A DNA stretch of 64,000 nucleotides from Haplodiscus bocki. Lineage: Eukaryota. The position numbers and the translations under genes were made by a program. Positions 1 to 64,000 of the stretch are shown here, piece by piece (within the stretch, counting starts at the first letter, position 1; each line of letters starts with the position of its first letter). Below the pieces are notes generated by a model. The model did no database searches, was not told where the DNA came from, and worked only from the letters and a program-made list of their open reading frames with translations. The stretch lies in the NCBI GenBank assembly GCA_965655095.1, contig OZ296654.1:86552001-86616000 (forward strand). Reading direction: 5' to 3'.

Positions 1-2450
1 TAGTTCTTTTTTTGTGTGCCGTTAATCGATCAATCAGATTCGTGTAAAAAGTACAATAGAGCGTTCAGATTATTAAGAGAAAGCCGTAAGGAAGTCAAAA
101 TATTTAAACAACTCAATAAGAAGTCCAAATTGCGTATATTATGTGATGTTAGCCTCGAAAGACTAGGAGCAGCAGGAGCAGTGTTAGTGTCATTAGCAAT
201 AGATTGGTGGAAACCAGTAACTTATACATCAAAAAACCTGAAGAGCTTGAAAAAAAAATTGTTTTTCAAGCTTGAAATTTTGGTGTTACTTTGGGCAGTG
301 ATATTCTTCCACAATATTGCTCTAGGACTTTGACGAATAATTGACCGTAAGTTCTTGGTTGGCGTGCTGTAAAGGAAGATTGGGAAAAATACCTATTCCA
401 ATCGGTTAACATGATGATGAATAAAGTTTTTTACCTGTAATTTCCAAACGAATCAAGACCGAAGCCAAACTTTGGGATTAGTTAAAAAATTTAGGCTGCC
501 TGGAAAACCAGCGAACAAAATATCTGATCAAAACAATTAAACTGTGGAGTTTCTCGCTCACGGTTCTCTCGGTATTGGAAATGAAAAAAAAATGTTAATT
601 GAACAAATTATACGGACCAATCAACACACTGAATGAAAAGGCAAAAACAAACAGGAAAGATTCCATCGAAGAATCACAGAATTGCTGCACAAAAAAAAAT
701 GCAGTTCAGCAGTTGAGGAAACTTTCTCCTTTTGAAACAGTTTTTTGCCTGAGGAAAAAACACTCAGACAAAAAACTATTTCAAAAGGAGAAAGACTCAA
801 AACTAAGGATGTCATCAAGTTTGACTTCTTCCGAAAGTTACGAAAGTAGAGAGAGTGTTTGTAGAGTCGGGAAGGCATCTGAGGTCTATTTCAAAATGGA
901 GAGACAATGAATGAAATTACACTCAAAAGTCAAACATTTAGAAGATGTTAGCAATGGGCCATGTGAAGTGATTTGCGAGGTTATCAGTGAATTGTTGGCA
1001 GTGATCATGGCGGTCAAAGAAGTTAAACAGTCAGCACTGAAGAAAAGAAATTAAAAGTTACATCATCGGATGTTCACGGATTTGAAAATTGAAGAGAGCT
1101 TCTTCAATACAATGACAGACAAATTACACCAAAACTTTTTACGCGTTCTGTTTTGAACATTATCCACTAACGAAATCCATATTGAGACGCAAAACCAATA
1201 TTGGTAGCGGATATCTGTTGGTTGGAAGTTCATTGACAGAGTGTTTCAGAGGCAAAAGTCGCAAGGAATGTAGAAATGCATTTACGAAATTCAAAGATTT
1301 AAAAAGGCAAAGTCGGTTGTCAGTTGAGGAAATGATCCCAAGTTACTGAGATAACTCAAGTTTTAGCGCTGGGTTTTGTACTTTTGAGGCCCTTTTCGAA
1401 AAATCAGAGGAATTTGATTCAGTGAAAAAATATAGGTTTTTAGCGAGGAAAACAACACAATTTGGTGGAAACTATTTGTAGGTACATAGGAAAAGTTATT
1501 GTAGTTTCTTTCAATCACTATTGCCCAACAAAATCTTTTCACTTGGACAAGGGCTCAGTTTATTGAGGAAAAATTATGTACTTTTTGTAACAAATTTTCA
1601 TCATGCGTGAGGCATTACTATCAAGGAAACGGAAAAGCGGCATGACCAATAGGAACAATGATTGAACGACTATGAACCAATCCGCAGATTGCTTGGGATA
1701 AAAATGACTGCATATTGTCTTATGAAATGTAAGGAGCGTTACGCAGTGCGCAGAAGAAAGAGGGAGATGCCGATTTGAAATGCAATTTCCACTGGATATG
1801 TGGATATGAACAAAATGAAAACGATAAACTTTGACCAAATTAGGTTCCAAAGTAAAAAACAATTTGTTTGAAGCAGCGGTACTGGGGTTGAAACAAAATT
1901 TAGGGACTTCTGACGTGGTAAAGTTTGCACTGTGTGGGTAAGGTTGACCATGATACCGGGCAACCCGAGCCGCATGTTCTTGAAGAAAATGGGACGAAGG
2001 GTATCAGCAAAAAAACCAAAGGAAGAGGGAAAACTTTTTCTCTCAAAAAAAGACGTGGTGGAGGATGCAAGCAAGGTGAAGAGCATGGGGCGGAAATTAG
2101 ATCTACCGAAAATTTTAATACAAATGAAGGGAGAAGAATCACTAAAACGATTGAGATCTGAAGTGGTCAAAGACGATTCGGGGAAATTTTTTACTAGGTT
2201 TGACCATTTTGAAACTCTTGGACCTAAACGCCAGGGCAACTGTGCTTTATCTAGACAATAGTGGTTGGAAAGTAGAAAAGGAAAAATCTTCCGATTTTTG
2301 AGAGCCTCAGACTTTTTTGGTAAGCAGACATGATGAAGAAAAATGGAAAAGCCCTGGAATAACGGAATGTACCCTTTCGAAAGAAAAATTGAAATTGAAT
2401 CATTGCAAACACTTAAACTGGAACAAAATTTCCAGTGATGTTTACCCTTT
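1..2450 (+). pseudogene. Decayed Ty3/gypsy LTR-retrotransposon pol (RNase H, degraded integrase region), truncated by the window start
   Basis: ORF 16-333 reads LRILCDVSLERLGAAGAVL...WKPVTYTSK.L...KLEILVLLWAVIFF, matching the gypsy RNase H pattern CDAS..GLGAVL...PV.YASR.L...ELE.LA..WA..F. An xPGK motif lies near 495-505. Downstream frames are broken by stops and frameshifts. Confidence 0.7.
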
Positions 2451-2531
2451 ATTATAACACTTATCAACTTATAGTTGTGTTTGTTACAATTGCGTTCTCT
2501 GATGAAAAAATCAAATGGTTTTGTTTTTTTT

Positions 2532-2740
2532 GGGGGGGGGGGGGGGAGTGTCCTAAGCTGCCATTTTTATACCGCATCTGAGATAGAATAGCACCATAGT
2601 TTTGCTGACACATGTTAATAAATATTAAGTGTCTGTTCTAACCCTAATTTTGATGCAAGTTGTCGAACGAGCCTTGAAATGAGAACGTTCTTTTAAAACA
2701 AACTCTGTACCTGGTGACCTCCCTTTTACTACCTAATGAG
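2532..2740 (+). repeat. Putative polypurine tract (2532-2548) and start of the 3' LTR (TGT at 2549) of the gypsy element
   Basis: G15-AG run immediately followed by TGT, downstream of the pol remnant; AATAAA at ~2617. The LTR end cannot be defined. Confidence 0.45.
2735..2740. repeat. 6-bp target-site duplication (AATGAG; partner AATGTG at 15433-15438)
   Basis: 5/6 match directly outside both termini; 6-bp TSDs are typical of Polinton integrases. Confidence 0.8.
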
Positions 2741-3718
2741 GGTAGTGTATAAAACAGAAAATGACACCAGCCCCGCCGCGTCCACCAATTTAACGGCCAA
2801 TTTTTACGGCCAAGTTGTACGGCTGAAATGTACGACTAAGTTGTACGGCTAAGCGAACGCAGACTCAAAATTTAAAATAAAAGTTATCAATGGGGGTACA
2901 CAGGAATAAAAATTAAATTTTCTAAAAAAATATTTCAAAAAGTTTTATCAATAGGTGTACACAGGAATGAGCGAAAAATTTTCAACTGATTTTTTGTTCT
3001 AAAAACACATGAAAACTTTTCTATTTACATAATCAAAGAAGTAACAAAAATTTTACACATACCATACACAGTTACATTGTAAAACCAATAATGTCGACAT
3101 AATACAATACACGCATACACGGGACTGAAAAATTTTACTACCGATTATGTCAACATAATACATGAGACTGAAAAATACTACTAGCAATTATGTCGACATA
3201 GTAAAACATACACATACACGAGATTGAAAAAATTATGTCGACATAACAGAATATGTGTATTTATTCTAATTTCTCTCTTTCTGTTTTGTCTGCTATAGCC
3301 TAGTGGTTTTTGTGACATCGGCTAAAGTTAAGGCTATGCTTGAGTGGTAGTCATAGTGTTTGGGGTTCACTTTTAGCCAACGTCCCCCTGCCTTTGTAAT
3401 CATCATGCATAAAAGCTATATGAAACTCTAACAGGAATGCTTACTCGTGTTTGCTAGAAAGTTTGCCAGTGGGGTTTTGTAAAAAGGTATTTTTGTTGTC
3501 TTTCTCCTCCTAAAATATATATTTAGATTAAACATATCTTTTCTTTTCTAATTTTTCTTTCATTTTTACAATCATTCGTTAGTAATTTTTCCAAGGTTTC
3601 TTTCAATTTTACTTCCATAACATCGTTTGTCATCTAATTGTGATAGTGTAGATCCTTTTATGAGTTGAATATACATTTCCTGGTTAAGTGATCGAGTAAT
3701 ATAATTATGACATTCTGT
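2741..3718. repeat. Left terminal inverted repeat of the Maverick
   Basis: Reverse complement of ~14505-15432. Core 2851-3486 differs from 14713-15348 by about 6 substitutions (by eye); outer and inner parts are more diverged. Confidence 0.95.
3088..3247. promoter_or_regulatory. Four ~16-bp palindromes (consensus ATTATGTCGACATAAT) in ~45-55-bp tandem units inside the TIR (mirrored at ~14952-15111)
   Basis: Copies at 3088, 3144, 3187 and 3232, separated by ACAYGRGAYTGAAAAA-containing linkers. The repeats are seen directly; a regulatory function is inferred. Confidence 0.6.
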
Positions 3719-4790
3719 TTGATAGTTTTCTCCGCCTAAACATTTTTAATATTCCTCAAATTCAACTTTTTTCCATTGAGACTTAGAAAAACCTTTTAAC
3801 TTGCTTTCACTAATATCTCTACATTTAAACGCATGCATTTTACTACTTAGACAGATGAATTCATCAATCCAAATGTTTTAAGGAGTTTCTTTTTTAAATT
3901 TACCAATCACTTTTTGTTTCCATTACTAAAACCTTCATGATTTTCATTCAAACTGCTGAAAACAAATCAGTCTTCAAGATTTTTTAAGTCTTTTATAATA
4001 TGTTTTGTATATATACATAATATGAAACTATCAGTATCCTTAAGATGTAATTGAAGATTCTCTAGTCCAGTTTATGAATGTAATTTATCATATTAAGTTT
4101 CATAGATTAATAAATTGCTAAATTCCAGTACTGCAATTCCAAGATGAATTGGTTCATCCATAAGAACTTCGTTTTTTTTTAATTGTAAAAGTCTCATAGA
4201 TTGTATAAGGTTTATGAATTCCACTGAATGTTAATTTTGATAGTTGTTTACAAATTTTATCATTACCATACTTTTTTATTTTTTCTATTTCTGCTCTTTC
4301 TCTAACATTTTCCATTGTTTTTCCATAAAATGAGTAATTGAGTGGTTTACAGAAGTCTCTTTCAAAATCATTTCTCGCGAAATTTCTCTTTTGTGTATTA
4401 AAATTGATATTTTTCTCTAATCATTTTTTTTGTTTAAATGAAATTAACTCTCGAATGTTTTCAACTATCATACCTTGTCCAACATAAATTTTTAACATCC
4501 TTTAATGAATCATATAAATCTTTCTATCACTCCAACCCTAGAAAAATTTTTTAGTTATTGTATAAGTATCTGGTTTATTTTTTTTCATATATGGAGTGAA
4601 ACTATCAAGATTAATTTTTCCATTTTCAGGAGCAAATGGAAAATGTTTTACTTTTTCCCTAAATTCATCAAAAAAATCTAAATCAGTTTCAACGAAAGAA
4701 CCAATATCACTATCATCGGGAGTATTTAATAAATTGGGAGTATTTTTTAATATATACAAAAAGGTACAAAATATATTTTTTGTATTTTTC
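3570..4790 (-). pseudogene. Protein-primed family B DNA polymerase, C-terminal part only
   Basis: GSFVETDLDF...FPFAPE (4538-4759 ORF); motif B NDFERDFCKPLNYSFYGKTMENVR (~4300-4372); motif C LKDTDSF (~4024-4045); C-terminal TLSQLDDKRCY (~3615-3650). Exonuclease and motif A regions are absent. Confidence 0.92.
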
Positions 4791-4829
4791 GACTGAGATT
4801 TTGTTTATATATAATTTTTTTAAATGGAT

Positions 4830-5090
4830 ATATAATTTATGGAAATCATTAACTTCATATAATTGATACAAAAGTATACAAAGGCAGAATGTTTTCTAAT
4901 CAGCATATTTTAATCTAGTAATAGAATTTATATTCTTCCTTGAAATTTTACTAGGTTGATTTTTTCGCTTTTCTACAATGTATCCACATGAAAGAAAAGT
5001 AAATTCATATTTATATGGCAATAAGCATTATCGATTACAATGTTTACAATGTTTGCAAAGAGTATCAGATCTTTTTAATAATTTCATCTT
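4830..5090 (-). pseudogene. Small Cys-rich ORF remnant
   Basis: MKLLKRSDTLCKHCKHCNR*CLLPYKYEFTFLSCGY; contains in-frame stops. Confidence 0.4.
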
Positions 5091-5124
5091 CAGTTAGTTC
5101 TATTTGTTAGGTAATATTTTATTC

Positions 5125-5977
5125 ACTTAAGTTTGTTTCGTTTATAACTTATTACTTGATTATTTTCTTCAAGAGTTGAACTTGTTGCTCTTAATAGATT
5201 CTCTTTATATCTTTCTGGTGAAAAGTTGATGCAATAGCTATGGATTGTGTTATGTGTGACTTCATAATTTGTACATAATTTATAATTCCACTTCGTACTA
5301 TCAATGTTACTGAAAACTCTTTTGATATCAGCTGTGCGAACGGATTGTCCTAATTTATATTCTGGTTACTGTTTCTGTCTTTTGTCTTGGAGATTTGAAT
5401 AGACTTGTTTTTCACTAGTTTTTCCACTGGCTTGAATTGGAGTCATTTTTTTGAATGTTGTATAATACTATTGTATTGTTTAATAACAGACGGTAATTCA
5501 CTTAAGCAATCAGAACTTCGTTTTTCAAATACTGGTTTCTTTAATAACTTCCTTATAGTTCTATTAACCCTTTTTTAAATTGAGGGTCCCTTATCAGTAA
5601 ATCGTGAATAAGGATGAATTTTTTTAACTTTCAAGAAAATTTGAAAAATAATATCGTATAATTCCTTCCCTCTATCGCTTTCTATTTTATAAGGTCTTCA
5701 TTTCGATGTTGCTAGAATGTTTGAAAACTCGTCTGTTAGTGTTTAATTGTTCTTTTTTTAACGTAACAAACCAAGTATTTATTGAGCAAATGTCGATTAC
5801 GAAGAATATATACCTCAATTCATTGCTATTTGACAGTTTACAATCTGAAAAATCTGCTTAATCGATACTCCATATTTCAGTGATATGATTATAAATTTAT
5901 TTCTTAGTTGGATAAAGTTTTTTAAGTGGTTTACTATAATATTTATCATTGATGATCTTCGTTGAATCTTGCTTCAT
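5125..5977 (-). pseudogene. Maverick retroviral-like (rve) integrase
   Basis: EIWSID*ADF; RPYKIESDRGKELY; HPYSRFTDKGPSI*KRVNRTIR; HSKKMTPIQAS; YKLGQSVRTAD. These match the DDE core and C-terminal motifs of Polinton integrases, with stops and frameshifts. Confidence 0.92.
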
Positions 5978-6500
5978 TTAGCCTAATTAATTGATAGGTT
6001 TTAATAAATTGTAGTTGATTTTCTAAGAAATTAATTCTTATTCCCTTTTGCTGATAAACTTATTTCAGTAATGGTCGAGTTTTTTCCAACGGAAAGCCTC
6101 TTTTCTTTCATATTTATTGGATACATCAAATAAGCAAACAGGCTTTACATGACCAATTTTTAAATTCAACCACTTCATCTCTGGAGTCATTTGATATTCA
6201 ATCCATTTTCTAAAAGTATCATTATTTATTCCTAAAAATTTTTTTGTGGAACATAATTTCGATTTACCGTTCAATGCATCATGAATCCTACATCCTGTAA
6301 CATTGATCAAACGAAAATTGACATCAGTTTCCTTTCTTTTCCAACAACGAAACAAACTTTCTCCTTTTTTCTGTTTTTTGCACTATAGTTTTTCTTTTAC
6401 TTTCTCACTTTTTCAGGATATTTTTATTTCAATCCTTTGTTTTTTGAGAACTTTTATCATATTTCGTTGTCGTGTAATAATCTTTCATACAACTTTTTCA
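5950..6500 (-). pseudogene. HNH-like endonuclease of the giant-virus/phage type
   Basis: KRKETDVNFRLI...RIHDALNGKSKLCSTKKFLG...FRKWIEYQMTPEMKWLNLKIGHVKPVCLFD...AFRWK, then after a frameshift TRPLLK*VYQQKG. This fits the pattern M.W.N...HIDHI.P...FD...F...NLQPL....N..K. A Lys-rich N-terminal extension lies upstream. Confidence 0.7.
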
Positions 6501-6529
6501 GAGTGTTTTTTGTGTTTTTCATTGTAATT

Positions 6530-6895
6530 TTGAATCTTGCTCATTCCAATTGAAACTATCTTGGAGTAAAAGTAGTTTGTTTCTGACAATTACATCTTGG
6601 GTTTGAACAATGATCATGCAATTTAACTATATCACCTTTACTATTTAAGTCACACCATGAAGAATTTGACATTCATGAACCATGGTTGTTTTTCCTTTTT
6701 TCATAAAAATTTCTCGGCGTGTCATTTACTTAGTAAAAATTTGTCGTTTATTTCGACCACAATTACTGCAAGAACCTTTGATAATATTAACAAGTTTTTG
6801 ATTTTAAGGGTTTGTTTTTTCATATATGTTTTGCTTCATAGTATGAGAAGAAAGACGACCTCCCAAGCAAAAAATTGTTTTTGATTTAAACCCAT
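6530..6895 (-). pseudogene. Two small tandem Cys-rich ORFs (starts at 6895 and 6725)
   Basis: First: FCLGGR...VNIIKGSCSNCGRNKRQIFTK* (DUF5679-like Zn ribbon). Second: WCDLNSKGDIVKLHDHCSNPRCNCQKQTTFTP. Confidence 0.5.
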
Positions 6896-7603
6896 TTAAT
6901 TACTAAAACCCATATTCGGTAGAAGCACTCGGTTGAACATCAATATTTTTTTTCTTTCTAGGTTTGAAAAAAATTATATTTTTACAAAAGTTAATACTCA
7001 CATTAAAATGGCTAAAATACTATTTATTTTAGTTATTTGTTCTGGTGAAAGGGAATCGTTACTTATGTTTTCAGCAAAAATATCTTCTACTTTGAAATCC
7101 GTATTCTTCATAACTCATTTTCGGTAATCAAGATAATGAGTTTTAATTTTTTTTCCAATTCCAAAACTGCTTTTTCAGCTATCTTCTTATCTATCATCGA
7201 TTGTTTCAAATAATTACTCATAAAACAAACTAATTACATTTTTCCAACCTCTTAATTTAGCATCTCTTATTTTTTTTTAATTTATTCATTCGTTCTTAAG
7301 ATATTATCAGATGTAAATAGTCCAGTACAACTAGTTGTTACTAGACCATTGTTTGGATTTAATAATGACAATCTGGACGTACTCATAGATGATACTGATA
7401 CTAAAAAAATTTCAGTGATAAAAAAAACTTTATTTTTTCAAACTTTTATACTTCTTCTGATACTAATCATTATGAATTTTAAGTGATTCTAAAATAATTT
7501 CATCATCGTGCTTTTTTTGTTCTTTTTTCAATTCTTTAATATAATCATGTTTGTTTTTTATTTTTATTAAGTCTGGATCATTGTTTATATTTGGATAAGC
7601 CAT
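6896..7603 (-). pseudogene. Hypothetical Maverick protein with coiled-coil and hydrophobic segments
   Basis: Starts MAYPNINNDPDLIKIK and ends NMGFSN* abutting the next ATG; several frameshifts. Confidence 0.45.
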
Positions 7604-7623
7604 TTTTTATTAGACGGAAAATA

Positions 7624-8069
7624 CTATTCTATTAATGATACAGCGACAAACTCTTTTAATATTCTTTGCCTAGGTATTCTTTCCAGAGCATGATCCTTTG
7701 TTATATTTATTTCATCATCAGTAAGTTTGCCTTGTTTTAATATGTCCGGACCTGTTAGTGATAATAATAGTATCAACGATCGTTTATGTCTAACATCTTC
7801 ACACATTTTAGCAAAGTCATGCTCCATTTACTTATTCAAAACCTTTTCCAAATAGATTCCTCTTCATTTTTATTAAAATTTAAGTCTTCTCCATTAAGTT
7901 CCATTAGAAAATCTTCAAACTCTAAACAAAGACGACTATATCACTTTTTGAATACCCACACTGGGCTAATAAGTCAGCATCTTTTTTAAATAAAAACAAT
8001 AATTTTACAATAATTTCTACAATAAGGTATTGATTCGAATAAATCTTTAAAATAATTTTCATGATCCAT
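7624..8069 (-). CDS. Two small hypothetical ORFs (8069-7828 frameshifted; 7827-7624 intact, 67 aa)
   Basis: MDHENYFKDLFESIP... and MEHDFAKMCEDVRHKRSLILLL...; each begins directly after the previous TAA. Confidence 0.5.
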
Positions 8070-9387
8070 TTAATATACAGAATGTGTTTTTGTAATACTA
8101 ATAAAGCGCATATCAGCATGAGGAGTATATATTTAATCATATATCAAATTAATACCATAACTTTTTACAGTAAAATTTAAGCTAACCAAAGTCCATTTAG
8201 TTGATGAATTGCTATGCCGAAATTTTTGAGGTTAATTATATCTAGTTGACCAAGTATTATCTTCTAATATTAGTTGATTTCCAAAACGACCCATCGATTT
8301 TAGCGAATCATTTGTTAAAATTGAAAACATTTTATAATAGAAAGTTATATTAGAAAGTTAGAAATATTCAGTTCTTTCGGAGTAAACGTACACATTGTCC
8401 CTCTGGTTGCCAGAGCTTGTTTCTATATACAAAAAACGATCCCCAATGGGAAGTAAAGAAATACCTTCAGAAGCACCTGTTGGACTGTTTGTTTTTGTTG
8501 CTTTTGTATGAATTTGTTTTTTACCATTGTTATTTTTATCATTACTATTTATTTTCCAGTATTGTAATAGATATCCACCACTAGTTGGATAAATATTAAT
8601 AGTTGTAACTGTAACTTGTATTTTATAAATATTTCATGAGATCATAAGCATCATTTCCAACAGATACTTTGAGATAGTTTTGCAGTGTTTGATAAAAATC
8701 TAAGAACAGTAATTTTATGTGAATCATCATCAACATTTTTTTATTTGCTAGTTCACTATCTGAGCTTGGGTTTCTATTATTCGTAATACCAATTAGGTTA
8801 GTTATTTTATTATTACCAATTCCATTGTTTTGATCGTTGAGTATTAATAAGAAGTCTCTTCTATTTCTACTGTTTTCATATCAGCTATCAATATATGATT
8901 TGGTAGGCAATTCTGTTATCGTTTTCAGTGATCTTAAAGCAGAATTGAGAATTATAGAATCTTGTTCACCTAATTTTGATTTTTGATCACGATTTAATCT
9001 TCATATAGAAGAATCAGCCACGCGATAAAAAACTACTTCATCAACGTAAAATTTTGGTGTAAGGTGTTCTCGGACAGCATGTAAACTATTTACTTTGTCA
9101 AAACGAACATTATAAAGATTTTTATCGTTAAAGTCTACATATGCAGTGTTTCGTATTATACTACAATCAATTAAACCACTATCAATATAAGTTTTTTTAG
9201 CAGCATATGTATTTTTTACAGGACAAGGTAATTTCCTATTTTTAAATTGATTTTTCATGTGAATATCTTCTTCTTTAGATTCTAGATAATTGGTCCTCAA
9301 ATAGGGTTTTTGTACGAATATACTGGTATCAACTTTAATACCATAATCTTGTGAGGAACACCTATTACCAAATACATTTATCGGCAT
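8070..9387 (-). pseudogene. Putative virion fibre/spike-like protein
   Basis: Repeated motifs DIHMKNQFKNRKLPCP...AAKKTYID, DFNDKNLYNV...LTPKFYVD, ELPTKSYID and ELANKKNVD resemble the D..N..I.NL..P....DAATK.YVD repeats of phage/viral tail fibres. Followed by a beta-rich C-terminal region ending THSVY*. Confidence 0.55.
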
Positions 9388-9399
9388 ATTTATATACCC

Positions 9400-9790
9400 A
9401 AAATACGTTTTTAAAATAGCATCAAAAAATTTCTTTCTTTCTATTAGACAGAAAATTTAATAACAATAGATACCACATAACTTACTATATATATCTTGTA
9501 TTCTATAATTTTGATAAAAGAATGCTTTAGGTAATTGGTTTAGTAAAAATTGATCTGGTTGACCACCAGGTGAATCAAAGTAATATGATTCGTTTTTTAA
9601 ATATAGAAACACACCCAATGAGTCCTTCCCATACCAGCTTTACCAATATTAACAAACCTTTTATCAGAAGATATTTTTGAATCACTAGGATTTATAGGAT
9701 AATTATAAATTCTTTGTAATTCACTCTCATTCATAGTATCTTTTTTCAAAACAATTTTTTTCATAAAAACTTTTAAAATAAGTGGAGTCT
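9400..9790 (-). pseudogene. Adenain-like cysteine maturation protease
   Basis: FVNIGKAGMGRTHWVCFY...SYYFDSPGGQP...IQDIYSKL, i.e. the H, D and Q/C motifs GTHW..., YFDSFG, Q...S..CG. Confidence 0.88.
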
Positions 9791-9793
9791 TTT

Positions 9794-10894
9794 TTATGTA
9801 ATATTAACCTGAGTAATTTCATTCCCATCCGATATCATCTTATTTTCTCTATGCCTGATAATTATTTTAAACAATCGAGCATTATTAGTAACACCTCTAT
9901 ATACTTCAAATAGTCGAACTTTCTGGGGATTACTATGATCACGTTGAAATCTAAGATCAATGACTTGAATTGGATATTTATTTTTCATATCAGTATAACT
10001 TATAAAAACTTCAAGTAGTTCCTCTCCAACGTACATTTAATAAATTAATTTAAGATGTCTATATCGATCAATACAATCATTAGAAGTGTTATGAAATTTA
10101 ACACCATCTCGTGGATATCCCACACCATCGATGTGAACATGATATTTTCTCATATTCAGATTGTCAAAACCAACGATATTGTTTGCTTTGTTTGGAACTC
10201 CTACTCTAACAGCTGTCTGATGAGCCACTATAGATATCTTGGAGATTTTTTTGAGCACTCCCAATATCCACTTGGTATTGTAACTGAGTATCAATTGTTT
10301 TTCTATCCGTACTCTATAGAATCAAATGATAAAGTAAATCTATTTTCAATAGAATCATTAAACATTATTTTTGTTTCAAGATTCCGGATGATTCTTGGAA
10401 CTTACAGAATTAATTTATCAAAGTTTATTTTAGTATTATCACCCAGTATTGCATGAAACGTATCTTGTATATCAGCTCTTTTGAAAGTTAGATGAATTCC
10501 TAACTGTTTAAAATTTTTTAAATTGTTCTACAAAATCCAAAATTATGTTCTAGGGGAGAACTAATTCTCCTTCAATTTTATTTTCGTTCGCAGCTGCGTC
10601 ATGATCGTTAATGAGTAGATGTTTAAGAGTCGTATTTTGGACTTGAACTTGAGGTTCATCAATTTTATCAAAGTGAGATAATAAATCTCAATCATTGCTT
10701 GTTAAAGCTCTCATAATAGTTGAAAGATGACCCACATAACTTTTAAGTTCTATGTCTGAACCTCCTGTAGTTGACAACCTCGTTTCTTTAAAACAGTATG
10801 CAAAAGCGTTATTTACTAATTTAATAGCAAACTAATTTAAGATTGAATCATCAATTGTTTCATTGTCTATAAAATGGAAACCTTCAAGGCTCAT
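9794..10894 (-). pseudogene. Major capsid protein (double jelly-roll, Polinton PY type)
   Basis: MSLEGFHFIDNETIDDSI...LVNNAFAYCFKETRLSTTGGSDIE...GHLSTIMR; FDNLNMRKYHVHIDGVGYPRD; KNKYPIQVIDLRFQ. Frameshifted. Confidence 0.85.
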
Positions 10895-11064
10895 TTATAT
10901 AATAAAGAACCATTTCCTAATAAAAGTTGGTGTTCAAAATTTTGTAAATTTGGAAATAATTGAGATTCATTATTTTCATATTTATGATTAGGTTTTTGTC
11001 TGTTTTTTTTTTTTAAATATATTCTTGGTTTTATTAGTGTCTTTGGCTTTTATTAGGTATAAAT

Positions 11065-11854
11065 TAACTTTCCTTGATTGATAATCTGACTTTTTTTGAT
11101 TGTCCCATGAATGATACTTTTTGATTTTTTTCATTTTTTGTTTCAAGTCTGTTTTTTGAAATAATGTCTTTAATTTCCATAATTTACCATTGTACCCCAC
11201 CTCTAAAATCTTCATTATATTCAAAACCAGGACCGACATCCGCTGTAAACTTGTCAAATATTCTTGATCTCTTACCCTTGATAATCAATCCCTGAGCGAT
11301 CTCAGTTTCGAAGCAAATACAGTCAAATGATATTATGTCAACGGGATTAGTGATAGATTACATATTTTTCATATATTGTTACTGCATCGAAACCTAAACG
11401 ATCTCTTATGCTATCATCCGGAAGAAAACATATTTGACTAACTTAAAAGTTTGGTCTAGTTTCTGTAATATTACATGCTGTAGAAAAAGTTGCTTTGTTA
11501 ACAAATTGGTAGTTTCTTTCTGTAAAATGGCCCTCTTTGATAATATTTCCTTTTTAATTCATCATTTGAGATCTCAAGTTCATATGCACCCTTGGGAATG
11601 GTAATAACATTAAAATCATCATCATTAATTGATATTGTGAAATAAAAGTTATTATTTTTGGCTGCAACATTAAATATTCCGTTTTGACCAGTCAGAAAAG
11701 TGACAGTTATTTTATATTGCCTATTATATGTTTGACGTGGTTGAGCTAGATGTTCTTCATGATTACATTTTTCCATAACAATCAACATATGCTCTCCAAT
11801 CTTAGGTCTTGCATTAAATGCGATTTGCTCAAAAATTTTAGTAGGTAGTTCCAT
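11065..11854 (-). pseudogene. Minor capsid (penton, single jelly-roll) protein
   Basis: GIFNVAAKNNNFYFTI...VITIPKGAYELEISNDELKR matches the N.F.F...I.IP.G.YE...IN..I motif; ends IRLSIKES*. Confidence 0.8.
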
Positions 11855-12761
11855 TCATTGGGTATTAAATTTATTAGGAGCATTTCGATTTTGTTCTTCG
11901 TTTTGTATTTCATTTCGTTTGTATAATTCATCTTTTAGATAACCAGTTTCTGTTAGAGTGTCAGTATGGCCAGATAGATTTAACTATAATAAAGTTTCTA
12001 ATCTAATATAAAATTCACTTATGTTGGATGGTATGATACTCTTTCAATTCCATCCCTTCCAAATCAGATTTGGTTTCGCCTCGAACAGATCTTTCTAAAA
12101 TTATATATACTTGACCATCAAGGTTTGTTTTAGTATATCTATCGGCTATATACTAAATCAGTAGATACCTGATTTAGTTTCTCTTGGTCTACGTATATAA
12201 TCATCTTAATTAAGACTTTTCATTTTATTTTGAAACTTTACTCTATCTAGGTCATTTAACTTTTTCAGTGGTTTGTCAGTTGCATCAGTAAGAACTTATT
12301 GACGATCAGTGATTATATCATACTCATCTTCATTAGTTTTAAGTTCTGAATCACTTAATATTTCAATAGGTATATTATTCCAAATTAATTCGCCAAAATG
12401 TCTTTCTTCTAAATTAAAAAATCTATTTTGTCTTTCATAATTGATAAAATTTTTTCTAATGATGTATCAAATTTTACACCTGGTTGAACATCACTTCGTT
12501 TCGAGTCTTTTCTATAGCTAATGTTTCAGTCTCATCATCATCAACATCTGATTTGTTCACTGTCTCACCTAAATTTTTAGTAGTCTTATTAACTTTATCT
12601 AATTTTTTAGTGATATGTGATAGTTTTTCTGCTTTTTTTTTATCATGAGTTTGTTTTAAGATTCCATTTTTGTATTTAATTGCTCGTTGAATTTTCTGTT
12701 GTTCTGCTAAGTTACTCAAATGTATTCAATCTTCCCTTCTAACATTATGATAAATCCTCAT
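11855..12761 (-). pseudogene. Conserved Maverick hypothetical protein (PZ-like C-terminus)
   Basis: Coiled-coil N-terminus MRIYHNVRRED*IHLSNLAEQQKIQRAIKYKN; C-terminus PSNISEFYIRLETLL*LNLSGHTDTLTE...DELYK resembles RL.LL....AGH......I.DEL. Confidence 0.55.
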
Positions 12762-13501
12762 TTACTTGATATGAAAAGGGGAGCTATCTGAAACGAATGA
12801 ATTTTTCAATCGTAATCGATATCGAGCTGTATTTTTATCTTTAGTCATATCAATAGTGAGTGGTTGATATTTTTTATCCCAACAAGTAGATGTTATTTAA
12901 TCGAATTTGTTAAGTGTCAAATCTATACTTGTTTTGTCTTGGTAACGATTTGCTACAACTCTGAAATCGATAGGTTTGAAGGTGTGGTAGATATTTCCAT
13001 TTGCTCGGATAGTTTTTTTGGATGTTCGTAGTATTGTTGGCTGATTATGAAAATAAACAAATTATTATGTCTACAATTTTTAAGCATTGCTTGTATCCGA
13101 AAATCGTTCCTCTCTTTTTCGTTTAAATCATTCAAGTTATTAATACCTCCAACTTCGTATTCTTGTGGAAATTTTTTATCTTCTATTGATTCATATGTCT
13201 CTATTTCAGTATCTGATTTTTGGAAGTGTTTGTCATTAAATATCTCATCAATTATTAAATCAATATCATCTTAATTGAGAATATTTGAGACTATGTGAAA
13301 TGGTATATAGTTGCTAAAACGTTTAAATACTTTTTGATATAATTATTTAAGTAGAGATGGTGAGTATATGTATGTTTCATCATATTAAATAATATTATAT
13401 AAAAGTAAATTTGATAAAAAAATACTTTTTCCCGATGAGCTCGATCCACAAATAACGCATCTGAGTGGATGAGTTGGGTATAAAAATTTATCCGTTATCA
13501 T
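12758..13501 (-). pseudogene. A32/FtsK-HerA-type genome packaging ATPase
   Basis: PLRCVICGSSSSGKS (Walker A, ~13425-13470); NDLNEK (Walker B remnant); CRHNNLFIFIISQQYYEHPKK (A32 Arg-finger/sensor motif). Confidence 0.92.
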
Positions 13502-13680
13502 TTATTAGTTATTATAGGTTCAATCATTGTGTATATTATTAATCCTATGAGATGGAATAATAATGTGTTTGCTGGGATTGATGGAAGTAAGTATTTGATA
13601 ATAAAATTAACATCTTTGTTTTCATTGTTTGTACAATTAGTGAAATAATTGTAATCATCAGTAATATTTAACGCATACAT
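13498..13680 (-). CDS. Small membrane protein, 60 aa, open frame
   Basis: Hydrophobic stretch IIKYLLPSIPANTLLFHLIGLIIYTMI; coupled to both neighbours (TAA-ATG upstream, ATGA downstream). Confidence 0.55.
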   Translation of the reverse strand: MYALNITDDYNYFTNCTNNENKDVNFIIKYLLPSIPANTLLFHLIGLIIYTMIEPIITNK

Positions 13681-14480
13681 TTATTGAACATCAAATGGTA
13701 AATTGTCATAATTTCTAATTAGAGGATGATTAAGAGTTCAGTCTAAACGATTGATTAGAATGGGATTTTTAGCAGTAATCAATTTTAATTTGAGTTCAAA
13801 TATCTCCATTAGTTGTTTAATATAATAATTATAGTTCATATATCTTCTATCACTAACAGTTTTTATATTCATTTCAATTATACGTGAAAACTTGTAACGT
13901 TTTAGAATATAATAAACAGTCCAATATATTGAATACCTTTTCAAGTTAACAATTCTAATATTAGGATAAGATTTTGTTTTATTTTATGGAGTGAAATCCT
14001 TAAATATCATTTTAAAATCACATTTAACAAGAAATGAATCAATTTTTTTTGTAATTAGTGATAAATTCGTTAAAAATTCTATCTATATCAAATAAATCTG
14101 GATTTTAATAGTATAATATCTATGAATTCATTTCCCAAATTGAAAATGTGTAAGAGATTTCAGATGGTCGTTTTTTGATTTCAATTTAATTGTTTTCAAG
14201 ACATACACCACAGTAGTAAACAATATTTATATGTATAAGATTATTTGAAATAAAAATATTTTTCTAAAATTGTAGTCGTATTGTTGAATTGTTATCTTTC
14301 ACGAACTTTAGTAAAATAAGTAGATGATTTCAGATGTTTTTCATAAAATCCTTCTCTACATAAATTATCACAAATATTGCAGAATGTTCTATATTCTCCA
14401 TGATCATCACAATACATAACTTTTTGATTAATATTATCACTATTGCTTTATTCGGTTGAAAATGTTTGAAATGATTTATA
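13681..14480 (-). pseudogene. Zinc-finger (C2H2-like) ORF remnants
   Basis: YYCGVC...KSKNDHLKSLTH (~14150-14220) and YRTFCNICDNLCREGFYEKHLKS (~14325-14395). Confidence 0.65.
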
Positions 14481-14504
14481 TAAACTCTCAAGTTTCTCCA
14501 TACT

Positions 14505-15432
14505 AAGAACAATGTGACAATTTATTAGTCGATCACTTAACTATGAAATGTATCTTCAACTCGTAAGGAAAATCTACACTATCTGAATTAGATGATAAAC
14601 GATGTTATGAAAGTAAAATTAGAAGCAAACCTTGGAAATACCAAAAATTTGGAAAGAAAAGATATGTTTAATCTAAAAATACATTTTAGGAGGAGAAAGA
14701 CAACAAAAATAACTTTTTACAAAACCCCACTGGCAAACTTTCTAGCAAACACGAGTAAGCATTCCTGTTAGAGTTTCATATAGCTTTTATGCATGATGAT
14801 TACAGAGGCAGGGGGACGTTGGCTAAAAGTGAACCCCAAACACTATGACTACCAGTCAAGCATAGCCTTAACTTTAGCCGATGTCACAAAAACCACTAGG
14901 CTATAGCAGACAAAATAGAAAGAGAGAAATTAGAATAAATACACATATTCTGTTATGTCGACATAATTTTTTCAATCTCGTGTATGTGTATGTTGTACTA
15001 TGTCGACATAATTGCTAGTAGTATTTTTCAGTCTCATGTATTATGTTGACATAATCGGTAGTAAAATTTTTCAGTCCCGTGTATGCGTGTATTGTATTAT
15101 GTCGACATTATTGGTTTTACAATGTAAATGTGTATGGTATGTGTAAAATTTTTGTTACTTCTTTGATTATGTAAATAGAAAAGTTTTCATGTGTTTTTAG
15201 AACAAAAAATCAGTTGAAAATTTTTCGCTCATTCCTGTGTACACCTATTGATAAAACTTTTTGAAATATTTTTTTAGAAAATTTAATTTTTATTCCTGTG
15301 TACCCCCATTGATAACTTTTATTTTAAATTTTGAGTCTGCGTCCGCTTAGCCGTACAACTTAGCCGTACAACTTGGCCGTGAAACTGGGGGACGCGCCGG
15401 GGCTGGTGTCTTTTTCTATTTTATACACTACT
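14505..15432. repeat. Right terminal inverted repeat of the Maverick
   Basis: Mirror of 2741-3718. Includes an inverted copy of the last ~45 codons of pPolB (STLSELDDKRCYESKIRSKPWK on + at ~14572-14637). Confidence 0.95.
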
Positions 15433-15639
15433 AATGTGCTAAAAATGTTCACATCACAGTTACATTGAAAACATTAAGGCCCTTAGATGGAAAGGTTGAA
15501 ACTTTGACAGGAACATGTTCTCAGGTTTTGCCCTAAAATTGGCATGCAGGTTGTTGGAATTTGTTAATTTGTGTTTTGCAACATCCTTTTTAGCAGCGTT
15601 TCCGTAGAAACCCATGTCTTGGGGTGAATTCGAAAATCC

Positions 15640-16000
15640 GAATCTTGTAGGGATTTTTTTCTCTTTTTTTTAAAACACAACGTAGTGTCCCCTTTTTGTT
15701 CCACGTTGCAGTACGGTTTCTAGTACAGTAAAAATGTTAACATACAAGCTTTTACAAACATCACAGGGTCTTGTACGATGTTTTTTTGGCACAATGAAAC
15801 AAAATTTTTGTCGAACGAATATGATACTTCCTTTGATGCAGAAAAAATTTTAATATCACGAACTTTCACAAAGAACAACTGGCATCCAGATGCAGAAAAT
15901 TTTTGGTACCGTGAGACAAAATATTTTCGTCAAAAACTCTTGACCAGCCACCTTCTGAATCTGAGGAGTTCTTGGATTTTTGAAAACGGCATGGCTTAAA
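15640..16000. repeat. Fragment of a dispersed repeat family (GAGACAAAA.ATTTTCG-type units), related to 28580-29000
   Basis: Shared motifs such as TTTTGGTAC.GTGAGACAA and AAAATTTTT in opposite orientations at the two loci. Confidence 0.45.
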
Positions 16001-17149
16001 AATTCCGTTTTTGAACTGGATCAAAGTATGCCTTGATATTTGATCATTAAATCTTTAAATTTTGTCATGATCAATTTCTGTCGACTGCTCTGTGCCTTGA
16101 ATACTGAAATTATTGATGGAGCAGCACGTTTCAGTCGACTTTCCGTTGCAGTTGTCGCGAAAAGTTCGTACAAACCTTGAAAAATCCAAGTGTTTGGTCC
16201 ATATTTACTTTAGCACGGTCAATAACTGTACCTTAAGAAGACATCTCCGGTCCCAGAGATACACCGCTGGATGCTAATGAGAGATCTACCGCTGTAACGC
16301 TTTGTGTCACTCTAAGAATGCTTAGTTTCAGCTGGCGGAGGGAGGCTGCAACAGTGCTTTATTCAAGGAGACATTATGTTTGAGACAACTTGATCTTAAT
16401 TTTGGCAACTGTGGCGTTGCAGTGACTGGCATTGCATTTTTCGGAACAGACAAAAATATGGGAATTTCTTTCCAACACCAATCACTTGAGAAGGTAAATT
16501 AGTTCAACCAAAACTATTTGCGTTTACCTTTTTGGTTAACATTTGGATTTAAGGTTATAAACTTGGTTCTGTCGGAATTAACAGGAAACAAAACGTTCAT
16601 AAAAACTGCAAAACTCTAGGCGGTAAACCACAATGGTGATAAATATTCACCTTGCAAAAGGATTTAAGTACAAGAATTATAACGTTGCACATCTCACAGT
16701 TTGTTTTAAGAAAGTCCAGTCGCTTGTGCACAAGATTAATTGGCGGTAAATACGTTTCTTCACAAAAAGTTGTTATTGCACTTTCACCGTCAGTTTTGAA
16801 TATTATTTATACTGGGTGTAATGGAAACCTATCGGAGGCTCCATGTACATAATGTTGGTCAACAAAAGATCCGGTGCTGGACTACAAAAAATCACATTCT
16901 ACCCGAATCGCTCGCAATTTTGATGTCCCGTTTTCCATAATCGGTTCAGAAGAAAAGGGGAAGCAATTTTTGTAGGTTTGCAACATGTTGCAACACTTAG
17001 GTTTAGGTTAGGTTTAGTAAAATGACAGTCTGCGGGACCCTGATGGTCTTCAAGATCGTCTTCTTCTGAGGCTAAAAAAAATTTGAGAGTTTGAGTTTTT
17101 ACTGGTCTTTTCATAGAAAGATCTTCCTGTCCTCTGTTTTGTCAGATCT

Positions 17150-17420
17150 TAAAAGGAAGGGAGGCAGTTACGCTGTTTTCCGCCTTCGTAATGATGGGTT
17201 GCTCTCTTGAATGCCCTGCATGTAAAAAAAAGTATCAATTGTGCCGCTTCGAATTTTTTGTCTGGAGTTGCCAAATCCAAAAATCTAAAATACGCTGAGC
17301 CTCAAGATTCGAATTGCATCACTCCCATGGCTATCGGTAGACGTCCTTGTCTAGGGAGAGGATTGATGAAGTTGGTCATTAGCTCCCGAAATAGTGCAGC
17401 TGGGATAGCATGGAAACAGT
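17150..17420 (+). pseudogene. Possible decayed cytochrome P450 terminal exon
   Basis: PMAIGRRPCLGRGLMKL resembles the heme motif FxxGxRxCxG (F replaced by M), preceded by NALH...NFLS. Acceptor-like TTTTGTCAG at ~17146. Confidence 0.3.
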
Positions 17421-19149
17421 ACTACCGGTTGTTGTCTTTATCAAAATGGGGCAGCTGTTATTTAAGAAAACACTCCCAATTTTTTTTTCAAAATTGGGCA
17501 ACAGTAGAAAAAATAATATAGAACGCATATAAAAGGGTAATTTCTCCTAAAACATATTTTCAACAGATTTAGAGGGTGGAAAATATGCCGGCGGTAACAG
17601 GGTGTCTTGTTTTAAGTAGAGCAATGCAAGCCCAATACTGAGGAAAAAAGTTGCCAAATCTGTACCAGTTTGAGGTGCAAAATCTGCAAAGGGTGAAATG
17701 AATCCCATGTTTGTGCTTTTATACATACTTCTGTTCTGCTGCTTGTGGCGTTACTCAAGTGGACTGCAGGCAGCTCCAAGGCAAAGGTGCAGTTGTGACT
17801 AATGGGCAATTGGCATTTGTGACATTTTGCAGCCAAACAGGTGGTGAGCGGGTGGCGAGAGAATTCTTCGATGTTTACAATGAAAAAAAAAGGCTCAAGT
17901 CGGCCCTGTCCGTATGGCTCGGTATATATTGAATTGGTATCGCAAAAAAAACAGCTTCTGGTTTTTTGTCAGTGGCATACATGTTACCACGAAAAATTTT
18001 GGACCGATTTGCTTTTTTTCGAAAATTTTCTCGTAAATACAAGGGAGTATCATGAAATTTTTGAAATGTGAAAAAAATTGATTTTTGGCAAAAGTACGGT
18101 ATCACAAAAAAATTGTAAATAATAAAATTCATTTGATACATCCAAATAGGTCTTCTTTTCAGCGTATGGGCAGGTGCTTAGGTGGATTTTGAAATTTTTT
18201 GAACATTTTCCTCAAACTAAAAAATGGACCCTTAAGCAGTAAGTCTTAGGAAAAAAGAAACAGAAGTACTGCTATAATGGGCATTTTTTATTCCAACAAG
18301 CCGCCTGTAAGCCTCAAAATATCCATGGGGGACTCAATTTTTTTAGAAAAATTTTCGCAGAAACGATACAACAATTCTCTATGTGGTGCTGCTTTCAATA
18401 TTTTGGTTCATGAGTGAGACGAAAAAATTTGGGACCTAAACTCCGAAACTATTTCCCAATCACTTCAATTTTGTATGCATATAAATTTTTTTTTACGTTT
18501 TTGCCTTGACGAAATTTATTTGGCTGAAATGCTACTTTTTATCGGCGAGGCTTCTCGTTCTGCTCTATAGCTTTAGTGGACGCCATCAGTGAAGCCTTAA
18601 AGTTTTGGTTCAAAGAAAAAACGTCGTATACAGTGAGTTTGTCTGTCAAAAAATTTAATTCTCGCAATTTTTTTAGCTGCTAAATAGAGATATTCTACAT
18701 GAATTTGAAGTTTGAGAAATGCCTCTCGTGATAACGGTCTTCCACATGTTCTGACTTAGTAGCGGTCGTAGTGCTGGTGACTCATAGTTGCTACACGAAT
18801 CTAATCGAAGGGGAGCGATTATCTTGTTATCGATTTGTTTGTGTTACTTCATTAAATGCGCCGTTAAACGTACTTCCATCGACATTCAAGGCGCATTACC
18901 GTTGTCATCAACTACCTTTGCAGGCAACACTTCTTGCTGAAATCACAGTTTGCTTAAGCTGACACAGGATATTTCCAGTATGGCTCCGAATTGAGTGAAA
19001 GTGTTGTCTAAAGGCAATTTTATTCCTTCGTCCCCACTTTTAGTTGGAGTATCCAAAGCAATGGAATATTTTGATAAATATTCAATTCAGTTTGTGCCTG
19101 AATTAAAAAATGAAGAAGAATAACTTCTTCGTCCAATGTAGTTTATGTT

Positions 19150-19480
19150 GCATCAGATGTTTAAGGCAGGGTATCATCTAAGCCCACGTTTGCATCCTGA
19201 TTGCTACTCTCCAGCGTATCTGGTGGCCTTCTCTGCTCTGGCCTTTTGTCTTTTTCACGCAGAAATTTTGAAGTTGGAGGGTGGCAAAGAGGTCAGTTCA
19301 GTCTACTAATGTTTCGAGACATCAAATTCGGTCCTGAAGATTAAATCACGCAATGATATTATTGTTTGCATTGATGAGAAGATATGTTGTGAGAATTTGA
19401 AGACAATTATGGAAAATATTGAAAAGCTAGGGTTCGTTTGGAAACTGAAAGTCTCTAAATCTTCAAAACTTAGATAGTTC
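19150..19480 (+). pseudogene. Reverse transcriptase fragment (LTR/DIRS type)
   Basis: NDIIVCIDEKICCENLKTIMENIEKLGFVWKLKVSK resembles DDI......H...L..V...L...G.....K; an SPAY motif lies upstream. Confidence 0.4.
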
Positions 19481-21349
19481 AGTGAAAAATTTTATCAATC
19501 TGAGCACTGAACATCTCCTAATGAATGCCTAACATATGATAATATCAATAGGTTGGTTATTAGCATCCTTTCACGATGCTCAGCACGATTCTCAACAGTG
19601 GATATTACTTCGGAACATAAATTGAACTTCAAAGAAATACATCTGTGGGTCAAGTGTCGCTGGAGGGTAGATTTTTGGCTTCTGCGTCCACATGCCAAAT
19701 CCTGTTTTTTTCTTAATCTTTTCAATCTGTCTGTTCCTCAATGTTCAATAAGTGTTCAATTCCGATTGCCAACACTGACTTTAGGGTTCATAGTGCGCTT
19801 GTTTTAACAATTGAGTAGAAATATACTTTGATGCTTCCTTCAAAATGGAAATCTAGCGCTTTTTGTGATTTTATATTGAAATTTCGGGAAAAATATGGAG
19901 TTAGATTTAGCCTATTTTTCTGGTTTTTCTTTGTTTGTTTGAGTCTCTTTCAAAGAGCGCAATTTAGATTTGAATTGAGTTGAGATCATTTCATTGTTGC
20001 TTCAACGTAATTGAACGTGTCTAACTCAAACCTTTTTATTTAGGGTTACAGCTTTAATTGTAAAAACAAAAATTTCCATGCATTTATAGAGAAGATTTGA
20101 AGTTTTACAAAAGCTAATTTTTTGTGCCTTTTATTCGTATAAGTATCAGTTGGGATTTCGCTCATTTTTTAAAATCCTAATACACTCCTTTTAAGTGTTT
20201 TCGTTCAAATCACTTTGTTGTGAATTTCTAATATTTTTAAAGAAGCTGTTTTTGTTTTTTGACTCGTACATTTTCCCAACGTTCCCTATAATTTTTTCAA
20301 TTTTGGAAACATGGGAATTTTTTAGTCAGCTTCTTCTTAATGGCAACCTTCTGCCCCAATTTGCCTCAAAAAATGAAAAAAAAATATTTCTTTGCATTGT
20401 TTTTTACTAGTCATTCAATAGTGTTTGTGGTTGATTGTCATGTATACATTACATGTTTTAGTTGATTTAGGGTTGATATCTTACTCAGTGGAATGAGGTG
20501 GAACTCAAAACTGAAAGTTCCTCCAGCATATATTTAGGCCACAGCATGCAAGCGAAACTTCAATCGGTGAACGATCTGAAAAAAGGAAGGCTGAAGTCTC
20601 ACATAAGACTTCAAAGTCTTTCAAAAAGTCGATTTTGAAGAAGAAAACAAAGTGGGAGTTCTTCTAACAGAGCAAAGTCAAAACTCTTTTATTATCTTTT
20701 GGACGAACAAAGCAGATATGAAGTGCAAGAAAAGAGTGTTTAATTACAGTCCTTGCTATTGGTCTGCCAACCCGATGTCCAATTGGATTAAGCATTGAAT
20801 CCTTGTCAAAATGAAAACTTTGGTTTGTTTTTCAATAATTAAGAAGTGACTCTGAATGAAAAGAGATCCTCCCCTTCAGAGGAAATTTTGACACGACGCT
20901 CAAAAGAAAAAAGTAACTTCGTGCCAGGAAGAGTCTAACAAAGGAGCTGTCGGTGTTATTGCGAACCTACTAGACCACGATGGAAATCCGTGATTGCCTT
21001 GTGAGAACACTAATTTGTATCTACTTCACCAACATATATATGCTTTGTCAACGTAAGTAACCCACTATGTGGGATCTTTTCAATAAACGCACAAGAAACA
21101 AAGAGCGATCGTACGAAGTAATTGTCGCACGAAATACTTCATGGCAGTCATCAGTGATAGTTGGTAGAAAAGAAGCTTTAGAGGTAATGGACAATCAGGC
21201 ACAAACATTTAGAAAGATACCAGAATTGATAAAATTAAGGGCGATGAATGTCTCTGCTGGCTCCCACAGTTGAAATTTCAATGGTGGAGATATAGTTGGT
21301 TGCGTCATTTGTATCTGTCAGAGGAGAATAAACTCCTGAGAGCCCATTA

Positions 21350-22180
21350 ACTATTGCCTAGCAAGGACCAACCGGAGTCTGCGTAAGCAGTACGGAGAAC
21401 CATTAGATGGTTTCAAGTAAATCACCGTTAGCCAACAGTCATACGTTTGATTTTTTTAAACGTTGATTAGATCAAATTGTTCTAACAGTAGTCACAAAAG
21501 ACAACAGCAAAGAAGCATTCGTCTCATGCAGCGGCAAATGAAACTTGAGCTAGAGTGTAAATGAATCATAACTCGGATTCTGACAATTTTGGAAGTGACA
21601 AGATCCGATTCTCGAAAATTGAATATGGTCTGAAACAAAATTCATGAAAAATACTGGAACAGCAACCTTTACGCTGTTGTCAGTGACAAAACAATAATTA
21701 ATTAGAGCGCATTGAAAGACGGTGTCGAAGGCGTTTCATAGCAGGAAATTTGAAGTTACATTTGGACCGGAAAAGTGGAATGCTATCTACAATTGAGCCA
21801 TTGTGAGTAACTGTCACAAAAGTTGTGCAGTTGGAAAAAAACGTGACTTGAGGCTTACGAAGTGGAGATTTGAATGTCCATCATGCGCACACCAGAACAC
21901 TGTACGCTTAGGGGATGTCAAAGTAAAACTTGGAGAAGCACATTTCCTTTCTTCTGACCGGTTACCTAAAAGACTGGTGGTGTGAACAGCACTCAGGCAG
22001 TCAGATTGAAACTCGCGTGTTTGTGGGCCGCTCGCGGCCTCACAATATGTACACACAATGCTATTCGTTGTGTAGCATGAGTAAAGTTGAAGAGTTGGCA
22101 GCTCTTGGAGAACAGTAGTGAGATTTGGACTCCTACCGAACACACGTTTCAATATTTATCTGGACATCTGCCACCAAAAC
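21350..22180 (+). pseudogene. Highly decayed gypsy RT/RNase H fragment
   Basis: FSKIEYGLKQNS*KILE (F.RLP.G.K....FQ-like); later YS...ELAAL and RFNIYLD. Confidence 0.35.
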
Positions 22181-22189
22181 CACGATTGA

Positions 22190-24162
22190 CATTTTTTCGC
22201 TAGTAGAAGGCCCGTTTTTATCAAGTACTTCGGTATAAAAAACTGGCATTTGAAACAGTGACCAAGTATGCCAGAATTAAATGGAGAAGTAATTTCTCAA
22301 ATTTTTCTTTGAAACTACCGGCTATAACCCTTCCATCAAACTTTCAGTCGATGGTTTCTTTTATAGTAAAGTCTTGATACCAGTTTTTGCATTGGAACCT
22401 TTGTGGAAGGAATTAGCCGAAAAAAACGCCAACGATTGTTTTTTCTTGCATCTCAGACCTAAAAATAGCAAAAACTACCAGCTAAGTCTCTTCAATCAAT
22501 ACTCAACCATGAACTTTGTATTTGTATATTGCTACTGGGTTGGCGAATATTGCGTTTGGTTTCATGGATTGCAGAAATGATACGGAGAAAGTATCAGGAA
22601 ACGCAACTTTGTTTGAGCCGTATTGATACATAGACTTGATCTTTTTTGGAACAACCTCAATTTCTGTAATCACGGTCTCAATCATAAAATATCCATCTGC
22701 AGAACATCTTTCAATGATAGCGTTTTTGGAAAATGTCATTGCTTTGCAAATTTCATGGACCGATATAACCAAAATGAACAAGTTGTCTGTTTCTTTCTCC
22801 TGAAAAACATACCTGCCTTTCTTAAAACCAAAGCATGCAGTTCGTCCATATGTCCATATGGTTATCGGCCGGTTTCTTGAAAACTTGTGAAAAACATACG
22901 GGAGGTCAATTGTTTTGGTAATTTCCTCAAAACGCCAATTTAAGAGGCGCAAAAGGGCACAAAATGCACAATTGTATGATATGCAATACCAATTCGATTC
23001 TTTTCAAGATAGCCGGCTAAACTTCTTTCTTCAAGGTTTTAGTCAACAACTTCCTAAATCTAGAACATCATTTGAAAACAATCTTTGGAGAAACTTTTTC
23101 TTTGTAGGAAACTTTGATGACCAAAAATGCGAGACGCTTCAAAAATTTTCAATTTTTCCTGATATTCAAAGCTTTTGTAATCCATAACTCCTTATTGCAT
23201 TCCTTCTTTCGTTCCTCAGGGTATGAATCAACACTTGTTTACTCAATAAAATTTAGTTGACTGCCGAACAATGCATTCAATTCCTTGAAATGGAAACCTG
23301 ATGGGTCAAACTAGTCAAAAGTTGAAGATAGGTCTGATTCGTCTTGGTATTCAAACTCGGTTTCCTTCAAATCAAATGTCAACATTTCTTCCGTCAATGT
23401 TTGCATAAACTTTTCTGTGTTTTGAACACAATGATTCAGTTTCCATATTTCTTTTTTCATCTTGTCTCGGAAACTTTGATAACCCTAAATTGCCGAACGT
23501 TTCCCGTATGTTTGATGCTCCTTTGTAGTTTTTTTCCACAGCAATCGGCTACAATTATACATTAAGACAATTTTGACAGGTTGAACAATTTTAAAAGGTA
23601 AAGTCTCAAGTAATTTTGCTCTCAGTGGAATGTTGGTTGACTGAGAATTCCAAAAATTGCTTATGCGTGTGTCTCTTCATAATATTCCAACGCATCACTC
23701 CAGAAATACCGACTGGACTTCTTCCAACAATGTCTCAGTGGACAATGTTAATTGTGTACAAAGTCACTCAAAAAACATATTCCGAAACATACTTCATGCC
23801 CTCGAAGAAATTAAGGCTGAAATTGGCACAAAAAGTGACTTGTGCTGGCGTTTCGCTATATTCAACTTCTTTATCTCTAAAAGTTCTGGCTGGATTTCCA
23901 CTATCAAGATCTCACAAGATAGTTTCAAATTTTTGACAGGTGAATCAGTAAAATTACTTCGGGTTTTGTATTTTATTTTGGAGCCCTGATAAGTTGATAA
24001 TGCCAACAATTGTGGAACTCAGTGGTGGATGTGATGTTTGTGGAAAACTTTTGAAAACTAGACTCAAAAGATTATTCTCGTTTTTTCACTGTCTACAAAA
24101 ATTGAATAGAAACTTTGTAATTGGGCGAAAAATATGGCGGTGCTGGCCGGCTGTCTTGTTTT
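22190..24162 (+). mobile_element. Helentron-type non-autonomous element (HINE-like), copy A
   Basis: 3' end GGGCGAAAAATATGGCGGTGCTGGCCGGCTGTCTTGTTTT; degenerate 5' ATTTTTTCGC at ~22191; collinear inverted homology with copy B. Confidence 0.6.
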
Positions 24163-25875
24163 ATCATCGCTCACAAACTAACGAAGAAGGGTGTAACAGA
24201 AAACAAAAGTTCGACCGTTCTAAATGGGAGTCTTTTTCTGCATAAAGGTTGAGCCAGTGGATCAAAATAAACACAGACTACATCATTAGAGAAAGACAAC
24301 TTTCGTGGTTAGTTGAAATCTTTAAAATTGTTAACCGATAGCCAGTAAACAACCTTCGAGCCTATCAAAAAAAGAAGCATGAGATAATTCGAGTTCTTTT
24401 TGAAAGCCTTATCAGAAGCAAACCATCTAGAGACATAAGTTGGAAGATGTAATACGTCGAAGAAAATGAAGTGATTTAGGAGAAGTTTGCTTCTCAAATT
24501 CTTTTAGCGCAAAGAAAATATTGCATTTTTTACCGACAACATATTAATTCTCGCACCTTATAGTTACGAGCATTCTTGCTACTTTTGAGCAAAGTTTCAA
24601 AAATTTGAAAGCCTAACTGCATAAAAGTGGGTTTTCAGTGTGAACATACGTCGTAAAGTACAAAAAAAGCATCGTTTTTCTAGTTTTGGAGCAGTTTTGG
24701 CAACACAAAATTTTAATTTGTACACAGAAGTCTTGTAGTTGTTTCAATGAAAGAACATAATAAGTTGAAGAAATTACACCCATCATTTAGGACTTCCGCA
24801 ACAAGAAAGTAACGTTAAAGTTGCCACTGAGAGCTTGATTTTCCAGTTTATTGAAAATTTGCCCAAAAGAATCCTGGAAAAGAGCAACTAAAACAATTTT
24901 GATTTCCCAAAATGGACCTCTACGTAACCATAGAAAACATTTTGGAAGAGGTTGATGAAAAAATCTGACTCCTTAAAAAATTTTCTAGACTTAGCGCGAA
25001 ACTTCTCGCAACTATCACGAAGTTTTTGCACGATACAGCAAAGTTCTTATTTCAGTTTCAACCCCAGGCACTCTAAATAATAATATCAAAAACAACGCAC
25101 AAATAGTTGCAAGAAAGCGAGAAAGCGTGAACAAATTTAAGGTGAGCCACTGGGTAGAATTCACTAGTTATTTTTTTTAAAAAAAGACGAAACAAACCAC
25201 TAAATTGCATTCTTGATAAAATGATCGCGCGTTTTATCATCTGAATACATTACGTAGAAACCAATTTGCCCTTTCAAACAGAAGGCAGCTAATTTTGAGG
25301 AATACTTTTTTCACCTACAACAATGGTTGGGGGGAAGACTCTTCTTCGACGTGTTCATGGATCAATTGTGAATTTTAGCAAAACACTCGATCCTAGAAGG
25401 AGAATTTGAAGAAACTTTTTTGAGGTTTTGAAACAGATACTTTGCCGCAGTTTTCGATAAGGGGATTTTTGGAGCTTATAACCCTTTCCGCAATCAACAA
25501 ATTTTTGTGAAAATTTTCACCTTTTAGGAATACTTTCCGGTAATATTTGACGGACAAAAACCTATTCCAATGTTTTGGGCACCCAATAAGACTGTCTTTA
25601 GCACGTTAAATAGCATCTATTTAGACTCTTTAATTCAATTCAAACCTGAAATTGGTAACAAACGACGATAAAAAACTAGAGCAATGGCAGTAAGGGAAAT
25701 GTGCTTTTCAAAAAGCACATAAAAAGCCATCACTTTTTATTGCAACCTCGGTGCCTTGAAAAATTTGACTTTAAACTAGGGACTTGGATGTGAATGTTTT
25801 TTGAAACTGACCAATTTTCACTCCTTTCCGCACAAAACCGATCAAAAACAAAACAGTTACCAAAACTACGTACGT

Positions 25876-28080
25876 AAACAAGACGGCCGTTCAAGTCCAG
25901 CATATTTTTTGCACAATCACAAGTTTTTGATCAACTTTTGCAAAAAAAAAATGAAAAACGAGAATACTGTCATCAATCCTGCTTTTAAAGTTCTCCAACA
26001 AAATCAACTCCACTATTGATTTTTGCAATTGTTGCGGTTGCCATTGTGAAGCTATCCGGGTTCCCAAGCAAAGAACGCAGCCCAAAGTATTTTTCTAAAA
26101 CAACTTTTGGAAAACTGAAACTATCTTGTGAGATCTTGATACTGGAAATGCAACCAGCAAACTTACAGAACATGCGTTTGAATAAAGAGAAAAGCCACAA
26201 CAAATCACAATACTAAAAATATCAGCCCGTGAGAGTACGAAGGCAGGAAATTTTTCGGAATAAGTTTATCGAGTAATCCTATACAGAAAAAAAAATCCAC
26301 TGAGATCTTCACGGAAGAAATCCAGACGGTAGTGTCGGAGACAAAAGAGTTGTAGTCTTGAAAATAACCACATACAGATGCAAGACTTGGAACTATCAGC
26401 CAATCAAGACTTTGCCGCGAGTAACAAAATCTAACATTTATACTTTGAAAACTTTATTGTTTAGAACCTATCGACTGACATTTCGATGAATAAATGCAGC
26501 CAGTAGCTTTGCATAAAAAGCTCTCATACAAAAAACATCATACATTTACTTAACTTTTGTCAATTTGAAGCTATCATTTTTTTCGAAGAGTCCATGGAAA
26601 ATGAAGATTTGAATGATGAATCACTGTATACAAAAACAAATTTGTTGATTAAGACCATGAAACAAAAAAAACTGACAACAACTTTGAGGAAACCGAGTTC
26701 GATTATTCGATTATGAAGACAAATCATACCAATATTCAGATTTTGGCTAATTTGTTACATCAAGTTTTCGTCGCAATCAACCAAAAGCTTTGCATAGCAA
26801 TCATGTATCTCTTTATGAAAAGAGAAAGGTTGATCGATGCCCAGATGGATGAAATGGAGCCAAAAAATTTCGAAAACAAAAAGTCTGGTTCTGAGAAAAA
26901 CTCGAAGACTTTTAGAATTTTTGGCTATTTTCGTCCATAAATATTCCAATGTAAGAAAAGTTTCTCGAAAACTGAACAAAGAATGATGCTGTAGAGTTAC
27001 AGAAACTGTTGACTAAAACTTTGATGTAGAGACCGAATCGAAGTTCACGACAATTCCTACAGATATTGATTTTGTGGCAAAATCAGCCTATCAAATTGGC
27101 GTTGCTAGGAATCAAACGCAAAGTTCGTTATTGCTGTATGTTGTTGCATTTGCTTAAGAAGTTGACTGACACCTTGGTAAGTGAAATGCAGCCACTGGTT
27201 TTCGAGAATGGCAGTTTTTTTGTCGAGAGAAATCAGCCCAGTACCACATTTTGGCTATATCATTCCATGAAGTTTGCGATGCGAGGATACTTTCTAGAAA
27301 CATTAACAAGGAACGATGTTGTGCAGATAGATAATTTTTGTGTGACACCATGATTGAAGAAAATGAAAAAATTGTTTTGAAAAGAATGGAGTCTTTTTAT
27401 CTAAAGTATTCAAACAAATTAGAATTTTTTGACATTTTCCGCCTATTAGGTTTCTGTTCCCAGGAACCAAACGCAACATTGGACATTCAGTTAGCGTTTC
27501 AAAACTAGAAAAAACTTCAACTGGGACACTGATTGGAGAAAAGTAGCTGGTAGTTCTGGAGAATTTGGGGCTTGAATTTTGAGATAAGCAGTACTGTATG
27601 CACTATTTGTCTAAATCCTTCCATAAATCTTTGAAAGGAAGAATCGTCAATGCAAACATTGTTGTTGGAAAATGTTTTGCCGGAAGGAAAAAAAATTGAG
27701 ATTGTGATGGAAGGGTTACGGGTGGTAGCTTTGAAAGAAAATTGGTTCGACTTTCAAAGTTGATGATACGTGCAAGGAATTCCTGCTTCTTTCGGTCACA
27801 GGAGTTTCTGTTGGACAATCAACCTGCAAAAGAAACGTTTACTGAAAACTTTTTTATATGGTGACAATTGTTGATTGAGACGTTGGTGAATGACAATCAG
27901 CGCGTAGTTTTGAAAAACAAATTGGTATCAATTTGGATTTGGAAAATTAACTGTCTTTTAATGGATCCTTGTGTCAGATTCCCGGTGTTCAAACCGAAGT
28001 ACTTCGAAGTAGAAGTAACAATTTGTTGATTGTGGACTTGATGAAATCGTCCGGTCGGCCGTTTTGAAGAAAAATGACTT
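25876..28080 (-). mobile_element. HINE-like element, copy B (inverted relative to A)
   Basis: Starts AAACAAGACGGCCG. Shares TGAAACTATCTTGTGAGATCTTGATA.TGGAAAT (~26117-26150 vs ~23895-23928), AAGTACTTCGGT (~27995 vs ~22223) and the KLP..TLPS block with copy A. Confidence 0.6.
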
Positions 28081-28579
28081 TAAATGTCAAGACTACTAAT
28101 CATCATTTTTTAAAGCCTGGTCTGATTCCAAGGGTTGTGCGACGTACATATGGACGTAATACAGAGGAAGTGTAAAGGAATTGCCTTTTTGGTGTTTGCG
28201 GCCCAGAAACGAAAAAAGTATGCAAGGAGACTTTTATGGACAAAGCATTTGAAAATTTAAAATGGTATTCGATTCAAAAAAAGAAGACACAACTTTCTGA
28301 TAAAGGAAATTTATCAAAATGTCCAAAACTTCCTCGAAATTTTAGAAACAAATTGAGTTGTTTCATATAGGTTGAAGGAGACAGTTTTGAACCTGAAACA
28401 CAAAGTCTGCGTGATATTCTCAAATTCTGGAAGAAAAAAATGCAAAAATGAAGCGACTATTTCATTTATCTAAAAATTATGATTGGAAATTAAAACAAAT
28501 TGAGAAAATATTAGAATTGACGCTACTCATTTGTCCTGCATGATAGCGTTGCCAAAGCAAAAGATGGTATCACCAAAAA

Positions 28580-29000
28580 AATCCGAGACTTATTGTCTCA
28601 CAGTATCACAGAACCGATTAACTTTGTGATTGTATTTGTGGGAATCGCTGATATTTCTGAAAATTTCTGGCGCTTCCCACGTTTCGGGTGTGTAAAGTTT
28701 GGCGATCCATAGTGGGGGTATAACAAAAAAAATTCGCAAACATTTTGTCCCCAAGAAAAATTTCGTAAAGAAAACCGTCTGTGTTTCTGAAATTTTTTGG
28801 TACCAAAAACGAATTAGTAACTGGGGCATCACGATTCTCAGCAAAACTTTTTGTCTGACAGGACCAATAAAATTCGTAAGGTAACCTTTCTCTGTTTCTG
28901 AAAGTTCCTGGTCTCGGAATTTTTTATGCATAAGAAGGTGTACCACAGTTATCTTCCGGAACCCTTTTTTCTCACAGTACCGAAAATTTTCGTACAAGGG
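28580..29000. repeat. Dispersed repeat with internal degenerate units
   Basis: Recurring TTTTGTCTCACAG / TGTTTCTGAAA / AAATTTCGTA units; the ORFs here are low-complexity by-products. Confidence 0.5.
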
Positions 29001-29279
29001 ATTTTATGCTGTTTGCGAATGCTTGCCTGTGCTTGGCATAAACTGCACTTGCATGCTCTAAGATATCAAGCCGCGGAGCACAAATAGGGAAAATTGTACA
29101 AAGTTTGTTGTGATCTTGAAGAGAAGAATATGATAAACGAAAAACAAAGTACCTACAAAAGTTAGCTTTCTAGTTCATAAAGCACCGATCAAAAATTGAC
29201 AAAAAATATTAGTTTTGATAGGATAAGATAAAACAATCCGCGTAATTCCAAACCGTAATGTTGAACTAAAAATGTAGGT

Positions 29280-29460
29280 AAATGCTGTGGTTCGAACTAG
29301 GACCTAGCGCTTCAGAACCTTGTTGTCCCACCCACTGTCCATGGGAGCCATTGGAATTTCTGACGAAAGTCAGTGAAATCGTAGAACTCAATGGCTCGAC
29401 TGAGATTCGAACCCAGACCAACTTCTTGAGATTTTTTTGTCACGGTCTTACTACTGAGAC
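29280..29460 (-). repeat. tRNA-derived (SINE-like) degenerate units
   Basis: Two B-box-like T-arms on the minus strand (GGGTTCGAATCTC at ~29402-29414; TAGTTCGAACC at ~29290-29300). No full cloverleaf. Confidence 0.45.
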
Positions 29461-30149
29461 TTTTTTAAATAAAAAAGCGTTGGCAGAACTAGACTGGAAA
29501 AAAATTGATCCTACTGATTGTGTAATTTTCTTATAAAATAAGAGCAAAAAGTGGTGCTCGTCGAAGTATTTTACGACGAGTTCAATTTTCATGTTTTTTC
29601 TTTGATACCTATCTGCTGGAAATTTGTTGTTTCAGAGCCTCAATGACCATGGAAGTGTGCTTACTTTTCAGATTTGATAACAGTCTAATAGGTTTTTGAA
29701 GTTTTTTTCTGGCATTTTGTCAAATTGGGCAAGTTTCTCGGCATTTTCTGATGCGGTCAATTCATCTGGTTTTTTTCCGAATTGAACCCTGCGATATTTG
29801 CGGCCCAGTGGCACGGTGAGGCATTCAGTTGATCCATGCCTAAAAATAAACGCATTTCGGATGTTTTCCCTAAGTTTTTTGTTTAGGGCAAACGTTGAAG
29901 ACTGATGAATCGCTTATAGTTTGTCTGAAATGAATAAAACTTGAGGCTTATTTTTAGTTCCCGCGGACTAAAAATTTGTCCGTAAAACTAAAAAGTTCAG
30001 GAGGAACTGCTTAAGTAAAAGGAAAAAACTTTCCTAATTTCTTGATAAGATTACAAAGGTTGTGATTGCAAAGGAATCCGAGAGAGAATCAAGATTTTTC
30101 GAGCATCCAACGTTTTCTCTCCTCTTTGCATTTTTTACCGAATTTATGA

Positions 30150-31470
30150 AAATAAGTGAGCAAACAACTGTATTCAATGCACCTATCTTAAGGTTTATAA
30201 TCCACTAGAATTGGTGATATGCTATTTTTTAATCAAATAATATTTTGTTTGAAAGTTCTCGTACTTCAAAAATCATGCTGTCTGATTATCCACATATTAT
30301 AACAACAACGTCTCAACCCTGGAAAAGCAAAATATTTACCATTTTACAGCTTGGAATTTCTCCTGAAAACGTTTTGCTCCAACAATTTTCCAAGATGTGA
30401 AAGAATTTTTTTTTAATTCAAAGTATTGAATCTTCGCTTCATATTAGAGGCATAAACAAAAATTTTTCAGCACCTCGTCAGGTTGATCAGATTTTTATTG
30501 AAAATTTCACAGTTGGGCAAAACAGATCAAACTTAATAAGGTGTTTAACCTTCTCAAAAATTAATGCTATTAAAAATGTTTTGAGAAGTGAAGAAACTTT
30601 GCTTTCGCTGTTTTCTCGAAAACTCATTATGCTTTTATTATAAAAATCTAATAATTATAAAAGGAAAGAATTCAATCTGGAAGTTTTTTCCGTATCTTCT
30701 GCAGGTGATGAAATTTTTGACTTTTCCAGAACTTGCAAAATCAAATATTTTAGACGATATTTAAAGCTAAATAAATAACTGTATCTGAAAAATTTTCTGA
30801 ATATTTTGTAGTGGATGAGATTTTTGTGAAAACCTCAAATTTGTCCAAAAATTGCCATAATCAGGGTAATCATAGTTTCTTAACAAGTGATCAGATTTTG
30901 AAACGAAGAACACCAATAAAAGCATATGAAAAATCAAAGAAACTTTTGTTCCTGCTGTTTTCTCGTAAAGTTGTCGCACTTGGAGTAATCGGCCTCCAAA
31001 CTTGCTTAATTTTTACTCAGGAGTTCGGTTAATTAAAATCAGTACTGTAGATCTTATTAACAACTCATCAATCTTAAATGAGTGTCTTAAGAAGTTGTTG
31101 CCGATGACTCCCTCTTTATGAATAATTGCCATAAAGTCATCAAAAATTTTTCTTCAAACTTTTTCGGTGTGAATAAGCAATCAGTTTTCCAGGAAAAGCC
31201 AAGACTCGAGTATTGATTCCACCCCCTCCTTTTAAATGTTGAATGAGATCTCATGTTTGACGCCATCATGAGCCGCAATATTCACGAATAATATTGATAT
31301 TTCTAACATTCAAAATCCTCGAGTAATTATAAGTCAATCCATAGAAGATTTCTAAATAAAAATTTCACATGTGGGAACCTTCTCTGTACATATTAACTTG
31401 CCTATTTTTTGCTCAGGAGATCATTTAACTAAAATCAGTTCTGTATACATGAACTTTTTTCAGTAAACGT
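30150..31470 (+). pseudogene. Decayed leucine-rich-repeat coding region
   Basis: LRR-like blocks LIKISTVDLINNSSI (~31030-31070), LTKISSVYMN (~31425) and FAPTIFQDVK; many stops and frameshifts. Confidence 0.4.
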
Positions 31471-31586
31471 ACGTTTGACCAGTGCCACAGTTTCCGAAAA
31501 AAAACTCAAAAAAATGTGTGATTTTTCAGTATTCCCAATCGAAAAGGAAAGTGATCAATTTTCCACATTGTTTTTTGCGATTAATG

Positions 31587-32050
31587 CCCGGGTCGAGCTT
31601 TCATAGATTTTCAGTCATTTTCAGCGCTGATTGAGAGGTTTTTGCGTTTTCAGCAATGTTCAGAGCTGAACCAGTCGACTTTAATTTTGACATCTCTGGT
31701 CATAACTAAATCAGTGATGAACATTTCTGAACATCTCTGATTCAGCGTTGAACATTACTGGCGAACAGCAAAAACAATTGTTTTGCGAGCAGCAAAAATT
31801 CCTATCAACTATATGACCAGTAATTCTCAGTTTTGATAATAGCTGTTTCAGCTCTGAAAATCTCTGAATTTTTACTCTGTAATAACACTGATCATGACTG
31901 TTTTAGCTCTGAAACAGTGATTTTCACTGAAATTCATGCCATGTGCATCGATTATCCGTTCTGAAACATTCTGAAAAATCTATTTGCATCGCTGAATCAA
32001 TCTGGAGTTTCTATGATCATCGCTGAAAGTAGTGAGGACATCAACCCGGG
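31587..32050. mobile_element. MITE with CCCGGGT termini and internal TCAG.GCTGA palindromic units
   Basis: TG|CCCGGGTCGA ... TCAACCCGGG|TA (short TIR, TA-like flanks); many TCAGCGCTGA/TCAGAGCTGA variants inside. Confidence 0.6.
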
Positions 32051-33229
32051 TAGAAAAGAAATCCTCGATATAGCGCTTTTAAGAAATATCGGACTATTAT
32101 TTCTGAATGAGGAGCAGCAATCAGAGTCCGTTTTATTTGGAGGTTGCGTTCGTCCCTTTTGAAACCTAGATGACCTGGCAACCAATTAAAACTGGTTGTT
32201 CACGTCTAAAAAAATCGAAATGATAGAGGCACCATAAACTACTCAGTTTATTTGACAGGCGACTTCTATAAAGCGGCCCAGAATTCCTTTGATGACTTTC
32301 AACTGTAACTGCTATAAATGCATGGCGTCGTTTTAGTGTTTAATTGCGGATATTGCAAGCAAACAAACAAACCACTCTTTCATGCGAAACGATCCAAGCC
32401 AAAAAGCTACAAAATCCTAAATTAGCAAATTTAAGCTTCTAAAATTACAAAAACATCCCATCAATCTTTGATGTTTCAGGAAACTGGTTGTTGCCATAAA
32501 GCTGTGAAAAACGGAAAAATAACGGAAAAAAATCAGTTCAATCTAATTTTGATTCCTTGAAAACCTGCGGTGGGATGCTTCAAAGAACACCGAAGGAAAA
32601 GTCTATAAGTTGAATTGTTGCACATTTTGAAAATTTTTATGAGTAGCAGTGAAACGTGATTCAAGATAGAAACTCATCTAAAATACACCAGAAAAACTGA
32701 ATATGCGTACTCTAAACACCACATGAATCAAATTATTTCCTTGCAGAATCGGGACTTTTGGGAAAATTGATTTTTTTACTTCGTTCAGATGAGTTCGAAG
32801 CTATAAGTTTTGTTTTGTAGTTGATATAGAGAAAAATCTGGAATTCTTTTTGAAAAGTCTAGAAAAATTATTCAACAAGTTTTGCTGTCTTTAAAAAATA
32901 GAGAGGGATAAATTTTCCTGAAATGAATTTTTTATGTTGTATAGCAAATTTTGTTTGTAAAATAAGTTGTGCTATTTATAGGGCAAGGCCTATTTTTGGG
33001 TTGAAAACTCGAGAAGAGCGTAAAATAGAAATCATTTCTCCGAAAAGAATCAAAGAAGAAGAGGTAAATTATTCGGTTCTGTACACATCCCTTGGAAGGG
33101 TCCACCTAAACAGCTCTCGAAATTATTTCTTTTTATTGCGTTTTTTTTCTGTGTTCAGGTGAAAATCTTGAGCCACAAAAATTCAAATTTTTCTGTAGTC
33201 CAGATTGTCTTCGGGACTTGGTGCAAAAC

Positions 33230-33400
33230 TTCTTTGGGTGTTGTGCGAAACTTTCCGAACCACCCCAAAAAGGCTGGCACAAAATACCAATCAGATGAAT
33301 TTATATCAGATTGCAACCAAAATCACATCATATAGTAGTTTGTGAACAACAGCAACGTCGGTATAATGGGACAACAGTTTAGGCATTCACTAAGCGAAGG
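33230..33400 (+). pseudogene. Retro-integrase core fragment
   Basis: AGTKYQSDEFISDCNQNHI resembles D.G..Y.S.EF..FC....I. Confidence 0.45.
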
Positions 33401-34517
33401 TTCACGTGGAATTGGCAAAATCAAAAAAGTGACGAACCTAAACTGAGTGTTATCTCAATTTCAACAATTACAGTAAAAAATAGTAAACAACTTTGATAAA
33501 AACCTCAAAGAACTTTCCGGCATATAGTGGGAAAACTGTTTTTGATTACAAAAAAAACTGTAATAAACGATCTGTTTCACATATTCGGCCTTCACCGGTT
33601 TATAAAATTGTAGTAATTTGCAGATATTTGTCTTCGGAAACCGTTTGCAAGTACAAATTTTCAGTTTAGTTCTAGGTGGAAGCATTTTACACAAAACCTT
33701 TCTGATGCTTGGAGCTAATCCGATGATAAAGTTCTCCAAGACCTCTCCACATCTACAGTTGGCGGGCACTTGAGTGTTTATTGGAAGAATCCCGGCCGGT
33801 TTTTTGGGAGATGAATGAGTTTGAATAGCCATAAGGACTCGACTAACGGCACATTTTGGCACTTTTTTCCTATCAGGTTATGAATATTGTACAGAAACAA
33901 AATTGTACAGTTTAATATTGAACGGTCTCTTACAAATTTAATGTAGTCGAAAGAACACTTCTTGTGAAATTTCTAGCTTGCAGTCTGGGATAGGGCTGAG
34001 TTAGAAAGTCTGCAACAATCAACACTAAAAGCACTTTTTTCACACGCGGTCCATTACCGCTGAAATTTTCGAATGATTGGGAACAAAACGTACATTTTCT
34101 CTGTAGGAAGAGCATTCAATAAGTCAAGATTTGTTGATTGAGTTTCCGATACAAGAAATCCAGCCCGTAGTTTTACAGAATTTTATTGAACTCCAATGGA
34201 AGTTACTCCAGAGACAAGTTTTAAGTGTTCTCGGCCTACCGGTTGTCGGATTCAAGGAATAAAAAGAAGTTAACAAAATAACCCAACAAACTTGCTGGTA
34301 AACATGTGACGAACGAGGTGCTGATGACAGGAATCCAAGGAAAATGTTAAAGATAAGTGAGTTTGAAAACCAAAAAAGTCGCTTTCATCAAAAATTTTGC
34401 ATTTTCGGTTTGTTGGGATTATATGAAAGGAACAAAACTGAGGCGTTTCTTCTAAAATGTTTATACTGATAGAAAAAACTGTCGTCGAACCTTGAAGTTT
34501 TCATGAATAGTTTTCTG

Positions 34518-37212
34518 TTATTTTCCGTCAAAAAAAATTCGAGACAAAAAGTATCAATGCTGTGGTCGGAGTTTTATTCCTTTTCATCTCGCGCATGACG
34601 CGCAGACTTTCGTTATTTCGCATGATGCAGAGCAGAATAGCTGGTAATACAAAGATTTGGGTGTTGAGAAATGGTGAGTTCGAATCCCACAGTCACCCGT
34701 ATTTCTTAAATGTTGCGAAAAAAGTGAGAAAAAATGAGAGTTTTTAATTATAATGAAAAATTAACGTTAGATGTAATTAGATGATTTTTTTTCAGTCTTT
34801 GGTTATCGGTTACTTTCACTATCTTAGTTTTTTGGCTGAAAATTTTTTTACCCCGGGATATTTTGTCTTGAAACTTGACGCTCTGCAATCCCCACATTGA
34901 AGAAATATCAAAAATGGGCAAATTCTGTTGAATTTCCTCAATTATGCAGAAACACAAATCTTTATTCTTTCGTTTGGGGTCTCAATCGGGAACCTTTTAC
35001 TTGTGTAAGAGTCAATTTTTGAAAAATAACTGGTTTTTGCCTTGGATTACAATCCTCACAGTCCTAAAAATTCAAGAAAATCTATGATTTTTGGTTTTTC
35101 TCGTATTTCAAACTCAACCGTCTCAGAAACTAGTGGTTTGATGTCTTCCATCAAATTAACAATCAAAAACTTCGCAACTGTACAGGCGGATGCTGTGAAA
35201 GCAACCAATGACTTCGATTCTTGCATCAGAACAGTCCGAATTTTCCAAAAAAGCCATCAACATCGATTCATTTCGTTCTTTGAATTCATGTTTCTCCGAA
35301 AATTTGGGTTTTGTTCCTTTGGAAAACTTCTCAATCGAATCCCGCACCGTTATAAAAGGAGTTCATTTGAAGAAACAATGATTTCGATCGTTGCATTGAA
35401 ATCTTCATAGTCCCAAAGTTCCAAAAAGTTCTTTTAATTTTGATCTATCTCTGCTTTCGAACACGTAGTCCTCCGTAACGACAGTTTTGACCTCAACAAT
35501 TGAGGTCTCCCTAGATTTTTAATCCCAGTGGAAGACCATTCGTTGAGTAAGTCAATAGTTCTGATCCATGCATCGAAAACCTGATATTCCGAAAACGCCA
35601 AAAAGTGCTATTAAGATTGGTTCATCTCACTTTTCAAAGAAATTTTTATCAGTTTATACTAGTGTGATGTCTTCAATCAACGTCCGAATTGAAAACGTCC
35701 AAATTGTAGCAGTTCAAGAGGTTGAAAAATCTCAGACTTTTTTCCTTGCTCAGGAATCTTGATAGTCCGAAGCTTTCCGAAAAATTTGCATTTATTAATG
35801 ATTCATCAACTATATGTTAGATATCTTCCGTCAAAGTCTCAAAAGAAAAGTTTACACTAAAAAAGTAGGATTCGACTTCAAAGTTGCTTTAGGACAGGTT
35901 TGTTTCTTCCAGCAAAAACCTCAATCGAAGTTTGAAGCTTTTTCAGATGTAATCAATGAAAAACTTTTTGATTTCTTCCTTGCTCTGGAAATTTGATAGT
36001 CTGATGCTTCCAAAAGTGCTAATAAGTTTTATCGATCTCCCATTCCGACATGATTTTGCTTCCTAACAACAAGCATGATTTCTTGTATCGGTGTCTCAAT
36101 CGAACAACTTATACCTGTGGTGGAGAGTTCAATATAAAATCTTTCATTGTGTTCCTTGGAAAGAAGTTCTGATAGATCAAAAATTCCAAAAAGACCTACT
36201 AGTTTCACTTCGCCTGGAGGTATAAACTCTGTTTCTATGCAACAATCAGCCTAATTTCTATCATCAGGTTTTCAACGGACAGACTTTTGGTCTTAGATGA
36301 GTTTTGGGTCAAAAGGCATTGATTTTTTTCCTTTTGTTGGAATTTTCCTGGTTCGAAAATGTCAAACAACTGTGATTAGCTGTGAAACCTTTCCCATTTT
36401 CTAATTTATAGTTCTGCACAGCCACTGACTTAACTTCTTTCTTCAAGGTTTCCATTTGAAGTTTTCTTTTTCTGCTAGGCTCCTCAGTTTTGAAGTTGTT
36501 GATTTAGGTCTTTGCGCCGGAATCCTTATACTCCGACAGTGCCAAACTGCTTTTAAATTTTACTATTTTCATTTTAATACTCGTCTTTCTCCTTAACCAC
36601 AGGCTTGATATATTCAAAATGGAAGTCTCAATTGAAAGTCAAATTGTTTCATCCGTGAAATGTAACTTTGATGGAACAGACTTGCCATAAAGTGCTGCTG
36701 GTGTTGACATTCCTCGATATTTAAACTCAATTTTTTTTCAGTTCTACCTGCTTCATTTTCTTACCAAGGTGCCAATGGATAGCGGACTGTTCGTTTCCAA
36801 AATTCGTGGAAAAATATTCGTTGCGTCGGATTTGTGGTCTTGTTTGACATGAAGTGGCAAAATGTTATTTTGATATGTCTCGATATTCCAATTCGTCCTT
36901 CTGGAAAACTACCGTTTTGAATTTTTCTATCAAGGTTTGAATTGACGGTGATATAGCTTTAAATAATTTTCAGATGGAACAGTCTCTCGATATCTCCTTT
37001 AGATTGGAATGTTGATAGGTTGATTATGCGAAAAGGGCCAATTAGTATTCTTATTTTGTCGATTTTCAAACTCATACTTCTCTAAAGCTATCGATTTGAG
37101 CTCTTCGGGCAATGTCTCCATCGAGATGATTTCTGTCAGTATAATGTTTTCAAAAATGATTTTTTGTGTACGTTGTCGGAAAATATCGCAGTGCGACTGT
37201 GCCTTTTGTTTT
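34518..37212 (+). mobile_element. HINE-like element, copy C, with ~175-bp internal tandem array (~34900-37140)
   Basis: 5' subTIR TATTTTCCGTC (34519-34529); 3' GTCGGAAAATATCGCAGTGCGACTGTGCCTTTTGTTTT with a TCGCA/TGCGA hairpin; collinear inverted homology to 42146-44700. Confidence 0.7.
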
Positions 37213-38133
37213 GAATAGTCTTAAATCATAAATTAGAAGATAAATATTTTTATCACGATTTTGTTTTTGTTTCTTTTAATTTTGAAAATCTCAGAAGAAA
37301 TGTGGAACTAAATCCAGAGGACCTTTGAGAAATGAAATTAGAATTCTTTTCCCAAAAATATCTTCAGAAGGCCAAAAACATTTTTTGCGGGAATGGGAAA
37401 TGGAAAAGTTTCCTTGTAGAAATTAGTTAAAATGCTAGAAACGTTTAAAGAAGTCTGGTCGAAGCGGAGATGAGACCTAGCGTTTTGTAGCCCAAATCTC
37501 GTATTTTGTGATTTACCACTGGGCTAAACACAACAGTTTGGTCTTGATGAACTAAAGCGACAAGTGATTTGAGGATGTAACGCTATATTGGAGAAGTAGC
37601 TGAGAAAAAATGTTCACAGACTGATTTGAAGATTTTCCATGCATACTTTCATTACGATGGTAATTTAAGAATGTCCGAAGACTGAATTGAGGATTTTGTC
37701 TAGTTCTGTTCAGACGGAAAAGAACAATCGTTAATTACTGATTTGTTGACGAAATCCAACCAACATTTGTTCATGACACACCTTTAGACCACTGCGCATA
37801 TTTTTGAAAACCGCCGGAATGACTTGCTTAAATGCCCAGTCGATGCTCTGATGGGAAAATATGGAATTTGCCGAGGAAGGAACACAAAGCTTATTAATCT
37901 TGGACCTCAGGCAAGATAATTTGAGATAACTTGGAAATCGCCCCGTGGTCCAAAAAAGCTTTGGCGCGTAGCATCATCATACAATCATAAACATATAGGG
38001 TCATGGTTATTAGAGGTCAATATTTCAACCACCCGGATCGTTGTGAGTGAAAATTGAGCTGTGAACTGCCGGCTTTACCTCTTGGCAAATTTATTGATAG
38101 TCCAGTGCAGCAGATCATGGTAGGCTCGCCAAG

Positions 38134-38250
38134 CTACAGGGATATTTTTGCCAAGATCATGGCTAGATCTTGGTAAAAACTTCCCATGGCCATCATTTTC
38201 AAGCGTCTTGCCAAGTCCACCAAGATTTCAGGCATGAGAAAATAGTTTTT
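38134..38250. repeat. Short MITE-like insert with CAAGATC/TTGCCAAG units
   Basis: Repeated GCCAAGATCATGG / AGATCTTGG / TCTTGCCAAG motifs. Confidence 0.4.
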
Positions 38251-38327
38251 TTGCAGACAGCTTTGCAACGATATGAAAATTTCGCGACCCCAAACCCAAA
38301 GATCTTCTGATTCCCTTTTCGGAAAAT

Positions 38328-38620
38328 TTAGATACAGAAGGCACAAACCACATCCGTTACATTGGGCTGTTCTTCAAAATCAAAGCTGCTGAATGCAATA
38401 TAAACTTCCGCGACTCTTCGATAAAGTTGTTCGAACATCAACAACCTACGTGGCGCACGCGGATCAGTTACATGAAAAGGCTCTCCAACCAAAATAATTT
38501 GAAACATTTTGAAGTTCACCTGTTTATAATGCTGCTGATTACTCTGAAATTTTCGTGAAACTATCGAATTATGGGCCTGGCCCTTTTTCCATCTTGAAAA
38601 ACTCTACTACTCTACTACAG
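38328..38620 (-). pseudogene. Gypsy RNase H C-terminal fragment
   Basis: ILVGEPFHVTDPRAPRRL...RRVAEVYIAFSSFDF matches YL.G.PF...TDH.AL..L......ARW...L..FDF. Confidence 0.6.
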
Positions 38621-39684
38621 TTCCAGTAAAATTTATAACAAAATCACTCATAAATTTGTATCATATATTTCTTGTTTTTGATCTATCTGATATTCCCCTA
38701 AAAAGTGCGAAACTCATAAATACTTCATATAAATCCTTTGCACCATTCGGTTACACTTGTATAAACTTCCTGCTGAGTGATACATGTTATTGAACGTGTG
38801 TTCTTTAATAATCTAATAGGGTGAATCGTTGATGAATATGGCCACAAAAACAGTCTGCAAATATAGAAAGTGAAACGTTCGAAGGTGGAGTGTAGATATG
38901 CATCGTAGTTGGTCTACAACTTTAGGATTCCGCGGGATTTAAACAATAGATTGCAAACCAAGTTTTTATTATTGTTAAGGAACGGTTTGCAAAATATATT
39001 TAATTCTGATCAATCTGCTTGGTATTTCATACACAAGACAAACGTGACTTCGAATACTCGAATATACATATGAACTGCATTGCATAGTGGCTAATATTAA
39101 ACTCCAGGAGCATGTTCCCAAAAATTTCTAACTTTGGCAAAATGGAAAAAATAATAATAGGCTCTATTTTTTGCTTTTTGTTTTGAAATTCACCTCAATT
39201 CTTTTTGGATTCACAGAGTTCATTCAACGATTTCAGTTCAAATCCTTCCTTAAGATTGTCTTTTTTTGCTTTTGAAATGCGTTACGCCCATTTTCATACA
39301 TTTTTACTTGAAAGAGAAAAGTCTCAATAGTGTGCACAATTCTTATCATAGAATACCAATTTTTCATCTTGAAGAGTGAATTCCCGCAGAAACCATTTTC
39401 TGTTTTTATCTACAATGCTTCCATTTAAAGTCCATTTTCAGTGCTTGCAGTAAGTCGTCAAAATTGAACTTTAGTTACGTTTCGAAGTACATCAGTTTAC
39501 TCTACAAGAAACATGCTTACAAGACGCAGGTCTCTGAAATATCAAAAAATTAAGAAATCCTCAAGAAACAAGTACCCCCAAAACTTAAATTGAATTTGAC
39601 CAAAACTAGTATTGGTATTCAATCAATAATCTATCAGGGACATTGCGTTCAGGTACTAATTCAAATCTTATTGATTGTTTAATT

Positions 39685-40200
39685 AACAAGACGGCCGGCT
39701 ACCACCGGCATAATTCCCACCCACCAATTTTGTTACAGATGTCCTTTGAAAGGCCGAAAACGTTTTTTTTAAATACTCTCTTTCTTCATCATATTTTCTA
39801 ATTTCTCCAAACATAAAAATTTTCTATTTTTTTCGCCGAAAAAAATCTAACAATTAAGGTGGAAAAGACATTTCAAGAAATTCTATTAATTGATAGGCAT
39901 TCTGCAGCAAGGTTGTTACCTTTAGCGATTTTGAAAAAATATCAGTTTTTTTCGAAAAAACCCATCTTTTTTTCAAAAAAGATCCAAACTTTGAACGTTT
40001 TGAGAAAGTTTACTTTTTCAGCCACATTCTACAGGAAAAATGTTACAATTTGCTGAAAACAATTCACAGAGCAGAAAGTGTCCGAAACAGTCGAAATCGA
40101 ACAATATAAATTGGCAAACAGCGTAAAAAGACGTCAGACTTCACCGTTTTGACTGGGTGATTTTCCATCCATATTATGAATATGAACGTAAACTAATAAT
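39685..40200 (-). mobile_element. Short HINE-like element, copy D
   Basis: Minus-strand 3' end GCCGG-TGGTAG-CCGGC hairpin followed by CGTCTTGTT; degenerate hairpin TTTTCCATCCATATT-ATG-AATATGAACGTAAA at the other end (~40162-40193). Confidence 0.55.
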
Positions 40201-40633
40201 CAATTTTTGAATCTGTAAACTTAGCTTTCTGATCCTTGTGAGCTCAAACATGATACTCTCATTTGTAGTCGTTCATGCACAAATGCGAACATGACCATTC
40301 ATTATTAACGCGTCGTTTGAACTTTCAAGAAAACCATTTGGAAACATTTGGCGTCAAAGTTCCAAAAATAGGAACAATTTGATGCCAATATAGGAGTAAC
40401 ATTAGGAATAACGACATAACAATTTGAACAAAAGTTTTTTCTGAAAAAAATGGGTACAGTACGTTTCTCAGTAATGTATTCTCTCAGGATAATTTCTGGT
40501 ACCCCCACCAGTAGTAACGACAATTTTATCTCCCCTCTCTTAACGCTGAAACTAATTCTTCTCCGGTTGGCTAAAATTCACTCACCCATGAGTTAAATCA
40601 GTAGGCCGTCTAATTTTTCCCATATCCACTTTA

Positions 40634-40641
40634 GTGTGTGT

Positions 40642-40673
<32 letters not shown>
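40634..40673. repeat. (GT)n microsatellite
   Basis: Directly visible GT run with one interruption, followed by G-tracts. Confidence 0.95.
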
Positions 40674-40674
<1 letters not shown>

Positions 40675-42145
40675 TGGGGGAGGGGGAGGGTGTTAAATCA
40701 GTGGGGAGTTAAATTCATTTCTTTCCGATCAAAAACAGATGAAGTCATCTTTTTCACTGATGCTGTCATTTTTGGATATACTAATTTCTTATCATACACT
40801 AGCCAACATATGTAACCATTCTTCCAATTTTGGTGAAACTCCTTCAAAATTTTCAAATCCATCATTTTTCCGAGAACTGAAATTGTGAATAGCAGTGGAG
40901 CAAAAACTGCATTGAATTCTCAGTCTCCATGTTCCAACGGAGGGAATGGCGAGTATTTTTAGTTTTTGTTTCTCCTCTGCTCACGAATTTATCAAATTCA
41001 AATTATTTAGATGAGATCAATAACTAAAGGCAACAGAAAAGTCTTTCGATATTTTTCCAAAAATAATGAAAATTTTGATTTTGACAACTTCAAAAAATGA
41101 TCAAATGCATTTGAAAATTATGATAACTTCTCAAATAATTGGATCATGTTACTTATATCTCCCAGAACGCGTTAGGGGGAAATATCTAATAAGATCAGCA
41201 AAACATCCAATTAATGTTGAAATTCCAATAGACTGCCGTTTTATGTCAATATAAGTTGACAGAAGTAATTTTTACTGTCAATATTATGCTTTGTAAGCTA
41301 ACTTCCATGTTTAATATGAATTGAATATTGCATTCAAATACTTTCATCTACTATTGTTTTTTACTCCGTCCTAGCAACCTGAAACGACTTTGCTGTACAG
41401 AAGTAACAAGATCATGATTGTGAAAATTTTCAAGATCTCTTCTGTTAAATCGACCCACCGATTCAAATCCCCCAGACCATAATGCATATGAGAAATGATA
41501 AGTGGCACTATGATTCAACTCACGCGCGATCGAATATCAACCAATCAGTGAAAAATTCGCTTCCGCGTGGGGGTAGTTAATTTTTTCGTTACTACTGGTG
41601 GGGGGAGATAACAAAACGATTTGACTTTTACAAACATTGCTAAAGAATTTCCACTTTTCAACAACTGAATAACATTAACTGGGGAGATCTGAGTAACTTG
41701 GTTCCATTGGGGGATGTAACTATATGTAACATGGTCCGCCTAGTTTTATATTGAAAGCACCAATGGAAACGGTTCGAAATTTTGAGAAATTTTTGTTTGT
41801 ACAAGTTTTTTTCAAACGTTAGAACTTGTCTACGAAATTTGGACTTGAACATTGACTCATACTGGAAATTTACTGACGATTCCTTTCGTGTTCGTCGACT
41901 AGTATATTCTGGTAAAATAAAATTACGCTACCAAAAATTAGCACGTCCAAAAAAGAAAACGCAAGTTGGTGTTGTACTGAAAATCATTTATGAAATTGGA
42001 AACTGAGAATAATTTCTCAATCAATTTTTTGAAAATTAATTCAGCAATGGAACGTTTAAAATTAACTGTGAGAAATTGATTTACTAAAAATTCAACCGCG
42101 TAGCTCCAAAAAAGCAAATGGAAGACTCTTGTCATTACAATAACG

Positions 42146-44800
42146 AAACAAGAGACGCAGTCGCATAGCGATATTTTCCGTCTATGTAGCGGATAAAGAA
42201 TTGGTCGAACAAACAACAAATATTTTTCATACATGAGCCAAATATGACCAACAAGATCTCAATAGAGATCTTGTTGAACGAATTCACGCCGATTGCTTCA
42301 GAGATTAATCAGTTTGAAAATCGACATACTAAGAACATCAATTGAACCTTTTTGCATGTTCAGCTCATCAACATTCCAATCTAAGGGAAACAGTCAGAAC
42401 TTGTTCCATCGAAGCAACATTCAAAAAGATGTCTCCACCAATTTACAACTTGATAGACGATTTCAAAAAAGTTGTTTTCAAGAAGGTTGAGTTGGAAGAA
42501 CAAGATAAGTCAACACTAATAAAACTTTTGCCATATTTGGTCAATCAGGACACCAAGTCCAATTTAAAAGGCAATTTTCATGTTTTGCAGGAATGAGCAG
42601 TCTGCTTCAAGTAAAATAACTATCGATTGACACGTTGAAGTGAAAATGAAGGAGGCAGAGCTGAAGAAAAATGAGATTGATTATCGAAGCATGTCAAGAC
42701 CAACAGCACTTTTTGACATTTCTGGTCATTCAGAATTCCACTGAATGAAAGAGAAAAAAACTTTTTCTTGGAATTATGTAGAACAAATAGAAAACTAAAG
42801 ACTGAGACATTGAAGAAAGAAATCAAGTCAGTATTTTTGGAAGAAAACGAGTTTGAAACTCGAGATGAGTCCGGATTGTCAGATTAAAAGATCTTCTGGC
42901 GATATCAATTCCACGATTTCAATTCAGTATCAGAAGTGATAGTGTTTTGCCCAAAATTCCTCCGAGAGCAGAGACTTTTCGATTGCGACCTTTGGTGGAA
43001 TAAATTAAGCCTGTCGTAATGGAAATACATGAGTTTGAATGAAGAAATTTTTCATAATTTGGAGTTTTTTGGCATTCTCGGACTATAAGGATTGAGACAC
43101 AAGGAAAGAATTCAAGAAAAATAAGATCGGTTTTGGCTAGCAAAGAAATCAAAGATTGAGATCTTGAAGCTAGAAATCAAGTCAGTGGTTATGGAAGACT
43201 AGTAGTTAGAGTCAATAAAAAACTTGTCTAACTCATTAGCAGTTTTCTGGCAATCCTGAACTAACAATATTCCAGCACAGGAAACAAAATAGTTGTTTTT
43301 AGCAACCAAATTATCTCTACAGGTAAAAGTCCACTGGTTTTGGACTTTCTTGAAAGAAATTAGACTGGTAGTTACAGAAAAAAGAGTGTTTCTATTTGAA
43401 TCGAAACTAATAGCGCAATTTGGAGTTTTCTTACAATGGCAATTCTAATTCAGGGAACACCGAAAAGAACTTCCAAATCTAACTCTCCTCCAGTAGTAAT
43501 AAGGGTTCAACTGAGACCTTGACGGAAAAAATAGGCCTGTAGTTACAAAGAATTATTAGATTGAATAAGGACATGAATCAAAATTGTTCGCACACTTGGA
43601 TTCTTTGGACAATGAAAATTCTGAGGCAGAGATTCAACGAATTAGTATCTCGTTGAATAAAACTGCAACAGCCTCAAGTTTTCGATTTAGAATTTGCTGG
43701 AAAAAAATAGGTCTACAGTGTAGAGAAACATGAGATTGAATACCGACATAAGTCAATAAAAAAACTCTCCATTTTTGCGAGTGTGCATAAATTGATGGAA
43801 AAAACCAGCTGACCGAATTTTGATTTGGATCCTCTTCTCTTAGTTTATGGATGCTGATTGTGACCTTCATGAAGGAAATCAAACCTGCAATTACGGAGAA
43901 ACTCCATTTCGATAATCGAGTTGAATCATTTTTGATATCCACTTTCTGGAACTTTCGCACTCTGAAGATTTTGACGCAAGGATCAATATCAAAGGTTTTC
44001 CAACGAATTCTCCTTTACCGGAGTAAGGTTTTCAATTGAGATTTTTGTGGAAGAAATAAACTTGTATTTATAGAGAAATATGAGACTGAATATCGACAAG
44101 AGTCAAAAACTAAAAAAGAAATTGCTTCTTGGGAGTGTCCGGATTTAGATGCAAAAAACCAGCCGACAGAAATTTGAATTGAATTGTTTTTTAGATGCAA
44201 GGTTACCGTTTGTGACCCTCAAGAAGGAAATCAAACCTGTGGTTAAGGAGAAACACCATTTCGATAATCGAGTTGAATCATTTTTATAACAACTTTCTGG
44301 AATTTTTGGACTAACATGATTTCGATGCAAGGATCAATATCAATGGTTTCTCAATCGAATCCGCCTCTACAAGAGTAAGGTTTTCAATTGAGATTTTGAT
44401 TGATGAACTCAAGCCTGTAGTTTCAGAGAAAAGTCAATTTTAATAACGAGATATACCAATAACGATTGCATTTTTCAGAATTTTCGGACTTCAGGGATTG
44501 TGACGCAAGACATAAAACCACCGGTTTTTCAAAGTAGTACTCTTTTACAGGTGGAACGTTTTCTGATTGAGATTGGAATGAAAGGTTTGAGCATTGTATT
44601 CTTGGAGAAAACTGAGTTGCAACATAGTGGAAATTCAATAATTGAGCTTTTCGGTATTCCCTCAATCTGGGAATCACAGAATTACGTGTTCGAAAAAAAA
44701 TCGCAATGTCTGACCCCGGAGAAACTACGGTAGTGAAAAAAAACTTTCTAAATTTACCTCAGATATTGGATAACTTATGAAATCTTTGTCTAAACGATTT
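42146..44800 (-). mobile_element. HINE-like element, copy E, with ~175-bp tandem array
   Basis: Begins AAACAAGAGACGCAGTCGCATAGCGATATTTTCCGTC (hairpin plus subTIR). Monomer marker TTCAATTGAGAT-like recurs at ~43505, 43680, 44030, 44383 and 44560. The far end is not resolved. Confidence 0.7.
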
Positions 44801-46213
44801 ACCGCATCCATTACCAAGAGTGTTGGGTAAAGACTGGTAATTTCATCCCTACTTGCAAAAATCAGTTTGAAAGTTTCAATTTCGATGGCTGCGTTACTTT
44901 TTTTTCAGCAGTATATTCAAAAACAAGCTCGAGTTCGCTGGGGCTTGTTGGCAAACTACGTTGAGAATGCTTTTATAAGCAAGAAACAGAAAAGTGTGAA
45001 TGAAACATGAAGAAACAACGTGACTTCCTCCTTTGCAGCTTCACAAAAAGAAACATTAGCGGCAATTTAAAATTCGGTCATGTTAGTAGATTATAGCGTG
45101 ATCAAAAAACAGTGACTGAACGAAAAGCTAACTGACTGCCTGACTTGAAATTGACTGCAACTACCTACCAAGGAATTGACGTTAATCTAATCAGCTACTT
45201 TGAAGTCTAAAACGATAAACAACGCAGCAGTAACACTTCAGCAAAATGCTTTCCTTGATGACAGAGTATATTATTATTGCCAAGTAATGTTGTAAAAATA
45301 GTATTACTAAATTTTAGTAAACCTTCAATGATACAAGCTTCTACGATGAGTGCAATGGCAAATGACGTTCGCGCTTTCCATATCTCTGCAGAAACGGTTC
45401 TCTAAAAAAATAAACACCTCATTCACGTTTAAATGTTTGTTTCAAAACAGAAGAAAGCAGCAGTATTTACTTGACATATCTAGTTGAAACATTACCTTAC
45501 CAACATGCAATTATGAGTGTCAAAAAGTGTCTGAAAAAAACAACTACTCGCGTTCAAAATTTTACGGGCGAAAATTTTACTCCAAAACCCATGACAATTT
45601 TTCGACTTCAATCAGTTAAGCCCTTGTCACTGAAAATGAAAGGTCAAAGTATGGCAATGCTACCAGTTGAAGCCACAAAGTGAATCATGATAGCAAATTT
45701 ATTTTTTACCAATTGAGGAAAATGGTGAAGAAATTTGAACACAGTTGGTATGAGAAAAAAATAGTATGAGCAAAAAAAGGGGCTGCAACAAAGACTTGTA
45801 GTTGTACGAAAAGTTCTAAGTATATAAAAATTTTTGCGATTTAATTCGCTGAAAACCGTCCACAGAACAAGTGGTTTGAATCTAAAGAAGTTTTTGTAAA
45901 ACTCTGGACAAACAATACTTAATATTTACTATCACATAGTAAAAGCTCATAAGTACAAAAGGGTACTATTTGTAGAGTTTGTCAGTAGCCTCAGAGTAAT
46001 TTTCAATCACCATACATGTTTTTTTCATTTGGACGTGAGTACAGTTTGGTCGTGTTCTGAAAAAAGGACTCTTGTGAAACAATTTATAACTTTTCCGTCT
46101 CATGTGTTACTACAAACATTTGCTACAACTTTTGCGACCATCTGGAGCTAGTTTTTAAAAAAACTCTGATCTGGGATTGGTTAATTGGGTTTCGGAGAGA
46201 TCAGATTGAGTAA

Positions 46214-46370
46214 ATGGACCACACTGCAGATCTACTTTTCTCTCAGGACCTTCTCCGTGTTCCGAAACAGGATGTGAACAGGGTGCTGCACCTAACATGT
46301 GCCATATTCTATCTCTACCTGGGTTACTTTGACTGGACTAAACTCAACTGGCCAGACAGACCACTCGCAG
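46214..46370 (+). CDS. Host gene, coding exon 1: AIG1/ADTRP (FAR-17a) family membrane hydrolase-like protein
   Basis: MDHTADLL...RVLHLTCAIFYLYLGYFDWTKLNWPDRPLA-G|GTAC, a phase-1 donor. GC content and codon use differ from the surrounding TE debris. Joins in frame to 56565. Confidence 0.7.
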
Positions 46371-47647
46371 GTACAATTAGACAAATATGGTGTCTTTTAG
46401 GCAACTGTTATTTGGACTCTTCGCCAAAGTTTAAGGAGTTTTTACTCAACTTTTAATTGATAAACTTCAATCACAGGCTTTTTGAAGTTCAAACCCGTCA
46501 AAATGGCGGCTGTGTAACGAAAAGCTAAAACCAAAGTTCATTAGACTCTTCTAGTTTTGTCATCATATTCAACTAATCATCGAATTTGATGGGGAAAAAT
46601 TAAGATATGACATCATACACAGAACGCTGTTGGAACTTGAAGCTTGTTTTGAGATCGAGAATACTTTTTCAATTATGTTAACTGTGTAAAAATCTGAAAT
46701 GATGTGCCCTGCTGGAATTGCCACAAATTAGTTTAACCCAACTTCCTTTTGGTCGAAAATATCAATGCTTAAAATCTGTAATTGTGATTTCGTTGAAGTA
46801 AAAAAATATCAAAGACTTGGATGGTTGAGAAAAACTATTTTTCTGTATTTTTTCAATAAGTCTTTTGGAACAAGAAAATAGATCTGGTATATCTACTTGG
46901 TGTTTCACTAGGAATAAAATCCGACAATTTCTCTTTTCGCTGCCAAGCTCAACGAGGTCTTTACAATTCTCACTTGTTACTTAAGCGTCCTATTTTTTTC
47001 AAAAGTTGGTGGACAAACAATGTGATGTTCAACCGAACTTGATCGTATTTCTGATGCACTTTTTGTAAGAATGTTAGTTTTTAACAAATTGAGCTTTGTT
47101 TTGAAGACAAAAAAACTGAAAAATTTTGGGGAGTCACACCTAACACTTCGCCAAAACAGGGAATCAATGAAAATCAGCGAAAACAGAAACGCTATTCTCT
47201 CAAAAACTCAATGTGTTGAAAGAAAATACGAAAACATGAAGGTATGTTTAATAGAAAATTAATTTTATGGCGAAATAAAAATTCATTGGGCAAAATTTTC
47301 AATTTAAAAGTTCAAAAAATGACAAGGCGTTTATAAGGTTCACGGTAGGTCAGATTTGATCCTCATTAGAAAGGAAACTAGCACACGACGCATGATGTTT
47401 TCAATCAAGTTGCAAAAATCGAACGTTCTGTAAATTTTTGTTGTGGACGTTTTAATGCTGATATAGGTATTTGTGTTGGAATGAGGTGAGATTTGATGTT
47501 TCAGGCCTTCTGGATAATCAAGGCTGCATTTTAAAAGTATTTGTTTGGTTGATGGGAATAGCAACAATGGCGTAAATTTGGGGAATCTCAGGGCCCATGG
47601 GCACCGGAGGGATAGTTGGAGAGTATAAAGTTATAATAAATGGGTTT

Positions 47648-48223
47648 CTAAAAAAGAATTGCGTACACATTAGGTCGATTGACGATAAAGCTGGCCTTTT
47701 GATAAATATGATGTTTGATTGCCACCTTTGGATGAGAGAAGGCGTCGGTACATCTTGTGAGCAGCGTGTCAAGAAAAGACAGAGAAGGAGAAGAAATGCC
47801 GCTGGACGTCCTCAAAGCAATTGCTTGGAATGCAGTTTCAGCTTCATGCCTGTTGTCTTCGTGTGCGGATATTCGCACTGGTAGCAGCTGTGCCATTATT
47901 TCAGATGATCTCGAAGCAAGCGAAACCCTTAAAGGAAAAGTGACCCTGACATCTATTACAAGGGATCTACCACAGGTCCAATTTTGTAATAAGGTGTCGG
48001 TAGGGCAACGATGAGAGTTTGCTAAGAACGAGGTTGGCGTGGGCACCAAATTTGCGAATCTTGAGCTCTGGTAATCAAGGTTGCGCAAAACATTGCGCCG
48101 TAATATTTTTTACCATATCCCAAACAAATGACTAAATGGTCATCATACATGATCAACAATTGCAATCCACATTGAGGACAGAACTCAGCCACTGAAGTTA
48201 CAGGAAATCCTATGTGACAACAA
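47648..48223 (-). mobile_element. 3' part of a CRE-clade (restriction-like endonuclease) non-LTR retrotransposon
   Basis: CPQCG....YDDHLVIC zinc knuckle; RCPTDTLLQNWTCGRSLVIDVRVTFPL (RP.D.....W..G....DV.V..PL); FQAIALRTSSGIS...FLDTL; IYQKASFIVNRPNVYAIL. Confidence 0.8.
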
Positions 48224-50699
48224 ACTACTACTACTACTACGAATTCATGGTATAACATTCTCAGAACTAGTGGTTTCACAGGCAGAGCCGTGATGTACTT
48301 GGATGGACGAAGTAGCGAATAAAAAAGATTATTTGTTTTATTTCCTTGGCTGAGATTCTCGAGAACACGTCAGTAAATACGGTCCGCTAAAACGTTTGAA
48401 CATGAAAATGTAAATTTTTCGGGTTGCTGAAATAAGTAGGAGACGAAGCCGGCAGAGGCTTTGACAATAGTTGGAAGCTTCCTTCGAAAAAGTTTAAATT
48501 TAACTTTAAAACTAACTTTAAAACACGCACGGGTTTAAATTTGTGCCTGGAGTTCCGTGGGTTCGTTCGCATTGGGTGCTTGTTATGATTCTTGTCTCTA
48601 CATATGCGGTTTGGTGACACTTAGATACAATCTGCAACAGTCGGTGGGTGTTCACGTTTTATTCTCACTGCTGATTGGCCAAGGAGCAACTGAAATTTCG
48701 TTCAGACGATTGTTGAAGTGAAGCACAGTCTTGAAGTTCAAGAGCACAGACCATTTTTTTATTTCTGCTCGACGCGGATGCAGTAGGATTTATTCTATGA
48801 AGGTCATTTGCTTTGGCATGAGCCGAGGATTTCACGAAGTGTAGAAAACTCTACTTGCGGCCGTTCATTGAGGGGCAAGGCACCGGAGAGTGGTTGACAT
48901 CTTGGAATCAGTATTTTAATTCCCTGATGTTGAGAGGCATTTTTTTCATTTTAAAACTACCAAGTAACTTGATTTCAGTTTGGGACGGAAAATTTTATTT
49001 CGAAAATTAATAAAGTTAGCTGTTTAAAGCCAAATTTAGCCGCACTTCTAGAGGTTTCTGTGTAAACCTAAACAGCTCCACCGTGTTTGTATCAGATATA
49101 TAGTTTTGGAACGTTTTCATAAAAACCAATAAGAGCACAGTTATCGTAGCACAAGACTTGTTTGTTTTTTGATTTTCTCGGTTAGGTTTGACGAGGCCAG
49201 TGCATAAAACTGAGGACCTAGTGGGTCACTTTGTTGGGACTAAATAAACTGTCAATGGAGAAACTTTGTAAATCCCAAACAGTGGGACTGCCGTAACAAG
49301 TGTACACCTAATGGAAAACTTCAGAAATTTTTCCAAGCACAATTTTGAAGAAAACGTCTCGAGATACCATATACAAACTGAACCTGTGTATATTTTTTCA
49401 TTTTTGCTTCAGAAAGAAATCGAAAGAACAACTGATACTTTGAGAAGAGTAATTTTTTAAATTTTGTAATAAATTTTGCTATTCATCATGAGCGAGTTTT
49501 GCAATTTTTGTTAAAAGCATCAAAAAGGAATATAAAGTCTTTATATATTCTCAAGTGTGTTCGTGAGACAATTTTTTTGGGTTGTTTTTGTATTTTTCGA
49601 ATAATTCCGTCTCTGAAAGTCCTTTCCGTTTCTAAGACTAACTTTTTTCATTTCCAGTGAATCAGTGAAGTCTTGTCAAGGAAGGATGAAAAAATGAAAG
49701 AGCAAAAAGTGGAAGACAATTTTAAGTCAAGTCCTTGTTTTGGATTAACTTTCCGGTAAGGTTTATTCTTTTCTATTGGTTCATCCAGGATGTGGTGTCA
49801 TACAACTAAAGGTGTTTTGTAGCTGCCAAAAAGTGATCTCAGTATACTAGTTCAAAAGTTTAACCATATTTCAGTTTAATAGGTCAATGTTCAAAAGTCA
49901 ACTCCAATCACTTTCTTTCTTCAGGGATATCTTCTAGCTACAAAACTTTCTGAGAAGTTGAAGTAGTTTTTATTGCTGCTGTTCATTGAACAATTGGACC
50001 AGTTCTTTTTGAGAAAAAACGAAACCATGACTTTGACGCATTTTTAACCAAAGTTTTGCCAGAAATTTCTTTATCCGCAAGAAATGTCAACTGTGTCATT
50101 CTTATTTTTGAAAAGCCCAATATTTTTTCCAGAAAGATCAACTGAATCACTTTTTCGAGAGAAAAACAATTGACCGACGGATGAACAAATGCAGAAATGA
50201 CGTTTTTATCCCATGTTTAAAAATAAGGTTTATCTATTTTTCTAGTTTTTCTTCGACGGGCACTCAAGAGTTCTTTTTTTGAAAAAAGGTTGATTGTTGA
50301 TGTTGATGTTGGAAGATTTCGAAGGCATCTCTGGCTACAAAAAGATATGAATGACGTTTTTGATTTTTCTTGCGCATGATAAAACAGGTCCAAATCTTTT
50401 TGAATTGCTCAGAAGCGCGTCTACGACAGCTAAAAACTAATCCAGTGCAAAAAGATCGTTATGAAACTTCGAAAACACGAAATCATTCCGGCTTAATGTC
50501 TTCTAGACTTTTTATTCTTTTTGTTTGATTTGTTACTTCAACTTCATCCATTCTAAAATTAGTAATGTAGATTTAGTATTGAAAATAGATTGTTTTTCTA
50601 CTTTGAAGTTAGACTGATTCATAGGTACAACAAGGCGCAGTCAGCTAGTTCTGAGGCCAAGGGGAAAGCTGGTCTGAGAAAACTGATGAATTCCCAATA

Positions 50700-53600
50700 C
50701 TGTAGGTCGAGTCGACACGACCGGACGGTAACAAGGTTTTTCAGACCCAAATAGTGCCGGAAACATCCATCAATTTAAGGGGAAAGCATGCAAGGAAAAC
50801 ATCAAGAGTAATTATTTCGACATTGAAGAGCAACTCCGAAACTTTTTCGTATGAGCTTCAGGCCCAACGGCCTTACAAGATATCGAAACAACGGAATTTA
50901 GTGGAAAAACCAAGGATATTACTCCCAAGAGTTTTCTTGAAGCGTTAAATGCGTTTTCTAGATCATACCGAAGGTTTGCATCAGTGGGCAAGAGAGAATT
51001 GGGAAAAATGCCAAAGCAACAATAGAAAGAATTCTGCGAGTTAGAGAAAGAGTCGCTTTGTAAAGATATCACACAACTAAAAACTGATGTCATGTTTTTT
51101 TACAACCACTACCACTACAATATTACAGGATATTTTTGATAACAAATTTCTAAGTACGTTGGGTAGTGTCAGGAAGAAAATGCAATATTCTTGTGGCAAC
51201 CAAACAGAGAAGAATTTTTACTCAATTAACTAGTAGAAATGTTGCAAAACTGGATGTCAAGAGAAGGAATAAATGGAAGTTGAAAAGATTGAGAAGAAAA
51301 TTAGTTGGAAAATAACAAAAGAAGATAACCGGTTCACCGACGCCAAGAAATGGACGCCTTGACAGAAAAGCCCGGCCACACAATTTTATTGCAACAGGTG
51401 TAGGAAAACGGCCATTTTGCTGTCTTTTGCATAGGGGAACGAATATGGCAAAACAAGTTGAGGAAAATTAAGCCAACATTAAGGAAGAGGACTAAATTAG
51501 AACTGATACATTTCAGCGAACCGATAAACCAAATCCCAGAATCCGAATGTTATTTGAAAGTGACATAGAAAAGCAAAGAAAACCGCAAGTGTAATTGATA
51601 AAATTTCGCCAGGAACATTTCAGCAGCAAACTGAAAAGAGGCTAAACGATCACCAACTACAAGACGTAGAACGAATTTAAGTCACCCCCAAAAGTCTGAA
51701 ACAAGTGATCGTGCAAATCAAAAACGTCAAGAAACAAGTAAATATACGCCTTTCAAAGCTCCAATATTTCACACCGTTGCTTTGATTGAATAGGTTTGAC
51801 GCACTGAGGTTAGAATTTACAGACAATCAAGTTGCAGCAGTAGACAAGGCCAGCAAATCAGAAGACAGCATAGAGAAAAAGCAACACACAATATGAGGGC
51901 ATTTTCGAAACGAAGAAGAAAATTGAATGCACAAAAGTGAAAATTTTTTGACGCCGGACATACAACCAAAAGAATTTGTTGTATGATTGATCGGCAACAT
52001 CTACAAGAAGCCGAACTGAGAGGAATAGGATGAGCAAAAATCGAAGGACGAATTAAAAAGGGAAACTTATCGGATCGGATATTGCTTCCATTAGCAATTA
52101 AACCAGTCAAGAAAAAAGTCCATAAACATGCATCAGACTGAGGAAACTTAAGAGACAAATCGTCTAAAAAACAGCCCCAAATGCCATATATGGAGAATCT
52201 TTCGCACTCTACTTTCGCAAAAAAATCTAAATAATTTAAATATTTAAAATGGAAATTTTAAATATGATACTCAGAAATCGCTTCAGATCAAGCCTACGTC
52301 AAAACTGAAGTTGACGAAGAAAGAAGCAAACGTTGTGCCGTTGCACTATACGTCGGAATTTGAAGGGGTTCTTCTGATTATGTAGAGAACTCCACGGTTT
52401 GGCGAATGTACCGGAAAACTTTCACGAAAAAAGTGAAAGAGCTCGAAACTCTATGATAATGGCGTGGCTGCACGTTATAATAGTAGCAAGGCGCGGAAAA
52501 AACGTGAACACTTTTTAGAAACTGAAGCGGTGTCAAAAAAATTGTGACAGGATGAAGGAGCTAAAGCAGCTACGAAAAAAAGTTTGCTTGCGGGAAGCCA
52601 AATGCGTTAAATGTCACCTGTCAAAAAATGGTGTTAGGCATAACAAAATTTGAACTGAAGCTAGAGAAGTATTGTATTACCCGAGAAGACACAGTTGTAA
52701 GTTTTAATACGTAAGATACTCCTTCTTTTCTGGGAATGATTGAAAATTTTGCTAGTTTTATCAAAAAACTGGAATTTCTGGGAGAGCACGTGGATTGGAA
52801 AAAGAATGTAAAATGAAAAAGAAATGCATAGCTTTCTGTTAAGTGCACTGAAAAAATTTCAGAATAACACATCCAAGTCAATTGATTTTCGGAGCCACAT
52901 TTTGGCAAAAGCAAACCGACAGAACAAAGAAGCAAATTTTGCTAACAGTTTTTTAATTGATACTGGAATACGATACGAAACAGGAGAACACCGGGGTTGG
53001 GCAGACTTTCAGGTTTTCACAGAAAAGCACAAAACGTTGCGGGTAGCGAAATAGATAGAGGTGACAAAACATTTGAGCTGTCATCCAATCGTAGAATCAG
53101 ATTCCGGAACACCGATCGATGAAGAGTATGTGATCAATCCGCTGGTAACACTGTGTGAAATGAGCGAGAAATACGGCAGAATGACACAGAAATAAACTTA
53201 GAAACTTAAAGAGAGCAGCATTGGTGACATGATAGTAAACCATAAAACGGCGAACGTATAATATGATGAACAACCGACAATTCAACGACAGTTTTTCCAT
53301 CAATTCACTGCGGTAAGTGGTCACGGGAGATTCTGAGAACTTCAGAGGGTAATATCGATAGAATCAAGCGAGAAGTTTAAAGTCAAACATAAGTTTTGGA
53401 CAAGAAAAATATTTACAATAAGCTACGACGGACCAAATACGGAGCTTGGTTCAAAAAAGAGAAAACTTGCTGACTATTACAAAGCAGTCAAAGAACGAAT
53501 CGAAATTTTGCAACCGGGAGTATTACCATTACAGTTGGATGGATGTGGCAGACACCAATGTCCTCGGAAGCCCGACGGAAGAGAAGGATGGGAAGTTTTG

Positions 53601-54000
53601 GGAAAAAACATACAACTGGCTGACAGTCGACGACTCACAAAGGGACAACATTTGACCGCAGAGCAATTCACAAGACACTGATGGACTTGCAAAGCCGACG
53701 GCAGGGAAAATTGACAACCGATTGGGGACGGAAACCGCGTTGATCAGACTACATACAATTTGGTCTCTCTCCGGGGTATATGCGAGGAGAACGGACACTT
53801 CAATATAAAGGTCCCACAGGACATCCAAGTCGACTGGATCAAATAACAAGAACCCCATAAAAAGTGCTAAAGGCAAAAACATGTAAGAGATGAGGAATTC
53901 GATATGATGGCAGACTGGAACACTCCAATCGACGACACTACCAATGACCAGTTCCTCATAATCACAATGATGGACTAGAAACAATCAACGACGATTCATT
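50700..54000 (+). mobile_element. Decayed Ty3/gypsy gag-pol inside the host intron
   Basis: CCHC knuckle CNRCRK-GHFAVFC (~51390-51430, 1-nt deletion); KQPQMPYMENL (~52170-52200); QAYVKTEVDEERSKRC (~52290-52340); SFLGMIENFASFIKKL (~52723); ANFANSFLIDTGIRY...FQVFTEKHKTL (RNase H). Confidence 0.8.
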
Positions 54001-56564
54001 GCAGGATGATTATTTTAGGTTTACTATTAAAATATTTACTTGGTTTGTAATGTCGCCTGGGACTTCTTGGATGACAAAACGATGGTTCAAAAGGAAGTGA
54101 GAAAAAAGGTCTTGAAGACGTCGCAAATCGATCATCGTGGTGAAACAAAGTTTATCAAAGTTTCAATTATCTTTTGACTGCTGGGTATCCGAGGACACTC
54201 TACCAACAAAAAATAACAACGTGCAGCTTGCGCCAACGCTAATAACAATTTGGAGACAAACATGCCAAGACTACAGAAAAAAGTAAAATGCAAAAGAACG
54301 GGGATAATAATCACATTTAGATTTCAGTGGAAAAAATATTTTAATGTGAAATTTGGAAATTTTGTGGCGGTAAATCTTTTCAGTAGATAGCTGGTAAGAA
54401 AAAGCGCAGTAGTAATAAACCGAAACGCTAATGGAGCTTTGATTTTTCAAAAAAGTTTAGTGCGTTTCAAAACACTCCGGACTGATATTAACTTCGAAGT
54501 CCGAAGTGAAGAATTCGAAGATGCTTCTAGCCAATAAAAAATTAAATAATTTCCCGAATAGCATATATGCTTGACGCCACGGGATTGATATAAAGAACAA
54601 CTATTCGCTTAAAAGTTTACTATTGGCTGAATCGGAAGACGGATAAGTTTGAAAGGTAGCTTTATCTAAGCATTATGCGTGATGCGATTTACAATTCACA
54701 CCCTGACGGAAGTGACGCTGCTTGAAGTGCCTTTCGGCTAAAAGTTCCGCTCAATTTTAAATGAAACTTATTTTTATTACCAAGTTTTGCTGTCACAATG
54801 GGGCAAGATTTTCACTTCAGAATCACCATTTTCCCCCTTTTACGTTATGCTTGAAGGTATTCTAACCGTATTCTAACAGACCATTCAGTGTTTGCAAAGA
54901 AAAGGATGACGCATCTTACTCAACCGAAAGTGAATGAGAAACCGTGCCGCATTGCCCTTGCCGTTTGTCAAAACAGACATCAAAAAACGTTTTTGGTAGA
55001 TAATTGAACAAATCGTCAACAATAGTTAGAAACTGATGCAAAACATATGCACCCGTGTACAACTTAGAAACCAGCATCTCATTACCATTTCTTGTTTTAT
55101 AGACTTTTTAATATCATAGTTTGATTTCTGGCTTGAAAGTTAATCGTTTTGAATAAACTGAACTGAATTTAGTATTGAAAACGGATTGCTTTCGGAGATT
55201 ACAATATTTACTGAGTAGAACACCGTCTCAAAGTGCGTTTGCAGTGTCAAGAAAAGCATTTTTGTTTGAGATATTTTGTTTTGGTGTTTTTTGTTGATGA
55301 CCATCAGAAGTGTGATAACGGCCATCAATGGAGCATCAAGATATTTCTTAGAAACCCAATTTTGGTCTATTTTTTTTTACTTCTAGGGGGCTTCACTCTT
55401 AATCAAGAATGCCCATTTATCAAGGTTTTTCTTCCCAGAGAACCTCGTTGTCTTGACAAACCTTAGTTTGAACAGTTTTCAATGATGAATTCCCAAGCGG
55501 GGAGCAATTTAGCTTTAAAAAATGGGTGTTCAAATCGAAAAACCATGTAAAAACGTCAGCTTGCCGAAAATCACTGCCGTAAAAGGTCGTTGATTATAAA
55601 AAAAATTATTGAAAAGAGTTTCGTATTTATTCTTGTTAGTCTGTAGTGCTGGTAATTTGCGTGCGCGGCTCCTTCGTTTTTCATTAGCGCATGCAAGTTT
55701 TGAAGTAGTGATACCTCTATCATCAGCAATGAAATAATATTCAGCTCAATTTTGGAGCCCGATCTACTCCCACTTTAAGGTTTCAGGACACTTTTTTAAA
55801 AACTCAAATTAGCAGTGCTGGAAAGATGTAAGAGTGCGCTGATTATATTCGTCTTTCCTATATTCGACGCCCAAGCGCAGCGCTTGTTGCATTGATCTTT
55901 TATTACCTGTTGACGTAACTAATGGAATTATCATACTTTGCCTTTTTTCACAAGTGTTTTTGAGAAGCATCTTGAAAGCTGTGCTGCTCTTGTATCCTGT
56001 TGTTGATCGCACACGCACCACAAATCCATGCACAGTTAGCCTCTAAAAATGAACAGTTGAATTTCTTATATCCCTGCAGTTTACAAAATGAAAAAAGTTG
56101 AAGATACAAAATTCTAAGATAGTATAAAATAAAGTAGGGGAGACATTAACAAGTATAGGGGAGGGGGGTATGAACGCACAATATACTAACTTGAAGTCTG
56201 CCCACGTTACAAATCTTCGATGTAGGGAAAAGGAAAGGAAGTTTTTCCCTTTCCCGACACGTCCAATTTTACTTCAAATTGAATTTCAATTCGATTACAA
56301 AAACATTTCTAGTGGATTTCGAACAAATTTGAAGAAACATTGAATAATAGTTCCAAAAATAATCCATTTCAAAAAAAATTACATCAAAAATGTGAAGAAA
56401 AAATTCGTGTAAGAGAAAAGGAAAAAGCCTACGTTTTCATTATATTTCTTGAAAAATAGTCCTTAAACCATGGTTTGCAATAGGAATAGGACGTTTCTTT
56501 TGATCTGTTTTGAATTTCGCATGATTGAGGAAAGATTATTAGGTTGATATATTATGTGTTTCAG

Positions 56565-56713
56565 ACAAGTTGAACAAGTTCACCAACTGGAACTACTCTA
56601 TCCTGACTGTGTACTGGGTGTTGGCCTCTGTCAATGACGTTACCCGCAGCCACTGGATGCACGTGCTCCTCACTGAAATGGCCTTGGCCATAATTCTACC
56701 CTGCAGTTTCGTT
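56565..56713 (+). CDS. Host gene, coding exon 2: AIG1/ADTRP (FAR-17a) family
   Basis: Acceptor TGTGTTTCAG, donor GTGAGT. (D)KLNKFTNWNYSILTVYWVLASVNDV...AIILPCSFV fits the family pattern K.LT.WN.....Y......D...P....V, including the Thr that is catalytic in AIG1/ADTRP. Confidence 0.75.
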
Positions 56714-59199
56714 GTGAGTACTAAAACGAATTTAATATACTCACAAAGCAACCTCGTCTCAAGCGGGCTCTATTCACCTTATTTCGACAATTATCTATGA
56801 TCCTGAGGTGTTTTGGATCAGTTCACATTTCTCAGGTGATTGGTTCGGATCCCTAAGTTTCTGTTGACTAATTATGCCACGATTTCAATGAGCTGTTTTT
56901 TGAAAAAAAAATTGTCTAACAAGCATACAAATATACAAAAACTACCGTTCCATATTGGAAAAACCCGCAATACTACCCGTATGCATGTACCAAAAAGTTT
57001 CAAAAAAGATCGCGTACGAGAATTTTTGAGATACCTGTCATGCCAGCATGGTGGAAAAATATACGTTCCATAATTATGAATATACAATTAGCCTATGTTG
57101 TTTATTATGAAGCATTACTATAATTTAATCAATAGGCAATTTATGCAGCTTTATATTTTTAAACACGTTTGAAAATGTCAAATTAAATCTTTCTCATTGT
57201 TATGAACACAAATTATGTCCGGTAAAACGAAATTTGTGCTACTCTTACGTCTGTGAAGTCCTAACATTACATTTGGTGAAAATCTCTCACAACAGGATAA
57301 ATTTGCCTTCTGAAGTGAAATCAGAATCATCTTCTTACAAGCAGTGCTGAACGGAAAAAAGATTGGATATTTCTAAATCGCAGTGTATTTTTGTTGAACT
57401 CAGCATTAAGCGTATAAAAACAGCGGTGAACAACATTCTAACACGGTTTGGAACTCGTATTTTGCGGATCCTAAATTCATCCAATAGCTACCATGAAACA
57501 ATTTTGCTTCAAAACCGCTTACTTTTCGTGATCTCAGCTGTTGGAACTAGTTAATTTTTTGCCAGCCATATTTGATTCAAGTAACGATGCTACCAAAGAG
57601 GTTAGATTTTTCGTGATTGGCGTCAGCCAATCACAGTGCAGTAAGATCAGCGAAATATCTTTTTCGGATGTGAGGGTTGATAATCTTTATCACTTGGTGT
57701 ATGTAAGCAAGTGTGAAGACCAACAGCCAACCACAAGTCAAGAAGACGATCACGAGACTGGTTTGAAAGACCACATGGCAAATTAGTACGAGTAACAAAG
57801 CGAAATAAAAACAACAACCTCTACGTACCCATGGAACAACGGCACGCACGTTCCGTCTCAAACACGATAACTTCACATCATCATCAACAAAAATTTTATC
57901 CTCATTAAGTTCACTTTGAAAATTTTTTATCACATCTATTAACTCAATAACGAATATCTGACAACAAAAAAATACCAAACCTTAGTCTTGAGTATCCATT
58001 TATGAAAAGACTATAAGTTTTGAAACGTAAGGTACTGACAGTTGTACGGAGACTGAAAGCCTCGTAATAAACACGTCTAGTAGAAAGTTCGACCACGAGT
58101 GTAATGGCTGTAAATAAACATTCTACTTTTACACATTACAGCAGACCAGGTCCTTCCAGTAGGTTTTGAAAGGACTGTTTGTTTTTGCTGTGATGAAATA
58201 TTTTCCTTTTTGATTATTTCCAAACTCTAATTTTTCCACAACTTTCATGCTGTCTCTGAATTTTCAGTATTCTTGATTTCAAATCTCTCTCTGTTTGAAA
58301 CTTTGCCTGTTTGCTCTAGCATAAAAGATCGCTGAATAAAACATCGTAGTTCAGGTCAACTTTGTTTTGCTGAGTATGAAACTGTTTCTAAACTAAGCTA
58401 GAATTTTCAACACTTACACAGTAAAAACTAACATTAAACATCGCATAACTCGTGAATAAAAGTGAATAAAAGTGAAAGTATGTAAAACATCAAATTTGTC
58501 CTTAAAACATGTAAAAAACTGCATATTTTTTGAAATAAACCTTCAATTAACAATCAATAAAACCAATCAAAAAATTTGGACTTTCTAGAGCTCCAGTAGT
58601 TCGACTGGTATCTAAGAGGCAAAAAATTATGACGAAATTGAAAATAAAACCAAATAATTGACGAGGGCACAAAATTCATCAACTTATGCATACATTTTAA
58701 ATGATTAAAGTGGCAGACAAAACGCTGTTGAGTCACATAACTAGCATTTTGTACTTTTTGTTAGCATATACAGATGGCATAGTTGTAATACGTCATGTAA
58801 AGCAACACCATTATAGTAGGAAGAGTGAAAAAGTGCACCCACTGAACAATATGGTCTGCAACGGACCGTTGGGTGCGGTCAAAAACTAAAAGTCCGCAGA
58901 TTTGACTGAGAATTTTGGGTGACATGCATTAGGGTCATACTAGTGTGTCTACCGTGGGGCTAGCTAAGTTGACTACTAGGTGTATTAGGTGTCATTCTAG
59001 AGCACTTTGACGTCAAAAACTGGAATTTTTTGGCTTGGGTTGAAATTTAGGAGACTGAGACCTTGAACACTTCTATGGTCTAGACTAGGCAGTTCTTCGC
59101 TTATGGCTATCACACGCACCGGTTGGATGAATCATTCACTAAAGAAAACGGTTAAGTGACAAGTATAAAAAAGTAAGTTTTGAAGTCTTTGTTCTCCGA

Positions 59200-59420
59200 C
59201 CGCAACAATGCTGGTGAAAGCTCGACTAGCACATTTGTCACGTATGAGGATTTTGCTCGTCAGATCAAGTCGGTAACTGATCCCGTTAGGCAACAGTTGG
59301 TGCATTTTTGCGGATTAATGTTTGAATTAAAGAAATAGCAAGCCAGTAGACGTCACGAAGAGACCACATCATTATTCAGCGCTACTAACTAATCGTCAGG
59401 CAGTGGTCATTTGTCTGACA
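59200..59420 (+). pseudogene. Possible LTR-retrotransposon gag N-terminal fragment
   Basis: EDFARQIKSVTDPVRQQLVHFCGLM resembles the helix in 63305-63586 (EGVKVDLGPLYAQIMALTQT). Confidence 0.3.
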
Positions 59421-60540
59421 AAACCCTGTTAAAACAACCCTAAAATTGTCGCCGAAAATGGGCATTTGCACCGCCGGTCGTGTCAACTTTGAGACTTTCC
59501 GACTTGTTGATTATGCACTAATGTACAGATTAAAGCAATTGAGACTAAGCAGCACCCACCTGGAAGTGTAATTGTACACCAAATGTCTCGAGACTTTCTG
59601 CACTTGACAGTTCATAAGAGAAGGTTTCATGCCACTTGCAGTTACTTTTTGAAGCATAGCAGTGTAGAAATCCGCCGTTTTTTTCAATTTATGCGCTATT
59701 ATATTTGCACTAACTGATTCCGTTTCTCTTAGGCAACAAACAACTAATCAACTGCATTTGCAGGAAAGAACAAACTCAAGCGAACAAACTGAGTCAATAA
59801 AGTATAATCAAGCCTTAGAAGTGGTTGAGATTCACTACTTCAACCTTTAAGTCTTCAAGTGAGTACGCAATTAATCAACCACCAAAGTATCGAATTGGTC
59901 GCCTAAAGGGATATTCACAGAAAATAGAAGTAGTTCAATTTGAATATCTTCTTCTTAAGCACATATTTAAGTTTTAAATGATTACCTTGCTTGCTCCGAT
60001 TCCCATAACGTTACAGCAAGCAAAAAAGGACATCAAATTGCCAATCAAATTGAATGGAAAGATTGAAGCAATACGTGAGAAAGACAAGTAGCTACTTCAG
60101 AAGTGTCGCTAGAAAAAAGATGTTTCACAAAGATTAAAAAATTATGCCATTTTCTTATAAAGCAGACTTTTCCATTGAAATAAAACATTTTGTTATTTTC
60201 AACGCTCAGATCAGTATAGTAAATGTGAAAAAGAGCATCGCGCAACCAAAAAAAGTGAAGAATTAAAAGAGAAATAAGTGAACACTTTCCGTGTAAAGCA
60301 ATTTCCGAACTCAAACTGTTGTGCCGACTGGTTGCTAAATGTGGGACTCGACTGCTTTGCGGCCCCGTTGCAAATGTGAGACCAGTTTGTTGAACTGATT
60401 TTATTGAACATTTCTCTAAGCGACCTGATGATGGCTTCGTTATGATTTCCTCAGTGTGGAGGGATTTATTGCACCAATGTTGAGTTAAGCGTCACACACA
60501 TGTATCTCACCATATGAGGAGAAAATCGAAATCAGCAATC

Positions 60541-61640
60541 TTTTTATTTTCCGTCGTAGTGTACATTACGAATGGAAAATCATGCCCTCAATATGTAGAC
60601 TTCTCCGGTGATTCACAATTCTGGCTACGTCAATTGAGAATTTTTCGAAAAAAATCGTTTGCTCAAAATGTTCCTTGGACACAAAATATACAGTTTTGAC
60701 AACCATGTCAAAAATTTTTCGCTCAAAGTGCGGAAAAAATTATGAATTTATAATCCTTTTTTTTGAAAAAGTTCCCAAAGTTTTCCTTTGGATTCGTAGA
60801 ATAAGATTTGACAACCCTGGCGAAGCTTTTCCGCTCAGAGTCCGAAAAAATTACGAATTGATAATTTTATTTATGAAATATTTTCTGAGAATTTTTTTCT
60901 GGGCACGTAGAGCTCAGCTTTGACAACACCAGCCGAACAACTTATCGCTCAAAGTCAGAAAAAACTATGAAGCAAGAAAATTTCTCAAAGTTTTTTTAGC
61001 AGAATGTTCCTCCGGACACGTAGAATGCAGTTTTGACAGCCCTGGCGGAAAGTTTTTGCTCAACATCTGAACGTTTTTCGCTCAATGTCCCAAAAAAACG
61101 ATAAATTGATTTTTTTTCAAATGCTTCCCCTAAAAGATCCTCTGCACAGAACGCAGTTATGAAACACCAGTCAAAAATTTTTTGCTTGAAGTCCGAAAAA
61201 ATTTATAAATTGATCTTTTTTTTCGAATGTTCTTCCCCAAAGCGTTCCACTGAACACGCAGAAATCAGTTTCGAGAAAACCAGCGAAAAACTTTTTGACT
61301 CAAAGTCCGAAAAAATTGTCGGAAAAATTCTAAAGTCTTCAAGAAAAATTTTCTGGCTAAAAATGTCCATTTGGACACGCAAAAATCATGTTTGGGAACA
61401 CCAGCCAAACAGCCATGCTCAATTTGCGAATGAGTTTTAAAGTGGTAAATTTTTTCGAAAAGATCGCTGAAAATTTCTAACTGCACAATTAGAAATGAGT
61501 TCTGATAATTTCAATTCTTGTCTAAATTCGTACTCAATTTCTTATGAATCAGACTCCCGAAGTTTTCAGCAATTTCATTTTTGAACAAATTCTGACCCAT
61601 TATCGACGGAAAATATCGCAGCGCTGTTTTTCCTCTTGAT
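60541..61640 (+). mobile_element. Complete HINE-like element, copy F, with ~112-125-bp internal tandem array
   Basis: 5' T-run + TATTTTCCGTCG + hairpin partner CGAATGGAAAAT; 3' inverted subTIR CGACGGAAAATA (61604-61615), then TCGCAGCGCTG...TCTTGAT. About 7 units marked by TTTGACAAC-like motifs at ~60694, 60806, 60918, 61031, 61157, 61268 and 61391. Confidence 0.8.
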
Positions 61641-63304
61641 ACAGATAATCTCATTCAAATGTCTATGTCAAGCCCGCATGATAGAAGTACTGAGTTATCT
61701 ACATAGCCTTAAAACTACGTCTATGTTCTACATGTATGAAGCTGCTACAATAAATAAGATCTTAGAGCAAGTTCTGAGGCTAAAAATGCATAAAAGTATC
61801 AATACAACTATGTCTTTTTACTTCCTCTATCCCCCTGATATGAAAGTGACTATATATTATACAACACATCATGTATTAGGTGGAACCAAAAAAATGTTGA
61901 GCACTTTATGAATTAGCAACTACATCACCCTAAAAGCAACAGTAAAGAATTAACCATGAAACGTGAAACATTGGCGATTGATTCCGACTGAAGCTCACAG
62001 ATGGAATCACATATTAAGAGACCAAAAGACACCGGTAATCTTTGACCGGAAACCTGCAATAATCACATGTGCCCTCTGTAATCTAACAAATCAACTAAAC
62101 AGACTGTAAGTGAGCTGAATCTAGGCCACGTCCGACGTTTTCACTCCATAATCTACTCAGCAGTCGGCAAACACGGAAACTCTCAACAGGAGAGAGATGA
62201 CAAAGAATTAGCAGTAGAAAAAACACAAGCAGAATGGATTTGGGAGAGATTAATCAAATACATCGTTTTCCAACCGTTCGAGATGAAGAAAAGCGAAAAC
62301 CTACTCAACAGCTGGATTACCGACAGAAACCGATAAAGAAAGCAGACATGAGTAATAAGTAATAAACATAACAAGACACATCATTTTTACTCGGGGGACC
62401 AGTCGCCAGTAGATCCCAGATATTTTCGGATGCTTGAGAAGGACAAATAGTCATCAAGACTTTACGATGCAGAATCTAATAAAAACATATAAACAGACTT
62501 TTTCCGATGTCTGAACAGCAAATAAGTTGATGTGTCAGCATTAGAACATTTCTCGACGTCCCAGATGGGCAGTAACAGTAGACATTGTAGCCCCTAATCG
62601 AACCAGCTGATACATCGAAATAGAAAAGTTTTCCGATTTCTGCATTAATTTAACGACCTGGAAAATTTAGCACACGGACAATTTCCGACGTAAATCTCAA
62701 AGTGCCCCACACCTCCTCCCGTGAGCATTTTAAGTTGACTCTATTTATATATGTCATACTTAACGCTTATTTTCGATGATTAGCTAGATTTTAACGCCTT
62801 TTAAATTTATGCAAAACTTGCGCTTCAAATTGCATAAAGTTCATGCTTTTGTCACTCTAGCGGGGGATTTGCGCTTCACTCATTAATTATCCAGGTACCA
62901 CCTAGGTCAACAAGCTTTTAATTGCTCACGGATGGTAAGAATTGTTTGTTACCATCGTTCATGTGACCACGGGTATACGTCCGCGAGGGAACAAACCTCA
63001 GCGATTCTTTAATTTGTGTTAACTAGAGCTCGTCAGAAGGCACCCAGAGCTGGATCGTATTCGCTAAGATTTGCTCCAGCTTCCTCTTGAAATTTTATAT
63101 TTGAACACTGTAAATCTGAAATTCATTGATTCATCGAACTATACCCGCTTCAACCTTTTCATTGCAGTAAACTAAAAAGACAGCATTAACACAAAATAAC
63201 GGTCAGACTACTTAGTTTAACTTTTCGCCGATTGTCTGAGTTTTTCTTTTGAGCGTACAACCGTTAAAAGCGGCAATACTCAAAATCTGAAAACCTGTCT
63301 AGAA

Positions 63305-63586
63305 ATGTCCGCACACGAGGAACCACCAAATGCCGCATCTGAATCGAACACAGCCGAACGAATTGACAAAACCGTCACGGAATTCTCTCCTGACTTAACG
63401 CAAGAGGGGGTCAAAGTTGACTTGGGACCTCTCTATGCCCAGATTATGGCATTAACGCAGACGTTCAGCAAATTAGTCCAGGACAACTCAGCTAGAACGA
63501 ACCCAACGATTGGTCCCACGGTCGTCGATTTCCGTCCAAGTCTCGACCTACAGATGGGCCCAGCACTTCCAAAACCCTACCATTAG
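63305..63586 (+). pseudogene. Probable LTR-retrotransposon gag N-terminus (93-aa open frame)
   Basis: Low-complexity start plus an amphipathic helix; followed immediately by a MITE-like insert. The family call is inference. Confidence 0.35.
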
Positions 63587-63597
63587 AGTCACCTTTG

Positions 63598-63730
63598 ACC
63601 CAGCCTTGGACATCCTGGATATCCTGCCAGTATCCCTCCAGGATTCTTCGGGATTCCTGGTAAGAATATCCAGGAATCCTGCCAGGATCTTGCAAGGTCA
63701 TGTAAGATTTTCCATGAAATTCAGGAGGCA
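63598..63730. repeat. MITE-like insert of CCAGGAT/ATCCTGG units
   Basis: Multiple inverted CCAGGA/TCCTGG motifs within ~130 bp. Confidence 0.5.
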
Positions 63731-64000
63731 AAAGTGCAAAAAATCAACTTATTCCCACTAAGGTTCAACCCACAGACCTCCGGTACCATCGCGTAATACT
63801 CTACCAGTGTGTTTTATCTGCTTTAATATTAGCAATTCCAAATTGAGTAAATTTGAACATGGTAGTAGCAATTGCTATTGATATAGCATCGAAGTAGAGC
63901 CCGTGGCCGCGTTGATATTCACTTAACTTGGAATTGCTATTGTCAAAGCAGATACAGCGCATTGGTGGAACATTTAATATGGATTCGAATCAATGTAATT

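Follow-up and report, generated by a model that had tools for sequence, protein, structure and literature searches.

The Polinton-like viruses associated with entomopoxviruses are the closest known case to the element family described here. Three of them, AHEV_PLV1 and AHEV_PLV2 together with CBEV_PLV1, come from entomopoxvirus occlusion bodies (Barth et al. 2024, PMC11296320) and, in the available portion of that paper, resemble our family as small capsid-encoding animal elements, proposed to be poxvirus parasites, in which genes are exchanged with the poxvirus. The same portion describes them as three contigs of ~12 kb with a tyrosine recombinase or no known integrase, and a term search of the main text (PMC11296320) returned no mention of promoter, RNA polymerase, transcription or VLTF. 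The present family differs in being a Maverick with an rve integrase and very many chromosomal copies, and its link to poxviruses consists of a promoter layout and the RNA polymerase subunit Rpo18, with no helper seen.

Mavirus, a virophage, has its own capsid and replication genes and promoters in common with its helper. Other virophages and provirophages (Sputnik, Gezel-14T), in the consulted part of PMC11464507, likewise bring genes for capsid and replication, lack an RNA polymerase and use helper-shared promoters. Virophages have protist hosts and mimivirus-type giant-virus helpers, whereas our family resides in an animal genome and its dependence on a helper is inferred. The Polintons of Trichomonas, from what is available of the source (10.1101/2024.03.23.586382), are similar in that a high-copy Polinton captured a gene, egovirus KilA, from a poxvirus relative; they differ in their protist host and in having acquired a DNA-binding protein instead of an RNA polymerase subunit, and the word 'promoter' has 0 occurrences in that study. 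The yeast cytoplasmic linear plasmids pGKL are likewise pPolB elements with a TAAA-type initiator, and an excerpt of PMC6211774 reports that their TAAAN initiator yields 5' poly(A) leaders, but they encode an RNA polymerase and a capping enzyme themselves and lack both capsid and integrase.

With animal Maverick/Polinton elements, adintoviruses and Polintoviricetes, as far as the accessible text of Starrett et al. (PMC8502044) describes them, our family shares terminal inverted repeats (TIRs), a 6-bp target-site duplication, pPolB, an rve integrase, an A32-like ATPase, a double-jelly-roll major capsid protein (MCP), a probable penton and a protease. One capsid module is paired with two polymerase classes here, as it is in PMC8502044 and in nematodes (PMC10748475), again judging from parts of these papers. 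The available sections of PMC8502044, PMC11131425 and PMC10748475 also describe comparable accessory genes, VLTF3-like genes and swapped polymerases in adintoviruses and Polintons; the near one-way layout and the fibre-like, HNH and Zn-ribbon genes, which the original prediction had taken to suggest a distinct lineage, find no support as what is new here. Unlike the described adintoviruses and Polintons, this family combines the layout of a pox-type late promoter, present at the majority of its gene starts, with a captured Rpo18. The word 'promoter' is absent from the three sources just cited, as available, and a literature coverage from which subscription journals are mostly missing yielded no Polinton described as having TAAATG promoters or a subunit of RNA polymerase.

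We analyzed a 64,000-nucleotide stretch of the Haplodiscus bocki genome, referred to as the window, in which the element begins with GGTAGT at 2741 and ends with ACTACT at 15432. The host's histone, tubulin and Pol II genes are in keeping with an animal. Both predicted termini are borne out, with TIRs of ~0.95 kb, as is the target-site duplication, whose two copies (AATGAG and AATGTG) agree at 5/6 positions; sister copies M2 and TC have perfect 6-bp duplications (GATGTC and TAGTGG). The TIR pair, 2742-3714 and 14511-15431, aligns with 34 mismatches and 7 gaps over 975 columns, its central 747 nt being 97% complementary, and the left TIR contains internal repeats of 13, 43/99 and 61 bp. The TIRs are long and have AG-type ends, as in Maverick/Polinton elements. 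None of the 12 ORF fragments inside the window element matches Pfam on its own; gene identities are taken from sister copies, and the gene map (Table 1) was built by tblastn with intact natural ORFs of those copies as queries. It confirms the predicted minus-strand order of Zn-finger gene, small hydrophobic ORF, ATPase, PZ-like gene, penton-like gene, MCP, protease and fibre-like gene, continuing with three to four hypothetical genes, HNH/EndoVII, integrase, Cys-rich gene and pPolB.

Table 1. Features of the window copy (positions in the window; percentages from the tblastn mapping)
Feature	Position	Strand	Remark
Left target-site duplication AATGAG	2735..2740	.	5/6 against right copy AATGTG
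Left TIR	2741..3714	.	Inner end overlaps pPolB 3' end
pPolB remnant, C-terminal part only, broken	3602..4732	-	46-62% to natural ORFs
Internal deletion junction	4734..4787	.	Comparison with four related copies
Zn-ribbon gene, N-terminal remnant, likely VLTF3-like	4788..5057	-	Weak fold match; ESM Atlas on paralogue
rve integrase remnant	5150..5977	-	TAAATG start kept (5977)
HNH / endonuclease VII-like remnant	6065..6382	-	54% to intact sister ORF
Two small Cys-rich gene remnants	6517..6895	-	TAAATG starts kept (6895, 6725)
Coiled-coil and hydrophobic-segment gene remnant	7001..7603	-	Start TAAAAATG
Hypothetical gene remnant	7764..8069	-	TAAATG start kept (8069)
Fibre-like gene remnant	8073..9387	-	Start TAAATATG
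Adenain-like cysteine protease remnant	9400..9782	-	
MCP remnant	9794..10894	-	TAAATG start kept (10894)
Probable penton (minor capsid) remnant	11070..11854	-	Start now TGAATG
PZ-like gene remnant	11858..12761	-	TAAATG start kept (12761)
A32-like packaging ATPase remnant	12774..13501	-	Start region keeps TAAATG (13501)
Small hydrophobic ORF remnant	13502..13680	-	TAAATG start kept (13680)
Zn-finger-family gene remnant	13699..14196	-	Several paralogues in sister copies
pPolB 3'-end duplicate	14501..14635	+	Inner edge of right TIR
Right TIR	14511..15432	.	
Right target-site duplication AATGTG	15433..15438	.	

The window copy is a dead, internally deleted and old member of a large family. It contains 54 stops per 2,239 aligned codons, and its longest open frame is 151 aa. 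At the deletion junction it is short by ~3.5 kb (2.9-3.6 kb net relative to the four related copies), a loss that took the end of the Cys-rich gene along with another gene of this kind and the greater part of pPolB. No gene of the element is intact, and the supposedly complete morphogenesis module is there in remnants only. The single-strand layout holds for the gene order but not for the plus-strand pPolB duplicate, and small reverse-strand genes lie at the right-TIR end in many sister copies. Alone, this copy is an ordinary fossil. Besides the deletion, the original prediction had missed the size of the family, the pox-type late-promoter starts and the capture of Rpo18 by sister copies. A first look at the genome gave 5,580 capsid candidates, so thousands of family copies are likely, and intact relatives of the window copy exist.

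These relatives uphold the assignment to a Maverick/polintovirus with capsid genes through family matches of MCP, ATPase, integrase and pPolB. In an intact copy, the MCP matches the double-jelly-roll family PF21738 over the cut-off (E 1.2e-14; ESM Atlas 0.98), the A32-like ATPase PF04665 (E 3e-10) and the rve integrase PF00665 (E 1e-13). One sister pPolB type matches PF03175 (E 1.4e-14). The window's type, which in sister copies is represented by EndoVII-containing (Beta-like) polymerases whose insert is seen in intact relatives, has no PF03175 match and shows 29-39% identity to large polymerase-like ORFs on IMG/VR Polinton-like contigs. The family core is a standard Maverick/adintovirus kit. 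MCP, ATPase, integrase and pPolB are under purifying selection in sister copies, and particle formation by the family is therefore plausible.

Other gene assignments vary in strength. The penton candidate had no match in Pfam, PHROG or PDB sequence searches, where PDB searches with penton and MCP gave chance matches only; its homologues adjoin capsid genes in the IMG/VR contigs L150 and L153, and a penton (minor capsid) role is probable. The protease reaches Pfam Peptidase_C5 at E 0.015 in an intact copy, under the cut-off, and has 33-40% homologues in three IMG/VR contigs. The intact sister HNH ORF matches PHROG endonuclease VII (E 2e-14), and the fibre-like label comes from position and a weak PHROG tail-protein match (E 1e-3). 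The coiled-coil and hydrophobic-segment gene has 204 aa in intact copies, with a SLATT_1 match under the cut-off. In intact copies the second small Cys-rich gene has a basic amphipathic tail, which may be cupiennin/pVI-like. The gene at 11858..12761 is named PZ-like. A CxxC-H motif lies near 14390, further upstream of the Zn-finger-family remnant. What dominated all three homologue searches were unnamed ENA proteins that closely resemble those of the family.

The unexpected property of the family is the sequence at its gene starts. In 29 young-copy stretches, TAAATG occurs at 266/369 gene starts versus 291/6,754 other ATGs (4%), counts that are not independent, the copies being related. Old copies keep it at 27/40 starts, and the window copy at 4/7 automatic starts, or at eight starts by manual check. 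Gene by gene, TAAATG is the majority form in 17/23 entries and TAAA in 22/23. In seven more distant Polinton-like contigs, TAAATG stands at 4/53 starts. The 10th base upstream of TAAA is T at 261/348 starts (75%) compared with 34% of 12,640 other TAAA, reaching 25/25 for MCP and 26/27 for the penton. A T at this distance is the layout given for vaccinia late promoters in the available part of PMC11980589, and by sequence the family's gene starts match it. Early-class pox transcription was considered and is not claimed, because its terminator TTTTTNT is not depleted (37 observed versus 32 expected in Rpo18; 59 versus 62 in Zn-finger genes). In some genes, a CATTT(C/G)AA or ATTTGA motif also lies 25-28 bases upstream of a minority of the starts.

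Sister copies also encode a poxvirus-type RNA polymerase subunit, Rpo18 (PF03293, E 2.4e-23), which matches the vaccinia Rpo18 chain in the PDB (E 1.4e-14). All 19/19 Rpo18 loci fetched lie inside an element, and a dN/dS of 0.24 over 20 ORFs indicates purifying selection. The gene occurs in 3/10 young copies chosen by capsid and in 0/10 old copies, and is absent from the window copy; being absent from most copies, it is dispensable. Its own start has the late-type T in 3/20 only, and its model made without an alignment has a pLDDT of 43. Two further genes look like poxvirus late transcription factor 3 (VLTF3). For a 282-aa gene, 25/30 ESM Atlas matches are VLTF3-like clusters (0.92, recognition score low), and the best fold match of the VLTF3-like model (pLDDT 52) is entomopoxvirus VLTF-3, at a non-significant E of 0.29; the Pfam family PF04947 gave no match. 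The paralogue of the VLTF3-like remnant falls in the stretch deleted from the window copy.

Given the late-promoter motif at most starts and Rpo18 in some copies, we hypothesized that the family lives as a virophage-like parasite that integrates and relies for its transcription on the RNA polymerase of a poxvirus-type virus infecting the same cell, a reading to which we give an even chance. In keeping with it, no catalytic RNA polymerase subunit appeared among the ORFs scanned in element copies. Integrated copies would be mostly silent. In a helper-infected cell, a copy would reach the cytoplasmic factory, have its genes transcribed as those of the late or intermediate class, with 5' poly(A) leaders produced by slippage, replicate by protein priming from its TIRs, and be packaged in its own capsid before re-integrating; repeated rounds of this proposed cycle would account for the high copy number. 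The captured Rpo18 and the VLTF3-like pair may act on the helper transcription complex, either to favour the element or to weaken the helper. Against helper dependence, no helper was seen in the assembly, and a cytoplasmic cycle by itself leaves the nuclear access required for germline integration unexplained. More tentatively, this animal's germline could hold thousands of poxvirus provirophages wired entirely to pox post-replicative promoters. They would have captured Rpo18 and a pair of late-factor homologues with which to take over or weaken helper transcription, might give the host an inherited defence against viruses, and would point to an undescribed deep poxvirus lineage in this host.

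It is unlikely, though worth weighing, that we are dealing with an ordinary nuclear Maverick that is autonomous and transcribed by host Pol II, with TAAATG either a compact initiator of its own or a relic of its ancestry, and with Rpo18 acquired once from a poxvirus for another role, such as replacing or blocking host Rpb7 or interfering with poxviruses without depending on them. The very high chromosomal copy number and the lack of Rpo18 in most copies fit this account, as does an assembly bare of helper traces: the pox families PF04441, PF03340 and PF04947 gave nothing in the genome (a search in which the controls were silent too), and an Rpb2-type search (PF00562) found two loci, both host (Pol II and Pol III). 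TAAA-type starts also extend to the more distant Polinton-like contigs, with a loose TAAA at 28/53 starts, and at 11/12 in L153, the closest capsid relative. Because loose TAAA is common in such AT-rich contigs, the late-promoter-like signal may be partly ancestral, or may fit another helper. Nuclear autonomy is opposed by the T at -3, which runs contrary to a host context of mostly A or G (TAAATG at 0/17 host starts), by an initiator position that leaves no space for a normal 5' UTR, and by the retention of TAAATG at 27/27 MCP starts despite a median synonymous distance between MCP genes of > 1. It would also make the vaccinia-type T and the pox-type subunit coincidences.

More doubtful still is a helper from another group of cytoplasmic large DNA viruses, asfuvirus-like or otherwise within Nucleocytoviricota, with pox-like late promoters and as the source of Rpo18. 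The Rpo18 tree would allow it, since the element sequences form their own long branch, nested in no named poxvirus group, and unnamed metagenomic proteins form another; the VLTF3-like Atlas clusters likewise span Nucleocytoviricota and Preplasmiviricota. The Rpo18 matches themselves argue otherwise, being to a poxvirus-specific Pfam family and a vaccinia chain, with no host or ASFV Rpb7 chain matched at E up to 1 and with poxviruses as all three virus-named entries among 10 outside matches looked up. That TAAATG is a translation device of a compact AT-rich genome (a stop abutting the start, or a guard against upstream initiation) is very improbable, since an in-frame upstream ORF of at least 50 aa ends at 57/266 of the TAA but not at the other 209/266, which include those at all 25 MCP and all 24 PZ-like starts, and a T peak at fixed distance would be unexpected.

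Transcription by a poxvirus-type helper predicts that transcripts start inside TAAA and carry poly(A) leaders, and that the element is active when a poxvirus infects. The question bears on how animal Mavericks are expressed and spread, and on whether they live as viruses in their own right or exploit larger ones. A promoter signature read from sequence names a candidate helper class. The same count of starts can be applied to any Maverick family, and could tell lineages that need a helper from those that do not. Nothing came up in IMG/VR when the queries were the Rpo18 alignment, the MCP, the MCP alignment or one of the unnamed Rpo18-like proteins. In two JGI metagenomes, the MCP starts of relatives carry TAAATG in 7/7 cases.

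The element is flanked by AATGAG and AATGTG, and perfect 6-bp target duplications are found in two sister copies (other genomic copies of the same Maverick family). The alignment of its terminal inverted repeat (TIR) arms spans 975 columns and contains 34 mismatches and 7 gaps, and the right TIR carries a plus-strand duplicate of the 3′ end of the protein-primed polymerase gene (pPolB). TIRs of comparably decayed copies are 75–88% identical in five cases and 93% identical over a part in one. The original prediction had described a bounded Maverick/polintovirus with all genes on the minus strand, and its gene order was matched in the window by alignment to intact sister-copy ORFs. No open frame within the element exceeds 151 aa, and eight core genes contain 54 stops in 2,239 aligned codons when compared with intact natural sister ORFs. 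In the capsid region even the closest relative reaches no more than 76% identity, so the window copy represents an old insertion: a fossil that is real but ordinary. The high identity of the TIR arms in so old a copy may stem from patchy gene conversion that acted between them once the element had inserted.

Features of the window copy and of the region to its left
Feature	Position	Observation
Open frames left of the element	1560–2566	Overlapping, up to 275 aa; no Pfam match; probably another decayed repeat
Element	2741–15432	GC 24–30% within, 30–43% outside
TIR middle, 747 nt	2810–3556 / 14643–15389	97% identity between arms
Missing segment	near 4734–4787	2.9–3.6 kb absent relative to four related copies, including most of pPolB
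Exact TAAATG at starts	13680, 13501, 12761, 10894, 8069, 6895, 6725, 5977	Eight starts, by manual check
Variants of TAAATG at starts	9387, 7603	
Changed start site	11854	

The histone, tubulin and Pol II genes of the 1.5-Gb assembly that contains the window are consistent with an animal host. Searching this assembly with an 80-aa capsid fragment returned 5,580 first-look candidates; among the 150 scored, many lie within open frames of 420–450 aa. These results point to a family copy number in the thousands, the 5,580 candidates not being copy numbers themselves. The ten copies fetched as nearest by TIR are old and decayed (1.4–2.5 stops per 100 codons, counted in six of them), ten picked for an open capsid frame have 0–0.6 stops per 100 codons, and 19 copies were picked by the presence of Rpo18, a poxvirus-type RNA polymerase subunit. 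Intact sister ORFs matched the rve (E = 1e-13), double-jelly-roll (1.2e-14), A32 ATPase (3e-10) and DNA_pol_B_2 (1.4e-14) families as well as endonuclease VII; the protease match was below the cut-off, and the putative penton of the sister copies had no family match. The dN/dS values of core genes are 0.12–0.2. Judged from its sequence, the element belongs among the Mavericks/Polintons, with the penton as a candidate only, and, promoter and captured-gene features aside, it is a standard Maverick. The gene names PZ and cupiennin/pVI-like are presumptive and follow in part the gene positions given in PMC8502044.

Gene starts, placed via homology to natural ORFs, are mostly marked by TAAATG. Six of the 29 query entries were omitted from the start count (duplicates or non-N-terminal pieces), and the background ATG count excludes three divergent or partial copies. 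The motif occurs at 266 of 369 starts in young copies, against 291 of 6,754 other ATGs, at 27/40 starts versus 94/1,982 other ATGs in old copies, and, with automatic placement, at 4/7 versus 11/245 in the window. As the copies are related, starts were also counted per gene, which gave TAAATG as the majority form in 17 of 23 entries and TAAA in 22 of 23. A T peak lies 10 bases upstream of TAAA (261 of 348 starts, versus 34% of 12,640 other TAAA). This T is the majority base in 18 of 22 gene entries, the exceptions being Rpo18 (3/20), the HNH gene (0/5) and two Zn-finger paralogues. According to the accessible text of PMC11980589, in vaccinia late promoters TAAAT and the G after it overlap the start codon and the tenth base upstream is a conserved T; intermediate promoters have TAAA without the −10 T.

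Eight contigs from two JGI metagenomes contain the same Maverick family at 70–86% nucleotide identity, with TAAATG at 7/7 MCP starts. Across seven Polinton-like contigs from IMG/VR whose polymerase is related, exact TAAATG was present at 4 of 53 ORFs and TAAA within seven bases at 28 of 53; in the closest capsid relative, the IMG/VR contig L153, the latter takes the form TAAA(A)ATG at 11/12 ORFs. The exact form is thus specific to the family among those tested, and the loose form is not. Shared start motifs of their own are also present in the IMG/VR Polinton-like contigs L149, with TAAA(A)ATG in 7/7 ORFs, and L091, with AAAATATCTT upstream. The motifs of L091, L149 and L153 possibly mark other helper viruses. 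A depletion test for early-type transcription was negative, TTTTTNT not being depleted.

A 145-aa sister-copy ORF matches the Pfam poxvirus RNA polymerase 18-kDa subunit (E = 2.4e-23) and, in the PDB, vaccinia Rpo18 (E = 1.4e-14), the sole other match at E ≤ 1 being at chance level. A genome search gave 563 candidates; 136 of the best 150, a sample biased toward intact genes, are stop-free. All 19 fetched loci lie within copies of the element, where 17 precede the Zn-finger–ATPase block and two are reversed at the other end. In L056 and L057, two of the fetched genomic stretches, the reversed gene sits beside the polymerase end, copied into the opposite TIR. Rpo18 is present in 3 of the 10 capsid-chosen copies and absent from all 10 old copies and from the window copy; its dN/dS is 0.24 (20 ORFs). 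A profile run against 1.84 billion representatives yielded 63 matches. Ten of the longer matches were checked; three of these bear a virus name, and each is a poxvirus Rpo18, from sea otter poxvirus, carp edema virus and salmon gill poxvirus. In a 16-row tree the element proteins form their own branch with long-branch problems, and we therefore assign no donor. The metagenomic Rpo18-like proteins P0282, P0289 and P0308 form a branch separate from both the chordopoxviruses and the fish poxviruses, and may belong to undescribed poxvirus relatives.

Two paralogous Zn-ribbon genes precede pPolB. The longer has VLTF3-like proteins (VLTF3, poxvirus late transcription factor 3) as 25 of its 30 Atlas matches, at a low recognition score; Pfam gave no detection, and the best fold match, entomopoxvirus VLTF-3, was not significant. 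The pair resembles VLTF3 and is considered a candidate. VLTF3 in polintoviruses has already been reported, as the available part of PMC11131425 states.

The element genes cover integration, copying and packaging, and include no catalytic RNA polymerase. This lack, the pox-type starts and the poxvirus subunit kept in part of the family lead us to a virophage-like cycle inside poxvirus factories as the simplest joint reading, to which we give an even chance. Integrated copies would be silent, Rpo18 would have a role, and transcripts would carry 5′ poly(A) leaders, which arise by slippage at TAAA-type initiators according to the accessible part of PMC6211774. Transcription by host Pol II, with the motif as a relic or an idiosyncratic initiator, is rather improbable: the family starts resemble the post-replicative promoters of poxviruses and differ from host starts, where TAAATG was found at 0/17 (3 histones, 8 tubulins and 6 HSP70 genes, one HSP70 having TAAAATG); in host DNA within the window 38 of 1,508 ATGs lie in this motif. 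We consider another cytoplasmic virus as helper somewhat less probable still. That TAAATG is a translation device is very improbable, and in 209 of 266 cases its TAA is not the stop of an in-frame upstream ORF of at least 50 aa. Dependence on a poxvirus is the likely lifestyle of the family. Searches of the assembly found no helper virus; the controls of the poxvirus-marker searches were silent too.

The closest biology is that of Polinton-like viruses co-sequenced with entomopoxviruses (PMC11296320); the main text of that paper, as far as available, contains no mention of promoters, of RNA polymerase or of VLTF. Trichomonas Polintons with an egovirus KilA, described in the accessible text of 10.1101/2024.03.23.586382, offer a parallel case of gene capture. 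In the main texts that the literature search covered, neither TAAATG promoters nor Rpo18 turned up in any Polinton.

Two barely alignable pPolB types, represented by five copies each among the capsid-chosen M1–M10 (L021–L040), sit on near-identical capsid modules, with MCP 91% identical between M5 and M1/M2/M7. By analogy with nematodes, these types may have changed hands by recent swapping; polymerase swaps have been described for Polintons and adintoviruses in the available portions of PMC10748475 and PMC8502044. In TA, an old copy, the other pPolB type adjoins the remains of a window-type TIR. Copies TE and TF (L009–L012) represent a second Maverick family that differs in gene order, has TIR sequence in common with the window's family and likewise carries TAAATG where several of its ORFs begin. 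TIR length varies within the window's family through the capture of adjacent genes. The VLTF3-like pair is tandemly amplified in copy TJ (L017–L018; seven repeats), as is the PZ–penton–MCP block in copy TK (L019–L020; three repeats).

Follow-up and report, generated by a model that had tools for sequence, protein, structure and literature searches.

The two terminal inverted repeats (TIRs) of a decayed Polinton/Maverick copy in Haplodiscus bocki are layered: the arms differ by 1% in a central core and by 13% outside it, in what looks like a partial reset of the clock that TIR identity provides. An earlier note on this DNA had proposed that the core was homogenised long after insertion, and that proposal now stands as the best reading of the data. 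Specifically, we consider it probable that about 0.65–0.7 kb of TIR core was homogenised in place, after insertion, by gene conversion from one arm to the other. The evidence comes from one locus, which lies near the left end of the window (the whole stretch of 64,000 nucleotides that was analysed).

Zones of the terminal inverted repeats

Comparison of the whole window with itself gave one strong inverted pair, 2742-3714 against 15431-14511, and alignment of the arms within the window set their lengths at 976 bp (left) and 922 bp (right). Judged from its sequence, the interval 2741-15432 is a decayed, internally deleted Polinton/Maverick. It is AT-rich (GC 26–31%) and has the long TIRs, the (AGT)2 end, the 6-bp target site duplication (TSD), the polymerase pPolB and the retroviral-type integrase of these elements. 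Mavericks have been described as carrying an (AGT)2 or (AG)n end motif, a 6-bp TSD and TIRs of 46–1,447 bp and as encoding pPolB, integrase, ATPase and capsid, with most genomic copies degraded (PMC8097293). The present copy resembles that description in its end motif, TSD, TIR length, pPolB and integrase; an ATPase-like match falls below the cut-off and a capsid candidate is so far a lead. It differs in being broken and in having lost most of pPolB. The end motif AGTAGT is intact on the right arm and has one mismatch on the left, where the first base of the TIR deviates from the motif that the right arm retains. The two TSD copies likewise agree at five of six positions (chance about 0.006), confirming a mismatch that had been seen before. 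The parts of the two ends are as follows.

2735..2740, + strand: left TSD, AATGAG, matching 15433-15438 at 5 of 6 positions
2741..3716, + strand: left TIR, 976 bp, from self-comparison and arm alignment
2741..2850, + strand: left outer zone, with 7 substitutions and two extra 13-bp units; X1 and X2 contigs equal the window here
2851..3486, + strand: left homogenised core, with 6 differences; contains internal sub-repeats of 43–50 bp
3487..3716, + strand: left inner zone, with 22 substitutions in 200 columns, a 24-bp indel near 3554 and an overlap with the 3′ tail of pPolB
14511..14712, − strand: right inner zone, without the 24 bp found in the left arm and in relative P0076
14713..15348, − strand: right homogenised core, from arm alignment
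15349..15432, − strand: right outer zone, AGTAGT end intact
15433..15438, + strand: right TSD, AATGTG, matching the left TSD at 5 of 6 positions

Aligned without gaps, 2851-3486 and the reverse complement of 14713-15348 differ at 6 of 636 positions (2856, 3071, 3204, 3283, 3344 and 3394), where about six had been estimated. In global alignment the outer zone shows 7 substitutions over 84 columns and two gaps of a 13-bp unit, the array of that unit having 4.7 copies in the left arm and 2.7 in the right; the terminal ~110 bp thus have the substitutions and the repeat-number difference attributed to them. The inner zone, aligned in the same way, shows 22 substitutions over 200 columns, together with gaps of 24, 3, 1, 1 and 1 and a terminal gap of 2; its identity by substitutions is 89%, inside the range of 80–90% that had been suggested for the inner ~230 bp. 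The best block of low divergence, 2806-3516, extends slightly beyond the core as first delimited. Within it 7 of 698 columns differ, compared with 28 of 222 outside it (7/52 outer, 21/170 inner), and its log-likelihood ratio of 50.9 compares with a maximum of 20.6 in 300 permutations. Outer and inner divergence are equal (p = 0.81), as is expected if both zones record the age of the insertion. After correction, divergence is 0.138 outside the block, 0.039 over the whole TIR and 0.010 in the core.

Inside the core there is a weak gradient, with 1 difference in 347 bp and then 5 in 284 (p = 0.08–0.10), which is compatible with nested tracts or repeated events without showing them. A separate zone of tapering identity at 3487-3553 (5/67) was considered and set aside, being indistinguishable from the deeper inner zone (p = 0.34). 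The right arm has lost the 24 bp of the longest gap, as P0076 keeps these bases. When the 11 differing codons of the inner zone were compared with 37 relatives, the left arm was derived at 3, the right at 2 and neither at 4, with 2 synonymous; by this comparison, lesions in the inner zone have hit both arms.

Gene remnants and the age of the insertion

The interior and the right TIR hold these remnants.

3596..4735, − strand: pPolB remnant, C-terminal ~380 codons, from tblastn with P0115, P0102 and P0113; 8 stops and 2 frame changes
5150..5977, − strand: broken retroviral-type integrase; PF00665 in 4 of 7 relatives, 37–45% identity by tblastn
9460..9630 (approximate), − strand: probable cysteine protease remnant in two frames, motifs found by eye
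10040..10321, − strand: fragment resembling a major capsid protein of the double jelly-roll type; a lead, with an Atlas feature score of 0.96 to clusters of PF21738
11070..11854, − strand: broken conserved gene of ~260 aa with viral look-alikes, matching no Pfam family
13322..13474, − strand: fragment of an A32-like packaging ATPase; PF04665, E = 8.5e-4, 19.3 bits
14501..14641, + strand: the final ~45 codons of pPolB repeated in inverted orientation within the right TIR, from tblastn

Every remnant mapped in the interior is on the minus strand and is broken, the genes carrying stops and frameshifts, much as the earlier note had described genes riddled with stops. The pPolB remnant is 49–63% identical to its relatives. 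Direct Pfam scans of the window for pPolB were blank; a protein search, with 673 hits among 780 candidates, returned relatives that identify it as a protein-primed polymerase, and relative P0113 matches PF03175 above the cut-off (E = 7e-14). The N-terminal two thirds of pPolB went undetected, the first 800–900 residues of the relatives' polymerases finding no match, and because of this some 2 kb or more is probably missing at 4735-5150, between the integrase and the pPolB remnant. The integrase is supported by a tblastn E of 4e-57; the 15 stops in its alignment were left out of account, as the alignment passes through out-of-frame stretches. The match of the ATPase fragment to PF04665 is under the curated cut-off of 22.8 bits, and Atlas recognition of the capsid-like fragment is below threshold despite its score to the PF21738 clusters. 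The remnant at 9460..9630, with its motifs in two frames, is a probable cysteine protease of the adenovirus type; Pfam gave no match in this region. Across 17 ORF fragments and 9 read-through frames, Pfam returned nothing above the curated cut-off.

The inner zone of the TIR is a duplicated 3′ tail of the polymerase gene, with ~45 codons inverted again in the right arm; the tail lies within the TIR at 3596-3716 on the left and at 14501-14641 on the right. In relatives P0076 and P0135 reading frames continue from the polymerase tail into TIR-like DNA, and for this reason the adjacency of tail and TIR appears to be a trait of the family. Among the relatives, P0113 (136 member sequences) has a polymerase with an intein and a homing endonuclease (PF14890, PF05204, PF14528), and a weak match to endonuclease VII lies upstream in P0113, P0115 and P0102.

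The damage to pPolB provides a second measure of age. On the assumption that 5–6% of random substitutions create stops, the per-arm divergence of the core predicts 0.3–0.35 stops in the remnant, in whose 382 codons 8 were observed (p < 1e-8), and 6% per arm predicts 3.5–4.3 (p = 0.03–0.07). This stop load fits an age of ~13% and, taken at face value, excludes one of 1%. By the corrected divergences, that of the whole TIR understates the age about 3.5-fold and that of the core alone about 14-fold (13.7), which bears out the earlier warning that TIR identity would make the element look too young. Some of the gene decay may predate the insertion, because the stop load is above the 6%-per-arm prediction and most of pPolB is missing.

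These last two observations also suit a different history, in which a copy that was already defective was re-mobilised and inserted recently, its core having been corrected in an extrachromosomal fold-back (panhandle or racket) before integration and its damage having been inherited. Polintons replicate through fold-back forms, and adenoviruses correct their ends; correction in a panhandle is expected to homogenise the termini and to be accompanied by a fresh TSD. The ends of this element tell against such a history. Four sites of the terminal 43 bp differ, namely the terminal base and three more (p = 9e-4 at the core rate), and with the TSD the count is 5 of 49 (p = 1e-4 at that rate). A fresh TSD would be expected of a new insertion, and pairing of the ends should correct the termini before anything else. 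We regard a recent insertion of this kind as unlikely. Of the two mechanisms originally offered for the homogenised core, gene conversion between the arms fits these data, and panhandle copy-correction is disfavoured because the termini and the TSD were left unrepaired.

The core in the family and in the run contigs

The element belongs to a very large family. Contigs from four public runs were compared with the left arm only, over 2300-4300 and at 80% likeness; the runs derive from two samples (S1, S2) of one study, which is possibly the source of the assembly. The contig evidence below concerns 32 of 20,333 pieces and 40 of 487 difference rows, chosen by the tool. Between 4,118 and 5,336 contigs were matched per run, and in X1 the summed depth reaches ~80,000–180,000 at 2836-2969, 3305-3438 and 3841-3907, against 14–22 in the flank, a depth that is not to be read as copy number. 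In the left flank, at 2560-2700, all four runs contain a related copy ~80% alike, placing the element beside or inside another repeat.

Sixteen of the 40 listed rows fall in the TIR, 11 in the core and 5 in the inner zone. The comparison with the family for shared derived sites, which the earlier note had put forward, favours concerted change. Among the listed core rows where the copy departs from the family majority, 9 of 11 are common to both arms, with one left-only and one three-way; among the listed inner rows none of 5 is shared, and in each of them only the left arm departs and the right arm sides with the family (Fisher p = 0.005), a contrast that is partly circular, since a core with so few arm differences is bound to show sharing, and in which the non-coding core may hold more founder-specific letters than the coding inner zone. 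At the 9 core sites 86–100% of the summed depth carries a letter other than that of both arms. Per 100 bp, the listed departures from the family amount to 1.7 for the core, 2.2 for the inner zone and 2.4 for the interior. Hence the core appears to have aged like the remainder of the element, but with both arms in concert.

The way in which the contigs break is also informative. In X1 and X2 a 5.3-kb flank contig covers 2300-2886 with no other letters and stops 30 bases past the left-only site 2856, and an inner contig starts at 3457, 30 bases before site 3487, and continues into the interior; the 30 bases from 3457 include site 3464, where both arms depart from the family majority. Ends at 2886 and 3457 are the branch points of a 31-mer graph that would be expected if a second copy shares the core, and the break at 2886 has a second possible cause, since a family motif of very high depth lies next to it. 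Loose ends were also seen at 3715 and are given no weight here. In all four runs the core contig is deeper than the single-copy mean, by factors of 1.76, 1.79, 1.65 and 2.23, and at 3521 and 3655 the letters found only in the left arm have single-copy depth.

This two-copy depth has to be set against the idea of conversion in trans, in which a third, younger copy at another place in the genome served as the template for both cores. Templates exist in so abundant a family. Nonetheless, two events with matching limits would be required; the core contigs stand at only about two-copy depth; among the listed pieces from other copies, the longest over the core are about 82–84% alike, so that ~16–18% of their letters differ; and the letters shared by both arms at 3449 and 3464 are carried by little more depth than that of the locus itself. 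Conversion in trans is, in our view, very unlikely.

A further concern is that reads of one arm overwrote the other during assembly or polishing, an error to which inverted repeats are prone. In X1 and X2 the contig over 3457-3947 is 13 letters and one gap off the window (in X3 from 3491), so that a mismatch recurs in three of three S1 runs; contigs listed beside it match the window exactly, and the mismatches may reflect either the other allele or an error in the window. Even in the worst case, with all 13 in the inner zone, 9 of 200 differences would remain (p = 2e-4), plus the 24-bp gap. Against an artefact, these contigs, which are independent of the assembler, break where they should if the arms truly share the core, and at about doubled depth. 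Furthermore, the flank contigs end without a loose part and, among the pieces listed, no diverged left-core contig runs on from the flank, and in S2 a 344-bp core contig matches the left arm at every letter and has 2.2 times the depth of single-copy sequence. The earlier note had named uniform divergence hidden by polishing as a danger to its own reading; the contigs do not bear this out, the core being shared, at about two copies and bounded where the arms diverge. The chance that the core is an artefact is accordingly very small.

Least credible is the view that the core is under functional constraint, or conserved in all copies, and thus slow to change. The very high summed depth in parts of the core does indicate that related motifs are widespread. 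The core nevertheless departs from the family majority, with a letter unlike that of both arms prevailing at 9 sites and other copies differing over long listed pieces as described above, which argues against the equal conservation across the family that had been raised as an objection; selection would in any case leave the identical private letters on both arms unexplained, and we consider such constraint extremely improbable. We also rejected the symmetrical insertion of a younger element into the two arms, because the core runs collinear with the TIR and adjoins the pPolB tail in P0076 and P0135 too.

Probable conversion between inverted arms and its known kin

Gene conversion between the arms, in place and after insertion, would have proceeded as follows. 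A Polinton/Maverick was inserted long ago with matching TIRs of ~0.95 kb, and neutral decay then brought the divergence of the arms to about 13%. Much later, the central ~0.65–0.7 kb of one arm would have been rewritten from the other, inverted and 11 kb away. The likely route is non-allelic gene conversion, in which a strand invades the folded-back arm to repair a break or stalled fork. A crossover may or may not have accompanied it; it would invert the interior and would be indistinguishable in one allele. The ends of the tract lie near indels (13-bp unit differences outside, the 24-bp deletion inside), and these heterologies may have stopped extension of the heteroduplex. The 6–7 residual differences in the core could be later mutations or sites that escaped conversion. 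Both conversion as the cause of the layering and the role of the indels are what we infer from the pattern.

It is informative to place this copy among systems in which repeats of one locus are known to convert each other. In plants, pairs of long terminal repeats (LTRs) show conversion tracts of 100–1000 bp and underestimated ages, with possible converted regions in 25% of 25,144 pairs (PMC7251063), and intra-element conversion of LTRs in retrotransposons is also treated in PMC4921805. The present case resembles these in involving two terminal repeats of one insertion, a tract within 100–1000 bp and an underestimated age (PMC7251063); it differs in that the repeats are inverted, the element is DNA virus-like, collapse to a solo repeat does not arise and a crossover would invert the interior. 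Palindromes of sex chromosomes undergo conversion between inverted arms that are >99% alike, span 14–70 kb and carry functional genes, and the diagnostics used there, sites unlike the outgroup yet equal between arms and doubled read depth (PMC7023750), have their counterparts here. In contrast to those palindromes, the tract is 0.7 kb, the spacer is 11 kb and the element is dead, with no sign of function.

For the transposon Galileo it has been proposed that one TIR is repaired from the other, that conversion occurs and that the TIR is extended by capture of internal sequence (PMC3573991). Its TIRs are likewise long and internally repetitive, and their extension resembles the duplicated pPolB tail described here. 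However, Galileo is a P-element-like cut-and-paste transposon, and the mechanism put forward in the accessible portion of PMC3573991 serves to explain TIR extension and chimeras; a layered profile of identity within one copy is not described there. For the Polinton/Maverick group, titles and the beginnings of abstracts, mainly of openly accessible papers without supplements, contained no report of TIR conversion, a scope that does not establish its absence from print. The main text of PMC8097293 does not contain the word “conversion”, and the accessible text of bioRxiv 10.64898/2026.10.13.758929 applies the term gene conversion only to replacement of the replicase. The process itself is known for LTRs and palindromes, and the copy at 2741-15432 is a tidy single-locus example of it, not a new system.

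For Polintons, the identity of the TIRs offers an intuitive clock and a flag of activity. If partial resets are common, ages taken from TIR pairs of endogenous DNA viruses will need the correction that is recommended for LTRs (PMC7251063), and so copy-rich a genome would itself serve as a natural assay of conversion within chromosomes. One may speculate further that arm-to-arm conversion is routine in this large family and acts as a ratchet, in which TIR blocks fenced by indels are reset repeatedly while the zones beyond the fences age. We think this rather unlikely. Were it true, dead copies throughout the genome would keep young-looking, pairable ends, counts of “recently active” Mavericks would be biased, inversion polymorphisms of 11 kb would be predicted, and the family would amount to a natural experiment in which conversion rate and tract length could be read thousands of times at a fixed spacer of 11–20 kb.

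Elsewhere, a scan of viral contigs for the terminal motif gave 0 matches, and 70 pattern matches to related loci in viral contigs yielded 0 confirmed. In metagenome contigs 4 of 103 were related loci; these are 1.2–2.1 kb long and 68–84% alike to the interior, and none extends into a TIR. In the rest of the window, the ten ORFs of at least 120 aa downstream of the element have no Pfam match above cut-off. Two old inverted pairs lie there (22546-24161 with 25876-27480, 64% identical over 1,667 columns; 36661-37093 with 42290-42740, 69% over 455), together with a 350-bp direct repeat at 43678-44431 (76%), a decayed tandem array of ~112-bp units at 60641-61411 and a (GT)20 run at 40634-40673.
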